Positions 1 through 64,000 of a stretch of 64,000 nucleotides of DNA are shown piece after piece. The notes under the pieces were generated by a model that had not been told where the DNA came from, searched no databases, and saw nothing but the letters and a program-made list of their open reading frames with translations. Both the position numbers and the translations under genes were made by a program. Source of the stretch: Candidatus Latescibacterota bacterium. Its GTDB lineage: Bacteria; Latescibacterota; UBA2968. The stretch covers positions 992,001-1,056,000 of the forward strand of contig OZ242311.1 of assembly GCA_965207885.1 (NCBI GenBank). Direction: 5' to 3'. Within the stretch, counting starts at the first letter, position 1, and every line of letters begins with the position of its first letter.

Positions 1-2
1 TG

Positions 3-623
3 TTGCCCGCTGCCTTGAAGATTGCAAAGGCAGCGGGTTTTGATGCTATGGTGTTGCATTGTGCGTTTACGGCGAGTTCGCCTTTTCATCCAGATGCGTC
101 GGTGCGGATGATTCGCGATTATTTCGATGATGCGGGCGTGGCGTTGATGGGGTTACATGTGCGCGATGATCCAGGTTCTAATTTGCGGCAGGTTGAGTGG
201 GATGTTCATCTGGCGCGGGCTCTTCGCTTGCAATGTGCGAGTTTTCTCTGTGGTGCGCGTTCCCGCGAGGCGCGCGAGGCTCTGGTGAGGGGTGTGCATG
301 CGTTGCTTGAAAGTATTCCCGATGTGACGCTGAATATCGGGAATGGGGTGGATACGTGTTTGGAAAGTGCGGCGGATTTTGATGTTTTGATGCCCGATCT
401 GCCCGAGCGCGCGCATGTCTGGCTCAATGCGATGGATGTTGATAATGCTGTTGGGATTGTGGATAAGTATGTGGAGCGCATGGGTATGGTGACGATTGGG
501 GAGGATGATATGGATGTGGTCCGCGCGCTTAAGGCGAATGGGTATGCTGGTCCTGTGGTGCTCAATGCCGTGGGTGGTTCTGTGGCGGATCTGCGGGTGA
601 GGGTAGAAGAAGTTTTAACATGA
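3..623 (+). CDS. Sugar phosphate isomerase/epimerase-like TIM-barrel protein, probably 5'-truncated by the window edge
   Basis: 'ALKIAKAAGFDAMVL' and C-terminal 'VVRALKANGYAGPVVL' resemble the xylose-isomerase-like TIM-barrel fold; metal ligands look degenerate. Confidence 0.55.
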   Translation: MPAALKIAKAAGFDAMVLHCAFTASSPFHPDASVRMIRDYFDDAGVALMGLHVRDDPGSNLRQVEWDVHLARALRLQCASFLCGARSREAREALVRGVHALLESIPDVTLNIGNGVDTCLESAADFDVLMPDLPERAHVWLNAMDVDNAVGIVDKYVERMGMVTIGEDDMDVVRALKANGYAGPVVLNAVGGSVADLRVRVEEVLT

Positions 624-633
624 GGAGTTTTCT

Positions 634-2094
634 ATGAATGTTATTCTGATTGTGCTGGATACCTGGCGCCGAGATCACGTGGGGTGTTATGACAATTCTC
701 GAATTCACACGCCGAATATAGATCGTTTTGCCGAGCGGGGCGCGGTTTTTGAGAATGCGTATTTGGCTTCGTATCCCACGCTGCCGTGTCGCCGGGATAT
801 TGCGACGGGGCGATACGAGTTTCCGTGGCGGGGATGGGGCGGTATAGAGCCTGATGATGTGACGCTGGGTGGGACGGTGCATGAGGCGGGTAAGGTGTCC
901 TATTTTTTTACGGATGTGTATCACCACTGGACGAGCAATCCGGGCAGTGGGTACTGGCGTCCGTTTTCGGGGTTTGATTTTGTGCGCGGGCAGGAGCGGG
1001 ACCGATATGTGACGGATTCGGATATTGTTTTTGAGAATCGGACGCTGGATTATCCGCCGCATAACAGGCCCGAGCAACCGCATTTTCGAAATGCGCAATA
1101 TATCCGTAAAGAGGAACGCGATTGGTTTTCGCCGCAGTTGTTTTCGAGGGCGGCGCGGTGGCTTCAGCACAATGCCGATCAGGAGTTCTTTTTGATGATT
1201 GATTCTTTTGATCCGCACGAGCCTTGGGATCCGCCACGCCACTATGTGAAGTTGTACGATGATTCTGAAGACGATGTGATGGAGTATCCGGTGGCGCCTT
1301 ACGATTGGGTGGATGGCAATTTGACGGAGGCGGAGTTGAAGCGGGTGCAGGCGATTTATGCGGGTGAGGTGACGATGGTGGATCGCTGGGTGGGGCATTT
1401 TCTCGATCAGGTTGAGAGTATGGGGCTGATGAATAATACGATGATTATTCTCGCGTCGGATCACGGGACGCACAATGGCGATCACGGGCGTACGGGAAAG
1501 AACTGGGTGCTCTGGAATGAGATTACGCGGATTCCGATGATTGTTGTCTGGCATCCCGAGTTTGGTCACGGTGCGCGACCCGTGCAGTTTGTGCAGCCGG
1601 TTGATTATTTTCCGACTGTGGTGGAGGCGATGGGGTTGGCGGTGCCCGATGGGGTGAATTTGCACGGGCAGAGTTTGATTCCTTTTCTCCGGGATGAGGA
1701 TGCGCCCGGGCGCGATGCAATTTTGTACGGTCAGTTTTCGGGGACGTGCAATATTACCGATGGGGAGTATGTGCTGTTGCAGGGGGTGGATGAGTCCAAT
1801 CCGCCGGTGTATGCGTATTCGAGTATTATTGCGAATCGGAATCAGTTTGATTGGGGTGCCGATGTGCTTCGGAGCAAGCAGACGCCTGCGCGACATCCCG
1901 AGAAGCACAAGACGCGGTTTTATCACATGCCTTCGGATCCCGAGCAGGAGAATGATCTCGCCGATGGTGAATCAGATGCACTGTCCCGTATGCAGAGTTT
2001 GATGGTTGAGAAATTGCGCGCTATTGGTGCGCCGCCAGAGTTGTTGGTGCGATTGGGGCTGCAAAAGGAGGGGCTATGGAACCGAATATTTTGA
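634..2094 (+). CDS. Sulfatase-fold (alkaline phosphatase superfamily) hydrolase with Thr at the formylglycine position
   Basis: 'NVILIVLDTWRRDH', 'TLPCRRDIATG', 'DPHEPWDPP', 'SDHG'; SD GAGGAG upstream. Confidence 0.85.
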   Translation: MNVILIVLDTWRRDHVGCYDNSRIHTPNIDRFAERGAVFENAYLASYPTLPCRRDIATGRYEFPWRGWGGIEPDDVTLGGTVHEAGKVSYFFTDVYHHWTSNPGSGYWRPFSGFDFVRGQERDRYVTDSDIVFENRTLDYPPHNRPEQPHFRNAQYIRKEERDWFSPQLFSRAARWLQHNADQEFFLMIDSFDPHEPWDPPRHYVKLYDDSEDDVMEYPVAPYDWVDGNLTEAELKRVQAIYAGEVTMVDRWVGHFLDQVESMGLMNNTMIILASDHGTHNGDHGRTGKNWVLWNEITRIPMIVVWHPEFGHGARPVQFVQPVDYFPTVVEAMGLAVPDGVNLHGQSLIPFLRDEDAPGRDAILYGQFSGTCNITDGEYVLLQGVDESNPPVYAYSSIIANRNQFDWGADVLRSKQTPARHPEKHKTRFYHMPSDPEQENDLADGESDALSRMQSLMVEKLRAIGAPPELLVRLGLQKEGLWNRIF

Positions 2095-3419
2095 TCGTGA
2101 TCGCAGATGATGCGACGTATCTCGATTTGTCGCTTTACGGTGGACAGAATGTGGATACGCCGAATATTGACGGTTTGGCGCGGGATGGTCTGGTTTTTAA
2201 TCGGGCGTATTTGCCTATGGCGATGTGCAATCCATGCCGTACGGCGCTTTATACGGGTTTGTATCCGGCGCGCAATGGTTCGTGCTGGAACCATTCTGCT
2301 GCGCGTCCGGGGACGAGGAGTCTTCCGCATTTTCTGGGGGATCTGGGTTATCGCGTGGGGCTGTGTGGGAAGAAGCACGTGGGTCCCAATAAGAGTTTTC
2401 CTTTTGAATATGTGCCGGGTATTGAGGGGGGATGCACACATCCCGATCCCGAGTTTGGCGTTGCGGGGATTCGCGCGTTTGTGGAGCAAGATCGGGATGC
2501 GCCTTTTTGTCTTGTGGCGGGTCTTTTTGAGCCGCATGCGCCGTGGACGCTGGGCAATCCCGAGCATTTTGATCTGGATGCGTTGCAGTTGCCTCCGTAT
2601 CTGGCAGATACGGAGGAGACGCGGAGTGATTATGCCAGGTATTTGGCGGAGATCGAGGTGCTGGATCAGGAGGTCGGTGAGATTCTCGCGGTACTGGACG
2701 AGACCGGACAGGCGGATAATACGCTGGTGATTTTTACGTCTGAGCAGGGGTCGCAGTTTCCCGGGTGCAAGTGGACGAATTGGAATACGGGTGTTCATAC
2801 GGGTTTTATTGTGCGCTGGCCCGGCGTGGTGAAGCCGGGATATACCGATGCGGTTATTCAGTATGAGGATGTCACGCCCACGCTGATTGAGTCTGCGGGT
2901 GGCGATCCCGATGCGATTGATTTTGATGGGTCGAGTTTTATGTCTGTGCTGTTGGGAGAGGCAGATGCGCATCGGGAGTTCGCGTATTTTATGCATAATA
3001 ATATTCCCGAGGGTCCGCCCTATCCTATCCGCGCGGTGACGGATGGTACGTATCACTATATTCGCAATTTGACGCCCGAGGCGATCTATATTGAGAAGCA
3101 TCTGATGGGGCAGTTTCGATGGCACCAGTACTGGCCGACGTGGGTTTTTGATACGACGTTTAATGAGCATACGCGGTTTTTGGTGGATCGGTACATGCGC
3201 CGTCCCCCCGAGCAGTTGTATCGCATGGATGAGGATCCCTGTGAGTTGAATAATCTATCTGATGATCCTGCACACGCAGAGGCGAAGAAACGCCTGTCTG
3301 CCGAGCTTGATTGCTGGATGAAACAACAGGGCGATCCCGGTGCTGAGATCGATACAGAAGACCAATGGCAAGCGGCTAAAGAAGGTAGGCATTTTGAACG
3401 TTTGAGTCAGGATACATAA
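2076..3419 (+). CDS. Sulfatase, N-sulfoglucosamine sulfohydrolase (sulfamidase)-like
   Basis: 'PNILIVIADD', CxPxR 'CNPCRTALYTG', 'GKKHVGP', 'EPHAPW'. Confidence 0.85.
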   Translation: MEPNILIVIADDATYLDLSLYGGQNVDTPNIDGLARDGLVFNRAYLPMAMCNPCRTALYTGLYPARNGSCWNHSAARPGTRSLPHFLGDLGYRVGLCGKKHVGPNKSFPFEYVPGIEGGCTHPDPEFGVAGIRAFVEQDRDAPFCLVAGLFEPHAPWTLGNPEHFDLDALQLPPYLADTEETRSDYARYLAEIEVLDQEVGEILAVLDETGQADNTLVIFTSEQGSQFPGCKWTNWNTGVHTGFIVRWPGVVKPGYTDAVIQYEDVTPTLIESAGGDPDAIDFDGSSFMSVLLGEADAHREFAYFMHNNIPEGPPYPIRAVTDGTYHYIRNLTPEAIYIEKHLMGQFRWHQYWPTWVFDTTFNEHTRFLVDRYMRRPPEQLYRMDEDPCELNNLSDDPAHAEAKKRLSAELDCWMKQQGDPGAEIDTEDQWQAAKEGRHFERLSQDT

Positions 3420-3439
3420 AAAAAAGCTGTCCATATTTC

Positions 3440-3471
3440 GTCATCGCGGCAGGGTTTTAGCCGCGATCCAG
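3440..3471 (+). repeat. REP-like palindrome GTCATCGCGGC-loop-GCCGCGATCCAG, copy 1
   Basis: Identical to copies at 14451 and 32121; variants at 17573, 22465, 24324, 49181, 50014. Confidence 0.9.
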
Positions 3472-3581
3472 TCTATTTTCTGCTGAGAAGATTCGTTACA
3501 CAGCGTGTAGCAATTTGAGCAGGAGAAGTTTCTCTTGGAACAAATGGATTAAACCATATTGCAAAAAGCGTTTACATTAGC

Positions 3582-4481
3582 ATGAATGATCTGAATAAGC
3601 AAGCTGCTGAAAGTATAGTTCAAATGATAGAGCATCATGATCCGATCATTTTTATTGGAGCGGGGTTATCCATACCGCCTTACAAATCATGGATGGTCTT
3701 GTTGGATCAATTGTCAAAAAAAATGAAGATCAAGATTAAAAATACGCAAGACCCTATTCTTGCTGCTCAAGAATTATACGAGAACGATCCCGAAAAATAT
3801 TTGAATGCACTTAAGCGTATTTTTGCCGAAGTACCGAAAAGTTGTCGTGATGCTCTACGAGATATTGCAACTATCAATTTTAAAGCGTTTCTTACTACAA
3901 ATTTTGACCGGACCATTGAATTTGCATTTCATTGGGCAAATCGCAACTTTTCTCCTCCATTGGTATACCCAAATCTTCAAGTGTCTCTATGCCGTGATCA
4001 AAACATCCACTTTGTTCATGGTCGACTTTCAGAAGATAGTAAGGAAGCGAATGAAATAGTTTTTCATAAGGAAACATATTATAACGCTTATTACTCCGAA
4101 AATAAGCTTCTCGCTCGCTATTTTTTTGATGTTCTTGCTGACAACGATGTGCTTTTTACAGGATTTAGGCTGTCAGAATCTGAACCATTAAATCATGTCT
4201 TTCAATCTATTATTAGAACTAGGGAAATCATATACAATACTCCCATTCCAGGCAGAAGTTGGAAAATTCTATTACCGAAAGGTCATTCAGACTCGAATCT
4301 TGAAAAAAGGCTTAATAAGTTAAAGATTGAAGTCATTCGCTATAATAAAATGAATGATGACTATGAAGGTCTTGATGAGGTATGGAGAGATGTATCAATG
4401 AAAGTCAAAAGCGAAATGTTTTCAAAACAGGCCGAAGAGTTAGATCCTTTACAATTAATGGAAAAGCCAGATTGGGAATGA
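3582..4481 (+). CDS. SIR2-like (SIR2_2) domain protein, putative NADase effector
   Basis: 'IIFIGAGLS', 'TTNFD', 'FVHG', 'VLFTGF' motifs. Confidence 0.85.
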   Translation: MNDLNKQAAESIVQMIEHHDPIIFIGAGLSIPPYKSWMVLLDQLSKKMKIKIKNTQDPILAAQELYENDPEKYLNALKRIFAEVPKSCRDALRDIATINFKAFLTTNFDRTIEFAFHWANRNFSPPLVYPNLQVSLCRDQNIHFVHGRLSEDSKEANEIVFHKETYYNAYYSENKLLARYFFDVLADNDVLFTGFRLSESEPLNHVFQSIIRTREIIYNTPIPGRSWKILLPKGHSDSNLEKRLNKLKIEVIRYNKMNDDYEGLDEVWRDVSMKVKSEMFSKQAEELDPLQLMEKPDWE

Positions 4482-7402
4482 CTATGAAAACTTCAGAAAT
4501 ATTATTCGAACTCAGACGAATTTCCTCTACGGAGTCTCCCTCTCCTGAGGAGTGTAAATTTGTCCAAAACCGAATCACGGATGAAAAATTCGCACGGTTC
4601 TTTTTTCAACACGCTAAAGGGTCTCAATGGATAGAAGAGTTACGTGATTTTTTTGAATCTAACCGGCCTGACAATCCCTCATCGGGATATCCATATCTTT
4701 TCCATTTGTCCGAGAATAATTATGGGGATTTCGTAAATTTTGTCCAAATGATTAAGGCAAATTTGAATTATTATGGTTTCAGCCAAATAATTAAGGTAGC
4801 TACTTCTGTTCAACCTAAGGACGCAGTAAAATTAAGTCCGGTAGTGGAATCCTATTTGTCATCCGGCACGAAAAAATCAGCAGGTGGGATTAGCGATTAT
4901 CTGAAGCATATTTTCATACCTGGATTATACAATAATCAGCTTTGGAGTATATTGAATAAGATACTCTATTTCCTTCCAGATCCAGAATCTGAGGATAAGC
5001 AGGAAAAACAAAAAAATAGTGAGGGTAGTCCTGATTATTGGACAACAGCACTGGAGCCAGTGACAAGAATTGATGCTTATGAATATCAACAAATTCTCGA
5101 GCAGGGCATACGTCCTCTATGCGAAAAAGACCCATATCAAATAGCTCGCATTCTTATCAATGCCACGGAAAGAATGATTCGCCTGAGCAAGCATCAAGAA
5201 GACCTCGATAAAGAAGGGGATGAAGATTCCTCGGAAATCTGGTGCCGACGGCTCAATGCATTAGATAACCTTGGTTACAGCAAGTCAAAAGAAATGCTTG
5301 TTCATACACTGACCTTTGCCTGTAGAAAGGTCTATGAAAAATTTCCGGAATCAGTTGAGGAATTGGATCAGATACTAAGAAAAAAACGATGGAAGGTCTT
5401 CAAGCGGTTACGCCAGCACCTATACTCACTAAACCCAACTGAACAGACCCTACCCTGGATTCGCGAGTTCATTCTTGAACACAAAGACTATGCCAAATGG
5501 GAACACCATTACGAGTTTCAACTCATGATTCGCAAGGCTTGCGATCACTTTGGCACAAGCCTGCTTAGCGAGGAAGAACGAACGACGATATTTGACACCA
5601 TTCTGAGCGGTCCATCGAAAAAAGATTTCCGACAATGGATGGGTGAGAAAGTCACCGAAGAAGGATTCCAGAAACTACAGCATGATTTTCACAGAATGCA
5701 ACTCCGACCATTTGAATACTTGCTGACTGGAAAATATCAGAACTATTTCCAGGAATTGGAAGACGCATCCGACGAAGATTTCCCTTCGGATGAAGACTAT
5801 TCACCTATTAGTAAGGTAGAAGGCGGAATAGTATCCTATCGTAGCCCACGTTCACCCGAAGAACTGGCGGAGTTTGGTGACGAGGGATTGCTCACGTACA
5901 TCAACACATGGCAAGAAGGACGTCCATGGTACGAAGAACATAGATACGAGGATGACCAGTGGATTGAAATCAACATTGGAGCATTGGCGGATGCATTTCA
6001 AACAATGTTCAAAGATACGATTATCTCCGACGAGAAACGATTGACATTCTGGCTGGAGAATCGTGATGGCATAGAGCGACCCGTTTACATCAGAGCAATT
6101 GTCCGGGCGATACAGGAGCATGTAAAAGAACAAAATTATGAGCGGCTTGATCTATGGTTTGAATTCTGCGAGTGGGTGCTATCGCATCCCGATGCAGAAA
6201 GGGATCAAGGAGAGAGGGGCGATGAGTCGCGGGAACATCCAGACTGGGGAAGTTCACGGCGAGCAGTGGGAGATTTCATTGGTGAGTGTCTAAAAGAGGA
6301 AACGAGCGTCCCATTCACTGAACGAGAATCACTGGAAAATATCCTCAGACTACTATGCACACAATTTGACAGACGATTAGATCTTGATGAGCCGGTTTTA
6401 CTGAATCGTAACGATCAAATTACCGAGGCCATCAACAACACCCGGAGCCGTGCTTTGGAAGATCTGGTGAAGTTCGGTTTTTGGGTACGCAGACACAATG
6501 ATACGGACAATGTTCCAGAAGTCACCGCAATACTTGAAGAGCGTTTTAAGGATGATGCGAATTACTCTCTTACGATGCCGGAACATGCGCAATTGGGCAG
6601 GTATTACATTCAACTTTGGGACATGAACCAAAGATGGGCAGTCGAACACAAAGCGGTCTTTTTTCCCCAAGATAATCTACCCATATGGGTAGAGGCATTT
6701 GGAAGTTTCTTGCGCTTCACTCGGCCGTTTAAGCCGATCTTTGAAATTCTGAGGGATGATTTTGTATTCGCACTTGACCACTTGCCCAAAATTGAGGACA
6801 ATGAAATAGTCGACACGCAGGCACAACGTCTTTTTACCTATTATTTGTGGGAAGTCTATCCGCTCAAGGGCGAAGATAGTCTGCTGGAAAGATTCTACGA
6901 GAAGACCAAAAACGATCCACAGCGGTGGGCGAGCTTATCCAATTATGTCGCGTGGGCTGTGGGAAATCGTAGTGAGGATTTGGAACAAGGCTTGATAGAC
7001 CGTATAGTCGCATTCTTTGACTGGCGGCTTGAACAGAAAGAACCGGAAGAACTGCAAAAAATCGCGTACTGTCTGGAAGCGGAATGCTTTGACCCGGATT
7101 GGCGATTGGATACTTACGCTAAAATTCTCGATGTAGGCCAACTAGGTCACATAGGTAGCTCAAGTATTCTGAATGTATTGAACGAAATGCTCGAAAGCCA
7201 CACTGAAAAAGTCGTTGGATGCTTCGTAAAAATTACTGATACACTTAATCAAGGCGAAAGCATCTATATTGGCACAGACGAAGAAGCGAAGGCTATTCTG
7301 AGAACAGGATTGGACAGCGAGAATGAGAGCATACGCGAAAATGCGGAGCAGGCACAAGAAAACCTTTTGAACGCTGGACGCTACGGTTTTTTAGATATTT
7401 AA
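4478..7402 (+). CDS. Large (~974 aa) predicted alpha-helical protein, translationally coupled to the SIR2 gene
   Basis: ATG 4478-4480 overlaps SIR2 stop TGA 4479-4481 (ATGA); long ORF rich in E/L/W/F; no Walker A motif seen. Confidence 0.75.
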   Translation: MTMKTSEILFELRRISSTESPSPEECKFVQNRITDEKFARFFFQHAKGSQWIEELRDFFESNRPDNPSSGYPYLFHLSENNYGDFVNFVQMIKANLNYYGFSQIIKVATSVQPKDAVKLSPVVESYLSSGTKKSAGGISDYLKHIFIPGLYNNQLWSILNKILYFLPDPESEDKQEKQKNSEGSPDYWTTALEPVTRIDAYEYQQILEQGIRPLCEKDPYQIARILINATERMIRLSKHQEDLDKEGDEDSSEIWCRRLNALDNLGYSKSKEMLVHTLTFACRKVYEKFPESVEELDQILRKKRWKVFKRLRQHLYSLNPTEQTLPWIREFILEHKDYAKWEHHYEFQLMIRKACDHFGTSLLSEEERTTIFDTILSGPSKKDFRQWMGEKVTEEGFQKLQHDFHRMQLRPFEYLLTGKYQNYFQELEDASDEDFPSDEDYSPISKVEGGIVSYRSPRSPEELAEFGDEGLLTYINTWQEGRPWYEEHRYEDDQWIEINIGALADAFQTMFKDTIISDEKRLTFWLENRDGIERPVYIRAIVRAIQEHVKEQNYERLDLWFEFCEWVLSHPDAERDQGERGDESREHPDWGSSRRAVGDFIGECLKEETSVPFTERESLENILRLLCTQFDRRLDLDEPVLLNRNDQITEAINNTRSRALEDLVKFGFWVRRHNDTDNVPEVTAILEERFKDDANYSLTMPEHAQLGRYYIQLWDMNQRWAVEHKAVFFPQDNLPIWVEAFGSFLRFTRPFKPIFEILRDDFVFALDHLPKIEDNEIVDTQAQRLFTYYLWEVYPLKGEDSLLERFYEKTKNDPQRWASLSNYVAWAVGNRSEDLEQGLIDRIVAFFDWRLEQKEPEELQKIAYCLEAECFDPDWRLDTYAKILDVGQLGHIGSSSILNVLNEMLESHTEKVVGCFVKITDTLNQGESIYIGTDEEAKAILRTGLDSENESIRENAEQAQENLLNAGRYGFLDI

Positions 7403-7576
7403 GATAGTTGGTATTCGGGATTTTGACACCGCTACTGTATATTATTTGGACGCGGGAGCATTCACCAAAACTTCCGCGTTGTCAAATGTAAGGTCTTAAA
7501 AAAGGACAGATAATGGGGAGGAACATCAAGGCCAGATTTTCAAAGAGCGGACTCATATCGCAGGAGAAGCATAGTC

Positions 7577-7987
7577 GTGTTACCGTTTGAATTTGTGATT
7601 GATGGGCCTCCTGTTTCTCAACAAACAAGGCGCGCAGAAAAACGGCGAGATTGGATCAGTAAAGTTAAAGATGAAGCGAAAAGTCATTGGCCAGAGGATG
7701 AGTTGCCGGTTGCCAGTTCAATTATGGTAAAAATTGCCTATTTCTATGAAGAAGAATCTCCCAAAATAGATGTAGATAACATAAGCAAACCCATTTTAGA
7801 TGCTTTGAAAGAAACGATTTTTACAGATGATACTCAGGTAACGGATCTGTTGTGTCAAAAACGAAGGTTGGAGGATATAAGAGTCGAAATTTCCTCTACT
7901 ATTTTACTTGAACGATTGATCCAAAAAGACGAATTTTTATTCATTGTCGTTCAAGATGCTCCTGACCAGGAGGTGTTCAATGGCTGA
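7577..7987 (+). CDS. rusA: RusA-family crossover junction endodeoxyribonuclease
   Basis: 'FEFVIDGPPVSQQ', 'DVDNISKPILDAL', 'DDTQV'; SD AGGAG before GTG. Confidence 0.8.
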   Translation: MLPFEFVIDGPPVSQQTRRAEKRRDWISKVKDEAKSHWPEDELPVASSIMVKIAYFYEEESPKIDVDNISKPILDALKETIFTDDTQVTDLLCQKRRLEDIRVEISSTILLERLIQKDEFLFIVVQDAPDQEVFNG

Positions 7988-8657
7988 CTTAACTGCTCAT
8001 GAGAGCGAAAGCCAGCGTGTCCAGAAAGTTGGGCAAGTATATCGCGACAAAGGCTATGATGTGTTGATTGAACCTCAGGGTGATCAATTGCCTGATTTTT
8101 TACAGGCATTTCGGCCAGATTTGATTGTACATAAAGGCGATGAGCATATTGTGGTCGAAGTAAGAACGCGTGGGCAGGTTTCTGATTTTCCTCAAGTGAA
8201 TGAATTGGCAAAAGTTGTTAGAAACGAGGTTGGATGGAAATTTGAGTTGTTTTTATTAGGGCCAGAAAATTCATTTTTTTTGAATGGAGCTTCGCTATTT
8301 ACTGTCGAAGAAATCCGCTTAAAAATTAAGGAAGTGGCTTTCTTTATGGAGAATGGGCATTTAGAGGCTGCATTTCTTATGGGGTGGTCTTTGGTGGAAG
8401 CGACTTTGAGGATCCTGGCGGTTAAAGAGGGAATAGAGGGTGAAACTGCAACGCCCGATTATCTGCTTAAGCAAATGACTTTTGAAGGGATTATTGCGCG
8501 AGAAACATATCACGATCTAAAACACGCACAGCAAACGCGAGATGCGATTGCTCATGGTTTTAAGTCGTCGCAACTCACTGTTGAGACGGTGCAAGAATTG
8601 ATTGATTTGATTGATGGGGTGCTGTTACAAGAATTGGATAATGTGGTAGAGGATTAG
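7980..8657 (+). CDS. PD-(D/E)xK-like nuclease domain fused to a HEPN-like C-terminal domain
   Basis: 'RPDLIVHKGDEHIVVEVR'; 'RDAIAH' (Rx4H); SD AGGAGG before ATG 7980, overlapping the rusA end. Confidence 0.6.
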   Translation: MADLTAHESESQRVQKVGQVYRDKGYDVLIEPQGDQLPDFLQAFRPDLIVHKGDEHIVVEVRTRGQVSDFPQVNELAKVVRNEVGWKFELFLLGPENSFFLNGASLFTVEEIRLKIKEVAFFMENGHLEAAFLMGWSLVEATLRILAVKEGIEGETATPDYLLKQMTFEGIIARETYHDLKHAQQTRDAIAHGFKSSQLTVETVQELIDLIDGVLLQELDNVVED

Positions 8658-8689
8658 TACACGCCAGCTGGGGATCTGACTCCAACCTA

Positions 8690-9626
8690 GGTAGTGTCTG
8701 AAAAGTCGTAAAGTATGTATTTTAGTTGCAGCATACGCCCTAAACCAAGGAGTATGATATGCAACGGAGATATGAACTGCGCGACGAGGCTTGGCATCTG
8801 ATCCAAGACCTGTTCCCACCGCCGAAGAAGATGGGTCGTCCCCGTCGGGATGATCGTACATTATTCAACGGGATCTTCTGGATATTGTGTTCAGGTGCAG
8901 CTTGGCGCGACCTGCCAGAACGATATGGTCCTTGGCAGACAGCCTTTGACCGATTCTGCAAATGGAAACAGGATGGCACCTTTGATCGCATTGTAGAAAA
9001 GCTACATCTCAAATTGGGTGAAGATGGTCTTTTAGATTATGCGACCTGGATGATGGATGCAACCCATATTCGAGCCACACAAGCCGCGGCAGGAGCGAAA
9101 AAAAAAGGGCAAAAAGGGTGAAGAAGAGCCCCCAGATCACGCTTTAGGACGCTCTCGTGGCGGTTTGACCACGAAAATCCATCTTCTTTGCGATGCAGTC
9201 GGGCATCCTTTAGCAGTGGATCTTCTCCCTGGTAACCAGTCAGAATCCACACAGGCTGAAAGGCTACTGTCAAAGGTATGCATACCCACCAAACGAGGGC
9301 GTCCAAGAAACCGACCCAAGTATCTGGTAGCTGATAAATCTTATGATGTCTCACGCATCAGAGTCTATCTACGCAAACGGGGTATCAAGGCTGCTATCCC
9401 AAACAAGGCGATTCCCAAAGGCAGAAAACGGCGTAAGAGAGGACCACGGCCTAAGTGTGATAAAAGATTATATGCCAAACGCAATATCGTGGAGCGTCTC
9501 TTTGGTTGGCTTAAACACTGCCGACGGATTGTGACCCGATTTGAAAAAAAGGCGACTCATTTTCTCACTATGGTCAAGCTGGCCTGTATCAGACAACTCT
9601 TCAAAGCTTACTTTTCAGACACTACC
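8690..9626 (+). mobile_element. IS5-family insertion sequence (IS427-like), 937 bp
   Basis: Perfect 17-bp TIRs GGTAGTGTCTGAAAAGT (8690-8706) / ACTTTTCAGACACTACC (9610-9626); TA flanks at 8688-8689 and 9627-9628. Confidence 0.93.
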
Positions 9627-9629
9627 TAA
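8759..9629 (+). CDS. IS5-family transposase split into two frames (orfA 8759-9121; orfB ends 9629)
   Basis: orfA 'GAAWRDLPERYGPWQT'; orfB 'GRSRGGLTTKIH', 'ADKSYD', 'RNIVERLFGWLK'; A9 run at 9098-9106 at the frame junction. Confidence 0.9.
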
Positions 9630-9737
9630 TAAAGAAATATAAACCTCTGCTGATCTTCCTACATTGGGGAATTTTTCCTTGATATCTATCTTTTCCAGAG
9701 TATCTTAAATTAATTGGTCAAATTGCGGAGTATTCCG

Positions 9738-10097
9738 ATGAGTTTGCTTCAAAAAATAAAGTCTGATGACTTCATTTTTTCTATCGGTTATGAAATGCCA
9801 CCCAAAGCGATGCGATATGTTCTTGTAAGGACCGAAGAGTGCAAGCAGCTTCGAGATGCATATTGGAGTGGGGATTTATCAGAGGCAGAATTGCGTGGAT
9901 ATATACAGAGTTTACTGGCAGTATTTGTGTCTGGTGAAAAGTTTTACTATGATATGACATTATCGTTGATAGCAGTTGCTCTGGAGCCTTTTAACACGCC
10001 TTTTGCTGATGAGTATATCACCACATTGGCTAACCTGGAGCTATCGGAGATGCCTTTGAGTATCCGAGTAGCGAAAATCTGCAAATATCAAAATTGA
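9738..10097 (+). CDS. Hypothetical protein (~119 aa)
   Basis: ORF with GGAG SD before ATG 9738; no recognisable motif. Confidence 0.5.
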   Translation: MSLLQKIKSDDFIFSIGYEMPPKAMRYVLVRTEECKQLRDAYWSGDLSEAELRGYIQSLLAVFVSGEKFYYDMTLSLIAVALEPFNTPFADEYITTLANLELSEMPLSIRVAKICKYQN

Positions 10098-10178
10098 GTG
10101 AAATCGCTATCGTCTTTTTTGGGAATTCGTAAATATACAGAATCGAAAGATCTCGCCTGATTTTTGCGAGGTCTTTTT

Positions 10179-10529
10179 TTAGCGCGTTACATATCTGGGA
10201 CGATTGATTGCTTCTGCGACCTGGATATGTGCTACATCTTCGGTTTTGGGACGTACGACGATGTCGATGTCCCGGTCCAATGCCCGTAAGAAAGACAACA
10301 GACGCTCGATGGAAAATCCGCCCAGTCGCCCGTTTTTGAGTGCGGATACTTTGGGTTGGTCGATGCCGAGAATACCTGCGGCTTTTTTTTGCGTCCAACC
10401 TTTTTGTTGGATGATTTTACTGATTTGAATTGCCAGGTCTGATTTTGCCAACTCTTCATCAGGACGATCAAATCCCAGGTCCTTAAAAACGTTGCCGGAC
10501 CCTACGGTGTAGTTTGCTTTTTCGCTCAT
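10179..10529 (-). CDS. XRE-family HTH antitoxin (HigA-like)
   Basis: 'GSGNVFKDLGF', 'WTQKKAAGILGIDQPKVSAL', 'FSIERL'. Confidence 0.88.
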   Translation of the reverse strand: MSEKANYTVGSGNVFKDLGFDRPDEELAKSDLAIQISKIIQQKGWTQKKAAGILGIDQPKVSALKNGRLGGFSIERLLSFLRALDRDIDIVVRPKTEDVAHIQVAEAINRPRYVTR

Positions 10530-10885
10530 GTTTTGTTTTCCTTTACGATTTGTTCTGCCATTTGCAAACGTCTTTTTATGGTATCCAGATCGCGTTTTGT
10601 GGTTGCAATACCGCGTTTTGATTTTTTTTGAAAGACGTGCAAGACATAAATGTTGTCGTCAATTTTGATTGCATAAACTGCTCGATAGGTGTTGGTTGCA
10701 TAGTTGATAACAATTTCAATGACGCCAGAGAAGCCTTTTAACATTTTTGCTTTGTGAGATCTTTCTCCGATTTCCTCCATGTGAAGTGCGTGTCCGATTT
10801 CTCGTTTGACTTCATCTGGGAGTTTCCGCAGGTCTCTTAGCGATGAACCGATCCAGATAACAGGTTTTTGCGGTTTTTCATACAT
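10526..10885 (-). CDS. RelE/ParE-superfamily toxin (Gp49/DUF891-like)
   Basis: 'VIWIGSSLRDL', 'TYRAVY', 'YVLHVFQKKS'; stop overlaps antitoxin start, toxin-first order. Confidence 0.88.
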   Translation of the reverse strand: MYEKPQKPVIWIGSSLRDLRKLPDEVKREIGHALHMEEIGERSHKAKMLKGFSGVIEIVINYATNTYRAVYAIKIDDNIYVLHVFQKKSKRGIATTKRDLDTIKRRLQMAEQIVKENKT

Positions 10886-10946
10886 AAGATATAATATGCT
10901 AAATCCAGCATATTTATGCAAGTTCATTTTTTAGGGGGGATTCGCA

Positions 10947-12335
10947 GTGTCTCGTCAACCCAATATAGTAGTTATTATCACAGATCAGCAGCGCACGGAT
11001 ACGATGGCGTGTTATGGCAATGAGTGGATTCAGTCGCCGCATCATGACGCGTTGGCTGCGCGGAGTTTTGTTTTTGAGAATGCCTATGTGACGCAGGCGG
11101 TTTGTACGCCGGCGCGGGGGTCGCTGATTACCGGGCTTTATCCGCATTCGCATGGGTGTGTGGTCAATGGGATCCCGCTGAGGGAGGAGACGTTATCCAT
11201 TGCGGAGATGATGCCCGATACGTACCGCAAGGGGTATGTGGGCAAGTGGCATTTGGGAGATGATGGCAACTGTCAGCACGGGTTTGACGAGTGGTGCAGT
11301 ATTGCGGATGGGTGTGGGTATCAACAGTGGTTGCTGGATCAGGGCTTTGTTCCGGATGTGCCCAACAGGTTTACGCCCCAACAACGCGCGGAGATGCCGG
11401 CTTCCGCGCAGATTGGGGCTTATGTGGGCGCGGAGTCCGAGCGGTTTATTCGCGAGAATACGGAGCGGCCATGGCTGCTCGTTGCCAGTACGTTTGAGCC
11501 GCATCCGCCTTATCGGGGACCTTATGACGGGTTGTACGATCCGGAGGAGATTCCGGTGGGACCGACGTTTTTGAAGCATCCGGAAGGGCATTCGCTGTTT
11601 AATCGCGTGCGTTCGGATTTTTATCGCAATACCACGGATGCGCGGGTTGTGGCAGAAGATATGACGCGGGATGAGAATTGGCGGAAGTTGCGGGCGCAGT
11701 ATTTGGGCAATGTGAAAATTGTGGATGATGCCATTGGCAAGATGGTGCTGGCACTGGATGAGACGGGTCAGATGGAGAATACGATTTTTGTGTTTACGAG
11801 TGATCACGGCGAGATGGCGGGCGATCACCGCATGTGGGAGAAACGGGCGTTTTACGAGGAGTCGGCGCGGGTTCCGTTTTTGATGCATGTGCCGTGGTTG
11901 AGTGCGGAACAGACGCGGGTGGATGGGGTGTTTGGTCACGCGGATCTGGTTCCGACGCTTTTGGATCTGGCAGGACTGCCGATTCCAGACCAGTGTCAGG
12001 GTGAGAGTGTGGCGGGTGCGTTGACGGGTGAGCGCGATTTGAGGGAGCACATGGCGTTTATGGAGTGGAATGGGATTGGTGACCGCAATTTGGGGAATCC
12101 CGATATCAATTTGGTGGCGACGCTGCCGTGGCGCTGTGTTGTGACGGGCGACCGGTGGAAGTTGAACTTGTGTGCGGGCGATCAGTGCGAGTTATTCGAT
12201 TTGAATACGGATCCTTTTGAGGAGAATAATTTGTTCGATGCGCCCGAGTACCGGGATCGCGTTCGCAGTATGGCGGCGGCGATTCGCTTGTGGCAGCACG
12301 AGACGGGCGATACGGCACCTTTGCCGAGTATTTGA
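10947..12335 (+). CDS. Sulfatase (Cys-type)
   Basis: 'PNIVVIITDQQR', 'CTPARGSLITG', 'GKWHL', 'PHPP', 'SDHG'. Confidence 0.9.
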   Translation: MSRQPNIVVIITDQQRTDTMACYGNEWIQSPHHDALAARSFVFENAYVTQAVCTPARGSLITGLYPHSHGCVVNGIPLREETLSIAEMMPDTYRKGYVGKWHLGDDGNCQHGFDEWCSIADGCGYQQWLLDQGFVPDVPNRFTPQQRAEMPASAQIGAYVGAESERFIRENTERPWLLVASTFEPHPPYRGPYDGLYDPEEIPVGPTFLKHPEGHSLFNRVRSDFYRNTTDARVVAEDMTRDENWRKLRAQYLGNVKIVDDAIGKMVLALDETGQMENTIFVFTSDHGEMAGDHRMWEKRAFYEESARVPFLMHVPWLSAEQTRVDGVFGHADLVPTLLDLAGLPIPDQCQGESVAGALTGERDLREHMAFMEWNGIGDRNLGNPDINLVATLPWRCVVTGDRWKLNLCAGDQCELFDLNTDPFEENNLFDAPEYRDRVRSMAAAIRLWQHETGDTAPLPSI

Positions 12336-12346
12336 GGAGAATAAAA

Positions 12347-13168
12347 ATGGGTTTTTCGTATTGTTTGAATACCAGCACGATTCGCAATGAGGGTGTTTCG
12401 GTGGTCGATGCCATCGATATTGCGGCGGATGCGGGTTATGATGGGATTGAGCCGTGGGTGGCAGAAATTGATGCGTGGGTTGTGGGGGGTGGTTCGCTGT
12501 CTGAGATACGCGATAAGGCAGCGGATAGGGGGATTCAGATTGTCAATTTGATCGCGTTTTTTGAGTGGTCAGTGCCAGAGGATGAGGAGCGGGCAAAGGG
12601 GCTTGAAGAGGCGCATCGCTGTTTTGAGATGGCCGATGCGCTCAATTGCACGTATGTCGCGGCACCGCCTTTTGGGATTCGAGACCGGGATGTGGATTTG
12701 TTTTCTGTGGCGCGTCGCTACGGTGAGTTGATGGATGAGGTTGCCGGGTTTCAGGCGAAACCTCTGTTGGAGTTTTGGGGTATTGCGCAGACTCTGGGTA
12801 CGTTGGGCGAGGCTTTGCTCGTGGCGGCTGAATGCGGGCGGCCCAATACGGTGTTGCTGGCGGATGTTTATCATATGTACAAGGGGAGTGGACATTTTCA
12901 CGGGCTGGAACATCTGGGTCCGGGCAAGTTGGGGTTGGTGCATGTGAATGATTATCCAGCGTCGCCCGGCAGGGATACCATAACAGATGCGGATCGGGTT
13001 TATCCGGGGGATGGTTTGGCGCCCTGGGCAGAGATTGTGGCGGGGTTTGAGAGTGCGGGGTATGAGGGGATGTTGTCTCTGGAGTTGTTTAATCCGGGTT
13101 ATTGGGAGAAGGGGTCTGTTGTGGTTGCTGAAGAGGGTCTGGCAAAGCTCAAGGCGTGTGTGGAATGA
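12347..13168 (+). CDS. Sugar phosphate isomerase/epimerase (xylose-isomerase-like TIM barrel)
   Basis: 'GYDGIEPW', 'LEF', 'DVYH', 'VHVND', 'SLELFN'; SD GAGGAG. Confidence 0.85.
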   Translation: MGFSYCLNTSTIRNEGVSVVDAIDIAADAGYDGIEPWVAEIDAWVVGGGSLSEIRDKAADRGIQIVNLIAFFEWSVPEDEERAKGLEEAHRCFEMADALNCTYVAAPPFGIRDRDVDLFSVARRYGELMDEVAGFQAKPLLEFWGIAQTLGTLGEALLVAAECGRPNTVLLADVYHMYKGSGHFHGLEHLGPGKLGLVHVNDYPASPGRDTITDADRVYPGDGLAPWAEIVAGFESAGYEGMLSLELFNPGYWEKGSVVVAEEGLAKLKACVE

Positions 13169-14433
13169 GTTCGAAAAATATTTTTGGCAATGCGCTGCCC
13201 GCGCGCGTGCCGTTTTATTACGGATGGGTGGTTCTGATTTTTGCGGCGGTTGCGATGGTGGCGACGCTGCCGGGCAGAAGTGTTGGTATTGGTTTGATTA
13301 CAGAGCCTTTGATCGCGGATCTGGGGATTTCCCGGCTCGATTTTGCCGGGATGAATTTCTGGGCGACTATTTTTGGGGCGTTGTTCAATTTGATCTGCGG
13401 TGTAAGTATTGATCGCTTTGGGGTTCGCGCTGTTGTGACGTCGGTGCTATCTGTTCTGAGTCTGGTGGTTTTGGGTTTTAGTCAGGTGGCGGGTGGTGGT
13501 ATTGTTTTGCTTTTGTTGCTGGTTTTGATGCGGGGTGTGGGGCAGAGCGCGCTGTCTGTAGTTAGTTTGACGATGGTTGGCAAGTGGTTTGTGCGGCGGT
13601 TGAGTGTTGCGATGGGTATTTTTGCCGTGCTTATGAGTCTGGGTTTTGCGGTTGCTATTGTTGTTGCTGGCGATGTTGTGCTCAAGCAGGGTTGGCGGGT
13701 TATGTGGTCGGGGCTGGGGTGGATTTTGATGGTTCTATCTGGTTTGTGTCTGTTATTTGTTCGTCGAGATCCGGAGGCGGTTGGGCTGGATACCGAGGTT
13801 GTGAAAGGTGATGAGGCACAGGAGCCGGTGATTGGGTTTACGCTCGTACAGGCGTTGATGACACCGGCTTTTTATGTGTTTGCTATTGGTAGTGCGCTTT
13901 ACAATCTGGTTATTGCGGGGGTGATGCTGTTCAATCAGTCTATATTGGGCGAGTTGGGGTTTGATGAGACGGTGTTTCAATACGCGATGGCGGTGTTTAT
14001 GGCGACGGGGTTATTGGGGAATTTTACAGCGGGGTGGGCGGCGCGCCGATGGTCTTTGGGCAGGCTGATGACGATTGCGATGCTGGCGGTTGGCGTTTAT
14101 TTGCTCGCGTTTCCGGAGCTTAAAACATCGGGGCAAGCTCTGGTACATGCGGGGTTGTTGGGGTTTTCAGGCGGTGTGGTTTCGGTGATTTTTTTTACGG
14201 CGTGGGCAGATATTTTTGGCCGTCTTCATCTGGGTAAGATTCAGGGCGCAGCACAGGTGTTTGCGGTTTTGGCTTCTGCAACAGGTCCGTGGTTTATTGA
14301 ATCTGTTTTTAGTTCTGCGGGGTCTTATGCACCCGCGTTTTACGCGCTGGCGCCAGCGGTGTTGATAGTTGCCGTTTTTGCCTGGTTTGTGAATATTCCC
14401 AGGCCAGAAGATGCGCCGGTATTAGGCCAGTAA
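13165..14433 (+). CDS. MFS transporter
   Basis: About 12 hydrophobic segments, 'IDRFGVR' motif-A-like; ATGA overlap with upstream gene. Confidence 0.85.
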   Translation: MSSKNIFGNALPARVPFYYGWVVLIFAAVAMVATLPGRSVGIGLITEPLIADLGISRLDFAGMNFWATIFGALFNLICGVSIDRFGVRAVVTSVLSVLSLVVLGFSQVAGGGIVLLLLLVLMRGVGQSALSVVSLTMVGKWFVRRLSVAMGIFAVLMSLGFAVAIVVAGDVVLKQGWRVMWSGLGWILMVLSGLCLLFVRRDPEAVGLDTEVVKGDEAQEPVIGFTLVQALMTPAFYVFAIGSALYNLVIAGVMLFNQSILGELGFDETVFQYAMAVFMATGLLGNFTAGWAARRWSLGRLMTIAMLAVGVYLLAFPELKTSGQALVHAGLLGFSGGVVSVIFFTAWADIFGRLHLGKIQGAAQVFAVLASATGPWFIESVFSSAGSYAPAFYALAPAVLIVAVFAWFVNIPRPEDAPVLGQ

Positions 14434-14450
14434 TTCAGAAGATTTTGGTT

Positions 14451-14482
14451 GTCATCGCGGCAGGGTTTTAGCCGCGATCCAG
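14451..14482 (+). repeat. REP-like palindrome copy
   Basis: GTCATCGCGGCAGGGTTTTAGCCGCGATCCAG. Confidence 0.9.
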
Positions 14483-14509
14483 TCTCAAATAGTTTTTAGA
14501 GGGGTGTGT

Positions 14510-17500
14510 ATGAAGTGGATCTTTATTTTTGCTGTTGGTATGGCCAGTGCGGCGATGGCGCAGGATATGCCCTGGCGCTATGATTTTGAGGAGAGGTCTG
14601 GATCCTATCGGGCAGATGCGGGTAGCGAGGTGTCGCTTTCGACGAGACGTTATAAAGAGGGACAGCACTCCTTGAAGTGGTCATGGCAGAATAACGGGCG
14701 GCTTTTGTTCACGGATCCCGCGCCGGGACGCAATAAGGCGCTGACCGGGTTTCGGGCGTGGGTGTATAACGAGGTGGCGCTCGATGAGGTGCTGACGTTT
14801 CGGTTTGGGACAGAGTCTGAATTGGCTGCAAATAATCCGCGTTATCAGTTTGAGTTTGGCTTGAATTTTACGGGCTGGCGGGCGATGTGGATCCATTTGC
14901 GGGATGATGCGCGGAACAGATCTTATGAGGGGTCGCGAAGTGGACGGGCGACGGCGTTTGAAATCAGGGCACCGAATAGCGGGGCTGTTTATCTGGATCT
15001 GGTGGAGTTGGTGGAGAGGATTCACCCCAGGCGGTCTCCAGATGCACAGGTTCCTTATGTCAATGCAGATAGAGCAGATAGGAGCCGCGAATATCGGTGG
15101 AGTCTGAATACATTGCCGGGTCCGCTTCCTACAGAGATAACTGATGATGAGAGACAGGCGTTTGAGACGATTGCGGCGCGATATGAGGCCTGGGTGCTGG
15201 GCAATGGGGTGAAGGATGACCAGCGGGAGCCTATGAAAATTAGGCTCAATGAGCTTGAAGCCTACATAAGGCGCGGGTATCGCAGTCTGGCGGATTACGA
15301 GATTCGACGCGAGGGTGATCGCATTTTGGGGAAGCCTCTGTTTGCCGAGTTGTCGCCCTATGAACCCCTTTTTCAGAGTGTTTTTCAGGGTGTTTTGTTG
15401 CGTCTGGTGCTGGATTATCGGTTGAATGGCAATGAGGAGGCCAGAGATCGGACACTGGATGTGTTCGATTATTTGCACGATCAGGGTTGGGCAGATGGCA
15501 GTGGTGTTGGGGCGATGCACCACGAGTTTTTGCGGGTTGCTGGCTATGCCCACGCGGTGTATTTGATGCGGGATGTTTTGCAGAGCAAGGGGATACTGGC
15601 GCGAGAGTTGGCGACGCTGAAATGGTTCAGTATGTTTGGCGAGTTGTATGAGGATCCGCAAGTGCTGGGCGCGAATGCGGATTTTATACGTTCGGTGGCG
15701 ATGTATCGGCTGTTGTGCATTTTGATGATGGACGATTCGCCCGAGAAGGTGGCGAATATGCGTTGCTATATCGCGTGGCTCAATAATGCACTATCTATTG
15801 CGCCTGGGTGGCTGGATACGATTAAGCCGGATTACACGGGATTTCACCATCGGGGTATTTACGCGGGTGGGTATGCGCCAAATGCTTTTCATGTGGCTTC
15901 TGTGCTGGTGTATTTGTTGTATGATACGCCTTTTGCAGTTGCGGATGATAAGCGCGATAATTTGAAGCAGGCGCTGTTGACGTCCAGGATTATGGCGAAT
16001 ACGTACGATATTTCAATGGCTGTTAATGGTCGTTTTCCGCGGAATACAGCGGTGGCTACCAAACTGTTGCCGGCGTATATGTATGTGGCTTTGAGCTATT
16101 CTCCGGTGGATGCGGAATTATCGGGCGCGTTTATGCAGCTTTGGAAACCGGATTCGCAGTTGCTGATAGAAGATATGTTTGAGCGGGTATCGGTGCGGCT
16201 GATGTATTTGCACACGCCGGGTGCGATGCAGATGATGGCAGATTTTGCAGAGGCGGGGTACGCACCTGCCGCTCCGCCGTCCGGGCACTGGACTCTGCCT
16301 TATGGCGCGCTGTCCATTCATCGGCGTGGGGACTGGATGGTGAGTATGAAGGGGTGGGGTAAATATGTGTGGGATTACGAGTCGTCGGGGAGGAATAATC
16401 CGCTCGGTCGTTATTTGAGCTATGGTTCGATGCTGGTTTACGCGAATGGCGATCCTGTTGGCCGGGAGGCGAGTGGGATTGTGCGAGATGGATGGGATTG
16501 GAGTATGTGGCCCGGTACGACGGCGATTCGCCTGAGTCATGAGCAGCTCAAACACGAGGGACGCGATCGCAATTTTTCAGATGAGACTTTTGTGGGTGGG
16601 GTGAATCTGAAAGGGCAAGATGGCGTGTTCGCGCTGAAGTTGCACGATACGAGATTCAATACGAGTTTTCGGGCGGTTAAGACGGTGTTCTGTTTTGACG
16701 ATGTGCTGGTTTGTCTGGGGTCGGATATTGAGAATGATGATGGTGGGCCTGCGACGGTGACGCCGCTGTTTCAGGCGGCTATTTCTGAGGACCGTTCTAC
16801 GGAGGTGAATGGGGAGCGTGTGGGTGCGATTCCTTATGCGTTTTCGGGGATGGCGGGGCAGACGACATGGCTAATGGATTCTCTGGGCAATGGGTATGTG
16901 GTTCCAGATGGGGGCGATTTGCGGGTGCAGCGCCAGGTGCAGATTTCTAAAAATTATGGCAGGGATAGCGGCGGTACAGGGGCTTTTGAACTGGCGTATC
17001 TGGATCACGGTCCTATGCCTCAGGGTGCGTCGTATCACTATGCCGTGCTGGTTCAGAGGTCGCCGGATAGGGTGCGTGCGTTTGCGAGTTCACCGGAATA
17101 CGATGTGTGGCGGCAAGATGGTCAGGCACATATTGTGCATCACCGGGGGATGAAGGCGACGGGTTACGCGCTATTCGATAAGGATGCGAGGCCGACAGAT
17201 GGTCCGGTTGAGGGTGTGTCTTTGCCGAGTTTGGTGATGGTTCGAGAAGTGGATGATGGGTTATTGCTTTCGATGGCTGATCCGGATTTTGGGTGGAACT
17301 GGGAGATCCAGACGCCGCATCGGCAGGATGGTACGCTGGTTGTCAATCAGGCGAGTGAGCCTCGGAAGGTAGAGGTGACTGTGCGGGGGACATGGCGTCT
17401 GGATGGCAGATATGATCTGGCGAACGCAAGGGTTCAGTCGGATCAGACGGTTGTGGCGTTTACGTGTCAGGATGGCAAGGGCGTAGAGGTGAAGTTGGTG

Positions 17501-17533
17501 AGGGCGGATAGGCGTTTGGAGATAAAAAATTAA
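14510..17533 (+). CDS. Secreted polysaccharide lyase family 8, chondroitin sulfate ABC lyase-like
   Basis: Signal peptide; 'FGLNFTGWR', 'DQGWADGSG', 'KPDYTGFHH', 'GRYLSYG', 'GWDWSMWPGTT'; ~1007 aa. Confidence 0.85.
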   Translation: MKWIFIFAVGMASAAMAQDMPWRYDFEERSGSYRADAGSEVSLSTRRYKEGQHSLKWSWQNNGRLLFTDPAPGRNKALTGFRAWVYNEVALDEVLTFRFGTESELAANNPRYQFEFGLNFTGWRAMWIHLRDDARNRSYEGSRSGRATAFEIRAPNSGAVYLDLVELVERIHPRRSPDAQVPYVNADRADRSREYRWSLNTLPGPLPTEITDDERQAFETIAARYEAWVLGNGVKDDQREPMKIRLNELEAYIRRGYRSLADYEIRREGDRILGKPLFAELSPYEPLFQSVFQGVLLRLVLDYRLNGNEEARDRTLDVFDYLHDQGWADGSGVGAMHHEFLRVAGYAHAVYLMRDVLQSKGILARELATLKWFSMFGELYEDPQVLGANADFIRSVAMYRLLCILMMDDSPEKVANMRCYIAWLNNALSIAPGWLDTIKPDYTGFHHRGIYAGGYAPNAFHVASVLVYLLYDTPFAVADDKRDNLKQALLTSRIMANTYDISMAVNGRFPRNTAVATKLLPAYMYVALSYSPVDAELSGAFMQLWKPDSQLLIEDMFERVSVRLMYLHTPGAMQMMADFAEAGYAPAAPPSGHWTLPYGALSIHRRGDWMVSMKGWGKYVWDYESSGRNNPLGRYLSYGSMLVYANGDPVGREASGIVRDGWDWSMWPGTTAIRLSHEQLKHEGRDRNFSDETFVGGVNLKGQDGVFALKLHDTRFNTSFRAVKTVFCFDDVLVCLGSDIENDDGGPATVTPLFQAAISEDRSTEVNGERVGAIPYAFSGMAGQTTWLMDSLGNGYVVPDGGDLRVQRQVQISKNYGRDSGGTGAFELAYLDHGPMPQGASYHYAVLVQRSPDRVRAFASSPEYDVWRQDGQAHIVHHRGMKATGYALFDKDARPTDGPVEGVSLPSLVMVREVDDGLLLSMADPDFGWNWEIQTPHRQDGTLVVNQASEPRKVEVTVRGTWRLDGRYDLANARVQSDQTVVAFTCQDGKGVEVKLVRADRRLEIKN

Positions 17534-17572
17534 TGGCATGGCTCTTGACTCAAATGGGGATATGGGATAAAT

Positions 17573-17750
17573 TGGATCGCGGCCCCGTATTACAACCTAC
17601 GGGACATGCTTTAATCATGCCGCGATGACTATCGCTTGGGAGCCTGCCCCGTAGTGCTTGCCGTATAGAATCATTACGGCACATGCTTATACGGGGTCAC
17701 GCCCCTGCTTAAGGCATACAGGGGCAGGCTCTGCATGTCTTAAGCAGGCG
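17573..17750. repeat. Composite cluster of nested palindromes, including a reversed REP-like copy with an inserted hairpin
   Basis: TGGATCGCGGC...CATGCCGCGATGAC interrupted by CCCGTA..TACGGG; further CCCCGTA..TACGGGG and CCTGCTTAAG..CTTAAGCAGG stems. Confidence 0.75.
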
Positions 17751-17797
17751 TCCAGGATGGTCGTATTTATCGTTGTTTCTATTTTTTGGAGGATTGG

Positions 17798-18409
17798 ATG
17801 ATTTTTGAGGACGATGTGATCCTCGAGGATGAGGATAAAGAGGAAGACGGCGCGTCGAAGAACGGTATTTTGAACAAGGGACTGATAGATGCGCGTACGA
17901 TTTTGATTTCCGATTCCGTGGATCACAAATTGACGGCTAAGGTGACGGCGCAGTTGCTGTTTTTGGATCATGAAGATCCAGAAAAACCGATTAAAATTTT
18001 TATTAATTCGCCCGGCGGTAGCGTGTACGATGGGTTTGCGATTTACGATATGATCCGATTTATCCGCCCCAGAGTGAAGATTATCAGTGCGGGTCTGTCA
18101 GCCAGTGCAGCGACGGTGATTATGATGGCGGCAGATAAGGCAGATCGGTTGGCTTTGCCAAATTCTCGTCTTATGATTCACCAGCCTTCGATGCGGTTTC
18201 AAGGGGTGGCTGAAGATGTGCGACGCACGGCTGAGGAGGTCGTGAAGATTAAGAAGAAGATTAACGAGATGTATGCCGATGAGACCGGTCAGCCACTTGA
18301 AAAGATTGAGGAAGATACGGATCGAGATTATTGGATGAGTCCCGATGAGGCTGTGGAATACGGGTTGATCAGTCGGGTTGTGAATGGGTTTGATGAGATA
18401 GATGGGTGA
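17798..18409 (+). CDS. clpP: ATP-dependent Clp protease proteolytic subunit
   Basis: 'INSPGG', 'GLSASAA' (Ser), 'IHQP' (His), 'DRDYWM' (Asp). Confidence 0.93.
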   Translation: MIFEDDVILEDEDKEEDGASKNGILNKGLIDARTILISDSVDHKLTAKVTAQLLFLDHEDPEKPIKIFINSPGGSVYDGFAIYDMIRFIRPRVKIISAGLSASAATVIMMAADKADRLALPNSRLMIHQPSMRFQGVAEDVRRTAEEVVKIKKKINEMYADETGQPLEKIEEDTDRDYWMSPDEAVEYGLISRVVNGFDEIDG

Positions 18410-18435
18410 AGTCAATTAAAAATTAGGAATTGATA

Positions 18436-18597
18436 TGCACAGCGCGTAAGTCCGTCTCGCAGCGGACATCCGTTGTCCATCCAAACTTGAAAGGCCACCT
18501 TCTTTTGTGTTTGCATACAAACGATTTGCGCTGTGCAAGCCCCCCGCAGGGGCGCCCTTTTTTTGCTTCATTTTTTTGGGCGCGCAAAAAAATGAAG
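18436..18597. repeat. Structured intergenic element (MITE/repeat-like)
   Basis: 10-bp arms 18436-18445/18528-18537 and perfect 12-bp stem CTTCATTTTTTT/AAAAAAATGAAG at 18566-18597. Confidence 0.45.
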
Positions 18598-18730
18598 TCG
18601 CCGAAGGCATGAAAAGGAAATATATAGAAAAACTCTATTTATACCACAACAGTAGGAATTATGCACACCGCATCTATTTTTTTGAAAAGTCTCCTGAGCA
18701 AGGGGGCTTTTCTTTTTTGAGAATTGGTGA

Positions 18731-21637
18731 ATGAATACACTTAAAAACAAAAGTATTACCCCGCATTGGATGATGCGTCTTTTGGGCACGCGGAAGGCGA
18801 CTATTTTAATTTCATCTGATGGGTTGATTTTGGAGAGGGCCGGGGGCAAACGCTTTGCGGTATGTACTGAAAAATTGACGCGAGAAGATGTATTACACCG
18901 GGGAAGGCTGTTTTTTGAGCTGGTGTTGCCGACGGATCGCGGCGTGCAGCAGCTGAAGGGTTTGCGCAAGGCAGAGGTGGAGGGATTTTTCGACTGGTTG
19001 GAGGATTATTGGTATTGGTTGGAGGAGAATCAAAAGTTCGCGTCAGAGGTGCGGCGGTGTGCCGCGGAGATTGATAGATTGCTGAATACGGGTTATTTGC
19101 GTAGTTCCCGCTGGTTGAAGATAAAAGCGATGGCACGGGAAATGCTCGATCAGTTTCGCATGGTGCCGGCGGTGGGCTATCTGGATCGCAATCGCCATGC
19201 TGATTTCACGCTGGTGCAGGAGGTGGCACACTGGGGTGATCAAGAGGTGGAAGATTTTCGCGCGCAATATGTCAGTCGCCTCAAAGAATCGTTTTCGACC
19301 TTTTTTGATGGGGTGGAGAGCAATCCGCTGAGCGAGAGCCAGCGCGATGCCTGTGTGATAGATGAGGATAATAATCTGGTGCTGGCTGGTGCGGGTACTG
19401 GCAAGACGAGTGCGATGGTGGGACGCGCGGGTTTTTTGGTTGAGAGCGGGCAGGCACAGCCCGATGAGGTTCTCATGCTGGCTTTTGCGAATAAGGCGGC
19501 ACGAGAGATGCAGGAGCGGCTGGATGAGCGCGTGGACAAAAAAGGCGTTGTTGCGAGTACGTTTCACAAACTGGGTAAGGATATTATTGCTTGGGTTGAA
19601 AAGGCGCAGCCTTCGATTTCACCTCTGGCAACAGATGGCGCGTTGCTGGAGAAGCATGTGGATCAGTGGTTTGAGAAGTTGCTTGAGATCTCGACCTATA
19701 GACAATGGGTTCTGGATTATCTGGGTTATTACAGGTATCAAGAGGTCAATCCTTTTGATTTTAAAACCCAGGGGGAGTACTTTGAATATATTTTTGCCAA
19801 TGAGATTCGCACGTTGAAGGGGGAGATGGTAAAGGGTTTGGGTGAGTGCTGGATCGCCAATCATCTGTTTATGCTGGGTGTGGCGTATGAATACGAGGCG
19901 GATTATGAGCATGAGACGAGGGGACAGGATTATCGGCAATACCAACCCGATTTTTATCTTCCGTATTGCGGTATTTATCTGGAGCACTGGGGTATAGACC
20001 GCGATGGCAATACCGCACCTTTTGTGGGGAAGAAGAAGTATCACGCGGGGATGGATTGGAAACGCAGAGTTCACGAGAAGTACGGGACGCGCTTGATTGA
20101 GACGTTTCACTACGAATATACCGACGGTCGCTTGCTGACGGGTTTGCAGGAGAAATTAATACAGGCTGGGGTGCAATTTAATCCGCGTTCGCCGGATGAG
20201 ATGCTGGATACGCTGAGGGAGTTTGGTGCGATTCGCGATTTGACGCCGTTGCTCGCGGATTTGTTGAGGCGGTATAAGAGCCATTTGCCTCGTCCAGATC
20301 AACCGTGGAAGGAGATTGTCCAGGGCGATGACCTGAGTTTGGTTCAGCAACAGGCTTTGAAAATTGTGGTGCCGATTTATGAGAAGTATGAAGCGTTTTT
20401 GAAAGAGAACCGGCATATCGATTTTGACGATATGATTGGCAGGGCAATCGCGTATGTGAAATGTGGTCGTTTTGTTTCGCCCTGGCGATATATTCTGGTG
20501 GATGAGTTTCAGGATATATCCGAGCCGCGTGCGCGGTTGGTTAAGACTTTGAGAGAATCTGTTGATGTGTGTTCTCTGTTTTGCGTGGGCGATGATTGGC
20601 AGGCGATTTATCGCTTTACGGGTAGCGATATTCGGTTTACTACGGATTTTGAAGAGAGATTTGGGGCGACTAAAATTACGGTTCTGGATAAGACTTTTCG
20701 GTTCAATAATAGTATTTGCGATGTTGCATCCCTGTTTGTGACTGAGAATCCGGCGCAGGTTAAAAAGTCGTTGATTACACATGCGATGGTCAATCATTCC
20801 GCGGTTTCACTGTTGCGCGAGAAGAAGCATCGCGGTTCAGAGGTGGATCTTGACGATCGGCTGAATCGTGTGCTGGCGCATGTCGCCGCGCGGGCGGAAG
20901 AGGGGAGTTCGGTTTATTTGTTGGGCAGGTTTCGTTTTAACTTGCCCAATGACACGCAGATGATGATGTTGAGGAAGCGGTTTCCCTCTTTGTCTATTGC
21001 GTGTAATACCGTTCACGGTGCGAAGGGTTTGGAGGCGGATTATGTGGTGGTGCTGGGGCTTGAACGCGGTCAGTACGGTTTTCCTTCGCAGAAGACGTCT
21101 CATTCTTTGCTCGAGGCGCTGTTGCCCGCGTTAGATCCCTTTCCATATTCGGAGGAGCGCCGTTTGTTTTATGTCGCGCTGACGCGCGCCAAACAGCGCG
21201 TGTATTTGATTGGGGATATGACAAATGCGTCTGAGTTTTTGGTCGAGTTGTTGAAGAATAAATATCCGCTGGCGCTGGACGATTTTGAGACCAGTTTGGA
21301 ACAAGCGTCTTTTGAGCGTATTCGCTGTGTGAAGTGCAAGACGGGTACGCTTGTTGCCGTGCAGGGAAAGTCGTTTTACGGTTGTAGTAATTATCCGTTG
21401 TGCAATCATACTGAGAGCGGATGTCAAGCGTGTGGCAATCCGATGCAGCGCGTTGGGCGATTTAAAATATGTCTGGATCCCGATTGTGATTCATGGTTGC
21501 CTGTTTGTCCGAAGTGTGGTGCGGATATGGTTCAGCGCAAGGGGCGCTATGGGGCTTTCTGGGGGTGTAGGAATTTTCGCGGGGATGATGATATTTCTTG
21601 CCGGCATACGGAGAATAATATTTCTTTTTCTTCGTGA
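18731..21637 (+). CDS. UvrD-family DNA helicase IV-like protein with nuclease-like insert and C-terminal topoisomerase-type Zn ribbons
   Basis: 'LAGAGTGKT', 'VDEFQD', 'VGDDWQAIYRF', 'HGAKGLEAD', 'EERRLFYVALTRA'; 'FYGCSNYP', 'CPKCG', 'FWGC'. Confidence 0.88.
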   Translation: MNTLKNKSITPHWMMRLLGTRKATILISSDGLILERAGGKRFAVCTEKLTREDVLHRGRLFFELVLPTDRGVQQLKGLRKAEVEGFFDWLEDYWYWLEENQKFASEVRRCAAEIDRLLNTGYLRSSRWLKIKAMAREMLDQFRMVPAVGYLDRNRHADFTLVQEVAHWGDQEVEDFRAQYVSRLKESFSTFFDGVESNPLSESQRDACVIDEDNNLVLAGAGTGKTSAMVGRAGFLVESGQAQPDEVLMLAFANKAAREMQERLDERVDKKGVVASTFHKLGKDIIAWVEKAQPSISPLATDGALLEKHVDQWFEKLLEISTYRQWVLDYLGYYRYQEVNPFDFKTQGEYFEYIFANEIRTLKGEMVKGLGECWIANHLFMLGVAYEYEADYEHETRGQDYRQYQPDFYLPYCGIYLEHWGIDRDGNTAPFVGKKKYHAGMDWKRRVHEKYGTRLIETFHYEYTDGRLLTGLQEKLIQAGVQFNPRSPDEMLDTLREFGAIRDLTPLLADLLRRYKSHLPRPDQPWKEIVQGDDLSLVQQQALKIVVPIYEKYEAFLKENRHIDFDDMIGRAIAYVKCGRFVSPWRYILVDEFQDISEPRARLVKTLRESVDVCSLFCVGDDWQAIYRFTGSDIRFTTDFEERFGATKITVLDKTFRFNNSICDVASLFVTENPAQVKKSLITHAMVNHSAVSLLREKKHRGSEVDLDDRLNRVLAHVAARAEEGSSVYLLGRFRFNLPNDTQMMMLRKRFPSLSIACNTVHGAKGLEADYVVVLGLERGQYGFPSQKTSHSLLEALLPALDPFPYSEERRLFYVALTRAKQRVYLIGDMTNASEFLVELLKNKYPLALDDFETSLEQASFERIRCVKCKTGTLVAVQGKSFYGCSNYPLCNHTESGCQACGNPMQRVGRFKICLDPDCDSWLPVCPKCGADMVQRKGRYGAFWGCRNFRGDDDISCRHTENNISFSS

Positions 21638-21651
21638 AAGGAGTGGGCGTG

Positions 21652-22422
21652 ATGGTTTTGCCCAGTATGCGATTGGATGATAAGGTTGTGCTGGTGACGG
21701 GCGCGGGTTCGGGTATTGGGCGGGCGATTGCGCTGGCGGTGGCTGAGGTGGGTGCCGATGTGGCGGTGTGTGAGGTGCCACAGAAGGTTGATGCGCTGGA
21801 TGAGGTGTGCAAAGCGGTTGGAGATTTGGAGCAACGGGCATTGCCATTGGCGTTGCAATTGCCGGATCAGGAAAGTATTGATGCGGCGGTGAGCCGGGTT
21901 ATCGATACGTATGGCAGGGTTGATATTCTGGTGAATAATGCGGGTGTGAATATTCCCAGGGACGCGCTCGAGGTGACAGAGGCAGATTGGGATGGGGTGC
22001 TGGATGTGAATTTGAAGGGGTTGTTTTTTATGTCGCAGCGCGTGGCGCGGTCGATGATTGAGACGGGTGGTGGCAAAATTGTCAATATTGCGTCGCAAAA
22101 TGGGGTGGTGGGTTATTACAAGCGCGCGGCTTATTGTTCGAGCAAGGCCGGTGTGATAAATCTGACGCGGGTGTTGGCTGTGGAGTGGGCATCCCATCAG
22201 ATTACGGTGAATGCCGTGGGTCCGACGTTTATTTTGACGCCGTTGACACAATCGACGTTTGACAATGAGGCGTTGCGCGAGGATTTGCTTTCTCGCATTC
22301 CTCTTGGGCGCGTGGGAAAGCCCGAAGATGTGGTGGGTGCGGTGGTGTTTTTGGCCAGTCCGGCTGCGGATCTTATTACGGGGCATACGCTGCTGGTGGA
22401 TGGCGGCTGGACAGCGCTGTGA
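21652..22422 (+). CDS. Short-chain dehydrogenase/reductase (gluconate/2-deoxygluconate dehydrogenase-like)
   Basis: 'TGAGSGIG', 'NNAG', 'YCSSK', 'VDGG'. Confidence 0.88.
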   Translation: MVLPSMRLDDKVVLVTGAGSGIGRAIALAVAEVGADVAVCEVPQKVDALDEVCKAVGDLEQRALPLALQLPDQESIDAAVSRVIDTYGRVDILVNNAGVNIPRDALEVTEADWDGVLDVNLKGLFFMSQRVARSMIETGGGKIVNIASQNGVVGYYKRAAYCSSKAGVINLTRVLAVEWASHQITVNAVGPTFILTPLTQSTFDNEALREDLLSRIPLGRVGKPEDVVGAVVFLASPAADLITGHTLLVDGGWTAL

Positions 22423-22464
22423 AGTGAGAAATGAGAAGGATGAAGTGTGAAGTTAAAGGCACCT

Positions 22465-22497
22465 GTCATCGCGGCATGGTGTTGAGCCGCGATCCAG
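22465..22497 (+). repeat. REP-like palindrome copy, loop variant ATGGTGTTGA
   Basis: GTCATCGCGGCATGGTGTTGAGCCGCGATCCAG, identical at 24324. Confidence 0.9.
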
Positions 22498-22531
22498 AAG
22501 GTTTTTAGTTGATGGTTAAAGGCGAATTGCT

Positions 22532-23539
22532 ATGAAGAGTTCTAAAAATACAGGCCGGGGACCGCTGTTTACAGATCCCGATCCAGATGTTGCACGGGCG
22601 TTTTTTCGAGAGAAGAAGGGCGCGTTGACAGATAAGCTGATGTCTGTGTCTGATGCTGTTGCCGAGTTTGTGCACGATGGCGATTATTTGGCTTCTGGCG
22701 GGTTTGGTGGGAACAGGATTGCGACGGCTCTTTTGCACGAGGTTGTGCGGCAAGAGAGAACAAATCTGGGGTTTGCCGGTCATACGGCGACGCACGATTT
22801 TCAGATTTTGGCAGCGGGTACGCGCACGGGGAAGCAGATTTTTTCGCGGTTGGATGCGGCATATATTTTGGGGTTGGAAGCGCGCGGTTTGTCGGCACAG
22901 GCGCGGCGGTTGATGGAGAGCGGAGAGGTTGAGGTGTGTGAGTGGACAAATTACGCGCTGGCATGTCGGTTTCGGGCGGCGGCGACGGGTGTGCCTTTTG
23001 TGCCGATTCGCAGTATGTTGGGGACCGATACGTTTCGGGAGAGTGCAGCAAAAGAAATCGAGTGTCCTTTTACGGGTAAATCGCTGACGGCTGTGCCCGC
23101 TCTGTATCCCGATGTGGCGCTTATCCATGTGCACGAGAGTGATTTGTTCGGGAATTGCCGCATTCGGGGTATTACGGTGGCTGATTGGGATTTGTCGCGT
23201 GCATCCAAACATGTGATTGTGAGTGCGGAGCGCATTGTGAGTACAGATGAGATTCGCAGCGATCCAAATGCGACCGCGATTCCTGCTTTTTGTGTTGATG
23301 CGGTGTGTCATGTGCCTTATGGATCGTTTCCCGGCAATATGGCTGGGGAGTATTTCTCGGATGAAGAGCATCTCAGAGCGTGGTTGGACGCTGAGCGAGA
23401 TGTGGAGGCATATCGCGCGTTTCTGGATAAGTATTTGTATGGTGTTGATTGTTTTGAGGCTTATCTGGAGATTTGCGGTGGGGAAGAGCGGCTGGCGGAG
23501 TTGCGGCGGTTGGAAGGTAAGGGTACAGGTTATGTCTGA
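22532..23539 (+). CDS. CoA-transferase subunit A (glutaconate/3-oxoacid CoA-transferase-like)
   Basis: 'DKLMSVSDAVAEFVHDGDYLASGGF', 'PALYPDVALIHVH', 'VDAVCHVPYG'. Confidence 0.85.
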   Translation: MKSSKNTGRGPLFTDPDPDVARAFFREKKGALTDKLMSVSDAVAEFVHDGDYLASGGFGGNRIATALLHEVVRQERTNLGFAGHTATHDFQILAAGTRTGKQIFSRLDAAYILGLEARGLSAQARRLMESGEVEVCEWTNYALACRFRAAATGVPFVPIRSMLGTDTFRESAAKEIECPFTGKSLTAVPALYPDVALIHVHESDLFGNCRIRGITVADWDLSRASKHVIVSAERIVSTDEIRSDPNATAIPAFCVDAVCHVPYGSFPGNMAGEYFSDEEHLRAWLDAERDVEAYRAFLDKYLYGVDCFEAYLEICGGEERLAELRRLEGKGTGYV

Positions 23540-24299
23540 TTATAATGAAGTTGAAATGGCGATTTGTGTGGCGTCCCGGTTGCTGGAGGATGGGGCGACT
23601 GTTGGGGTGGGTACAGGGGCGCCGTGTGCTGCGGCGATGCTGGCGCAAAAGACGCATGCGCCGGGGCTTTTGGTGGCTTTTGAGGCGGGTGGTTTGGCGC
23701 CGATGTTGCCCGCGATGCCCATTTCTGTGGGCGATTCGCGCACGACACATCGGGCTCTTATGGCGACGAGTATGTGTGATATTATGGAGACGTGTCAGCG
23801 GGGTGTGATGGATTACGCGTTTTTGGGTGGTGCCCAGATCGATGCGTATGGAAATTTAAATTCTACGGTTATTGGCGATTACAAAAAGCCGCGCGTGCGT
23901 TTTCCGGGTAGCGGAGGTGCCAATGATTTTGCGAGTTTTTGCTGGCGCACGCTGATTATTACACAGCACGATCGCCGTCGTTTTGTGGAAGAGATCGATT
24001 TTTTGACGACGCCGGGTTTTCTGACCGGGTCGGGCGCGCGCGAGGCTGCGGGGTTGCCCATAGGTGGGGGACCCTATCGCGTGATTACGGATCTGGGTGT
24101 GATGAGTTTTGATGAAGATACATGTCGGATGCAGGTCGAGAGTTTGCACCCCGGCGTGACGTTTGATGAGGTGAAGATAAATACCGGGTTTGAATTGGGT
24201 CGGGTAGATTCTCTTGAAGAGACTGTGCCGCCCACGGAAGCGGAGTTGTGCATTTTACGCGATGAGGTCGATCCCGATGGGTTAATTATTGGGAGATGA
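23532..24299 (+). CDS. CoA-transferase subunit B
   Basis: 'VGTGAP', 'FEAG' (candidate catalytic Glu), 'GGAQIDAYGNLN', 'PGSGGANDF'; overlaps subunit A stop. Confidence 0.85.
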   Translation: MSDYNEVEMAICVASRLLEDGATVGVGTGAPCAAAMLAQKTHAPGLLVAFEAGGLAPMLPAMPISVGDSRTTHRALMATSMCDIMETCQRGVMDYAFLGGAQIDAYGNLNSTVIGDYKKPRVRFPGSGGANDFASFCWRTLIITQHDRRRFVEEIDFLTTPGFLTGSGAREAAGLPIGGGPYRVITDLGVMSFDEDTCRMQVESLHPGVTFDEVKINTGFELGRVDSLEETVPPTEAELCILRDEVDPDGLIIGR

Positions 24300-24323
24300 T
24301 GCCAACAATTTCAAAACAAAGCC

Positions 24324-24356
24324 GTCATCGCGGCATGGTGTTGAGCCGCGATCCAG
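24324..24356 (+). repeat. REP-like palindrome copy between convergent genes
   Basis: GTCATCGCGGCATGGTGTTGAGCCGCGATCCAG. Confidence 0.9.
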
Positions 24357-24370
24357 TGCGCTTGAATAAC

Positions 24371-26653
24371 TTATACCCCGAGCGCAATATTGTAGCTTTT
24401 TCCTTTTTCAGTTTGGAACGCTATTTCCCCCTGTCCTTCTGCGATGACCGTCCGGTCGTCATTGACAGCGCGCATAGATCCATTGTATAGCAGGCGGATG
24501 GGATTGCCCAATAGGGAAGTTATGTGCGCGGTTTTCCCCCCGTTTTTCCATTGTAAATCTACAATAAATCCACCCCTTGCCCGCAGGCCTTCTGCGTTGC
24601 CTTCTGTCCATGCGTCTGGCAGTGCGGGAAATAGTTCGACGGCGTTGTGATGGCTTTGTAATATCATTTCCACAATACCCGCGGCACCGCCCATGTTGCC
24701 GTCCATCTGAAACGGGGGATGGTTGTCGAATAGGTTGGGCAGTGTCGAGCGTATGAGCAGTTGTCGCACATCTTCCCAGGCGCGATCCGCGTCTTTCAGG
24801 CGCGCCCACACGTTGATGAGCCAGGCTCTGCTCCAGCCCGTGTGTCCGCCGCCATGCGCGAGGCGGTGTTCAATGCTTTTGCGCGTGGCAGCCAAGAAGT
24901 CGGGTTGATCGACGAGTTGGAAGCCGGGATATACGCCGTAGATGTGTGAAATATGCCGGTGCCCCGGTTCTGGTTCTTCAAATTCTTCCGTCCATTCCAT
25001 CAGGCGTCCATCGGAACCGATTTGTGGTTCCGCGAGACGGGATAATGCGTTTTTTATGTCGTCGATAATGGGGTCGTCGAGAGATAGGATCTCGGCACAG
25101 CGCAGACAATTTGTGAATGTTTCCCAGATGATCTGCTGGTCCATGCTCGGTCCCATGACGAGGTTGCATACGTCCTGCGTGCCCGGCGCGAGGAAGCGAT
25201 TTTCCGGTGAAGAGGAGGGACCGGATACGAGTTTGCCGGTTTTTGGATCTTCTGCCAACCAGTCGAGGAAGAACAGGGCGGCATCCCGCACAACCGGCCA
25301 GGCCTGGTCTCGCAGAAATGTTTCTGAGCCGTTAAAATCCCAGTGTTCCATAAAGTGCCTGCTGTTCCATCCGCAGCCCATGGGCCACATGCCGTATTGG
25401 ACCTTTCCCAATGGGTCGGTGAATCGCCACGCATCTGTTGTGTGATGCGCTGCGGTTCCGCGACAGCCATAGACTTCTTTTGCTGTTTGGCGGGCTGTTG
25501 TGCGCAGGGCGTTTGAAAACTCCAAATACGGTTCATGGCATTCGGGCAGGCCGACGAGTTCACAGAGCCAGTAGATCATCTGGATATTGATGTTGATGTG
25601 GTAGTCGCTGTTCCACGGGGCTTCGTATTCCTGGTTCCAGATGCCCTGTAGGTTGGCGCATAAACTGCCCGGGCGCGAGCAACAGATTGTCAGGTAACGT
25701 CCGAAGTTGAAGTAGAGTGCGACGAGCGCGCGGTCTGATGTGTGTTCGAATTCGGCGAGGCGGCGGTCTGTGGGTATGTTGTCATTTTTGTCTTCTCCGA
25801 GGGAGAAGGCGCATCGGTTAAAGTAATTGTTGTGATCCCGAACGTGTTCGCGTTTTATGCGGGGATATGGACGCGCACTATCGATTGTGGATATCGCGGA
25901 GGCTTTCAGGTCGTGTGTCAGGGATGTGTAGGGGTCGTCAAAGTTGTAGTCTGTGTCGGCGCAGACGACTATGGTGACTGCGTCTGCTTTTTCGACGATG
26001 AGGGCGTCGTTGGCACACTGGACGCGCCCGTTTTCGGCAATTGCTTTGATGCCTGCAGAGAATTTTACGCCGGGATGGGTTTCTCCGTGTCCCGCACGGC
26101 CGGTTATGAGGAGTGTGTTTTCAGATATGCCCGACCACTGCGCGTTTTCTTCCCGATGAAAAGATATCCGACACGATATTGCGCCTGTTTTGTCCGATGC
26201 GATGCGACAGATTATTGCCCGGTCGATTGCTGTGGCAAATACTTCCCGATGATATGCGATCCCATTTGCAACCCATCGCGTTGTGGCGATTGCAGAGTTT
26301 AGTGAGAGTTCGCGGCGGTAATCGGTGTGTTGTTCGCCGCCGCTTTGCTCGATGAGCAAGTCACCCAATGTCTGATAGCTGCGCGGTGCAATGCGTTCTC
26401 CCATGACGCCTTCTTGCACGAGGTCCTGCGCTTCGGTGTATTGGCCTTCAAAGAGCAGTTGACGCGCGCGTGCGACGACCTGTTGCGCGCCCGGTGGTGA
26501 TTTGGGTACGGGAGGTCCCGCCCAGATCGAGTCTTCGTTCATTTGTATGCGTTCATTACTCACCCCGCCAAATACCATGGCGCCGAGTTTTCCAGCCCCC
26601 ACGGGCAAGGCGTGATTCCAATTTTCCGCTGGTTCGTCATACCAGAGTTTCAT
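24371..26653 (-). CDS. Glycoside hydrolase family 95 (alpha-L-fucosidase-like)
   Basis: '[12 protein letters not shown]', 'NLQGIWN', 'DYHININ', 'SSPEN', 'HRHISH', 'TGWSRAW', 'PPFQMDGN'; SD GGAGG. Confidence 0.92.
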
Positions 26654-26841
26654 TATATTCCTCCGCTGTTTTAGTTCCATAAATTCTCTGGTAAAATAGC
26701 AGGTGAATTCGGTTCTCGCAACTGTCTATTACATCGTATCAAAAAAGGCTGTTTATATTTGTGACTCAGGGTTCGTTGACACCCTTTTGGCTTTCGGATA
26801 TATTGATTAAAAGATCACTATAATTTTTTAGGAGACATGCT

Positions 26842-27117
26842 ATGGCCAAAACAGAAAAGAATCCAATCTGGCAAGATCGCATCGTCACTGACCCGTTGAT
26901 TCTGGCAGGAAAACCAACAATAAAAGGTACTCGGATTTCAGTGGAACTGATCATGGAATTGCTGGACGGAGGGCGTAGCGAAGCCGATATCATTCGCAGA
27001 TATTCGCATATTACCCTGAAAGATATCCAGGCCTGTCGGGAGTACGCCGCCACTGGTGCAAAGTTGTCCAATGTGACCTGGGAGGATATTGACGCGATTA
27101 TGGATGGCAAACGGTGA
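26842..27117 (+). CDS. DUF433 domain protein
   Basis: 'RIVTDPLILAGKPTIKGTRISVELI'. Confidence 0.88.
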   Translation: MAKTEKNPIWQDRIVTDPLILAGKPTIKGTRISVELIMELLDGGRSEADIIRRYSHITLKDIQACREYAATGAKLSNVTWEDIDAIMDGKR

Positions 27118-28145
27118 TGGACAGAATGAATCGTCCACAGGTGCAAATCGAGTCTGAGAATAAGATCTCCACGCTTCGACATCATTTGGAAAAGATGTTG
27201 CCGGAGTTTGAAGCGTTGCCGGGTGTCATAGGCTTAACTTTGAATGGCGGGCTGTCACGGGGTTATGCAGATCATCTTTCAGAGATCGATGTAACCATCT
27301 ATTTGACTTCAGAAGCTTTTGTGGACTGGCAATCGAGTAAGCCTCCGATTGCTGTTGGGATTACCAAATTGGCGGGGCAACTCTATGATATCAAGTATGT
27401 AGATTTTAGGGCTGAAAGCGCGCGCGATTGGGATGATACGGAACTGTGGGATGCATCGTATGCGGAGATTCTGTTTGACCCTGAGGATCTTCTCCATTCA
27501 GTTTTTTCTGAGAAATTGGCTGAGCGACCTGAACCCGGTAAGGCGGGAAATTTGCTGATGAGTTGCTGGTGGTATTTCCGGCTTGCGGGCGATAGTTGGA
27601 TTCATCGGGGGGATGTTCTACAGGGTCATCATATATTCAATCAGGCTGTGACTGCGTTGGTTCAAGCACTTTTTGTAGCCAACCGGGAGTATATTCCACA
27701 TGAGAAGTGGTTGCTGCATTTGAGCCGCAGTCTTGGGTGGACGCCAGAGAATTGGGCGGAGCGCTTACAGGCTGCGATGAGTACGGGAGATTTGACTGTG
27801 GAGAGTTTGAAGTCCCGGCAAATTACAATCGCGAGTCTGTGGCGGGAAATAGATAGGTATATTATTGAAAAGTATTATCCATATCTGCCTGTTCACATGA
27901 TGCAAAAGACGAGTTACGAGAGGTTAAAATTACTGGCGAAAGAAGGGTCCATATCGAAAGGCGAATGGCAAATGAGAACGGGTTCGGGCGTTCCCGGTGG
28001 AGATCCATTTTATCCAATTTTTAAATTTGAGGACGATGAGCTGATTTTTGATCTGCAGGCATTGCTCGCAATTGATGAAGACGATATGTATAATTGGCAC
28101 TATGAAGTTCTGTTGGCTGTGAAAGAGGATCTTCAGGAGGAGTAG
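27114..28145 (+). CDS. Nucleotidyltransferase-fold protein (DUF4037-like)
   Basis: 'LNGGLSRGYADHLSEIDV' (pol-beta-type motif), 'NREYIPHEKW'. Confidence 0.65.
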   Translation: MMDRMNRPQVQIESENKISTLRHHLEKMLPEFEALPGVIGLTLNGGLSRGYADHLSEIDVTIYLTSEAFVDWQSSKPPIAVGITKLAGQLYDIKYVDFRAESARDWDDTELWDASYAEILFDPEDLLHSVFSEKLAERPEPGKAGNLLMSCWWYFRLAGDSWIHRGDVLQGHHIFNQAVTALVQALFVANREYIPHEKWLLHLSRSLGWTPENWAERLQAAMSTGDLTVESLKSRQITIASLWREIDRYIIEKYYPYLPVHMMQKTSYERLKLLAKEGSISKGEWQMRTGSGVPGGDPFYPIFKFEDDELIFDLQALLAIDEDDMYNWHYEVLLAVKEDLQEE

Positions 28146-28207
28146 TACGGGGAAGGGGAGAGTATGTCTCCCCTTCCCTGTACGGGGAGAGGCCGGGGGA
28201 GGGTTAG

Positions 28208-29359
28208 CTATAGTGAATTTACAGATTTGTAAACGTCGAGTATTGGTACCTGTTTTTCGCGTGCAATACGGGCGCAGTCGTCGTATTCGGGGGTGATGCG
28301 TTGTTTGCCGCCGATGTCGGCGATTTTGACGCGGATGGGACCGTACGGGGTTTGGACGGTGTCTGTGCGGCGTTCGAGGATGTGGCGTTGAACGGGCAGG
28401 CGGCGGATGCCGAGGGTGGTGGTTTCTGAAAAGATGAGTTCGGTGAGTTCGGTTTCTTTGTTGGGGTCGGCCAGGACAGTGAGTTGAATGCCTGGGCGGC
28501 CTTTTTTCATGATGACGGGGGTGAGGAAGGCGTCGCGCGCACCGGCTTCGAGCAGGCGGTCGATGAGGTAGCCGTAAATTTCAGGAGTCATGTCGTCGAT
28601 ATTTGTTTCGAGCAGGACGGGTAAATCTGTCCGGGGATCTGCGACGAGTTCACCGATTTCGACGCGGAGGAGGTTGGGTACCTGTTCGACATCGCGCGTG
28701 CCAGCACCATAACCCGTGCTTTCTGTGCGTAGCTGAATTGTTTCGCCAATATTAGCGGCGAGTGCCGTGAGGAGAGCCGCACCGGTGGGGGTGACGAGTT
28801 CATACGGGATGTCTGTGCGTTCGGATGGAAAGCCTTTTGTCATTTCTACGACCGCGGGAACCGGGACGGGCATCGCCCCGTGTGCGCCCCGCGTGTGACC
28901 CGAGCCAAATCGGAATTTGGAGGCGTAGATCGCTTCGATTTCGAGGAGTTCGAGGCCGACGATAGCGCCGACGACATCGACGATGGCATCTACTGCGCCT
29001 ACTTCGTGGAAGTGGACCGCTTCAATGGTGGTGCCGTGGATTTTTGCTTCGGCTTCGGCGAGTTTTTGAAAGACGCGCGCGGCTTTTTCTTTTGCAGAGG
29101 CCGATATCTCGCTGTTGTTGATGATTTCAAGAACGTCTTTCAGGTGCCGGTGGACGTGGCCTTCCCGAGCGTTGACGTCTATTTTTGTGCCGGCAATGCC
29201 GTGTTTTTCCACGCGACGCTGGGAGAGGGTGAATTCGCGCACACTGAGTTTGTCGAGTTCAGATTTCAGGACGGAAAAAGACAAGCCCGCATCGACGAGC
29301 GCGCCGAGGGTCATGTCGCCGCTGATGCCGGCAAAGCAGTCGAAATAGGCGACTTTCAT
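28208..29359 (-). CDS. larC: Nickel-pincer cofactor biosynthesis protein LarC
   Basis: 'YFDCFAGISGDM', 'VHFHEVGAVDAIVD', 'ELVTPTGAA', 'ETNIDD', 'MKKGRPG', 'PEYDD'. Confidence 0.93.
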   Translation of the reverse strand: MKVAYFDCFAGISGDMTLGALVDAGLSFSVLKSELDKLSVREFTLSQRRVEKHGIAGTKIDVNAREGHVHRHLKDVLEIINNSEISASAKEKAARVFQKLAEAEAKIHGTTIEAVHFHEVGAVDAIVDVVGAIVGLELLEIEAIYASKFRFGSGHTRGAHGAMPVPVPAVVEMTKGFPSERTDIPYELVTPTGAALLTALAANIGETIQLRTESTGYGAGTRDVEQVPNLLRVEIGELVADPRTDLPVLLETNIDDMTPEIYGYLIDRLLEAGARDAFLTPVIMKKGRPGIQLTVLADPNKETELTELIFSETTTLGIRRLPVQRHILERRTDTVQTPYGPIRVKIADIGGKQRITPEYDDCARIAREKQVPILDVYKSVNSL

Positions 29360-29370
29360 GAGATAATCCT

Positions 29371-29399
29371 AAAAAAAAGACCGTGAGTATTCACGGTTA
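29371..29399 (-). terminator. Probable intrinsic terminator of the M23 peptidase gene
   Basis: Stem ACCGTGA/TCACGGT followed on the minus strand by a U-tract. Confidence 0.55.
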
Positions 29400-29433
29400 T
29401 AGAACTTGTTTATCCGGGAGGTGAGAAAAGAAT

Positions 29434-30873
29434 CTACTCTGCTACTACCCCTACCGGCAATGCAGTTGTGACGATTGAACCGTTTTTGCGATCTAAGAGC
29501 GCGAGATACTGGTCGCGCTGCTGGTGAAAATACGCCATGTATTTTTCGGGGATGGGTTGACCTGCGGGGCGATTGATTTTCCGCGTTGGGTTGATCAGTT
29601 TGTATTTGCCATTTACTGTGGCGTAAAAGTTGAAGTGCAAGTGTGGGCCTGTGGAGCGTCCGGTTGAACCTACATAACCGATGGTTTGTTTTTGGTTGAC
29701 GCGCTGTCCCTTTCTCAGGCCCCGCGCAAATCCCCTTAGATGGCCATAGCCGGTTTTATAGCCGTTGCTGTGTTCGATTTCGATATAGTTGCCAAGCGGA
29801 CCTTTGCGTCCGACAAAAGAAACCTTGCCATTGGCAACGGCCCAGACTTTTGTGCCGTATGGCGCGGCGTAATCCACGCCGTGATGCCGCGTGTATTTTT
29901 TTAGTATGGGATGAAATCTACGGTTGGTAAATGGGGAACTGATGCGGGTAAAGTTCAGGGGTTTACGCAGGAAGAGTGCCTGGAGTGTGCGACCTTTTGC
30001 GTCGTAGTAATTTCTGTTTCCTCTGGGGTCGGTGTAGAGAAATGCTTGAAAAGATTCTTTATCGCCTTCGTATTGGGCTGAGAGAATATCGCCATAGCGG
30101 ACAAAGGCACCGGATTTGCCGTAGAGTTTTTCAACGACGAGCGTAAATTCGTCGCCTGTTCTGCAGTCGTTGTAAAAGTCGATATAGTATTCAAATACGT
30201 ATTCGAGTTTGTCGCACAGAAGAGCCGGATTTTCACCGGTTTTTTGAAGCGCGCTCCAGATGTTGTCTTTTATGCGGCCGGATACGATAATGGCCTCTCG
30301 CTTCAATGGCAGGTTTTCTTGCCTGGCTTTGAGTTGGCCATTTATTCGTTCGACGATAAATTGCGTTTCGTGGTTGTTCTGCCTGGTGTATTTGAGGTGC
30401 TGAATGGTTGAACGGCTGTCGAGCACCAGTTCATAGCGATCCCCACGCCGAACGATATTGGGATTGAATGACGCGCGTTTAATATCTCTGTGTAGCACAT
30501 CGATAAGTTCGAGAACTTCGGTGCGCGAGATATTTTCGCTCGTGAGGGCTTCGGTGAGATTTTCTTTGTTGGCGATATAGCCCACAATTCTGGTGGTTTT
30601 GGATTCTGGAGGAAGGGTAAGTGGGAGGATGAGATCTGCTTCAACTGGATCTGGTTTTGCGGGACTTTCTTCAGTCATTTTTGCGACGGGTTCATCTTTT
30701 GCCGGTTCTTTGCCAAGACCAAAGAGCATACTGACGGATATTAGTAAGCAGAAGAAGATCCATCTTTTGCGTGGCTTGGGGGATTTGGGCTGACCTTTAT
30801 AAGCGCGAACCGGCATGTGGGGAGGGACCCTCGTGAACTTTGATGTGTTGCTGACTGAATGTGCGCCAAACAA
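29434..30873 (-). CDS. M23-family peptidoglycan DD-endopeptidase (MepM-like); start uncertain
   Basis: 'ISSPF..RFHPI', 'HHGVDYAA', 'YGHL', 'STGPHLH'; N-terminal TM segment. Confidence 0.88.
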   Translation of the reverse strand: MFGAHSVSNTSKFTRVPPHMPVRAYKGQPKSPKPRKRWIFFCLLISVSMLFGLGKEPAKDEPVAKMTEESPAKPDPVEADLILPLTLPPESKTTRIVGYIANKENLTEALTSENISRTEVLELIDVLHRDIKRASFNPNIVRRGDRYELVLDSRSTIQHLKYTRQNNHETQFIVERINGQLKARQENLPLKREAIIVSGRIKDNIWSALQKTGENPALLCDKLEYVFEYYIDFYNDCRTGDEFTLVVEKLYGKSGAFVRYGDILSAQYEGDKESFQAFLYTDPRGNRNYYDAKGRTLQALFLRKPLNFTRISSPFTNRRFHPILKKYTRHHGVDYAAPYGTKVWAVANGKVSFVGRKGPLGNYIEIEHSNGYKTGYGHLRGFARGLRKGQRVNQKQTIGYVGSTGRSTGPHLHFNFYATVNGKYKLINPTRKINRPAGQPIPEKYMAYFHQQRDQYLALLDRKNGSIVTTALPVGVVAE

Positions 30874-31039
30874 TAAACCATCTTGCTGTGTACGTCAACC
30901 GCATTATATTGGGGTCGCAAAATTGTGTCTGCTATATGTTGTAATTCGCGCGCTGTGACCTTGACGTTATCTGCAAGCCTGGGTAAATTGAGTTGTTGAA
31001 GATCAGGTGGGCCGATCAATAGCGAGGATATAATATACA

Positions 31040-32095
31040 ATGAATGCTGAGAAAATAGAACTCAAAGGTTTGTTTCCCGAAGAATTGGCACAGCATGTGT
31101 CCGATATGGGCCTGGAGCGGTACAGAACCCGACAGTTGGTTGACTGGCTCTACAACAAGGGTGTCACGGATTTTGAGTTGATGACGAATTTGTCCAAAAC
31201 CGTGCGCGCGCAGTTCGATGAGCAATTTACGCTTTTGAGATTAAATTGCGTTGGTGAATTGAGGTCTTCGTCAACAGATACGGTGAAGTTTTTGTTTGAG
31301 TTGCCCGATAAGCGGCTTATCGAGAGTGTTTTGATGTGGGATGGCAAGCGTCGCACGCTGTGTGTGTCGTCGCAGGTGGGGTGTCCGCTCGATTGCCAGT
31401 TCTGCGCGACTGCGCGCATGGGGTTGATTCGCAATTTGACGGCGGCAGAGATTGTCGAGCAGGTGTTGTACGCACAGCGTTTTTTGCGTGCAGAGGGCGA
31501 TGAGTTGACGCATGTGGTGATGATGGGGATGGGAGAACCTTTGCTGAATTTCGATCAGGTGATTCGAGCTATTCGATTGATCAATCTGGATTATGGGGCG
31601 GCTGTGGGCATACGTCGCATTACGTTGTCAACGGTTGGCCATGTGCCGGGTATTGCAAAACTGGCAAGAGCAAAACTCAAAATTGGATTGGCTGTATCGC
31701 TCAATGCGACGACCGATGAGCAGCGGTCAGAGATTATGCCGATCAATCGCAAGTGGCCTATTGCAGAACTCCTGTCCGCTGTGCGGGCTTATTACGATCA
31801 GGTCAGACGGTGGGTGACATTTGAATATGTGTTGTTGCACGGGTTTAATGATACAGCCGAAGATGCATACAGGCTGATTGACCTGATGCGAGATATTCCA
31901 TGTAAAATCAATGTGATACCGTGGAATCCCATTGAAGATGCGCGCTATGAACGCCCCCCGCAGAAAGCAATTGATCGGTTTGTCGATATTTTGTCTCAGG
32001 CAAAATTGACAGCAACTGTTCGCTATAGCAAGGGAGATGATATTGCGGCCGGGTGTGGACAGTTGTATTGGGAAATGGAGAAAGGTGTGAAGTAG
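31040..32095 (+). CDS. rlmN: 23S rRNA (adenine(2503)-C2)-methyltransferase RlmN
   Basis: 'CPLDCQFC', 'MGMGEP', 'GCGQL'. Confidence 0.95.
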   Translation: MNAEKIELKGLFPEELAQHVSDMGLERYRTRQLVDWLYNKGVTDFELMTNLSKTVRAQFDEQFTLLRLNCVGELRSSSTDTVKFLFELPDKRLIESVLMWDGKRRTLCVSSQVGCPLDCQFCATARMGLIRNLTAAEIVEQVLYAQRFLRAEGDELTHVVMMGMGEPLLNFDQVIRAIRLINLDYGAAVGIRRITLSTVGHVPGIAKLARAKLKIGLAVSLNATTDEQRSEIMPINRKWPIAELLSAVRAYYDQVRRWVTFEYVLLHGFNDTAEDAYRLIDLMRDIPCKINVIPWNPIEDARYERPPQKAIDRFVDILSQAKLTATVRYSKGDDIAAGCGQLYWEMEKGVK

Positions 32096-32120
32096 GTAGG
32101 GGACGGTCCCCGTGCCGTGC

Positions 32121-32152
32121 GTCATCGCGGCAGGGTTTTAGCCGCGATCCAG
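32121..32152 (+). repeat. REP-like palindrome copy, preceded by a GTAG-type hairpin remnant
   Basis: GTCATCGCGGCAGGGTTTTAGCCGCGATCCAG; GTAGGGGACGGTCCCC just upstream. Confidence 0.88.
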
Positions 32153-32312
32153 AAGGTTTTGCCTCTGATTTTCATCCTGTTTATCCTTTCATCCTGCAAA
32201 TCCTGATTCTGCCTTTTTACTCTTGAAATATTTCCCTATCTGTTCTATGATAAGCATAACCACGAAGCTACCTGTTTTTTCTCCTCCATAATACAGTTTG
32301 GAGATGTTTTTT

Positions 32313-33602
32313 ATGGACCAATTTGTTATCGAGGGTGGACATCCTTTGTCTGGAACTGTTGTTCCTGCTGGCAATAAGAATGCGGCTCAACCTCTTTTGG
32401 CGGCGACTTTGTTGACTGAAGAACCTGTGGTGCTAAAAAATGTACCTGATATTGGTGATATTGCCGTTATTGTCGAAATTTTGCGCGATCTGGGGGCAGA
32501 GGTTCGCTACTCGGGTGATCACGAACTGACTATTTGTACACGGGATGTCCGCAAGTCTGTGTTGCGGGCCGATTTGTGCCGAAAAGTGCGCGGCAGTTTT
32601 ATGTTTGCCGGTCCGTTGTTGGGGCGATTTGGGAGGGCGACTATTCCGCGACCTGGGGGCGATCGCATCGGTCGGCGGCGGGTCGATACGCATTTGATTG
32701 CGCTGGAAGAACTCGGTGTGCGTTTTCATACCAATCACATTTACGATTTTGAGGCGCCCAGAGGCCTTGTGGGGGCGGACATTTTTCTGGATGAGCGCAG
32801 TGTGACCGGCACTGAAAATGCCGTGATGGCAGCGGTTCTTGCGCGAGGTACGACTATTTTGAGCAATGTGGCTTCAGAGCCTCATGTGCAGGAATTGTGT
32901 TTGATGCTGAACAGGATGGGTGCTCAAATTTCGGGTATTGGGACCAATGAACTGGTTATTGAAGGCGTGTCGAGGCTCTGTGGAACAACGCATACGATTG
33001 GTCCAGATTATATGGAGGTCGGCAGTTTTATTGGATTGGCAGGGGCGACCAATAGCGAGATACGCATTGTCAATGCTGCGCCCAAAAATATGCGCAAGAG
33101 TTTGATGGTGTTTCGGCGTTTGGGGCTGGAAGTTGAGGTCGATGGACAGGATATTGTGGTGCCGTCCTTTCAAAAGCTGGAAATTATGCCGGATGTGGGC
33201 GATGCGATTCCGCGCATTGACAACGATCCCTGGCCGGGTTTTCCACCCGATTTAATGAGTATTGCCATTGTGTTGGCGACACAGGCGCGGGGTACGGTGC
33301 TGTTTTTTGAGAAGATGTTTGAACAGCGCATGTACTGGTTGGACCGTCTCATCGATATGGGCGCGAAGATTGTGATTTGTGACCCGCATCGCGCTGTGGT
33401 GGTGGGGCCGTCAAAACTTTATGGCGAGCATTTGACGAGTCCCGATATTCGAGCGGGTATGGCGCTGATTATTGCGGCTTTGTGTGCCGAGGGTCAAAGT
33501 GTGATTAGAAATATCGAACAGATCGATCGCGGTTACGAACAAATCGATACGCGCTTGCGCAGTTTGGGTGCGCGTATTCAGCGGGTGACGGTAGAGGAGT
33601 AA
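32313..33602 (+). CDS. murA: UDP-N-acetylglucosamine 1-carboxyvinyltransferase (Asp-type)
   Basis: 'GNKNAA', 'PGGDRIG', 'SVTGTEN', 'PGFPPD', 'DIRAG', 'IDRGY'. Confidence 0.95.
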
Positions 33603-33622
33603 TGGTAAAGAGGTGATTTGAT

Positions 33623-34948
33623 GTGACGAATGACCAGGATGCACGCATGGGCGCGCTGGAAATTGTGCGTCGTTTGCAGGCGCGGGGTTTTCGCGCTTTG
33701 TGGGCTGGTGGATGCGTGCGAGACATGTTGATGGGGCAGGTGCCCCGCGATTACGATATTGCCACAAATGCCGATCTCCAACAGGTGATCGGCATTTTTC
33801 CTCATGCACAGGTGGTTGGGGCGCATTTTGGGGTGGTGATTGTGCGGCTGGGTGATTATCATTATGAGGTGGCGCGTTTTCGCCGCGATCTGAAGTATTC
33901 CGATGGTCGGCATCCCGATGGTGTGGTGTTCGTGGATGAAGAAGAGGACGCGAGGAGGCGCGATTTTACCATTAATGGGATGTTTTACGATCCGGTGGTC
34001 AATGTTGTGCTCGACTATGTGGGGGGACAGGCTGATTTAAAAAAAAAGGCGATCCGCACGATTGGCGATCCGCATGCCCGATTTCGTGAAGATCGATTGC
34101 GTATGTTGCGCGCGATTCGCTTTGCGTGTCGGTATCACTGGCCCCTTGAGGAGAAGACGCGAGAGGCTATTGGAGAACTGAGCGCGGGTATTGTTTTTAT
34201 AAGTCACGAGCGCATTCGCGATGAAGTTGTTAAAATTTTGACCGAGGGGGGCTCGCCTTTGGGGGTGCGCTGGCTGATCGATTTGGGATTGATGGCGGTT
34301 TTTATGCCCGAGGTTGTGGCTATGGATGGTGTGCCCCAACCGCCTCAGTTTCATCCCGAAGGCGATGTGTTGACCCATACGCTTATTATGTTGGGTTTGA
34401 TGCAGAATCCCTCTGTAGAGTTGGCGATGGGTATTTTGTTGCACGATGTGGGCAAACCCCCTACTTATGAGGTGCGGGATCGCATTCGGTTTCACAATCA
34501 TACAAAAGTTGGGCGCGAGATGGCCGAGGAGATTTGCAGAAGGTTGCGTTTTTCGTCGGAACAGATAAAGCATATTGCGGCGTTGGTAGCAGATCATCAC
34601 AAATTTATGCATGTACAGGAGATGCGCTCGAGTACGTTGAAGCGCTTTTTGCGTACGGATCGGTTTGAAGATCACCTGGAATTGCACCGGATTGATTGTT
34701 TGTCGAGCCATGGTGCGTTGGACAATTATGCGTTTTGTAAGGCTGCGCTGGAGAATCTGGAGCCAGAACAAATCAGACCTGTTCCGTTGATTAATGGACG
34801 CGATTTGATTGCGATGGGACAAAAACCCGGTCCCGCGTTTAAGAAGGTGTTGCGGGCTGTTGAAGATGCACAGTTAGAAGGGCGTGTAACGCGACGCGAT
34901 GAGGCGTTGAGGTTGGCTACACAGGTGTTTGAATCGCTTGGGTTGTAG
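33623..34948 (+). CDS. CCA tRNA nucleotidyltransferase / poly(A) polymerase family protein with HD domain
   Basis: 'GGCVRD', 'DYDIAT', 'RRDFTIN', 'EDRLRMLRA', 'LLHDVGK'. Confidence 0.9.
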   Translation: MTNDQDARMGALEIVRRLQARGFRALWAGGCVRDMLMGQVPRDYDIATNADLQQVIGIFPHAQVVGAHFGVVIVRLGDYHYEVARFRRDLKYSDGRHPDGVVFVDEEEDARRRDFTINGMFYDPVVNVVLDYVGGQADLKKKAIRTIGDPHARFREDRLRMLRAIRFACRYHWPLEEKTREAIGELSAGIVFISHERIRDEVVKILTEGGSPLGVRWLIDLGLMAVFMPEVVAMDGVPQPPQFHPEGDVLTHTLIMLGLMQNPSVELAMGILLHDVGKPPTYEVRDRIRFHNHTKVGREMAEEICRRLRFSSEQIKHIAALVADHHKFMHVQEMRSSTLKRFLRTDRFEDHLELHRIDCLSSHGALDNYAFCKAALENLEPEQIRPVPLINGRDLIAMGQKPGPAFKKVLRAVEDAQLEGRVTRRDEALRLATQVFESLGL

Positions 34949-35045
34949 TTCTGCAGTTCATCCTGCAACTGTTTGCCCGTTGAGATGTATAAGAGATGAT
35001 ATTTGAGATGTTTACTGGTTGCTGTTTTTTTCAGGAGGTAGGAGA

Positions 35046-35612
35046 ATGTATAAACGATTGTTTGCAGGTCTGATGTTGATGGCTATGGGGTGGACACCCG
35101 CCTGGGCGACGACTGTGAAGACGTTTGTTTTTGAAGAAATGTGCGAAACTGCGCAGACTATTGTATATGTCAAATGTCTCGCGCGCGATAATGCAGTTTT
35201 TGCCGATCGAGAGGGTATTTTTACCCAAACGCGGTTTAAAATTATGGAGGTGGTCAAAGGGCAGACTGATTCAGAAATGGTGCTGACTTTGCCCGGCGGT
35301 GAGTGGGAAGGACAGCGCATGTATGTGCCTGGTATGCCGCAGTTTGTGGTGGGGCAAGAGACTGTGCTGTTTCTTTCGAAGCGCGACGATTTTGGTTCTC
35401 CATGGCCGATGGGATTGGGACAGGGATGTTATGCCGTGCAGGTGGGCGAAGGTGGAAATCGCCAGGTCAGACTCAGACATGTGCCTTTGCCTCCGGAGGT
35501 GCGCAGCAAACCCGCACAAGCGCAAACATCGCACATGGAGTTGGGCGATTTTTTGACTGCGGTTCGAGAAGTGCTCAATTTGAACCAGCAAGAGGCACCT
35601 GCTGAACAGTAA
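35046..35612 (+). CDS. Secreted hypothetical protein
   Basis: SD AGGAG; signal peptide ending 'PAWA'; 'LPGG...VPGMPQF..GQETVLFL'. Confidence 0.7.
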   Translation: MYKRLFAGLMLMAMGWTPAWATTVKTFVFEEMCETAQTIVYVKCLARDNAVFADREGIFTQTRFKIMEVVKGQTDSEMVLTLPGGEWEGQRMYVPGMPQFVVGQETVLFLSKRDDFGSPWPMGLGQGCYAVQVGEGGNRQVRLRHVPLPPEVRSKPAQAQTSHMELGDFLTAVREVLNLNQQEAPAEQ

Positions 35613-35620
35613 GGGGTAAT

Positions 35621-36709
35621 ATGAATCTGCATTTTGATATTCGAGATATTTTTCGCTGTGTGCGACTGGGTTGGTCTGGGAAAAAAATTTGGGTTGGGCT
35701 GTTGGGGCTGGCCGCAGCTTGGGCGGGCTATTCGGCTTTGTTGCTTATCGCACATGTCCGCGCAGGCAGTGGGGACATGTGGCAGCGCTATGGTTTATTC
35801 CCTGGCGCAGCGATCGGTGAATTTGATCTGCTTGGCACGGGGTTGCACATTTTGGGCATGGTGTTTGCCCTTGCGGTGGTGTTTGTAACGACCAGTATGA
35901 TGTGCAAGATCACTTTTCAGCAGCTTCGGGGCGATGAATTTTATTCGGTTGGCGATGTCTGCCGATTTGCAAGCGCGCGCTGGAAAACCGTGCTGTTTGG
36001 CCCCGTTGCCGTGCTTGCTCTGTTTGCCCTTTTTGTGGTTGGCGGCGTTGTGATTGGGTGGATTGCCGGCTGGATCCCCTCGGTGGGTGAGATAGTTTTC
36101 GCGCTGTGTTTTATTCCCATTTTTTTTGCGGCTTTGTTGGCTGTGTTTATCGGTCTGGTATTTGTTGTTGCTGTGATTATGTCGCCAGCTATTGTGGGTA
36201 CAGAGGGGGTTGATATTTTAGATGTTGTGATACAGTCGTTTTCACTGACGTGGTCACAGCCCTGGCGATTGGTTTTGTATGCGGTGTGGATGATTTTTGC
36301 GGTGTGGGTTGGTTTGATGATGCTGGGAGCTTTAACCATGGGTGCGATTGGTCTGATTGCCTGGGCATGTGGTTTGTTTATGGATGTTAAACTGGCCAAT
36401 CTTTTTTACGTGGCGTCGCACTATCTCTTGTTTGTCCCGGAGAAATGGGATGATTTGTTTGCGAGTTTGCCCGTGCCTGGGACACCGTCGGGAGCCGAGG
36501 TCTGGGGTGGTGGTATCCTCGGGGTGATGCTCATTGTGATTACGGGTATTGTGGTTGCTTATGTCCAGGCGACTTATGCGTCGGGACTGAGTTTGATGTA
36601 TGTGGTTTTAAGACATCGCAAGGACGATGAAAATTTGCTTGCTCGAGATGATGATCTCGAGGTTGTGAGCGAGGAGGCCAGCGATAACACTGATTCCGAA
36701 ACGGCATAG
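35621..36709 (+). CDS. Multi-pass membrane protein, unknown function
   Basis: Several long hydrophobic segments; operonic spacing. Confidence 0.7.
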   Translation: MNLHFDIRDIFRCVRLGWSGKKIWVGLLGLAAAWAGYSALLLIAHVRAGSGDMWQRYGLFPGAAIGEFDLLGTGLHILGMVFALAVVFVTTSMMCKITFQQLRGDEFYSVGDVCRFASARWKTVLFGPVAVLALFALFVVGGVVIGWIAGWIPSVGEIVFALCFIPIFFAALLAVFIGLVFVVAVIMSPAIVGTEGVDILDVVIQSFSLTWSQPWRLVLYAVWMIFAVWVGLMMLGALTMGAIGLIAWACGLFMDVKLANLFYVASHYLLFVPEKWDDLFASLPVPGTPSGAEVWGGGILGVMLIVITGIVVAYVQATYASGLSLMYVVLRHRKDDENLLARDDDLEVVSEEASDNTDSETA

Positions 36710-36728
36710 GTCAAATTTTCCCGTTGAC

Positions 36729-37742
36729 TTGCTGCGCGAGGTGGCAATCCAGGCGCGGCTGGCCGAAGGTGCCGAGGGTGTGCGTCGCATTCTGCGAACG
36801 GTTTTTATGGCTGAGCAGATTCCCGTTCGCAATGTCGCCCAGGAGGTGGGGTTGCCCGTTCCCGTGGTTGCCGCTGTGCGGGGTGAATTGGAAAAGAGAG
36901 GTATTTTGACGCGAAAAGGAGGGGTTTCGCTCACGGGTAAGGGCCTGAGTGTTGTGCAATCGGAGTTGGGGCTGTCATGCCGCAAACGCTTTGCGCGCCC
37001 GGGCGTGCCTCCCATACCTGTGGTTTTGAAAGATCTGTGTGGTCGTTTTGCAGATATTGCTGAGAGGCGACCAGAGGTCGATGTCAAACTGGATCAGTCT
37101 CATGCAACGCCCGAAACTGTTTTAAGGCGCGCTGTGTATTTGTACGAACACGATGCTCTCGAAGGGCGCAATCTGCTCGTTCTTGGGGACGACGATCTGA
37201 CGTCTGTGGCGGTGGGATTGCTGGCGCAGCATTTGGAGATTGTTCTCGGGCAGGTGGTGGTGTTGGAGTGCGATGGGCGGCTCGTTGATTTTCTCGGTGT
37301 AATCAGCGAACGCGAAGGGTTGCCTATCACTGTGATTGCACGCGATTTGCGCGAAGATATTCCGGGTGACCTGTGCGGGCAAATGGATGTGTTTTTTACC
37401 GATCCACCCTACACGTTGTCCGGTTTGTCGTTATTTGTTTCTCGCGGTGCTTCTGCACTGGTGCCCGAGGTGGGCAAGCAGGGGTTTGTCAGTTTTGGCC
37501 GTCGTTCACCAGATGAGACAGTACGGGCGATTGGTTCATTGATCGAGATGGGCTTTGCGCCTGTGGAAATCATACCGGATTTTAATGAATATGTCGGTGC
37601 CCAGGTATTGGGTGGGGTCAGTCAGATGATTCGTCTGATTTCTACCGGGAAGCCACAGCCTCTTGTGACTGGCACATATCACGGGGCACTGTACACGGCT
37701 GATCTCAAAAGGCGGCGACAAGGTGATCGGGCATCCCATTGA
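36729..37742 (+). CDS. Branched-chain polyamine synthase BpsA/DUF43-like SAM-fold protein with N-terminal HTH-like region
   Basis: 'LDQSHATPETVLRRA', 'VLGDDDLTSVA', 'DVFFTDPPYT', 'PDFNEY'. Confidence 0.78.
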   Translation: MLREVAIQARLAEGAEGVRRILRTVFMAEQIPVRNVAQEVGLPVPVVAAVRGELEKRGILTRKGGVSLTGKGLSVVQSELGLSCRKRFARPGVPPIPVVLKDLCGRFADIAERRPEVDVKLDQSHATPETVLRRAVYLYEHDALEGRNLLVLGDDDLTSVAVGLLAQHLEIVLGQVVVLECDGRLVDFLGVISEREGLPITVIARDLREDIPGDLCGQMDVFFTDPPYTLSGLSLFVSRGASALVPEVGKQGFVSFGRRSPDETVRAIGSLIEMGFAPVEIIPDFNEYVGAQVLGGVSQMIRLISTGKPQPLVTGTYHGALYTADLKRRRQGDRASH

Positions 37743-38601
37743 TCCCACGTATGGCGAGTATTTGCGCGATGTGTTTTTGCGAGCAAATAAGCGGGCTTGG
37801 TGTTATTTTCCGCCCTTTCTCTGTGCTTTTAGTCTCGCTCCCAATCGGATTGTTTGCGTCGATGAAATTGCGGGGAGTACGTGTCTGTTCGTACAGCGTC
37901 CAGAAGGTGTTGACTTGCTGCTGCCACCTGTTCCCTGTGATGCTGATACGCTGAAGAGGGTTGTCGATAAACTTGCCTCTCATCAGGGTGGTCGTCTGCC
38001 GAGAATTTTGTGGTTAGATGCCTGTGATGCCAAATATGTAGATACCGACAAGTTTGCACTTCGCGATAAAGACGCAGAATACGTTTACGATCCATCGCAG
38101 ATTGCTGTGGCTACAGGAAGGCGTTTCAGGGATGTGCGCAAGCGCGTGCGCCGTTTTGAGCGCGCCCACGCGTTCCGTTTTCGCGCTTTGACTGCGTGGG
38201 ATGTGCCGGATTGTTTCGCGCTGTTGAAGCATTGGCGTCGGCGCCAGGGGCGTCGGCATCCCTTTTTGCTGGACTGGGGATATACGCGAGTAGCGCTCGA
38301 TCAGTTTCATTTTTGGTCAGAAGATGTGTTGTGGGGGTGGTGTGTGGAGGTTGCGGGACGGATTGAGGCTTTTGCCCTGAGCGGAAAGATGCAGCCCGAT
38401 TTGGCGCATTTTTTTGTTGCGAAGACCAATCCCGATTTGCCCGATTTGTCGTATTTTTTGCGATGGCGGGTCTATGGCGCGTTGTCTGCTTATCGCCGCG
38501 TAAATGACGCTGGAGATCTGGGTTTGTCGGGTTTGCGCCAGTTCAAGCAGAAATTTCGACCTGTGGATCAGTGGCGGGTTTTTTCAGCAGAACCCCTGTG
38601 A
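37723..38601 (+). CDS. DUF2156 / aminoacyl-tRNA-dependent transferase-like GNAT-fold protein
   Basis: 'EYVYD', 'GRRF..VRKRVRRF', 'VNDAGDLGLSGLRQFKQKFRP'. Confidence 0.7.
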   Translation: MIGHPIDPTYGEYLRDVFLRANKRAWCYFPPFLCAFSLAPNRIVCVDEIAGSTCLFVQRPEGVDLLLPPVPCDADTLKRVVDKLASHQGGRLPRILWLDACDAKYVDTDKFALRDKDAEYVYDPSQIAVATGRRFRDVRKRVRRFERAHAFRFRALTAWDVPDCFALLKHWRRRQGRRHPFLLDWGYTRVALDQFHFWSEDVLWGWCVEVAGRIEAFALSGKMQPDLAHFFVAKTNPDLPDLSYFLRWRVYGALSAYRRVNDAGDLGLSGLRQFKQKFRPVDQWRVFSAEPL

Positions 38602-38609
38602 GGCATATT

Positions 38610-38897
38610 ATGAACAGGTTGCTAATCGTTGCAATTTTTAGTCTATGGATTTGTGGATGCGAGACCACATCGCCCTCTTCTTATGTTTATTACGAGGTGG
38701 TGCATTCTCCAGAGCAAGTCGCGGTGGGAGATTCTCTGTTGATAGAGACCAGAGAGGGCGCGACATTTCAAGGGATTTTGTTGCGGGCAGATAAAGAAGA
38801 GATTGTGGTGACGACAGAGACGCAGGGTAAGGTCCGGGTACTCTGGCGCGAGGTCTCCAAGGTGAAGCGCGTTATAAGGGCAAGGGCGCAGGAGTGA
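38610..38897 (+). CDS. Small lipoprotein
   Basis: Signal sequence with 'WICGC' lipobox-like motif. Confidence 0.6.
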   Translation: MNRLLIVAIFSLWICGCETTSPSSYVYYEVVHSPEQVAVGDSLLIETREGATFQGILLRADKEEIVVTTETQGKVRVLWREVSKVKRVIRARAQE

Positions 38898-39687
38898 GAA
38901 GACGATCTACTTCGTTGGACCAGGTGTTGGCAATGCAAAGGCCGTATTCTTTTTTTCCTCCTGTGGCAAGGGGACCTGTGAGGTGGGTATAGCGTCGGGT
39001 CGCTTTGAGGTTTTTGGGGATATAGTCGGTGTTCAAAAAGTGCAGTGCAAGGCCCGCGCGTTCTCTGTGTGTGGTATTTGCATGTGTGCGATGTGCAATG
39101 CCAAAGTTGAAGAAGACGGCACCTCCGGCTGGCAATTCAATGGGGATGGCTCTTTCTTCGGGTACTGTGCAGTGGATGTGGTGGTCGCTGTTGGGGTCCC
39201 GGTCGTGGGCGTAAATTTCGCGGTGGCTGTCGGGTACGATGTGCAGTGTGCCGTTGGCGATGTTGGCATCGTGAAGGGCAACCCACATGCCAACGCCTTT
39301 GGCGGGATCGCTGATTTTGAAATACGCGTTGTCCTGGTGCCAGTCCGTGCCAATGCCCTGTTTGCCAGGTTTGAGAAAGATCTGGTCGAGGTGGAATACA
39401 AAGGGAGAGCCGATGAGTTGCCCGACAAGCGCGAGGACTTTGGGGTGAAAGTGCAGGGCGCGATAAAAAGGGCTTTTGGGCGTGATGGGACAGATTTGCA
39501 GGTTGATTTGCGTTTGTGAATGGGTCTGCCCATCCCCGTCGGTGGCGACATTGCGGAGGAGGCCCTCGCGTTTGAAGCGGTCGAGTTCAGCGCGCATGGC
39601 GCGTATTTCCCGGCGGGTGAACATGTCGGGGACTATGGCGTAACCCGAGGTGCGAAAGCGGTCGAGTTGTTCTTGTGTTAGAGACAT
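38872..39687 (-). CDS. Phytanoyl-CoA dioxygenase (PhyH) family Fe(II)/2OG oxygenase
   Basis: 'WHQDNAY', 'WVALHDA..ANGTL', distal His 'AHRT'. Confidence 0.9.
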   Translation of the reverse strand: MSLTQEQLDRFRTSGYAIVPDMFTRREIRAMRAELDRFKREGLLRNVATDGDGQTHSQTQINLQICPITPKSPFYRALHFHPKVLALVGQLIGSPFVFHLDQIFLKPGKQGIGTDWHQDNAYFKISDPAKGVGMWVALHDANIANGTLHIVPDSHREIYAHDRDPNSDHHIHCTVPEERAIPIELPAGGAVFFNFGIAHRTHANTTHRERAGLALHFLNTDYIPKNLKATRRYTHLTGPLATGGKKEYGLCIANTWSNEVDRLLTPAPLPL

Positions 39688-39695
39688 TTTCCCTC

Positions 39696-40715
<1,020 letters not shown>

Positions 40716-40726
40716 TTGCGAGGCGG

Positions 40727-41713
40727 TCAGTTTTCCAGCCAACAACTGACGCGATGGCCCGATTCGATTTCGAGGAGTTGTGGTTCTTCTCGGCACTTAT
40801 CCATTGCATGCGGGCACCGCGGGGCAAAGGCGCAGCCTTGTGGGATTTCAAAAGGATCGGGGATTGTGCCTTCGATGGGTACCAGGCGGCGTTTTTGTCC
40901 CACTTGTGGAATGGAGTTCAGCAGGCCCCTGGTGTAGGGATGGCGCGGATCTTTGAAGACGGTGCGCGTGTCGGAGTATTCGACGATTTTACCCAGGTAC
41001 ATCACCGCGACGTAGTCGGCCATGCTGGCGACGACGCCGAGGTCGTGGGTGATGAGCATGATCGCCATGCCGATGTCGGATTGGAGATGGCGCATCAGGT
41101 CCAGGATTTGGGCTTGGACCGTGACATCGAGGGCTGTCGTGGGTTCGTCGGCGATGAGCAAGCTGGGATTGCACGAGAGGGCCATTGCGATCATGGCGCG
41201 CTGACGCATGCCGCCTGAGAGTTCATGGGGATACGCATCGACCTGACGGTCGGGACGCGGTAGGCGCACTTTGTTGAGGGCATCGATAGCGCGTTCACGA
41301 GCTTCTTTTTTGTCTGCGTTCTGATGTAGCATGATCGCCTCGGCAATTTGGTTGCCCACGGTGTGTACAGGGCTGAGAGAGGTCATAGGCTCCTGAAAGA
41401 TCATGGCGATGTCATTCCCGCGAATGTCGCGCATCTGCGTGCCTTTGGGATTGAGTTGTGTCAGGTCAATGGGATCGCTTTCGGGATCTTTGTGAAAGAG
41501 GATCTGCCCGTGTTCGATTTTGCCCGGGGGACTCGGGATGAGGCGCATGGTTGAAAAGGCGGTGATGCTTTTTCCACAGCCCGATTCGCCGACCAGGCCG
41601 AGGGTTTTTTCGGGCGCTATGGATAGGGATACGCCATCGACCGCGCGCACGACGCCATCGTCGGTGTGGAAATAGGTTTTGAGGTCGCGTATGTCTAAGA
41701 GCGGTTGGGTCAT
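40727..41713 (-). CDS. Oligopeptide/dipeptide-type ABC ATP-binding protein (OppD-like)
   Basis: 'GESGCGKS', 'LSGGMRQR', 'DEPTTALD'. Confidence 0.92.
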
Positions 41714-41716
41714 ATC

Positions 41717-42859
41717 TTATCTGCTCGAATACGGGTCGGCTGCATCGCGCAGGCCATCGCCGAGGAAGTTGAAGGCGAGGACGGCAATGATGATGCAGAC
41801 CCCCGGGATGAGGAGCCAGGGATAGAGACTGAGCGAGTGAATGTTCATGGCGTCGGATAAGAGCAATCCCCAGGAGGTCATGGGCGGTTTGATGCCCAGG
41901 CCCAGAAAACTCAATGTACTTTCGCCGAGGATGAATCCGGGAATGGCGAGGGTTGCAATGACGATGATGTGGCTGAACATGGATGGGAGCAGGTGCCGAA
42001 AAATGATGCGCCGATCTTTGGCACCGGCCACGCGGGCGGCCAGTACAAAGTCGGATTCGCGGATGGACAGAGTTTTGCCGCGTATTTCACGGGCGAGTCC
42101 GCCCCAGCCCACGAGCGCGAGTACGGTGACAATGCCCATAAAGACCAGATGCGAGGGCCATTCGGGAGGCAATATTGCGCTGAGGGCCATGAGAATGGGG
42201 ATAGATGGAAATGCAAAGATGAGTTCGATGATGCGCTGGATGATGTTATCGATATTGCCGCCGTAATAGCCGGAGATCACACCGAGTGTGGAGCCGAGGG
42301 TGAGGCTGATGAATACGGCGAGCAGGCCAATGGTGAGGGAGATGCGGCCCCCTGCGATAATGCGCGAGAGCATGTCGCGCCCAAAGCGGTCGGTGCCGAG
42401 GAGGAACATGGGATTGTCTTTGCCGGTGCCAAACAGGTGGATGTCGGTGGTAAAGAGGCCGTAGAATGTGTATTGGGCACCTCGCGCAAAGGGGTACACG
42501 GGATAGCGCACAGAGGCGTCTTCGGTATAGGTTTTGATACCGGTTTGCAGGTCAAAAGATTTTTTGATGCCATAGACAAAGGGCCAGTGGATGCCGTCTT
42601 GAGAGAATATGTGGATGCGCTGGGCGGGCAGGTGTACGTAGTTATAGTAGCGATGCGCCGGATCGTGTGGGGCAAGAAATTCGCCCAGAAAGACGCAGAT
42701 GTAGAGAAAGATGACCACGCATCCACCGATGACGCCAGCGCGGTGTTTTTTGAAACGCCGCCAGATGAGCTGGCGCTGTGAATAGGTGGCGGTGGTTGTG
42801 TTTTCTACGACGAGGGTTTCTTCGCGCTCGTCGGGAGGTGTTTCGACGACACTACTCAT
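41717..42859 (-). CDS. ABC permease (OppC-like)
   Basis: 'LGTDRFGRDM', 'LSFLGLG', 'GDGLRDAADP'. Confidence 0.92.
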   Translation of the reverse strand: MSSVVETPPDEREETLVVENTTTATYSQRQLIWRRFKKHRAGVIGGCVVIFLYICVFLGEFLAPHDPAHRYYNYVHLPAQRIHIFSQDGIHWPFVYGIKKSFDLQTGIKTYTEDASVRYPVYPFARGAQYTFYGLFTTDIHLFGTGKDNPMFLLGTDRFGRDMLSRIIAGGRISLTIGLLAVFISLTLGSTLGVISGYYGGNIDNIIQRIIELIFAFPSIPILMALSAILPPEWPSHLVFMGIVTVLALVGWGGLAREIRGKTLSIRESDFVLAARVAGAKDRRIIFRHLLPSMFSHIIVIATLAIPGFILGESTLSFLGLGIKPPMTSWGLLLSDAMNIHSLSLYPWLLIPGVCIIIAVLAFNFLGDGLRDAADPYSSR

Positions 42860-43850
42860 AGCGAATCCTCGGGTCGAGCCATGCCAGGAGAATATCGGCT
42901 AATAAATTGCCGATGAGTAAGAAAGTGGCGGCTAAGAGCAGGAATGCACCTGCCAGATACATGTCTTGAGATGTGAGTGCTGTGAGAAAAATGGGGCCGG
43001 CGGTTGGCAGGCCGAGTACGATGCCGGTGACGACGGCGCCAGAGAGCAGGTTGGGCAGTTCGAGGCCCAGGCGGCTGACGAGGGGGTTGATGGCAATGCG
43101 CACGCCGTATTTGACGATGACTTTGCCTTCTTTGAGGCCCTTGGCGCGGCCGGTTTGGATGTGTTGTTGGCCGAGTATGTCGAGCAGGTTGCCGCGCATG
43201 ATGCGGATGATGCCCGCTGTGCTGCCCGTGCCGATGACGATGATGGGTACCCAGATATGTTTGAGGAGATCGACGAATTTTGCCCATGTCCAGGCAGCGC
43301 CGATGTATTCGGGAGAGAGGAGTCCGCCTACGGATTCGGCTTCGAAGACGGCGACCTGAATGAACATGATGACCAGAGCCAGCAAAAAGTTTGGGGTGGC
43401 CAGGCCGATGAATCCGAGAAAGGTAAAGCCGTAATCGCCTATCGAATACTGCCGGGTGGCAGAGTAGATGCCAATGGGTATGGCGACGATCCAGGTGAAG
43501 ATCAATGTGGAGAGTGTGAGTGTGAGGGTGAGTCCCAGTCGTTCGGCCAGGAGTTCCATCACGTCCATTTCGTAAGTGAAGGATTGCCCGAAGTCGCCTT
43601 TGCTGACGATTTTCCAGATCCAGTGGATGTATTGCACATAGATCGGATCGTTGAGGCCATAGCGTTCGCGCAGGGATTCTATTTGCGCCATTGCGCTTTC
43701 AGATCCGAGTTCGCCCTGTTCGGCCAATTCGGCGAGGCGAGAGGTGAGCATATCGCCCGGCGGTGCTTGTATGACCACAAAGCTGACCATTGAGATCAGG
43801 ATCAGCGTGGGAATCATGTGCAACAGACGACGGATGATGTAGTTGGTCAT
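42852..43850 (-). CDS. ABC permease (OppB-like)
   Basis: 'YIIRRLL', 'GDFGQS', 'RAKGL', 'LDPRIR'. Confidence 0.92.
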   Translation of the reverse strand: MTNYIIRRLLHMIPTLILISMVSFVVIQAPPGDMLTSRLAELAEQGELGSESAMAQIESLRERYGLNDPIYVQYIHWIWKIVSKGDFGQSFTYEMDVMELLAERLGLTLTLTLSTLIFTWIVAIPIGIYSATRQYSIGDYGFTFLGFIGLATPNFLLALVIMFIQVAVFEAESVGGLLSPEYIGAAWTWAKFVDLLKHIWVPIIVIGTGSTAGIIRIMRGNLLDILGQQHIQTGRAKGLKEGKVIVKYGVRIAINPLVSRLGLELPNLLSGAVVTGIVLGLPTAGPIFLTALTSQDMYLAGAFLLLAATFLLIGNLLADILLAWLDPRIRYE

Positions 43851-43853
43851 AGG

Positions 43854-45761
43854 CTATTGCTTTATAAATATCTGTTCGTGAAACACGGGGCGACCCCAGC
43901 CGCGGTGTACGTCGGCAGCGCTGCCCTGCATGGGGACATTGCCGAGTCGCGTGCTGGCGCCCCATATAGAGTAGGCGGATCCGACGACGATAACGGGTAC
44001 GTTGTCGGTGTGGAGGTCGCGCACTTCTGTCATGTGTTCATGTACGGCTATGGGATCTACGGTTGTCAATACTTTTTTAATGCGCATTGTGGCTTCGTGC
44101 AACCACGCGGGACCTTCTTTGGAGGCGTTGCGGTGCCAAAAGGGGACGGTGGGTGCCATAATTGCCCAGTCATTGAGGCGGCCGAGAGGGTCGGCGGGTC
44201 CTTCGAGGCCCCAGTGGTGTATGTCGTATTCGCCGTTGAGGCGGCGGGGCCATACAATGTCGCGCAGGGAAATGTTCAGGTTGGCTTTGATGCCTATGTC
44301 GCGCCAGTGTTCGGATACGAGTTCAGAGACATCGACGCCGACGCCGGGGACGACGTCGATGTTGAGTTCAAAACGCGAGCCGTCTTTGAGTTCCCGCCAA
44401 CCATCGCTGTCTGTGTCGCGGTATCCGGCTTTGTCGAGGAGATCGCGGGATTTGTCGGGGTCGAATTTGGCGTATTTGCGATAGGCGGCTTCTGAATAGT
44501 GCGGATTAGAGGGCGCAAAGGAGTAGCCCGCGGGGTCGAGGAGGCCGTGATAGACGATCTGGTTGATTTCTTCGCGGTTGATCGCGTATGACAGGGCTAT
44601 GCGTACGTCGCGGTTGCGAAAGGCTTCTCGCAGGGCGGGTTTTGGGGTGTCCCAGTTGAGGTAATAGGCTGGACCGCGGTCTGGGCCGGTGATCCGCAAT
44701 TTGAATTTGCCCTTTTTTTCTTCGGTGCGCAGCGTGGGAAACATGTTGATGCGAGAGTAGCGTCCAAACAGGTCGAGTTCGCCGTTGACAAATTTGAGCA
44801 GGATAACCTGGGGGTCCTGGATGACGGTAAATTCGATGCGGTCTGCATAGGGCAGTTGGTTGCCCGCTGTGTCGATTTTCCAATAATAGGGGTTGCGCGC
44901 ATAGACGATGCGCTGACCGCGAATCCATTCGACGGGGACCCAGGCGGATAAGCGCGGCATGCCGGGTTTCATGATGACCATGGCATTGGTGGCTTGTTCT
45001 CGAAATTCTTCATAGGTCGCTTCGGGGTTATAACGAGGGTGCAGGTGTGACAGGTGGTGTTTGGGCTGTGCTATGACATCTGAACACAGGGCGTGTAATA
45101 CGCGACCGAGGGGTTTGGACGATGAGACTTCAAGGGTGTGGTCGTCGATTTTTTTCAGGTCGATGGGTTTGCCATCGACGACCCACACAGAGGGGGGGAC
45201 GGGCTGGTTGTGGGGACGGGCATTGTCGTCAAAGGTCATGTCGTAGTACCAGAACAATATGTCGTCAACTGTAAATGGCACGCCGTCTGACCATTGGATG
45301 CCTTTGCGGATTTTGAAGATGGCGGTTCGGCCTTCGTCGTGAAATTCAAAACTTTCCGCAAGGTTGTGTACGATGCTGTCGGGCATGGGGCGCAAAAATC
45401 CCATGAGGTTTTCGCTCAGTGTTTTATTGACGCCCGCTGTTTGGATGATGTCGCCCGTGAGTGCGCGCCGCAAGACGCCGCCGTATTGTCCGATGGTGTC
45501 CATGGGGACGACGATGAGAGGATTTTCGGGCAGGCGTTCAGATACGGGGGGGAGTTCCCCTTTTTTTACTTTTTCGGCGAGGATGGGGGCCTCATTAAAG
45601 GTGCGGTTGATGAGGATTTCCGGGTCGATTTGTACGGGTGCGCGCGTTTCGCGAATCGCCGCGTTGGATTGTGCGGCTTCACCTGTTTTTGCAAGATGCC
45701 CTGGGTCGGATGCGAGACAACCACAGAAGATTAGGGGGATGAGAAAATAGGTTCGTTTCAT
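43854..45761 (-). CDS. Family-5 ABC substrate-binding lipoprotein
   Basis: Lipobox-like 'IFCGC'; 'LPPVSERLP', 'WSDGVPFT', 'RNPYYWK', 'GNQLPY'. Confidence 0.9.
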   Translation of the reverse strand: MKRTYFLIPLIFCGCLASDPGHLAKTGEAAQSNAAIRETRAPVQIDPEILINRTFNEAPILAEKVKKGELPPVSERLPENPLIVVPMDTIGQYGGVLRRALTGDIIQTAGVNKTLSENLMGFLRPMPDSIVHNLAESFEFHDEGRTAIFKIRKGIQWSDGVPFTVDDILFWYYDMTFDDNARPHNQPVPPSVWVVDGKPIDLKKIDDHTLEVSSSKPLGRVLHALCSDVIAQPKHHLSHLHPRYNPEATYEEFREQATNAMVIMKPGMPRLSAWVPVEWIRGQRIVYARNPYYWKIDTAGNQLPYADRIEFTVIQDPQVILLKFVNGELDLFGRYSRINMFPTLRTEEKKGKFKLRITGPDRGPAYYLNWDTPKPALREAFRNRDVRIALSYAINREEINQIVYHGLLDPAGYSFAPSNPHYSEAAYRKYAKFDPDKSRDLLDKAGYRDTDSDGWRELKDGSRFELNIDVVPGVGVDVSELVSEHWRDIGIKANLNISLRDIVWPRRLNGEYDIHHWGLEGPADPLGRLNDWAIMAPTVPFWHRNASKEGPAWLHEATMRIKKVLTTVDPIAVHEHMTEVRDLHTDNVPVIVVGSAYSIWGASTRLGNVPMQGSAADVHRGWGRPVFHEQIFIKQ

Positions 45762-45852
45762 AGGGGTTCTAAATTAAACAAACTGTTTCTTTTATGCGAG
45801 TTTTTTTTCTATCACCTTGACGGATTGGCTGTTGTGCGAGTATATTGTTTTT

Positions 45853-46773
45853 ATGATTTCTGATGAGATGAGAAGACGCATCGCCGCGCTCAATCGCCGC
45901 GATTTGAAACACGCAGATGAGGTTTCGGAAGCCGAGGGGCAAGTAGAGCCTGAAGTTCGGTCTGCCCGTGGAGAGAGGCGCGCGCCCGATCCCGGCGAGT
46001 TGCGCGTGATGGCTGCTGCGTCCGATGCGCGATTGCATCTCTCGCTGGACGAGGTGGCACAGGGCGAGGAGATTCATACGCCCGCAGGCACATTTTTGCT
46101 GATTGATCAGACTGTTCAAGAGGTTCTGCGCGGTGGTGGGCGCGCGTTTGGCGCGCGATACGAACGCGCGATTGGTGCGTTACATGAGGGCAATGTGCCG
46201 CATGATCCGTATGATACATTTCATTCTTTGATTGATGCACGCGCCGAAGATGTGATTTACGTCGATATTGAGACGACGGGGTTGACGGCTGGTACGCCGC
46301 TGTTTTTGATTGGTGTGTTGGGGCATTTTGATGGCGATTTGCGCGTTGTGCAGTTGCTGGCGCGAGATTATACGGAAGAGGCCGCGTCGTTGTCGCACTT
46401 CGTCACTATGTTGGATGCTTCGAAGGTGATTGTCAGCTTTAATGGCAAGTCGTATGATTTGCCCTATATCCGCGACCGGTGTTTGTTTATGGGTGTGCCG
46501 TTTCGATTGCGACAGGCGCATATCGATATGTTGCATGTGGGGCGTCGTATATGGGGCAGGCAGTTGCCCAATTGCAAGTTGCAGACTCTGGAACAATATA
46601 TTTGCCGTCGCACCCGACAAGGCGATATTCCGGGTGCGGAGATTCCCAATGCGTATCACCGGTTTGTCAAGTCGGGAAATGCCGTGCAAATGCGCGATAT
46701 TTTGCATCACAATGCGCTGGATCTGCTGACGACGACAGAGGTGTTGTTGCGTGTGTTGGAAGGTAAGACGTAA
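45853..46773 (+). CDS. RNase H-like 3'-5' exonuclease (YprB/RNase_H_2 family)
   Basis: 'YVDIETTGL', 'SFNGKSYDLP', 'HNALD'. Confidence 0.85.
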   Translation: MISDEMRRRIAALNRRDLKHADEVSEAEGQVEPEVRSARGERRAPDPGELRVMAAASDARLHLSLDEVAQGEEIHTPAGTFLLIDQTVQEVLRGGGRAFGARYERAIGALHEGNVPHDPYDTFHSLIDARAEDVIYVDIETTGLTAGTPLFLIGVLGHFDGDLRVVQLLARDYTEEAASLSHFVTMLDASKVIVSFNGKSYDLPYIRDRCLFMGVPFRLRQAHIDMLHVGRRIWGRQLPNCKLQTLEQYICRRTRQGDIPGAEIPNAYHRFVKSGNAVQMRDILHHNALDLLTTTEVLLRVLEGKT

Positions 46774-46806
46774 AAGGTAAGAGGACCGCTCTACCCCTCT
46801 CACGTC

Positions 46807-49089
<2,283 letters not shown>

Positions 49090-49180
49090 TCAAGGAGATA
49101 TTTGCAGGAAATTGGGAACGCGAGTGAAGTATGAAGTGTGAAATGTGAAGAGGGAAACAAGCGAGACGTTAAAGGCAACC

Positions 49181-49212
49181 GTCATCGCGGCATGTTTAAA
49201 GCCGCGATCCAG
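49181..49212 (+). repeat. REP-like palindrome copy
   Basis: GTCATCGCGGCATGTTTAAAGCCGCGATCCAG. Confidence 0.88.
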
Positions 49213-49271
49213 AAAGTTTTTAGCTGATTGCTATATCATTTGGGTGTTACCACAAGAGGAGGAGGCGAGAT

Positions 49272-49949
49272 ATGAATATGCGGTGGATCATCGGTTTGTT
49301 TTTTGTCGGGTGTGTTATAGTACAACAGGTCTGGGCGGAGACATCATTGGGGTTGCCGGTTGAGGGTGTTCAGACGATTGTGTTGCGCAATGAGGTGGGT
49401 AAGAATCAGATTCAGTTTGTGAGTTCGGCACCGCTGGAGGAGATACACGGTACAGCGTCGGAGATTTCGGGTGCGTTGATACTGGATCCGGCAAATGTGG
49501 AGGGTTTGACGGGGAAGATTGAGGTGCAGGTTGCGAGTATGGAGACGGGTATCGAGAAGCGCGACGCGCATTTGCATAGCGCGGATTGGTTGGATGAAAA
49601 ACAGTTTCCGGTGATTGGGTTTGAGATTGCGGGGTTGAAGGATGTGTCTGTGGAGGCAGGGGAAGATAGGGCTGTGATTAAGGGATTGGCAATGGGGACG
49701 TTTTCACTGCACGGCGTGGATAAGGAGATGGAGATTCCTTTTGAGGCGACGTATTTGCTGGCGTCAGAGCAGACAAAGAAGCGCGCGCCAGGGGATTTTT
49801 TTGTGGTGAAGGGCGAGTTTCCGATTGCGTTGAAGGATTTTGATATTGCAGGTGCGCGCGGGCTGGTGGGTAACCGGGTTGGGAAGAAGATCGATTTGAA
49901 GACGAATTTTTTTGGTTCGACGATGAGAAGTGAGAAGGATGAAGGGTGA
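49272..49949 (+). CDS. YceI-family protein
   Basis: Signal peptide; 'TGIEKRDAHLHSADWLD..QFP.I.F', 'GTFSLHGV'. Confidence 0.88.
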   Translation: MNMRWIIGLFFVGCVIVQQVWAETSLGLPVEGVQTIVLRNEVGKNQIQFVSSAPLEEIHGTASEISGALILDPANVEGLTGKIEVQVASMETGIEKRDAHLHSADWLDEKQFPVIGFEIAGLKDVSVEAGEDRAVIKGLAMGTFSLHGVDKEMEIPFEATYLLASEQTKKRAPGDFFVVKGEFPIALKDFDIAGARGLVGNRVGKKIDLKTNFFGSTMRSEKDEG

Positions 49950-50013
49950 AGTGAGAGGGCTTCACACGAAGACACGGAGACACAAAGATACAAGAAGTGG
50001 GAAGAGAGAAGTT

Positions 50014-50073
50014 TCATCGCGGCATGATTCCCTGCTCAACACCATGCAGGGACATGCTTGAGCCGCGATCCAG
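50014..50073 (+). repeat. REP-like palindrome with nested inner hairpin
   Basis: TCATCGCGGC...GCCGCGATCCAG interrupted by CCCTGC-TCAACACCAT-GCAGGG-ACATGC. Confidence 0.8.
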
Positions 50074-50082
50074 TGTTTGCGA

Positions 50083-50124
50083 ACTGTGGATGGGAAAACT
50101 TGATATCCCATTCACAGTTTTTTT
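50083..50124 (+). terminator. Intrinsic terminator downstream of yceI
   Basis: Stem ACTGTGGATGGGA/TCCCATTCACAGT followed by a T-run. Confidence 0.7.
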
Positions 50125-50157
50125 ATAAAAATGCACCAATTCTGAAAAAAATGAAAA

Positions 50158-50195
50158 AATAAGAGATATTCGGAAGGAATAAGAGATATGCGGAA
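50158..50195 (+). promoter_or_regulatory. 18-bp direct repeat, candidate regulator-binding site
   Basis: AATAAGAGATATTCGGAA (50158-50175) and AATAAGAGATATGCGGAA (50178-50195); 20-bp period. Confidence 0.4.
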
Positions 50196-50613
50196 TCTTT
50201 TTGGGTTGAACTTATAGACGCGATGGTGTTATCATAAAAAAGCCGCTGACAAGACCAGGACAAGTCAAGTGTCAGCGGCAGCAAATATCTCAAGCTGATA
50301 ACTTGAGAAGGTTAAACAAAGGTAGCGACCTGAAGCGCGATTGTCAATGTGAATATAATGTTCAATACAAAAAGAGAAAATTGAACGATGTGTTCACTTC
50401 TCAATTCGATAGTCAGCTTGAACTTTATTCTACAATACTCTCTATATGGAATAAAAGTAACGCCTTAAAAAAATTATTATTTGAACAATTCATATTGGCA
50501 TACATGTTGCATGTATCTGTTTAAGCAGTAAAAAATCTGTTTTGAATCGTGTGGAAAGTCAGGCTCTAAGCCTCAAATATTTTAGACAGCGTTTTATCGC
50601 CCCGGAGAAAAAT

Positions 50614-51405
50614 ATGAACAAACAGAAAATTCTGATTATAGATCACGACCCCGGCATTCTATCGACCCTTGTCGGATTTCTGAGCGATGAACCTTATGAC
50701 GTTTGCACGGCGAGCAATGGGAAAGAAGGGCTTGAAATTTTGAGACGAGAGAAGATCGATCTCGCCATCGCTGAAATGTATATGGGAGGTCTTGATGGGG
50801 TCGCGCTTTTAAAGCGCGTTGCAATAGAGAAAATTCAGACAAACGTCCTGATCATGGAAAATGTTGTGCCTCTGGAAGTAGCCGAAAAAATACTCAAGGC
50901 CGGTACTGCAGGCGTATTGGACAAACCGACCAATAAGGACAGATTTTTGGCACAGATCAAAAACTGTATCCTACTAAATGAAGTGGAATACACTGGGGCG
51001 CGGGTCTATGAAGCACCTCGTTCACTGTCCAGACCCTCCTTCGCCCGAGTGCCTGCTTCGCAAGAGGCATTGGAATCATTTTTGGAGGAGCGTTACAGAG
51101 ATCCAGACCTGAAATTTGAAGACCTTACGCGCTATTTTGGTATCTCGCTGTCGCGTGGTCACGAGCTGTTTAGAAAACATTTTGACAGGACCTTCCGTGA
51201 AAAACTGAGGGAGGTCAGAATAGCACAGGCAGAGCATTTTTTAACACACTCATCACTGTTGATATATGAAATTGCACGCCTATGTGGGTTTCGCGGATCA
51301 AATCGTTTCTCTGAGGATTTCAAGAGGATACATGGCTTTTCTCCTACCCAGTATCGTAAAAAGTTTATGCGCGGAGAAATTCAGTCGTTTTCGGAAGATG
51401 TCTGA
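50614..51405 (+). CDS. Receiver(-like) domain + AraC HTH transcriptional regulator
   Basis: 'ILIIDHD', 'IDLAIAEMYM', 'DKP'; C-terminal 'IYEIARLCGF..FSEDFKRIHGFSPTQYR'. Confidence 0.88.
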   Translation: MNKQKILIIDHDPGILSTLVGFLSDEPYDVCTASNGKEGLEILRREKIDLAIAEMYMGGLDGVALLKRVAIEKIQTNVLIMENVVPLEVAEKILKAGTAGVLDKPTNKDRFLAQIKNCILLNEVEYTGARVYEAPRSLSRPSFARVPASQEALESFLEERYRDPDLKFEDLTRYFGISLSRGHELFRKHFDRTFREKLREVRIAQAEHFLTHSSLLIYEIARLCGFRGSNRFSEDFKRIHGFSPTQYRKKFMRGEIQSFSEDV

Positions 51406-51477
51406 GTTCAATGTTCATTTGATCGGTCTAAATCTATCGGTGTTAGCCGTTATCGCAACCTGTCTTATGTCTCCAGT

Positions 51478-52656
51478 ATGGCTTTAGCCACCAGACAGCC
51501 TGAATCTGATCATGAGATCAAGCTAAAGGGCTTCGAATTTATAAGATTCTTCATTCTGTCTATTATCGCATTGAGTATTCTGCTTATTGCAGGGGTTGTG
51601 ATTTTAGGCTGGGATGTCGAAATGGAAATTAGTGTTGAGGCGTCGGGGCACGTTGAACCCGTTGAGAAAAAATTTGTCAAATCAGAGACCGTGGGGACGA
51701 TAGAGAAGGTGCTTATTCACGCGGGTCAGCAGGTCGCAAAAGGGGATACGCTTTTTGTTCTCGGTGCTTCAGAGTGGAGAAAAGAGGCCGCGAAAATAGA
51801 AAAAGAGATTGCAATTAATCAACGACAGAGAGAGGAACTCAGAGAGACATTATTTTTTGATCGGCAAAGGATAGAATCAAGTCTTGACCAGGCGCGGCTC
51901 GAACACGAAGCAAGCGGTCTTAGGCTTGAACAGATTTTACAGGAGCAACAATTGTATCAAAAATATCTGAAAGAGAGAAAGGAACGGACACGACCTCTTG
52001 AGACGCTTTTACCTGTAAAACTTCAGGAGAACAATCTCAACCGTGTTCAGCAACGCATGACCTATCTGAAAATTGAGCGTGATGCTCTGGCTGTTAGAGA
52101 GAAAGAAATCCAAACTTTGAAACTGGTGGGGGATAAGCTCATGCAAGAACGCGATTGGATTCAGGAACAGATACGGAAAACCACCATCACTTCCCCAATC
52201 GCAGGTATTATTCTGACATCAGATATTGAGACGATTGAGGGCGATAGGGTTTCGGTTGGTAGTCCGGTATTGGAATTGGCGCAGTTAAATGAATGGCAGG
52301 CGAGGGTTTTTGTGCAAGAGGTGGATATTTCAAAAATTGAAATGGGTCAAGATGTCAAATTGTACATCCATGCGTTTCCGCATATGAGTTACAAAATTTT
52401 TAGTGGTAGGGTGAGTGAATTGCCCAGCCGGAATCAAGTCGTGCCTCCCAATGCAACGGCTCTGACATTATACCCGGTGAAGATATTGATCGATGAACCT
52501 TTTGTTCGCAGTGGTGATCAGGTCTATCCGGTGGCGTATGGCATGCGGTTAGATGCGAAGATCATTATTGAAAGAAATTTTTTATGGGAAATTGCGTGGA
52601 AAAAGATAAAAGAGGCTTTTAGTATCGTTGACAAGAAAAATCCGTTGGTTTTTTAA
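51478..52656 (+). CDS. HlyD-family membrane fusion protein
   Basis: N-terminal TM, 'V.ASGHV', lipoyl halves 'GQQVAKGDTL' and 'ITSPIAG', coiled-coil core. Confidence 0.88.
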   Translation: MALATRQPESDHEIKLKGFEFIRFFILSIIALSILLIAGVVILGWDVEMEISVEASGHVEPVEKKFVKSETVGTIEKVLIHAGQQVAKGDTLFVLGASEWRKEAAKIEKEIAINQRQREELRETLFFDRQRIESSLDQARLEHEASGLRLEQILQEQQLYQKYLKERKERTRPLETLLPVKLQENNLNRVQQRMTYLKIERDALAVREKEIQTLKLVGDKLMQERDWIQEQIRKTTITSPIAGIILTSDIETIEGDRVSVGSPVLELAQLNEWQARVFVQEVDISKIEMGQDVKLYIHAFPHMSYKIFSGRVSELPSRNQVVPPNATALTLYPVKILIDEPFVRSGDQVYPVAYGMRLDAKIIIERNFLWEIAWKKIKEAFSIVDKKNPLVF

Positions 52657-52687
52657 TTGATGACAGGCAAACCGGAGATCGGGAATC

Positions 52688-54403
52688 TTGACGCAAATAT
52701 TCACTATTGTTAAGATGCTGCGGCCTTATTGGCGGTATATCATTCAGTCGCTTTGTGTTGGCATTTTGTTTATGTTGTTTCAGATACCAGGACCTTATTT
52801 CACGAAAATAATGATCGATGACGTATATCCGCATAAAGATTTCTCTCTGTTGAATTTTGTTCTGTTGTTGGGCATGCTCATGTCATTGGGTGTAGGCGGG
52901 ATGAGGTTTATCAGTGGGTATTTTGGTCAGTGTGTTGGCATCCGGATGGGGTATGATTTTCAAGCGCGTTTTTACAAACATATACAAACGTTGGATTTTG
53001 GTTTTTTTGATAGCCGGGAGACGGGTGAAATACTATCTCGATTTCGAGATATGCGAAGTTCAATTGCCAGTGTTATTAGTTTGATTAACACGCTGATTAT
53101 CAATTCGCTCCAACTCCTAATTTTTCCGCCCATTCTGTTCTTTATCAATTGGAAACTGGCACTGATTAGCCTTACAGTTTTGCCCTTTGACACGCTGTTG
53201 GTTATGATTTCAAGACGGTTTATCCGCAAATATACAAGGGAAGTTGCAGAACGCTCAGCAGAGTTATCGGCGAAAAATTACGAGTCCATCTCTTCAATTA
53301 GAACAGTGCAGTCTTTGGGGTTGGAAGCTTCATTTTTTCAGAAGCTACAGGGATTGTTCATCGGTGTGGCAAATTTGAGAATGAAAGTGTCGCTTTTTTC
53401 GGGCACAACGGGATATGCCAGCACCATTATCAAGACAGGCGGAACACTTGCCTACGGCTTCTACGGATGGCACGAGGTGTTATCTGACAATTTGACGTTG
53501 GGAAGTTATATGGCTTTTACGGGCTATGTGGGGTATTTGTATGGACCCATAAAAAGTCTCATTGGCCTGTTGCGGCGCATCGAATCCACGCTGGTTCATA
53601 CAGATCGCTTTTTTGAAGTCTATAATATTACGCCTGACATACGCGATGAACCGCAGTTGGCTGAACTCAACGGGGTTCGTGGAAGGATAGAGTTTCGAGA
53701 TGTCAATTTTGCATATCAGCCCGAAAGGGTGGTGTTGAACGAGATCAATCTCCAGATTGACGCCGATCAAACAGTCGCCATTGTTGGAAGAAGTGGGTCG
53801 GGCAAATCTACCCTGGCAAAGCTCATTCCGAGGTTCTACGATCCAGTGGATGGGCAGGTCTTGATCGATGGGGTCGATATCAGGCAATACCGTCTCAATT
53901 CTCTGCGACAAAATATCGGCTTTGTGATGCAAGGCAGTGCGCTGTTTCAGGGGAGTATTTTGGAGAATCTGACGTTTAACAAACCCATTTCCATGATTGA
54001 TGTCGAAGCCGCAACCCGGGCAGCCTATATCCACGATTTTGTCACGAAGCTCCCCAACGGCTATCACACTGTCATCGGTGAGCAGGGGGCGCAACTTTCA
54101 GAGGGGCAAAAGCAGAGGGTCGCACTTGCACGAGTGCTACTACAGAACACACCCATCTTGATTTTGGATGAACCCACTGCGGCACTGGATAACGAGTCTG
54201 AGTTTTATATTCAAGAAGCGATGAAGGAAATTTGCAAACAAAGAACAGTGATCGTCATTGCCCATCGTCTGTCAACCATCCGGCGTGCAGACAAAATCGT
54301 GGTCATCGACCAGGGAAGAATTGCTGAGGAAGGCAGCCACGAGGTTTTGATGCTGCAAGATGGTGTTTATTCCATGCTCCAGGAGAGAGCAGCGAGGATT
54401 TGA
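52688..54403 (+). CDS. ABC exporter (TMD+NBD) of peptide/type I secretion type, no C39 peptidase domain
   Basis: 'GRSGSGKS', 'LSEGQKQR', 'DEPTAALD', 'IAHRL'; 571 aa. Confidence 0.9.
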   Translation: MTQIFTIVKMLRPYWRYIIQSLCVGILFMLFQIPGPYFTKIMIDDVYPHKDFSLLNFVLLLGMLMSLGVGGMRFISGYFGQCVGIRMGYDFQARFYKHIQTLDFGFFDSRETGEILSRFRDMRSSIASVISLINTLIINSLQLLIFPPILFFINWKLALISLTVLPFDTLLVMISRRFIRKYTREVAERSAELSAKNYESISSIRTVQSLGLEASFFQKLQGLFIGVANLRMKVSLFSGTTGYASTIIKTGGTLAYGFYGWHEVLSDNLTLGSYMAFTGYVGYLYGPIKSLIGLLRRIESTLVHTDRFFEVYNITPDIRDEPQLAELNGVRGRIEFRDVNFAYQPERVVLNEINLQIDADQTVAIVGRSGSGKSTLAKLIPRFYDPVDGQVLIDGVDIRQYRLNSLRQNIGFVMQGSALFQGSILENLTFNKPISMIDVEAATRAAYIHDFVTKLPNGYHTVIGEQGAQLSEGQKQRVALARVLLQNTPILILDEPTAALDNESEFYIQEAMKEICKQRTVIVIAHRLSTIRRADKIVVIDQGRIAEEGSHEVLMLQDGVYSMLQERAARI

Positions 54404-54545
54404 TATGTTCAAAGCAAAGTGCCCAATTCTAAAAGCACCTCTTGACAAGGAAAGGAGGTAAATGAAAAATCACTACACGGTGCTTTGTCCATAGTGAATG
54501 GAAAACATTCACCGATTTCTAATTTTTACAGTATTGGAGGATCAC

Positions 54546-55022
54546 ATGCAAAAGCTGGTGAAAAGAAGGATGCATTACGAAACCATTATGCCCGTTGAGG
54601 CTTATGACGATGAAAAAAAGAAAGAGGATGAGAACACGGCCGATATTATTGGTGCTTCTCTTACGTTTCTGGGTATAGTAGTAACGACGTCTGGGGGTCC
54701 TGTTAGCCAAGCTGCAGGAATGCTTCTCGCTGGCGGGGGTCTCGCGACTACGGCTATCCATAATGAACAATTTACAGAGACAGCAAGAGAAGTAGCTACT
54801 GTTGAGGCAGAGACTGATTTAATAATATCTGAGGGTCTCGTAGATGCAGGCAGTGCTGGAGCCAGTGCTATAGGTGAAGGAATCTTAGCTGTAGGTGCTG
54901 CTGTCGAAGCTGTAGAAGAATTTGCCGGACATGTAGCCGAGAGAGCACCACAGGCGATGGCAGATGCGGTTACAGAAATGGTTGAGACGATAACCGACTT
55001 TGGGGACGATGGCGGAGGTTAA
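54546..55022 (+). CDS. Candidate secreted precursor protein (158 aa) with CLI_3235-like leader
   Basis: SD GGAGG (54536-54540) before ATG 54546; leader MQKLVKRRMHYETIMPVEAY; Gly/Ala-rich hydrophobic core; directly follows the exporter. Confidence 0.65.
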   Translation: MQKLVKRRMHYETIMPVEAYDDEKKKEDENTADIIGASLTFLGIVVTTSGGPVSQAAGMLLAGGGLATTAIHNEQFTETAREVATVEAETDLIISEGLVDAGSAGASAIGEGILAVGAAVEAVEEFAGHVAERAPQAMADAVTEMVETITDFGDDGGG

Positions 55023-55088
55023 TTCAAATAAACCTACATTTCGTTGTAAATTAAAAATGTAGTATGGGCCAGTTTTTATGGATCATTG

Positions 55089-55126
55089 CAGGTATTGCAC
55101 TCTTGTATATTTGAGTGCAATACCTG
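55089..55126 (+). other. Perfect 14-bp stem-loop after the precursor gene (mRNA stabiliser or attenuator)
   Basis: CAGGTATTGCACTC / GAGTGCAATACCTG; no clear U-tract. Confidence 0.6.
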
Positions 55127-55175
55127 AATTGCTCATTCTTCCCCGAAACTTGATAGCAAGAATAAGAGAAGCTGT

Positions 55176-56087
55176 ATGCTTAAATCATTTTCAAAAATCG
55201 AGACAAAAAAAATCCTGATTTACTTTCTCTTACTTTTTTTTCTCTTAGGATGTATTCATGCTATTCTAAAAATTACAGGTAATATAAGTCCTGGGGAAAC
55301 ACCTCCTTGGGGTATATGGATCTTCATTTTTTTTATAATCTGGATGTTGTTCAACTTGCGAAGACCTGGTAAGACCTTGAGTGAATTATTAGGTACCAAT
55401 ATTACCTTTTCAAAATTGGAAGTTATGGCCATATCCATGGGGAAATTCTTGCTGGCTTTTGGATTTACAATTCTGGTTCTTCGCCCATTATTTGGTTTTG
55501 AGATAGGTTCCATGTATTTGATGCGCTACAAATTAAGTATGGGACATTTTTCATTGGACCCAATACATTTTATTAAATTGATAATTTTATCTCCAATAGC
55601 AGAGGAATTGTTCTTTAGGGGCTATTTGCTGCAAAGGCTTTCGGCCAAATGGGGATTGAAAACTGGGTTGTTCATTTCCGCCGTTATCTTTTCTGTCGTG
55701 CATCCAAATATCTTTAGTGCTTTGATTTTGGGTCTTTTGACTACGCTCATTTATGTCAAAACTCAAAATATCTTCGCTCCAATCTTGTGTCATAGTCTTA
55801 GTAATGCCTTCGTTGTTTTTAGATTTTTTCTCATATACAGTTTCGCCAGGTTGGAATCTTTACTCCAGATCAATGTCTCTCTAACCACCTTTGGTCTGAT
55901 CTTGCTCATTCCTGGCTTCTTGATCACAGGTTATTTTATTTTTAAACTCTGGTCTGTATTAAACGATCCGCCTGACGGTGCATCTGTCTCCGCCCCTTCT
56001 TGCGCTACCGCAGACAAGTATGATGTGTCGGCAGACAAGGATACTACAGACAGGCTTGCTCAGCAGACGAGTCAGGACGGTAATTAA
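55176..56087 (+). CDS. CPBP/Abi (type II CAAX) intramembrane protease
   Basis: 'PIAEELFFRG', 'FSVVH', 'CHSLSN'. Confidence 0.9.
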   Translation: MLKSFSKIETKKILIYFLLLFFLLGCIHAILKITGNISPGETPPWGIWIFIFFIIWMLFNLRRPGKTLSELLGTNITFSKLEVMAISMGKFLLAFGFTILVLRPLFGFEIGSMYLMRYKLSMGHFSLDPIHFIKLIILSPIAEELFFRGYLLQRLSAKWGLKTGLFISAVIFSVVHPNIFSALILGLLTTLIYVKTQNIFAPILCHSLSNAFVVFRFFLIYSFARLESLLQINVSLTTFGLILLIPGFLITGYFIFKLWSVLNDPPDGASVSAPSCATADKYDVSADKDTTDRLAQQTSQDGN

Positions 56088-56258
56088 ACCAAGTTCTTAA
56101 AGAAGGCAGGAAATCTTCTCATCCAGGGTGGAGGACCTGAAAAATGCCGATAGATTTAAAAAAATTTTATACCTGCCCGAATGTGGACATCCTGTGGGGT
56201 GGTGGCGCAAATTCCGTACGGAAGTAAAGGATCCGCCGATACCCCTAACCCATTTGAA

Positions 56259-57260
56259 ATGAAAACGATGCCTAAAAATAAAGTCCTATCTCATATTGGT
56301 GCAGCCATAAATCATGTTTATGGGCCTGCAAGCATAGACTATAAGCCTACAGAACTGGTCGTGTTGTGTCTGGTTCGCGATGGGCAAGCATACATGCGAA
56401 CATTTATTGAACATTATTTGGGACTTGGAATCCGGCATATCATTTTTTTGGATAATGGTTCAAAAGACAGGACGATTGCCATTGCCAGGCAGTATCCCCA
56501 AATATCCATCTTTTCTACCACGCTGTCGTATAAAGAATATAAATATCAAATGAAGGAATATTTGATTCGCCGGTTCGGGCAGAACAGATGGTCACTCTAC
56601 GTGGATATTGATGAACTGTTCGACTTTCCATCATCGGATAAAATCCGCATAAGAGACCTTTTGGAATATTTAAACGTTCATTCATTTACCGCAGTCGTGG
56701 CGCAAATGCTGGATATGTTTTCGGAAGATACGTTAGCAAATTTGCCCGATGCAGAATCGACTCCCCTAAAGGATGCTTGCAATTATTACGATTTGTCGGA
56801 TATCGCTAAAGAAGCGTATTCAGATTCTGAATTTTGTCCTCATAATTTTGTTTCCAACCAAAGGATTGCCCATCATAAAGGTGGCATAAGACAGACGCTT
56901 TTTGGTGCAGATTGTTCTTTAACGAAACATCCGCTTATTTTTTTAGATGACGAGATCAAACCTATGTGTGAGTCTTCTCATAAGATCGAAAATGGATATA
57001 TCGCAGATATTACAACTGTGCTCTACCATTTCAAATTTATCGATGGTTTTGAAAACCTCACTCAAAGGGCGGTGCATGAAGAGAATTACTGGATGGATTC
57101 ACGAGAATACAAAAGATATTATGAAGTCATGAAACGCGACCCCAATCTCGTGATAAAACAGAAAACTTCGAGAAAGCTAAACAGCATTGACGAATTGGTG
57201 GAGTGCGGATTTCTTGTTGTTTCGAAAAATTTTCAGAATTGGGGTGTCATAGGCAGTTGA
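56259..57260 (+). CDS. GT-A fold glycosyltransferase (GT2-like); start uncertain
   Basis: 'VRDG...FIEHY..LG', 'FLDNGSKD', 'YVDIDE', 'HFKF'. Confidence 0.85.
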   Translation: MKTMPKNKVLSHIGAAINHVYGPASIDYKPTELVVLCLVRDGQAYMRTFIEHYLGLGIRHIIFLDNGSKDRTIAIARQYPQISIFSTTLSYKEYKYQMKEYLIRRFGQNRWSLYVDIDELFDFPSSDKIRIRDLLEYLNVHSFTAVVAQMLDMFSEDTLANLPDAESTPLKDACNYYDLSDIAKEAYSDSEFCPHNFVSNQRIAHHKGGIRQTLFGADCSLTKHPLIFLDDEIKPMCESSHKIENGYIADITTVLYHFKFIDGFENLTQRAVHEENYWMDSREYKRYYEVMKRDPNLVIKQKTSRKLNSIDELVECGFLVVSKNFQNWGVIGS

Positions 57261-57288
57261 TATACGGAGATTTGATTGCGAGTCTAAA

Positions 57289-58320
57289 ATGAAAAAAGAG
57301 TTGCCTATAGGAATGCCCCGGATTACTTGCGCGCTTCATCATGCGTATCCGCTGTCCATATTGGCAATCTCGGATGATTATCTCCCCTGGTTTTATAGCC
57401 ATTATATCCAGATGGAATACGAAACAGACCATAAATATAGATTCAACTTTTATCGCTACCCCCACTATCTTGTGTCTGTATCTCCTTGGTTGCAAATTCA
57501 GATGATGCATCATAATGTCGTTCGCAGGGCGTATAAAAACGCGGTAGATTTCGTTAAAGACGCCATCAATGAAAATTTATATATCCAAATGGATGTCGAT
57601 GAGTTTTATATCCCTCACAAAGAGTTGTACAATCGTCACCATTACACGCGCGAATTGCTTATTTACGGATATGACTCACTAAATCAAACCCTTAAGACGC
57701 TGGGCTTTAACGCAGAGGGGAATTATACGTCGAACAATGTTTCTTTTCGTCAGTTTGAGGAAGCTCATATAAATTCTATCTCAAACAATGAGCAGGATTG
57801 CAGAGTATTTATGTTCAGATATATAGATAACGCACAATATGAATTCGACCTCAATGCCGTTCTTGAACAACTGCAAGATTATCTCTATGCAGTCAACACG
57901 TCGAAAAGATTCAGGAGTTTAGCACCTGTCAAAAACTATGCTTATGGTCTTGCGACATATAGGGTTATTCAGAATTATCTTTTGTTTAAGGCTGACAATG
58001 CAAGTGATATTAACCGTATAACTTTTCACACGCTTTGGGAGCATAAAAAATGCATGACAGAACGTCTTAATTTTTTGGAACAACACGGATTTTTAAGTTC
58101 ATCTTTTGGGTTGCAGATGGCTTATGAAAGCGTAGAAAAAAAGACACAGCAATTGCGCGCCATGTCTTTTAAGTATGTCCTGACAAAAGATACTGCGATT
58201 GTAGAAAGGATGGTTGAATTGATCAACATAATCGCGTCGGAAGAGAAGCAGATATTAGTGCGTGTTTGTGCTGCTCTGAAGAGCGGGATGGAGGGGATTA
58301 ATAATTCCAACACGGTTTAG
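57289..58320 (+). CDS. Papain-fold BtrH/C39-like protein, paralogue 1
   Basis: 'VDEFYIP...LLIYGYD', 'YGLATY', 'LWEHKKCM'; similar along its length to 61219-62255. Confidence 0.65.
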   Translation: MKKELPIGMPRITCALHHAYPLSILAISDDYLPWFYSHYIQMEYETDHKYRFNFYRYPHYLVSVSPWLQIQMMHHNVVRRAYKNAVDFVKDAINENLYIQMDVDEFYIPHKELYNRHHYTRELLIYGYDSLNQTLKTLGFNAEGNYTSNNVSFRQFEEAHINSISNNEQDCRVFMFRYIDNAQYEFDLNAVLEQLQDYLYAVNTSKRFRSLAPVKNYAYGLATYRVIQNYLLFKADNASDINRITFHTLWEHKKCMTERLNFLEQHGFLSSSFGLQMAYESVEKKTQQLRAMSFKYVLTKDTAIVERMVELINIIASEEKQILVRVCAALKSGMEGINNSNTV

Positions 58321-58377
58321 TGTGTACCCAACTCGATTACTGCGTAACGTCGTAAATCAAGAGAGGAGACATACAGT

Positions 58378-58836
58378 ATGAAAACACGAATCATCATATG
58401 GGTGGCCTCACTGGTCTTAACAGGGGCACTTAATGTAGTCGCAGAAGAAATGCCTGACCCGGCTTCTGTATCCAAGATAGCGGATATCAAACGCCTGATG
58501 GAAATAACCGATGTACGCAATCTTGGCAGGAAAATTATGAATCGGCTGGTTCTCACCATGAGGAAAGGTCGTTCAGCAGTTCCTTGGGATGATTTCATGG
58601 CTGAATTTGACGTCAATGAGTTTATTGAAATGATTATACCCATTTACGACAAGCATTTCACCCATGAGGAAATCAAGCAACTGATCGCATTTTATGAGTC
58701 TCCTATAGGGAAAAAGATGATTAAAGTTCAACCTCAACTTATGATGGACAGCATGGCAGCGGGCGAAGAGTGGGGAAAAAAGTTGATCAAGAGAGTCAAG
58801 GAAAAACTCCACGAAGAAGGATATGAAAAAAACTAA
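58378..58836 (+). CDS. DUF2059 domain secreted protein
   Basis: Signal peptide; 'IYDKHFTHEEIKQLIAFYESPIGKK'; SD GAGGAG. Confidence 0.88.
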   Translation: MKTRIIIWVASLVLTGALNVVAEEMPDPASVSKIADIKRLMEITDVRNLGRKIMNRLVLTMRKGRSAVPWDDFMAEFDVNEFIEMIIPIYDKHFTHEEIKQLIAFYESPIGKKMIKVQPQLMMDSMAAGEEWGKKLIKRVKEKLHEEGYEKN

Positions 58837-59018
58837 TCTATGCGTCACACCATTTTTGATTGCGCTGAAAAATTTATTTGGAAAAATGTGCGGTAATTGA
58901 GCGACAGTTATTCGTCTATCGGGTGGTTCGCACAAGGCGGTGATCATCGCTCTATTTACCTATCAAAACGCGGATAGCTGAGTTGTATGGACTTGAACCG
59001 GATATTTAATGGCTTGTT

Positions 59019-60950
59019 ATGTATATCATACAGAAAAAATACAAATGCAATTTCCATGATCTAAGCGGAGAAGGTGTCAAGGTTGCAATTATCGATAGCG
59101 GGATTGATCGTTCTCATGAAGTGTTGCAGCGTGTGACCGCAGGAATCTGTTTTGAGTTTTCTGCGGGCAATGTCCTTACGTCTGAAGACTATCGAGACAC
59201 ATCTGGTCATGGCACTGCGGTTGCGAGTATTATCAAAAAGAAGGCTCCGGGTACAGAGCTATATGCTATAAAAATCTTCGATCAATCTCTGATTGTCGAA
59301 CAAAAAATTCTCCTTGAATCCATTCGCTGGGCAATTGATCAGAACGTCGATATCATCAATCTGAGCCTTGGGACAACAGACATCCAGGTCAAGAATGCTC
59401 TGTTGGATATATGTAAGGTGGCAACGAAAAAGGGTATCGCAATCGTCGCTGCCGAACACAATTCAGGGCAGGAGAGTTATCCCGCCTATTTCTCCAATGT
59501 GATCGGTGTGAAGGCGGGGGAGATAAAAGGGCGTTACAATTATCTGTTTTGTGCAGGAGAGTCTATTGAATGTATCGCACCTGGAACAACGCAGCGCGTT
59601 CTCTGGACAGGTGGGCGAGAGCATATTGTTGAAGGCAGTAGCTTTGCTGCGCCTCACCTCACGGGCATTATCGCATTAATCAAACAGGCCTTTCCCAAAG
59701 CCAATCTGAATGAGATCAGACACATATTAGAGGTGAATGCCAGTCGAGAAGTGCAGCAACAAATCCCTTCAGGTCGCAAGATTCGGGTGCATACTCCCCA
59801 AACGTCCCAATCCTTTGATCCAAACAAGATTAAAAGAGCAGCTATTTATCCCTATAACAAGAAAATGCATAGTCTAATGCGTTTCAGGGAGTTGTTAAAT
59901 TTTGAAATTGTGGGTATCGCTGATCCCATTGCCAAAGGTTATGTTGGGAAAGATGCTGGTGAAGCGATTGGCATACCGCCCGTTGGCATACGGGTTCAGC
60001 CGCGATTTCAAGAGATATTGAAAGAGGCTGATACGCTTATTCTGGGCTATGTAGATGAACTGAGTCGAATTACTAAAAAGAATGTCCTGCGCGAGAGTAT
60101 TGAGAAGGCCATTGATGCCAACTTAAATGTGTTCAGCTTTCTGTCCGTTTATCAGAAGGATTTAAGAGATTTGATTGATAAGGCTCGTAAAAAGAACCTC
60201 TGGATTTATTCGCCTGACGTTCATCAAAATGACCTGCTCAAAGCACTTCAGCCCCACAATAATCCAGCCGTTGATGTGCCAGTTATCGGTGTTTTTGGCA
60301 CGAGTGCTCAACAGGGTAAGTTCACTGTTCAACTCGCCTTGAGGTCAAAGCTGATAAAAGAGGGATATAAGGTTGGGCAAATCGGTACCGAACACCATTC
60401 TCAGTTATTTGGAATGGATGTGGCATTTCCAACGGGCTACGCCTCTCCACTGCAATTTCCAATACAGCTTCACGCGCCTTATCTGGATTTCAAAATGCGC
60501 GAGATCTGTGCGAATAAGAAACCGGATTTAATGCTTGTCGGGGCACAGTCGGGAAGTATCCCCTATGATGTCCATGAGCCGGGAAATCACACGCTTTCAA
60601 CACTTGTTTTTATGCTGGGTACAAAACCCGATGCCAATATATTGGTCGTGAATAGCGTTGATGATGGCGAGTATATACGCGATACCATGAACACGCTCAA
60701 GGCAATTACCAAAGGCCCCGTGTTATGCCTCGCAATGAGTGATAAAGAAAAACACATCCGAGCAGCTTATGGCCGAACACTGATTAGTCCGCGTCAAATG
60801 TCAAAAGAAGAAATCAAAGAGAAATTGGCGTATTTGGAGGATAGATTTGAGATTCCAGCTATAGAGATTGTGTCAGAGGAGGGGCAACAGAGGATGGTTG
60901 ACCTCATTATAAGCTACTTTGCAGATGAGCAAGAAGGAGGGGATGTATGA
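59019..60950 (+). CDS. S8 subtilase fused to a TIGR04066/DUF1611-like (Rossmann + P-loop-like) domain
   Basis: Triad motifs 'IIDSGID', 'GHGT', 'GSSFAAP'; C-terminal 'PVIGVFGTSAQQGKF', 'GTKPDANIL'; no signal peptide. Confidence 0.85.
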   Translation: MYIIQKKYKCNFHDLSGEGVKVAIIDSGIDRSHEVLQRVTAGICFEFSAGNVLTSEDYRDTSGHGTAVASIIKKKAPGTELYAIKIFDQSLIVEQKILLESIRWAIDQNVDIINLSLGTTDIQVKNALLDICKVATKKGIAIVAAEHNSGQESYPAYFSNVIGVKAGEIKGRYNYLFCAGESIECIAPGTTQRVLWTGGREHIVEGSSFAAPHLTGIIALIKQAFPKANLNEIRHILEVNASREVQQQIPSGRKIRVHTPQTSQSFDPNKIKRAAIYPYNKKMHSLMRFRELLNFEIVGIADPIAKGYVGKDAGEAIGIPPVGIRVQPRFQEILKEADTLILGYVDELSRITKKNVLRESIEKAIDANLNVFSFLSVYQKDLRDLIDKARKKNLWIYSPDVHQNDLLKALQPHNNPAVDVPVIGVFGTSAQQGKFTVQLALRSKLIKEGYKVGQIGTEHHSQLFGMDVAFPTGYASPLQFPIQLHAPYLDFKMREICANKKPDLMLVGAQSGSIPYDVHEPGNHTLSTLVFMLGTKPDANILVVNSVDDGEYIRDTMNTLKAITKGPVLCLAMSDKEKHIRAAYGRTLISPRQMSKEEIKEKLAYLEDRFEIPAIEIVSEEGQQRMVDLIISYFADEQEGGDV

Positions 60951-61216
60951 ATGATGATCTAAAGATACAGATAAAACAGACGATTGTGCGTGCGTTAAAC
61001 CTTGAAATTGATCCCGAAGAGATAGGAGATTCAGATGTGCTTTTTGGTGGAGAAATGGGTCTCAATTCAATGGCAATGGTTGAACTCGTTGTGGGCATAG
61101 AAGATGAATTTGACCTTGAAATCTCAGATGAAGATCTGAGTGCCGAAGTTTTTAAAAGTGTGCAGACGATTGAAGATTATATCCGGTCTGTGCGTGAGTG
61201 CGTTTTGACTGCCTGA
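60947..61216 (+). CDS. Acyl carrier protein
   Basis: Acidic, 89 aa; 'GLNSMAMVELVVGIEDEF' with the Ppant Ser; ATGA overlap with the protease gene. Confidence 0.85.
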   Translation: MNDDLKIQIKQTIVRALNLEIDPEEIGDSDVLFGGEMGLNSMAMVELVVGIEDEFDLEISDEDLSAEVFKSVQTIEDYIRSVRECVLTA

Positions 61217-61218
61217 AA

Positions 61219-62255
61219 ATGAAAAAATCGCTTCCCATCCAGTTATCCCCACCCATCCACGGCTATCCCCGCCATGGCTACCGACTTTCGATTATGTCGC
61301 TTCACGATGCGTATATTCCCTGGTTCTTCTGCAATTACATACAGCTATTCGCCGTTGATCTGTTAAATGAGAGCAAACACAACATCCGATTCAACTTCTA
61401 TTTTCAGGGTCCATACTCCCCGCCGTGGCTGTCTATCTACACCGTTCCACGGCGATCAATTGCTAAAGTCTATCATCAGATTGTGCCGTTTATTCGAGAT
61501 CAGATTGATGAGGGTTTTTATGTCCAGTTGATGGCCGATGAGTATTTCCTGCCGATGAGTATTTCCTGCCGCATACGCCATTTTATGAGAAGATACATCA
61601 TCCACATGCTATTATGGCATTTGGATACGATGACGATACAGAAACGCTTGAGACTCTGGGATTCAATAGAGCGCGGGACTACTCTGTTTCAAGGGTTGGA
61701 TATTCAGATTTTGAAGCGGCGTTTCGCTGGGTTGATCCCGAGAAACGCAGATCGTACCTGGTGACTCTTTTTGAGTATAATGAGGACGGTATCTATGAGT
61801 TTGACATTGATGCTGTCATTGACCAGTTGCGAGCCTACATCCATTCAGAGAATCCGTCTATTCACTATCGGATGTTGCGTAAGCCGGTTGAAGGCGTTTT
61901 TGGGATGGCGACGTATAAGCTCTTGCGAGATTATTTTACGCATTTGTTTGTTCAGCCTCGGTTGTGGGATCGGCGGCATCTGTTCACGCTTTGGGAGCAC
62001 AAGCGTTGTATGTTAGACAGGCTTGCTTATCTGGAAGAGCGCGGGTATTTGCGTCCGTCAGACCAGTTTCATCAGGCGTACAAGGAGGTCGAGCATAAGG
62101 CGCATCAGATTCATCTGATGATGCTTAAATTGCGAGCGTTGGTGGAGGTCAAGAGAGCGTGGGATGTGGATCGTATTTTGAAGATTATCACCTTGTTAGA
62201 TGATATTTCTCAAAGGGAAGAGCGCATTCTGAAGGATGTTTTGAAGGCGCTTTGA
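61219..62255 (+). pseudogene. Papain-fold BtrH/C39-like paralogue 2, frameshifted by a 17-bp tandem duplication
   Basis: GCCGATGAGTATTTCCT repeated at 61534-61550 and 61551-61567; removing one copy fuses the two ORFs into 339 aa. Confidence 0.85.
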
Positions 62256-62278
62256 AACGCGTACACGATAGCACATAG

Positions 62279-62322
62279 AATCCCCTATTGCGCGTTATTG
62301 CGATGGGGGATTGGTTTTTTTT
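62279..62322. terminator. Hairpin/terminator between the island and the convergent DUF58 gene
   Basis: Imperfect stem AATCCCCTATTGC/GCGATGGGGGATT followed by a T-run. Confidence 0.5.
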
Positions 62323-63211
62323 ACATCAATTTTTTGCGTTTGGCGAGGTAGTTGAAGAGGGCGGTGTCAAAGGGTTCCGAGGTTTCGAGGAGGACGTAGT
62401 CGATCATGGCTTCGCGGCATTCGCGGCGAAAGCGGTTGATGAGGGTTTCCATGTGATCTCGGTACTCGGGTGCGAGGTGCCAGGGTTCTGTGGCGATTTG
62501 CGTGCCGGATTCGAGATCGACAAAGCGCATTTCACGGTTGAAGTCGAGGTCGCGCTCTCGGGGGTCCAGGATGTGGAAGACGATGACTTCGTGGTTGCGA
62601 TGGCGAAAGTGTTTGAGGCCGTTGAGCAGGCGGTCTGGGTCGTCGAAGAGGTCGGAGATGACGATGACGAGGCCGCGACGCACAATGCGTTCTGCCAGTT
62701 CGTGAAAGGTGGCGGCGAGGTCGGTGTCGGTGCCTTCGGGGCTGGTGTTTTGAAGTGTGGTGAGGAGGGTGTGCAAATGACTGGTGACTGACCGGGGCTG
62801 CAAATACGTGCGAATGCGGTCGTCAAAGGCGATTAATCCGACGGCGTCGCGCTGGCGCAACATGAGGTGGGATAGGGCGGCTGCGGTATAAGATGCGTAT
62901 TGGTATTTGGTGATGGCGTCCGAGCCATAAGCCATTGAGGCACTGGCGTCTATGAGAAGATGGGATTTGAGGTTGGTTTCTTCTTCGTATTGTTTGACGT
63001 AGAGGCGGTCGGTTTTGCCAAATACTTTCCAGTCCAGGTCGCGCAGTGAGTCCCCCGGCATGTATTGCCGGTATTCAGAGAATTCGACAGAGAAGCCGTG
63101 ATAGGGGCTTTGATGTAGGCCGGTGATAAATCCTTCGACGACCATGCGGGCGATCAGGTCCAGGCGCGCGAGCCGGGAGACGACTTCTGGTTTGAGATAT
63201 TCCTGGTTCAT
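62321..63211 (-). CDS. DUF58 domain protein (MoxR-associated)
   Basis: 'GLHQSPYHGFSVEFSEYRQY.PGD', 'VKQYEEE', 'DASASM', 'ISDL'. Confidence 0.92.
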   Translation of the reverse strand: MNQEYLKPEVVSRLARLDLIARMVVEGFITGLHQSPYHGFSVEFSEYRQYMPGDSLRDLDWKVFGKTDRLYVKQYEEETNLKSHLLIDASASMAYGSDAITKYQYASYTAAALSHLMLRQRDAVGLIAFDDRIRTYLQPRSVTSHLHTLLTTLQNTSPEGTDTDLAATFHELAERIVRRGLVIVISDLFDDPDRLLNGLKHFRHRNHEVIVFHILDPRERDLDFNREMRFVDLESGTQIATEPWHLAPEYRDHMETLINRFRRECREAMIDYVLLETSEPFDTALFNYLAKRKKLM

Positions 63212-63213
63212 CC

Positions 63214-64000
63214 CTAAAAGCCCGCGGCGAGGAGTATCCAACCCGCAACGGCACCGCCAACGACCAGCCATACTGCGCCGATTCCGCGCCACAATATCAG
63301 AATGGATGCGATGCCTGCGATTGCCATTTTGGGTATTGAATCAAGGGTTAGATAGCCCAGTTCTATTGTTACAGCGGCCATCAATCCCACGGCACAGACG
63401 TTTACGGCGTCGAGAAAAGACGCCACCCATTCAGATTCTCGCAGCCGGGGCAAGAGGGGATTCAGGGCGGCGACAAATACAAAGGAGGGTAAGAAGATTG
63501 CGCCAGCAGCGACGAGTGCGCCGGATAATTTGCCGCCGGTGACGAGATAGCCGATGAAGGCTGCGGTCGATAATACGGGTCCGGGCGTGAACTGGCCGAT
63601 GGCAATGGCTTCCAGCAATTGTTCCTGCGTTAGCCAGGCATACCCCTGTACAAGTTCTTCTTCGAGGAATGCAATGAGTAAGTATCCGCTGCCGTAGAGG
63701 ATTGCGCCAATTTTTAGAAAGAATAGGCCCAGTGCCCAGAGTGTTGGTCCTGCTGCGGATACGGCGCCCTGACTTGCGAGCATTGTCAATCCAGTGCCGG
63801 CCACAGGTGCTATTACGGCCATGTGTTCGCGGTCTCTCGGTCGCGTCATTCTCAGCCAGAACATTCCGACGATTCCGCCGCCGATCAGTGCGAGGACGCC
63901 GTTAAATGGCGTGAGGGCTACGAGCATTACAGCCAGGCCCAGAAAGCTCAATCGCCAGCCTTTTACGGCTTTTTGCCCCAGTCGCCACAGTGCGCCCAGG
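63214..64000 (-). CDS. chrA: Chromate transporter (ChrA family), 5' end beyond the window
   Basis: 'FLKIGAILYGSGY', 'GQFTPGP', 'IFLPSF'. Confidence 0.88.
   Translation of the reverse strand, partial: LGALWRLGQKAVKGWRLSFLGLAVMLVALTPFNGVLALIGGGIVGMFWLRMTRPRDREHMAVIAPVAGTGLTMLASQGAVSAAGPTLWALGLFFLKIGAILYGSGYLLIAFLEEELVQGYAWLTQEQLLEAIAIGQFTPGPVLSTAAFIGYLVTGGKLSGALVAAGAIFLPSFVFVAALNPLLPRLRESEWVASFLDAVNVCAVGLMAAVTIELGYLTLDSIPKMAIAGIASILILWRGIGAVWLVVGGAVAGWILLAAGF

Follow-up and report, generated by a model that had tools for sequence, protein, structure and literature searches.

A putative leader-processing, thiotemplate and export locus for a bacteriocin-like protein in Latescibacterota

Described systems related to the locus

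The CLI_3235/CcpM cassette of Firmicutes, exemplified by the SacP23 locus of Paenibacillus polymyxa (PMC10731318), comprises a TIGR04065 precursor, a TIGR04066 protein, a TIGR04068 radical SAM enzyme, a TIGR04069 ACP-like protein, and an S8 protease. In this study, we analyzed a 64,000-nucleotide stretch of a Candidatus Latescibacterota genome (the window) containing a locus that resembles the cassette in bringing together a ribosomal precursor with a leader, a subtilase, a DUF1611 protein of the TIGR04066 type, a small carrier protein, and an ABC exporter. In the Latescibacterota locus, however, the S8 and TIGR04066 parts form one polypeptide, a radical SAM gene is absent, the precursor is a Cys-free protein of 158 amino acids outside TIGR04065, and all HMM scores are under the cut-offs; BtrH-fold proteins, an HlyD adaptor, and CPBP genes are added, and the host is a diderm of an uncultured phylum. 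A sequence-only reading of this DNA had proposed CLI_3235-type machinery, which the profiles did not bear out: TIGR04066 scored below threshold (E 6e-43, 147 bits against 200), as did TIGR04069 (22 against 70), the cluster has no TIGR04068 gene, and TIGR04065 matched none of 19 precursors. We read the system as a distinct, uncharacterized variant, apart from the CLI_3235 families, and our literature search found no description of such a system.

CtaG, BtrH, AsbE, CcbD, and AziU2-U3 are presented in PMC12865890 as papain-like, carrier-protein-dependent ligases (PDB 9qvk, 7yn1, 9dks, and 8gs1). Two proteins of the locus, X1 and X2, resemble them in predicted fold (Foldseek E 2.8e-8 to 7e-5, probability 1.0), and a carrier gene adjoins X2. 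Identity is only 11-13%, however, and the Cys-His-Asp triad is incomplete: X1 has Cys at the nucleophile position and Arg at the catalytic-His position (Cys/Arg), and X2 has Gly at the Cys position and keeps the His (Gly/His). The X proteins also have a WEHKxCM motif of their own and belong to a ribosomal-peptide cluster, not to a small-molecule pathway. The DUF1611 domain (model pLDDT 86.8) resembles 2obn, 2g0t, and the DUF1611 N-acetyltransferase DgcN (7xrj), with a Rossmann-like N-domain, a P-loop C-domain, TM-scores of 0.52-0.68, and a conserved G-T-x4-G-K loop. Identity is 14-17%, however, and here the domain forms part of a protease fusion, with an ACP as its partner in place of free acetyl-CoA.

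Class II microcin and Cdz-type export in diderms employs a PCAT ABC exporter, an HlyD-type adaptor, and TolC. The locus resembles these systems in its N-terminal leader, Gly/Ala-rich hydrophobic segment, ABC transporter with fusion protein, TolC in trans, and adjacent candidate immunity genes, and it resembles the LanT/LanP pair of lantibiotics in combining a C39-less exporter with a subtilisin leader peptidase. Unlike in these systems, the leader ends in Ala-Tyr and not in Gly-Gly, and the peptidase is cytoplasmic, DUF1611-fused, and accompanied by a putative thiotemplate module. QhpE, a cytoplasmic S8 protease, cuts the leader off a modified polypeptide in quinohemoprotein amine dehydrogenase maturation. 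Its model (NF049966) is the best-scoring specific one for the S8 domain (1.3e-40), yet it scores 139, short of its cut-off of 165, and the partners QhpC, QhpD, and QhpG are absent here.

The gene block and its family in Latescibacterota

Eleven genes, all on the + strand, lie between yceI and DUF58 at 1.042-1.054 Mb of the genome (Table 1), in a block that is, as had been noted from the sequence, AT-richer than its surroundings (GC 0.37-0.48 versus 0.50-0.57 outside). The orphan response regulator at its head, whose homologs hold the same position in sister loci, is likely the cluster regulator. A 73-aa ORF at 50303-50524 found no support as a gene.

Table 1 Features of the block and its flanks in window coordinates
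Feature	Position	Strand	Basis or remark
yceI	49272-49949		Upstream flank of block
Response regulator (receiver, AraC-type HTH)	50542-51405	+	Pfam Response_reg 6e-19, HTH_18 7.5e-17
HlyD-family membrane-fusion (periplasmic adaptor) protein	51478-52656	+	Pfam HlyD_3, HlyD_D23
ABC exporter, 571 aa, transmembrane and nucleotide-binding domains	52688-54403	+	ABC_membrane, ABC_tran
Precursor, 158 aa	54546-55022	+	Start set by GGAGG 6 nt upstream; ORF as called 54498-55022
Precursor leader, 20 aa, MQKLVKRRMHYETIMPVEAY	54546-54605	+	Conserved in alignments
CPBP (CAAX/Rce1-like) intramembrane protease	55176-56087	+	Pfam Rce1-like 1e-19, 71 bits (cut-off 22.4)
Glycosyltransferase GT2_4, cytoplasmic family 2 (Glyco_tranf_2_4)	56181-57260	+	Pfam 3.3e-20
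X1, BtrH/CtaG fold	57289-58320	+	Predicted structure, site table
DUF2059 protein, signal-peptide-like hydrophobic N-terminus	58378-58836	+	Pfam DUF2059 5.6e-24
Fusion enzyme, S8 and DUF1611_N/C (TIGR04066-like)	59019-60950	+	Pfam, NCBIfam
ACP	60947-61216	+	PP-binding 1.7e-10
X2, second BtrH/CtaG-fold paralog	61219-62255	+	Paralogy to X1, site table
Terminator-like hairpin, 14 pairs and T-run	62279-62312	+	Consensus scan only; between convergent X2 and DUF58, ends operon
DUF58	62321-63292	-	Downstream flank, convergent with X2

The locus belongs to a large family in Latescibacterota, in which the S8-DUF1611 fusion and the ACP are tightly associated, an ABC exporter is usual, and a BtrH/CtaG-fold protein is frequent. 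Linkage was counted around 51 fusion genes, each flanked by 5 kb or more on either side. The fusion gene had an ACP gene within 300 bp in 39 cases and within 8 kb in 44 cases; an ABC exporter (42/51), HlyD (32/51), and a BtrH-like gene or PCP-condensation protein (33/51) were also found nearby. The sequence-only reading of a coherent radical-SAM-free system, with an S8-TIGR04066-like fusion, ACP, ABC/HlyD pair, precursor, and CPBP protease, is upheld, and the system is conserved. No radical SAM gene occurs in the block, in agreement with that reading, and the best matches in the genome lie outside it, at 1.389, 1.888, and 5.335 Mb. This absence is not a local trait: 45 of the 51 loci, from a sample enriched for radical-SAM neighbors, lack the gene, which is usual in this phylum.

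Profile searches with Pfam and NCBIfam found no ACP-loading enzyme (adenylating enzyme, acyl-ACP synthetase, or acyltransferase) in the block. A PPTase and seven TolC-like genes are present elsewhere in the genome, matching the expectation that these functions would be supplied in trans.

Precursor and its predicted leader processing and export

With a probability of about 0.55, we propose that the locus serves the production, maturation, export, and self-protection of a secreted bacteriocin-like protein, a 138-residue acidic product that is probably a toxin against competitors. The gene set appears complete for making, trimming, chemically decorating, and exporting this protein.

The precursor, whose start is supported by a ribosome-binding site, is indeed the 158-aa substrate without core cysteines that had been expected. 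Its 138-aa core is acidic and Gly/Ala-rich, with no Cys, a net charge of about -21 (26 Asp and Glu versus 5 Lys and Arg), and a Gly/Ala-rich hydrophobic segment by composition and hydropathy; most membrane-active bacteriocins are cationic. The protein matched no Pfam or NCBIfam family, and nothing similar turned up among known toxin and bacteriocin families. None of its 47 relatives of 124-157 aa has a functional name, one being a hypothetical protein of a Gemmatimonadetes MAG.

The leader, previously noted as ending in VEA/VEAY, is conserved far beyond the window. An alignment of 19 precursors of various genera gives M-x-x-L-x-K…[V/I]-x-A-Y/C, a new leader of approximately 20 aa in front of hypervariable cores. 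A pattern derived from these precursors picked up another 14 ORFs in 10 additional loci, with no matches in 1.09 Mb of shuffled loci or in 44 kb of unrelated window sequence. In the closest subfamily (22 proteins), 15 leader positions are invariant and the cores are 32-73% identical.

The precursor would be recognized via this leader, and the fusion enzyme's cytoplasmic subtilisin domain (residues about 1-255) would cleave after Tyr20; VEAY fits a subtilisin site, with Val at P4 and Tyr at P1. The nearest solved relatives of this domain are true subtilisins (BPN', 5.5e-28). Its catalytic Asp26, His64, and Ser208, as well as the P-loop G427-T428…Q432-G433-K434 in the TIGR04066/DUF1611 domain (about 272-643), are invariant in all 36 fusion sequences.

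Export would proceed through the ABC exporter and the HlyD adaptor (TIGR01843, 84 bits, below cut-off) to a TolC encoded elsewhere. Since the bacteriocin/HlyB models TIGR01846, TIGR01193, and TIGR03796 align only from model positions 137-153 on, the exporter has no C39 domain, as already suspected. We infer leader cleavage and export with good support, whereas the cleavage site itself is predicted from sequence.

The putative thiotemplate module

The ACP gene overlaps the fusion gene by ATGA, indicating translational coupling. We propose that the DgcN-like domain, this ACP, and X2 form a thiotemplate module that would pass an acyl group from the carrier to the processed product; given the hypervariable cores, the amine exposed at the new N-terminus would be the most economical target. 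GT2_4 and its constant neighbor X1 may act as an optional glycosylation or glycan-acylation module, and glycosylation by this putative enzyme is plausible. X1 and X2 are paralogs (34-36% identical) predicted to fold like the ligases CtaG, CcbD, and AziU2/U3, without the full Cys-His-Asp triad. The AlphaFold (AF2) model of X1 (pLDDT 93.9) matched CtaG (2.8e-8), AziU2/U3 (4e-8), and CcbD (4.6e-5) in Foldseek, and 14 of 49 aligned homologs match BtrH_N. The description of these proteins as BtrH-like held for the fold but not for the triad or for a Pfam match, which X1 lacks even at E<=10. Because the canonical triad and an ACP-loading enzyme are missing, we infer, rather than observe, the ACP-dependent acylation that had been proposed.

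It is unlikely, but consistent with part of these data, that an unmodified class-II-like protein is processed by the S8 protease and exported by the ABC/HlyD pair, with the DUF1611 domain and ACP performing no chemistry on it. These last two would then be a sensor of CoA/phosphopantetheine or a regulatory/chaperone device, and X1 and X2 would be catalytically dead scaffolds binding the leader or ACP. The absence of an ACP-loading enzyme from the block favors this and counts against the acylation proposal, as does the lack of a Cys-His pair in X1 and X2; the nucleophilic Cys is mostly missing across the 49-member family (Gly/His in 30, Cys/Arg in 5, and the canonical pair in 4), and the cores are too variable for a sequence-specific tailoring enzyme. 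However, every one of the 50 distinct cluster ACPs has the attachment Ser (Ser41, GLNSM), and the X family has its own invariant residues (W-E-H-K-x-C-M, W34, Q41, G127, G220, and E319), suggesting that an active or binding site is conserved. The same place in sister loci is taken by canonical BtrH_N+DUF4872 proteins, in which the Cys, His, and Asp sites are all occupied, or by a PCP-condensation protein (an NRPS condensation domain).

We also find it doubtful that the DUF1611 domain, ACP, X proteins, and glycosyltransferases build a separate small molecule, such as an acylated amino sugar or acyl-amino acid, exported alone or joined to the protein C-terminus like the siderophore of class IIb microcins. 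Among 31 genomes from the taxonomic family, 3 encode GT2_4 homologs, all of which neighbor both an X-family gene and an S8-DUF1611 fusion; locus L070 has three glycosyltransferases in a row next to X1, and the C-terminal tails GDDGGG or DDPxVQxYGE are kept within subfamilies. BtrH and CcbD, where characterized, use amino sugars as acceptors, and the class IIb microcins are Gly-rich, anionic proteins whose C-terminus is modified by a glycosyltransferase and acyltransferase-like proteins. Nevertheless, a glycosyltransferase is present in only 8 of 51 loci, the leader protease and the thiotemplate core are joined in one fusion, and adenylation, ATP-grasp, and sugar-nucleotide genes are absent from the block in the window.

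Putative self-protection and cargo variation

In the preferred reading of a bacteriocin-like system, the producer would be shielded by the CPBP protease, perhaps together with the DUF2059 protein. The CPBP translation contains the EExxxR, FxxxH, and HxxxN motifs of such proteases, and many sister loci have a CPBP gene following the precursor; by gene position, it is a plausible candidate immunity protein. The DUF2059 gene also adjoins the fusion gene in L006 and L010. Assignment of immunity by position counts against this reading, as do the strongly anionic core, the absent similarity to known toxins or bacteriocins, and the sub-threshold CLI_3235 scores.

A second cluster in the same genome has a nearly identical HlyD adaptor and ABC exporter (98.7-98.9%; HlyD 98.7%) and nearly the same fusion enzyme and ACP (96-97% identical), with a different precursor (45% identical) and four small CxxC two-helix membrane proteins in place of CPBP, GT2_4, and X1. 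Still other cargoes occupy the orthologous IDH-yceI…DUF58 sites of L010 and L011. Cargo varies cassette-like alongside immunity-like membrane-protein genes.

There is a slim chance that the secreted proteins are not toxins but polymorphic proteins that serve a sponge-associated bacterium in signaling, in kin recognition, or at its surface, with the variable membrane proteins as receptors or processing factors. The response regulator heading the cluster, the acidity of the core, which is unlike known bacteriocins, and near-identical DNA in a run labeled sponge metagenome fit this idea. However, hypervariable cargo, co-varying small membrane proteins, tandem precursors (several each in L048 and L050), a CPBP protease, and a dedicated ABC/HlyD exporter are together a standard bacteriocin-immunity signature.

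A decaying, horizontally acquired remnant, to which the AT-rich composition and a frameshift in X2 of the assembly might point, is highly improbable, as the other ten genes are all open and other species of the genus have the locus at the same chromosomal site. The frameshift stems from a 17-bp tandem duplication (61537-61570), and X2 is un-duplicated and in frame in read-derived contigs of two public runs, which belong to two different studies (run labels X1 and X5). Contrary to the sequence-only reading, X2 thus probably needs no repair, and the second cluster holds an intact 346-aa copy.

The gene block and its recurrence

We located eleven co-oriented genes between the monomeric isocitrate dehydrogenase/yceI side and a convergent DUF58 gene in the Latescibacterota genome, which is a single contig of 6.2 Mb. 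The GC content is 0.37-0.48 within the block versus 0.50-0.57 outside, and a strong hairpin with a T-run lies 3' of the last gene (consensus scan alone). All eleven genes were recovered, so the gene list of the sequence-only reading is correct. The absence of a radical SAM enzyme from the block was also borne out, with no Radical_SAM match among the 16 window proteins scanned; the best TIGR04068-like matches of the genome lie more than 330 kb away from the cluster.

Genes of the block (forward strand) and their counterparts in the second cluster of the same genome (G000:C1:1144800-1154700, equal to L025:8806-18695)
Feature	Position in the window	Remarks	Second cluster
Receiver+AraC response regulator		first gene of the block	
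HlyD-type adaptor		second gene; adjoins ABC exporter	98.7% identical
ABC exporter, 571 aa		third gene; bacteriocin/HlyB-type models align only from model positions 137-153	98.9% identical
Precursor, 158 aa	54546-55022	family-less ORF; start most plausibly 54546; GGAGG 6 nt upstream	152 aa, 45% identical, same leader
CPBP/Rce1-like protease		after precursor; Rce1-like 71.1 bits (cut-off 22.4)	this and the next three genes replaced by four small proteins between exporter and fusion genes
Glyco_tranf_2_4 glycosyltransferase (GT2_4)		between CPBP gene and X1	replaced
X1	57289-58320	after GT2_4; no Pfam match	replaced
DUF2059 protein		between X1 and fusion gene	replaced
Fusion enzyme, 643 aa	59019-60950	Peptidase_S8 + DUF1611_N + DUF1611_C	96% identical
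ACP	60947-61216	ATGA overlap with fusion gene; PP-binding 41.4 bits (cut-off 20.8)	97% identical
X2	61219-62255	begins 2 nt past ACP stop; last gene of the block	91-93% identical over aligned pieces; intact, 346 aa
17-bp tandem duplication	61537-61570	within X2	absent

We propose a maturation pathway for this block. A leader-guided precursor would enter cytoplasmic maturation, in which the S8 domain of the fusion enzyme would cut it after Tyr20. Export would proceed through the ABC exporter, HlyD and a TolC encoded in trans, and the exported product would be antagonistic, with membrane proteins giving immunity. The DgcN-like domain, the ACP and X would hand an acyl group from the carrier to the N-terminus thus exposed. 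The general course from leader to immunity is likely, and the acyl transfer is a tentative proposal; we regard the two combined as the best explanation, with a probability of about 0.55.

The fusion gene belongs to a family. When one genome per species was scanned, relatives of it turned up at 20 loci, 19 in Latescibacterota MAGs and one in a Gemmatimonadota MAG. The TIGR04066 model (E<=1e-10) matched 84 of 168 Latescibacterota genomes and 23 of 49 genera, with up to 7 matches per genome, and none of the 14 control genomes; no match in those 84 genomes passed the curated cut-off. With a DUF1611-like profile, a search of 1.84 billion representatives yielded 1942 proteins at E<=1e-3, of which 1340 remain at E<=1e-10 and 740 at E<=1e-30. 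A local HMM found the S8 domain in 130 of the best 150 profile matches; 125 of the 150 have a length of 560 aa or more, and 124 of these carry the domain. The only source names of the fusion relatives are 'S8 family serine peptidase' (Spirochaetales and Gemmatimonadetes MAGs) and the JGI label 'epimerase'.

For neighbourhood analysis, 40 further loci were fetched, several of which duplicate earlier ones and about six of which were chosen for a nearby radical-SAM match. All loci were annotated against a reference set drawn from Pfam-annotated members, and neighbours were detected by tblastn (E<1e-4, >=50% query coverage). Removal of identical fusion proteins left 55 fusion genes, among which some near-duplicates remain (for example L031/L032 and L022/L053), and four without a 5 kb flank on both sides were dropped, giving 51 loci. 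An ACP lies within 300 bp of the fusion gene in 39 of the 51 and within 8 kb in 44. An ABC exporter is near the fusion gene in 42, an HlyD adaptor in 32, a BtrH-like gene in 29 and a PP-binding + NRPS condensation protein in 4 (33/51 for either of the last two). The expected co-occurrence of these genes elsewhere was thus observed. Because only six of the 51 loci carry a radical SAM gene within 8 kb, the radical-SAM-free state is normal here, even in a radical-SAM-biased sample. In several loci, a TPR protein of 686 aa with an internal Peptidase_C39_2-like domain separates the precursor from the fusion gene (L005:7820-9880; also L007, L008, L011 and L036). A HepT/MNT-type toxin-antitoxin pair (L033:6477-7158) stands between a BtrH_N/DUF4872 gene and the rest of its cluster, and IS elements (ISL3, DDE) interrupt L012 and L016.

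Among described systems, the Firmicute CLI_3235/CcpM cassette comes closest. Its TIGR04066/TIGR04069 pair has carried the label 'peptide maturation system' since about 2011, and no chemistry is assigned to the pair in the searchable literature. The thresholds of TIGR04065, 04066, 04068 and 04069 are all missed by the window locus. The cassette is expected to contain a TIGR04068 radical SAM/SPASM maturase and a Cys-rich TIGR04065 precursor, whereas the window cluster has no such maturase and its precursor core is free of Cys. For the 04066 protein and the ACP homolog, the SacP23 paper conjectures roles from analogy alone (PMC10731318), and in a second paper the name CcpM appears only as an annotation (PMC9062424). 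In the openly searchable literature, nothing was found that links DUF1611 or BtrH-type proteins to ribosomal peptides.

Fusion enzyme, ACP and X proteins

TIGR04066 aligned with the fusion enzyme over model positions 1-360 of 361 (147.2 bits, cut-off 200, E 6e-43). The N-terminal part matched Peptidase_S8 (2.9e-31), for which the best model was QhpE (139 bits, cut-off 165). Its nearest solved relatives are true subtilisins (BPN', 5.5e-28), and the triad D26, H64 and S208 is unchanged in all 36 fusion proteins compared. The C-terminal part shares its fold and Pfam domains with DUF1611/DgcN proteins. It exceeded the Pfam gathering scores (DUF1611_C 43.8 vs 25, DUF1611_N 23.3 vs 22.6), and Foldseek matched its model (pLDDT 86.8) to 2obn (3.4e-13), DgcN 7xrj (1.1e-10) and 2g0t and more weakly to the CoA-binding domain of succinyl-CoA synthetase. 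A G-T-x4-G-K loop is invariant in this domain of the fusion proteins. Going by the PDB title of 7xrj, 'N-acetyltransferase DgcN', the domain may be a candidate acyl-CoA-dependent N-acyltransferase.

X1 and X2 are paralogs with 34-36% identity. An AlphaFold-type model of X1 (pLDDT 93.9) matched CtaG (E 2.8e-8, TM 0.47-0.52), AziU2/U3 (4e-8) and CcbD (4.6e-5), the last also in its complex with a PCP domain; all of these fold matches have a probability of 1.0 and a TM of ~0.5. In CtaG-type ligases, a class to which BtrH and AsbE belong, catalysis relies on a Cys-His-Asp triad and the acyl groups are drawn from carrier proteins (PMC12865890). X1 and X2 resemble these ligases in the bipartite papain-like + helical fold and in having a dedicated carrier partner, whereas the triad is incomplete in both. 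X1 has Cys14/Arg121/Asp129 and X2 has Gly/His/Asp, at positions that were read from the sequence alignment and the location of the helices rather than from superposed structures. The name 'BtrH-like' given in the sequence-only reading is therefore apt for the fold, as modelled for X1, but not for the canonical catalytic triad. Among 49 aligned X proteins, the Cys/His positions hold Gly/His in 30, Cys/Arg in five (including X1) and Cys/His in four. BtrH_N (PF14399) was matched by 14 of these 49 (best 1.8e-6), and X1, X2a and X2b had no match to it at E<=10. A W-E-H-K-x-C-M motif in the helical domain is invariant in the family, and a PDB sequence search with the X-family profile returned a chance-level match to RpoN alone (E 0.12). 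A complementary X1-X2 heterodimer similar to AziU2/U3 is unsupported because most loci carry one X.

The ACP is a generic ACP, scoring 21.9 bits with TIGR04069 (cut-off 70). An inert or regulatory ACP module would be in keeping with the incomplete X triads and with the block, in which no ACP-loading gene was found; the phosphopantetheine-attachment Ser is kept in 50 of 50 distinct cluster ACPs, and we consider such a module improbable. The genome encodes one PPTase elsewhere. In the sister loci L031, L033 and L045, BtrH_N+DUF4872 proteins of the canonical type have Cys, His and Asp at the respective positions, and in L029 and its relatives a 907-aa PP-binding + condensation protein lies directly behind the ACP. 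Because sister loci carry one or the other of these proteins, carrier-dependent acyl transfer appears to be a recurrent theme of the family. Such proteins of ~900 aa, in which PP-binding and NRPS condensation domains are joined to an unassigned N-terminal stretch of 370 aa, follow the ACP at L029:10958-13681 and also in L020, L027, L049 and L059.

Of the 31 genomes in the taxonomic family, three have GT2_4 homologs, all of them immediately next to an X-family gene and an S8-DUF1611 fusion. The order in L070 is ACP, GT28, GT2_4, X1 (Cys/Arg type), GT4, fusion enzyme, regulator and a Cys-rich precursor of 68 aa with the same kind of leader; in L071, the X beside GT2_4 is of the Gly/His type. Therefore, judging from the adjacency in 3/3 cases and the differing X types and cores, GT2_4 and X seem to form a mobile accessory pair that serves unrelated cores. 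A PDB sequence search with GT2_4 gave no match at E<=1. Just upstream of the three-glycosyltransferase cluster of L070, which includes the GT2_4 and X1 orthologs, are genes for both nitrile hydratase subunits, alpha and beta, and for a pentapeptide-repeat protein (L070:5758-7050).

Leader family, variable cargo and candidate immunity proteins

Nineteen small ORFs adjacent to exporters have a leader of ~20 N-terminal residues in common, M-x-x-L-x-K-[K/R/P]…Y…[V/I/L]-x-A-Y, with Cys instead of the final Tyr in two. The next residue is H, D, E, G or S, and the cores beyond it are unrelated. The pattern written from these leaders recovers 31 ORFs in 27 of 54 loci, of which 14 (10 loci) are outside its training set and include the triple arrays of L048 and L050. 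It had no match in mononucleotide-shuffled versions of the same 1.09 Mb of loci or in the unrelated 44 kb of the window. The arrays (L048:1792-3110 and L050:1437-2748) consist of three tandem short precursors with leaders of the type MNRLIKPQKQSY…QVLAY and hydrophobic, Cys-containing cores of 44-53 aa, mostly with GYI at the end.

The window precursor has 47 relatives of 124-157 aa (E<=0.01), none of which bears a functional name; one is labelled hypothetical protein in a Gemmatimonadetes MAG. In a 22-sequence alignment, 15 leader positions are invariant (MQKLVK, Y11, I14 and PVEAY), although overall identity to the window precursor is only 32-73%. No Pfam or NCBIfam family fits this precursor, TIGR04065 matched none of the 19 precursors at E<=1, and an ESM Atlas search found hypothetical clusters only (best feature score 0.85). 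The subfamily core opens with an acidic run. Next come ~40 residues, hydrophobic and Gly-rich, with a conserved H-x-E at their end, and then amphipathic acidic helices and a conserved tail, GDDGGG in the window precursor or DDPxVQxYGE. The 138 residues of the window core include 26 Asp+Glu, 5 Lys+Arg, 43 Gly+Ala and 0 Cys. One alternative is that a small molecule is made apart from the protein, or that the protein is modified at its C-terminus in the manner of class IIb microcins; it has a low probability.

Under the proposed pathway, the leader is removed by the S8 domain. True subtilisins prefer a hydrophobic P4 and Tyr at P1, and the leader end V-E-A-Y offers a hydrophobic residue at P4 and Tyr at P1. 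Because VEAY fits this preference, the S8 domain is nearest to true subtilisins and its triad is invariant, we infer with good reason that the precursor is cleaved after Tyr20. A predicted complex of the fusion enzyme with precursor residues 1-60 scored 0.31 and 0.29 against a mark of 0.32, without controls, and is evidence neither way. Matches to the exporter start only at model positions ~137-153, so it has no C39 peptidase. The system thus differs from PCAT/MFP/TolC secretion in having no N-terminal C39 and a leader that ends in A-Y without GG, but is alike in that HlyD adjoins the exporter and outer-membrane factors are present in the genome. There, 14 OEP half-domain matches represent seven TolC-like genes, none of them in the block.

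The second cluster, ~100 kb downstream, retains the machinery with another precursor. Its four small proteins each have two CxxC pairs and two predicted membrane helices. At the orthologous IDH-yceI…DUF58 site of two other species (L010 and L011), the machinery is conserved and the precursors and the sets of small CxxC membrane proteins are different. These proteins are candidate immunity proteins, as is the CPBP protease with its Rce1-like domain. In other loci, the precursor is accompanied by one or two CPBP genes or by Yip1-domain proteins, and Cys-rich cores have thiol-handling genes nearby (redoxin, rhodanese and MauE/DoxX). A conserved export and maturation frame with hypervariable cargo and co-varying membrane proteins is the classic bacteriocin-immunity signature, and mainly because the cassette variation matches it, the product is read as a putative antagonistic protein. 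Next to this variation, a non-toxic signalling protein is a rather remote alternative. A C-terminal sorting role of the CPBP protease, considered from weak NCBIfam matches to exosortase/myxosortase-linked CPBPs, was rejected because the precursor has no C-terminal hydrophobic anchor. CxxC arrays of two to five paralogs (100-125 aa, two CxxC pairs, then two hydrophobic helices) surround precursors at L025:12532-13275 and 13824-14517, L010:7441-9270 and L011:7996-9958; the two representatives scanned (L025:12940-13275 and L025:13824-14192) matched no Pfam family.

The protease-DUF1611 fusion and the ACP form a self-standing module that needs no radical SAM partner and is accompanied by ligase folds of the carrier-protein-dependent kind. 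The module is abundant in an uncultured phylum, and the leader peptides that it would serve make up a large family, not recognised before, whose cargo is very diverse. A new class of ribosomal product is a possible but doubtful extension, in which the subtilisin-DgcN fusion, the ACP and the CtaG/BtrH-fold ligase would couple leader removal to thiotemplated acyl transfer, onto the fresh N-terminus or onto a protein-linked amino sugar where glycosyltransferases are present. If true, RiPP logic would be merged with non-ribosomal thiotemplate logic without need of radical SAM, with the previously unrecognised M-x-x-L-x-K…[V/I]-x-A-Y leader as the guide, and widely so in uncultured phyla (740 clusters at 50% identity, E<=1e-30). 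The compact operon of three or four genes with a defined substrate makes the chemistry open to direct testing, and the leader motif can be used for mining further precursors. Confirmed thiotemplate chemistry on a ribosomal protein could make the locus more than a variant of a known system.

The interrupted X2 gene and public sequencing runs

The exact 17-bp duplication that splits X2 in the window is found neither in the paralog of the second cluster nor in two orthologs. A 538-nt contig from the best-matching public run corresponds to 61136-61690 with 0 other differences, minus the 17 bases, and a contig from a second, different study likewise lacks them. Such contigs show the presence of a form, not absence; an in-frame X2 form exists, and the duplicated form may be an assembly artefact or a minor variant. 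A dead locus is very improbable. The variable centre (54596-58655) is a hole in the contig cover of runs X5 and X7, which is not read as absence, and RNA runs that share 0.07-0.09 of the sequence words were left out of habitat and expression readings. In the RNA-library run X17, labelled sponge metagenome, a 4423-nt contig covers 59037-61388 with 195 differences (~92% identity); it runs from the fusion gene through the ACP into the first part of X2, and comes from a relative, not being proof of transcription. Near-identical DNA is present in a public run labelled sponge metagenome.
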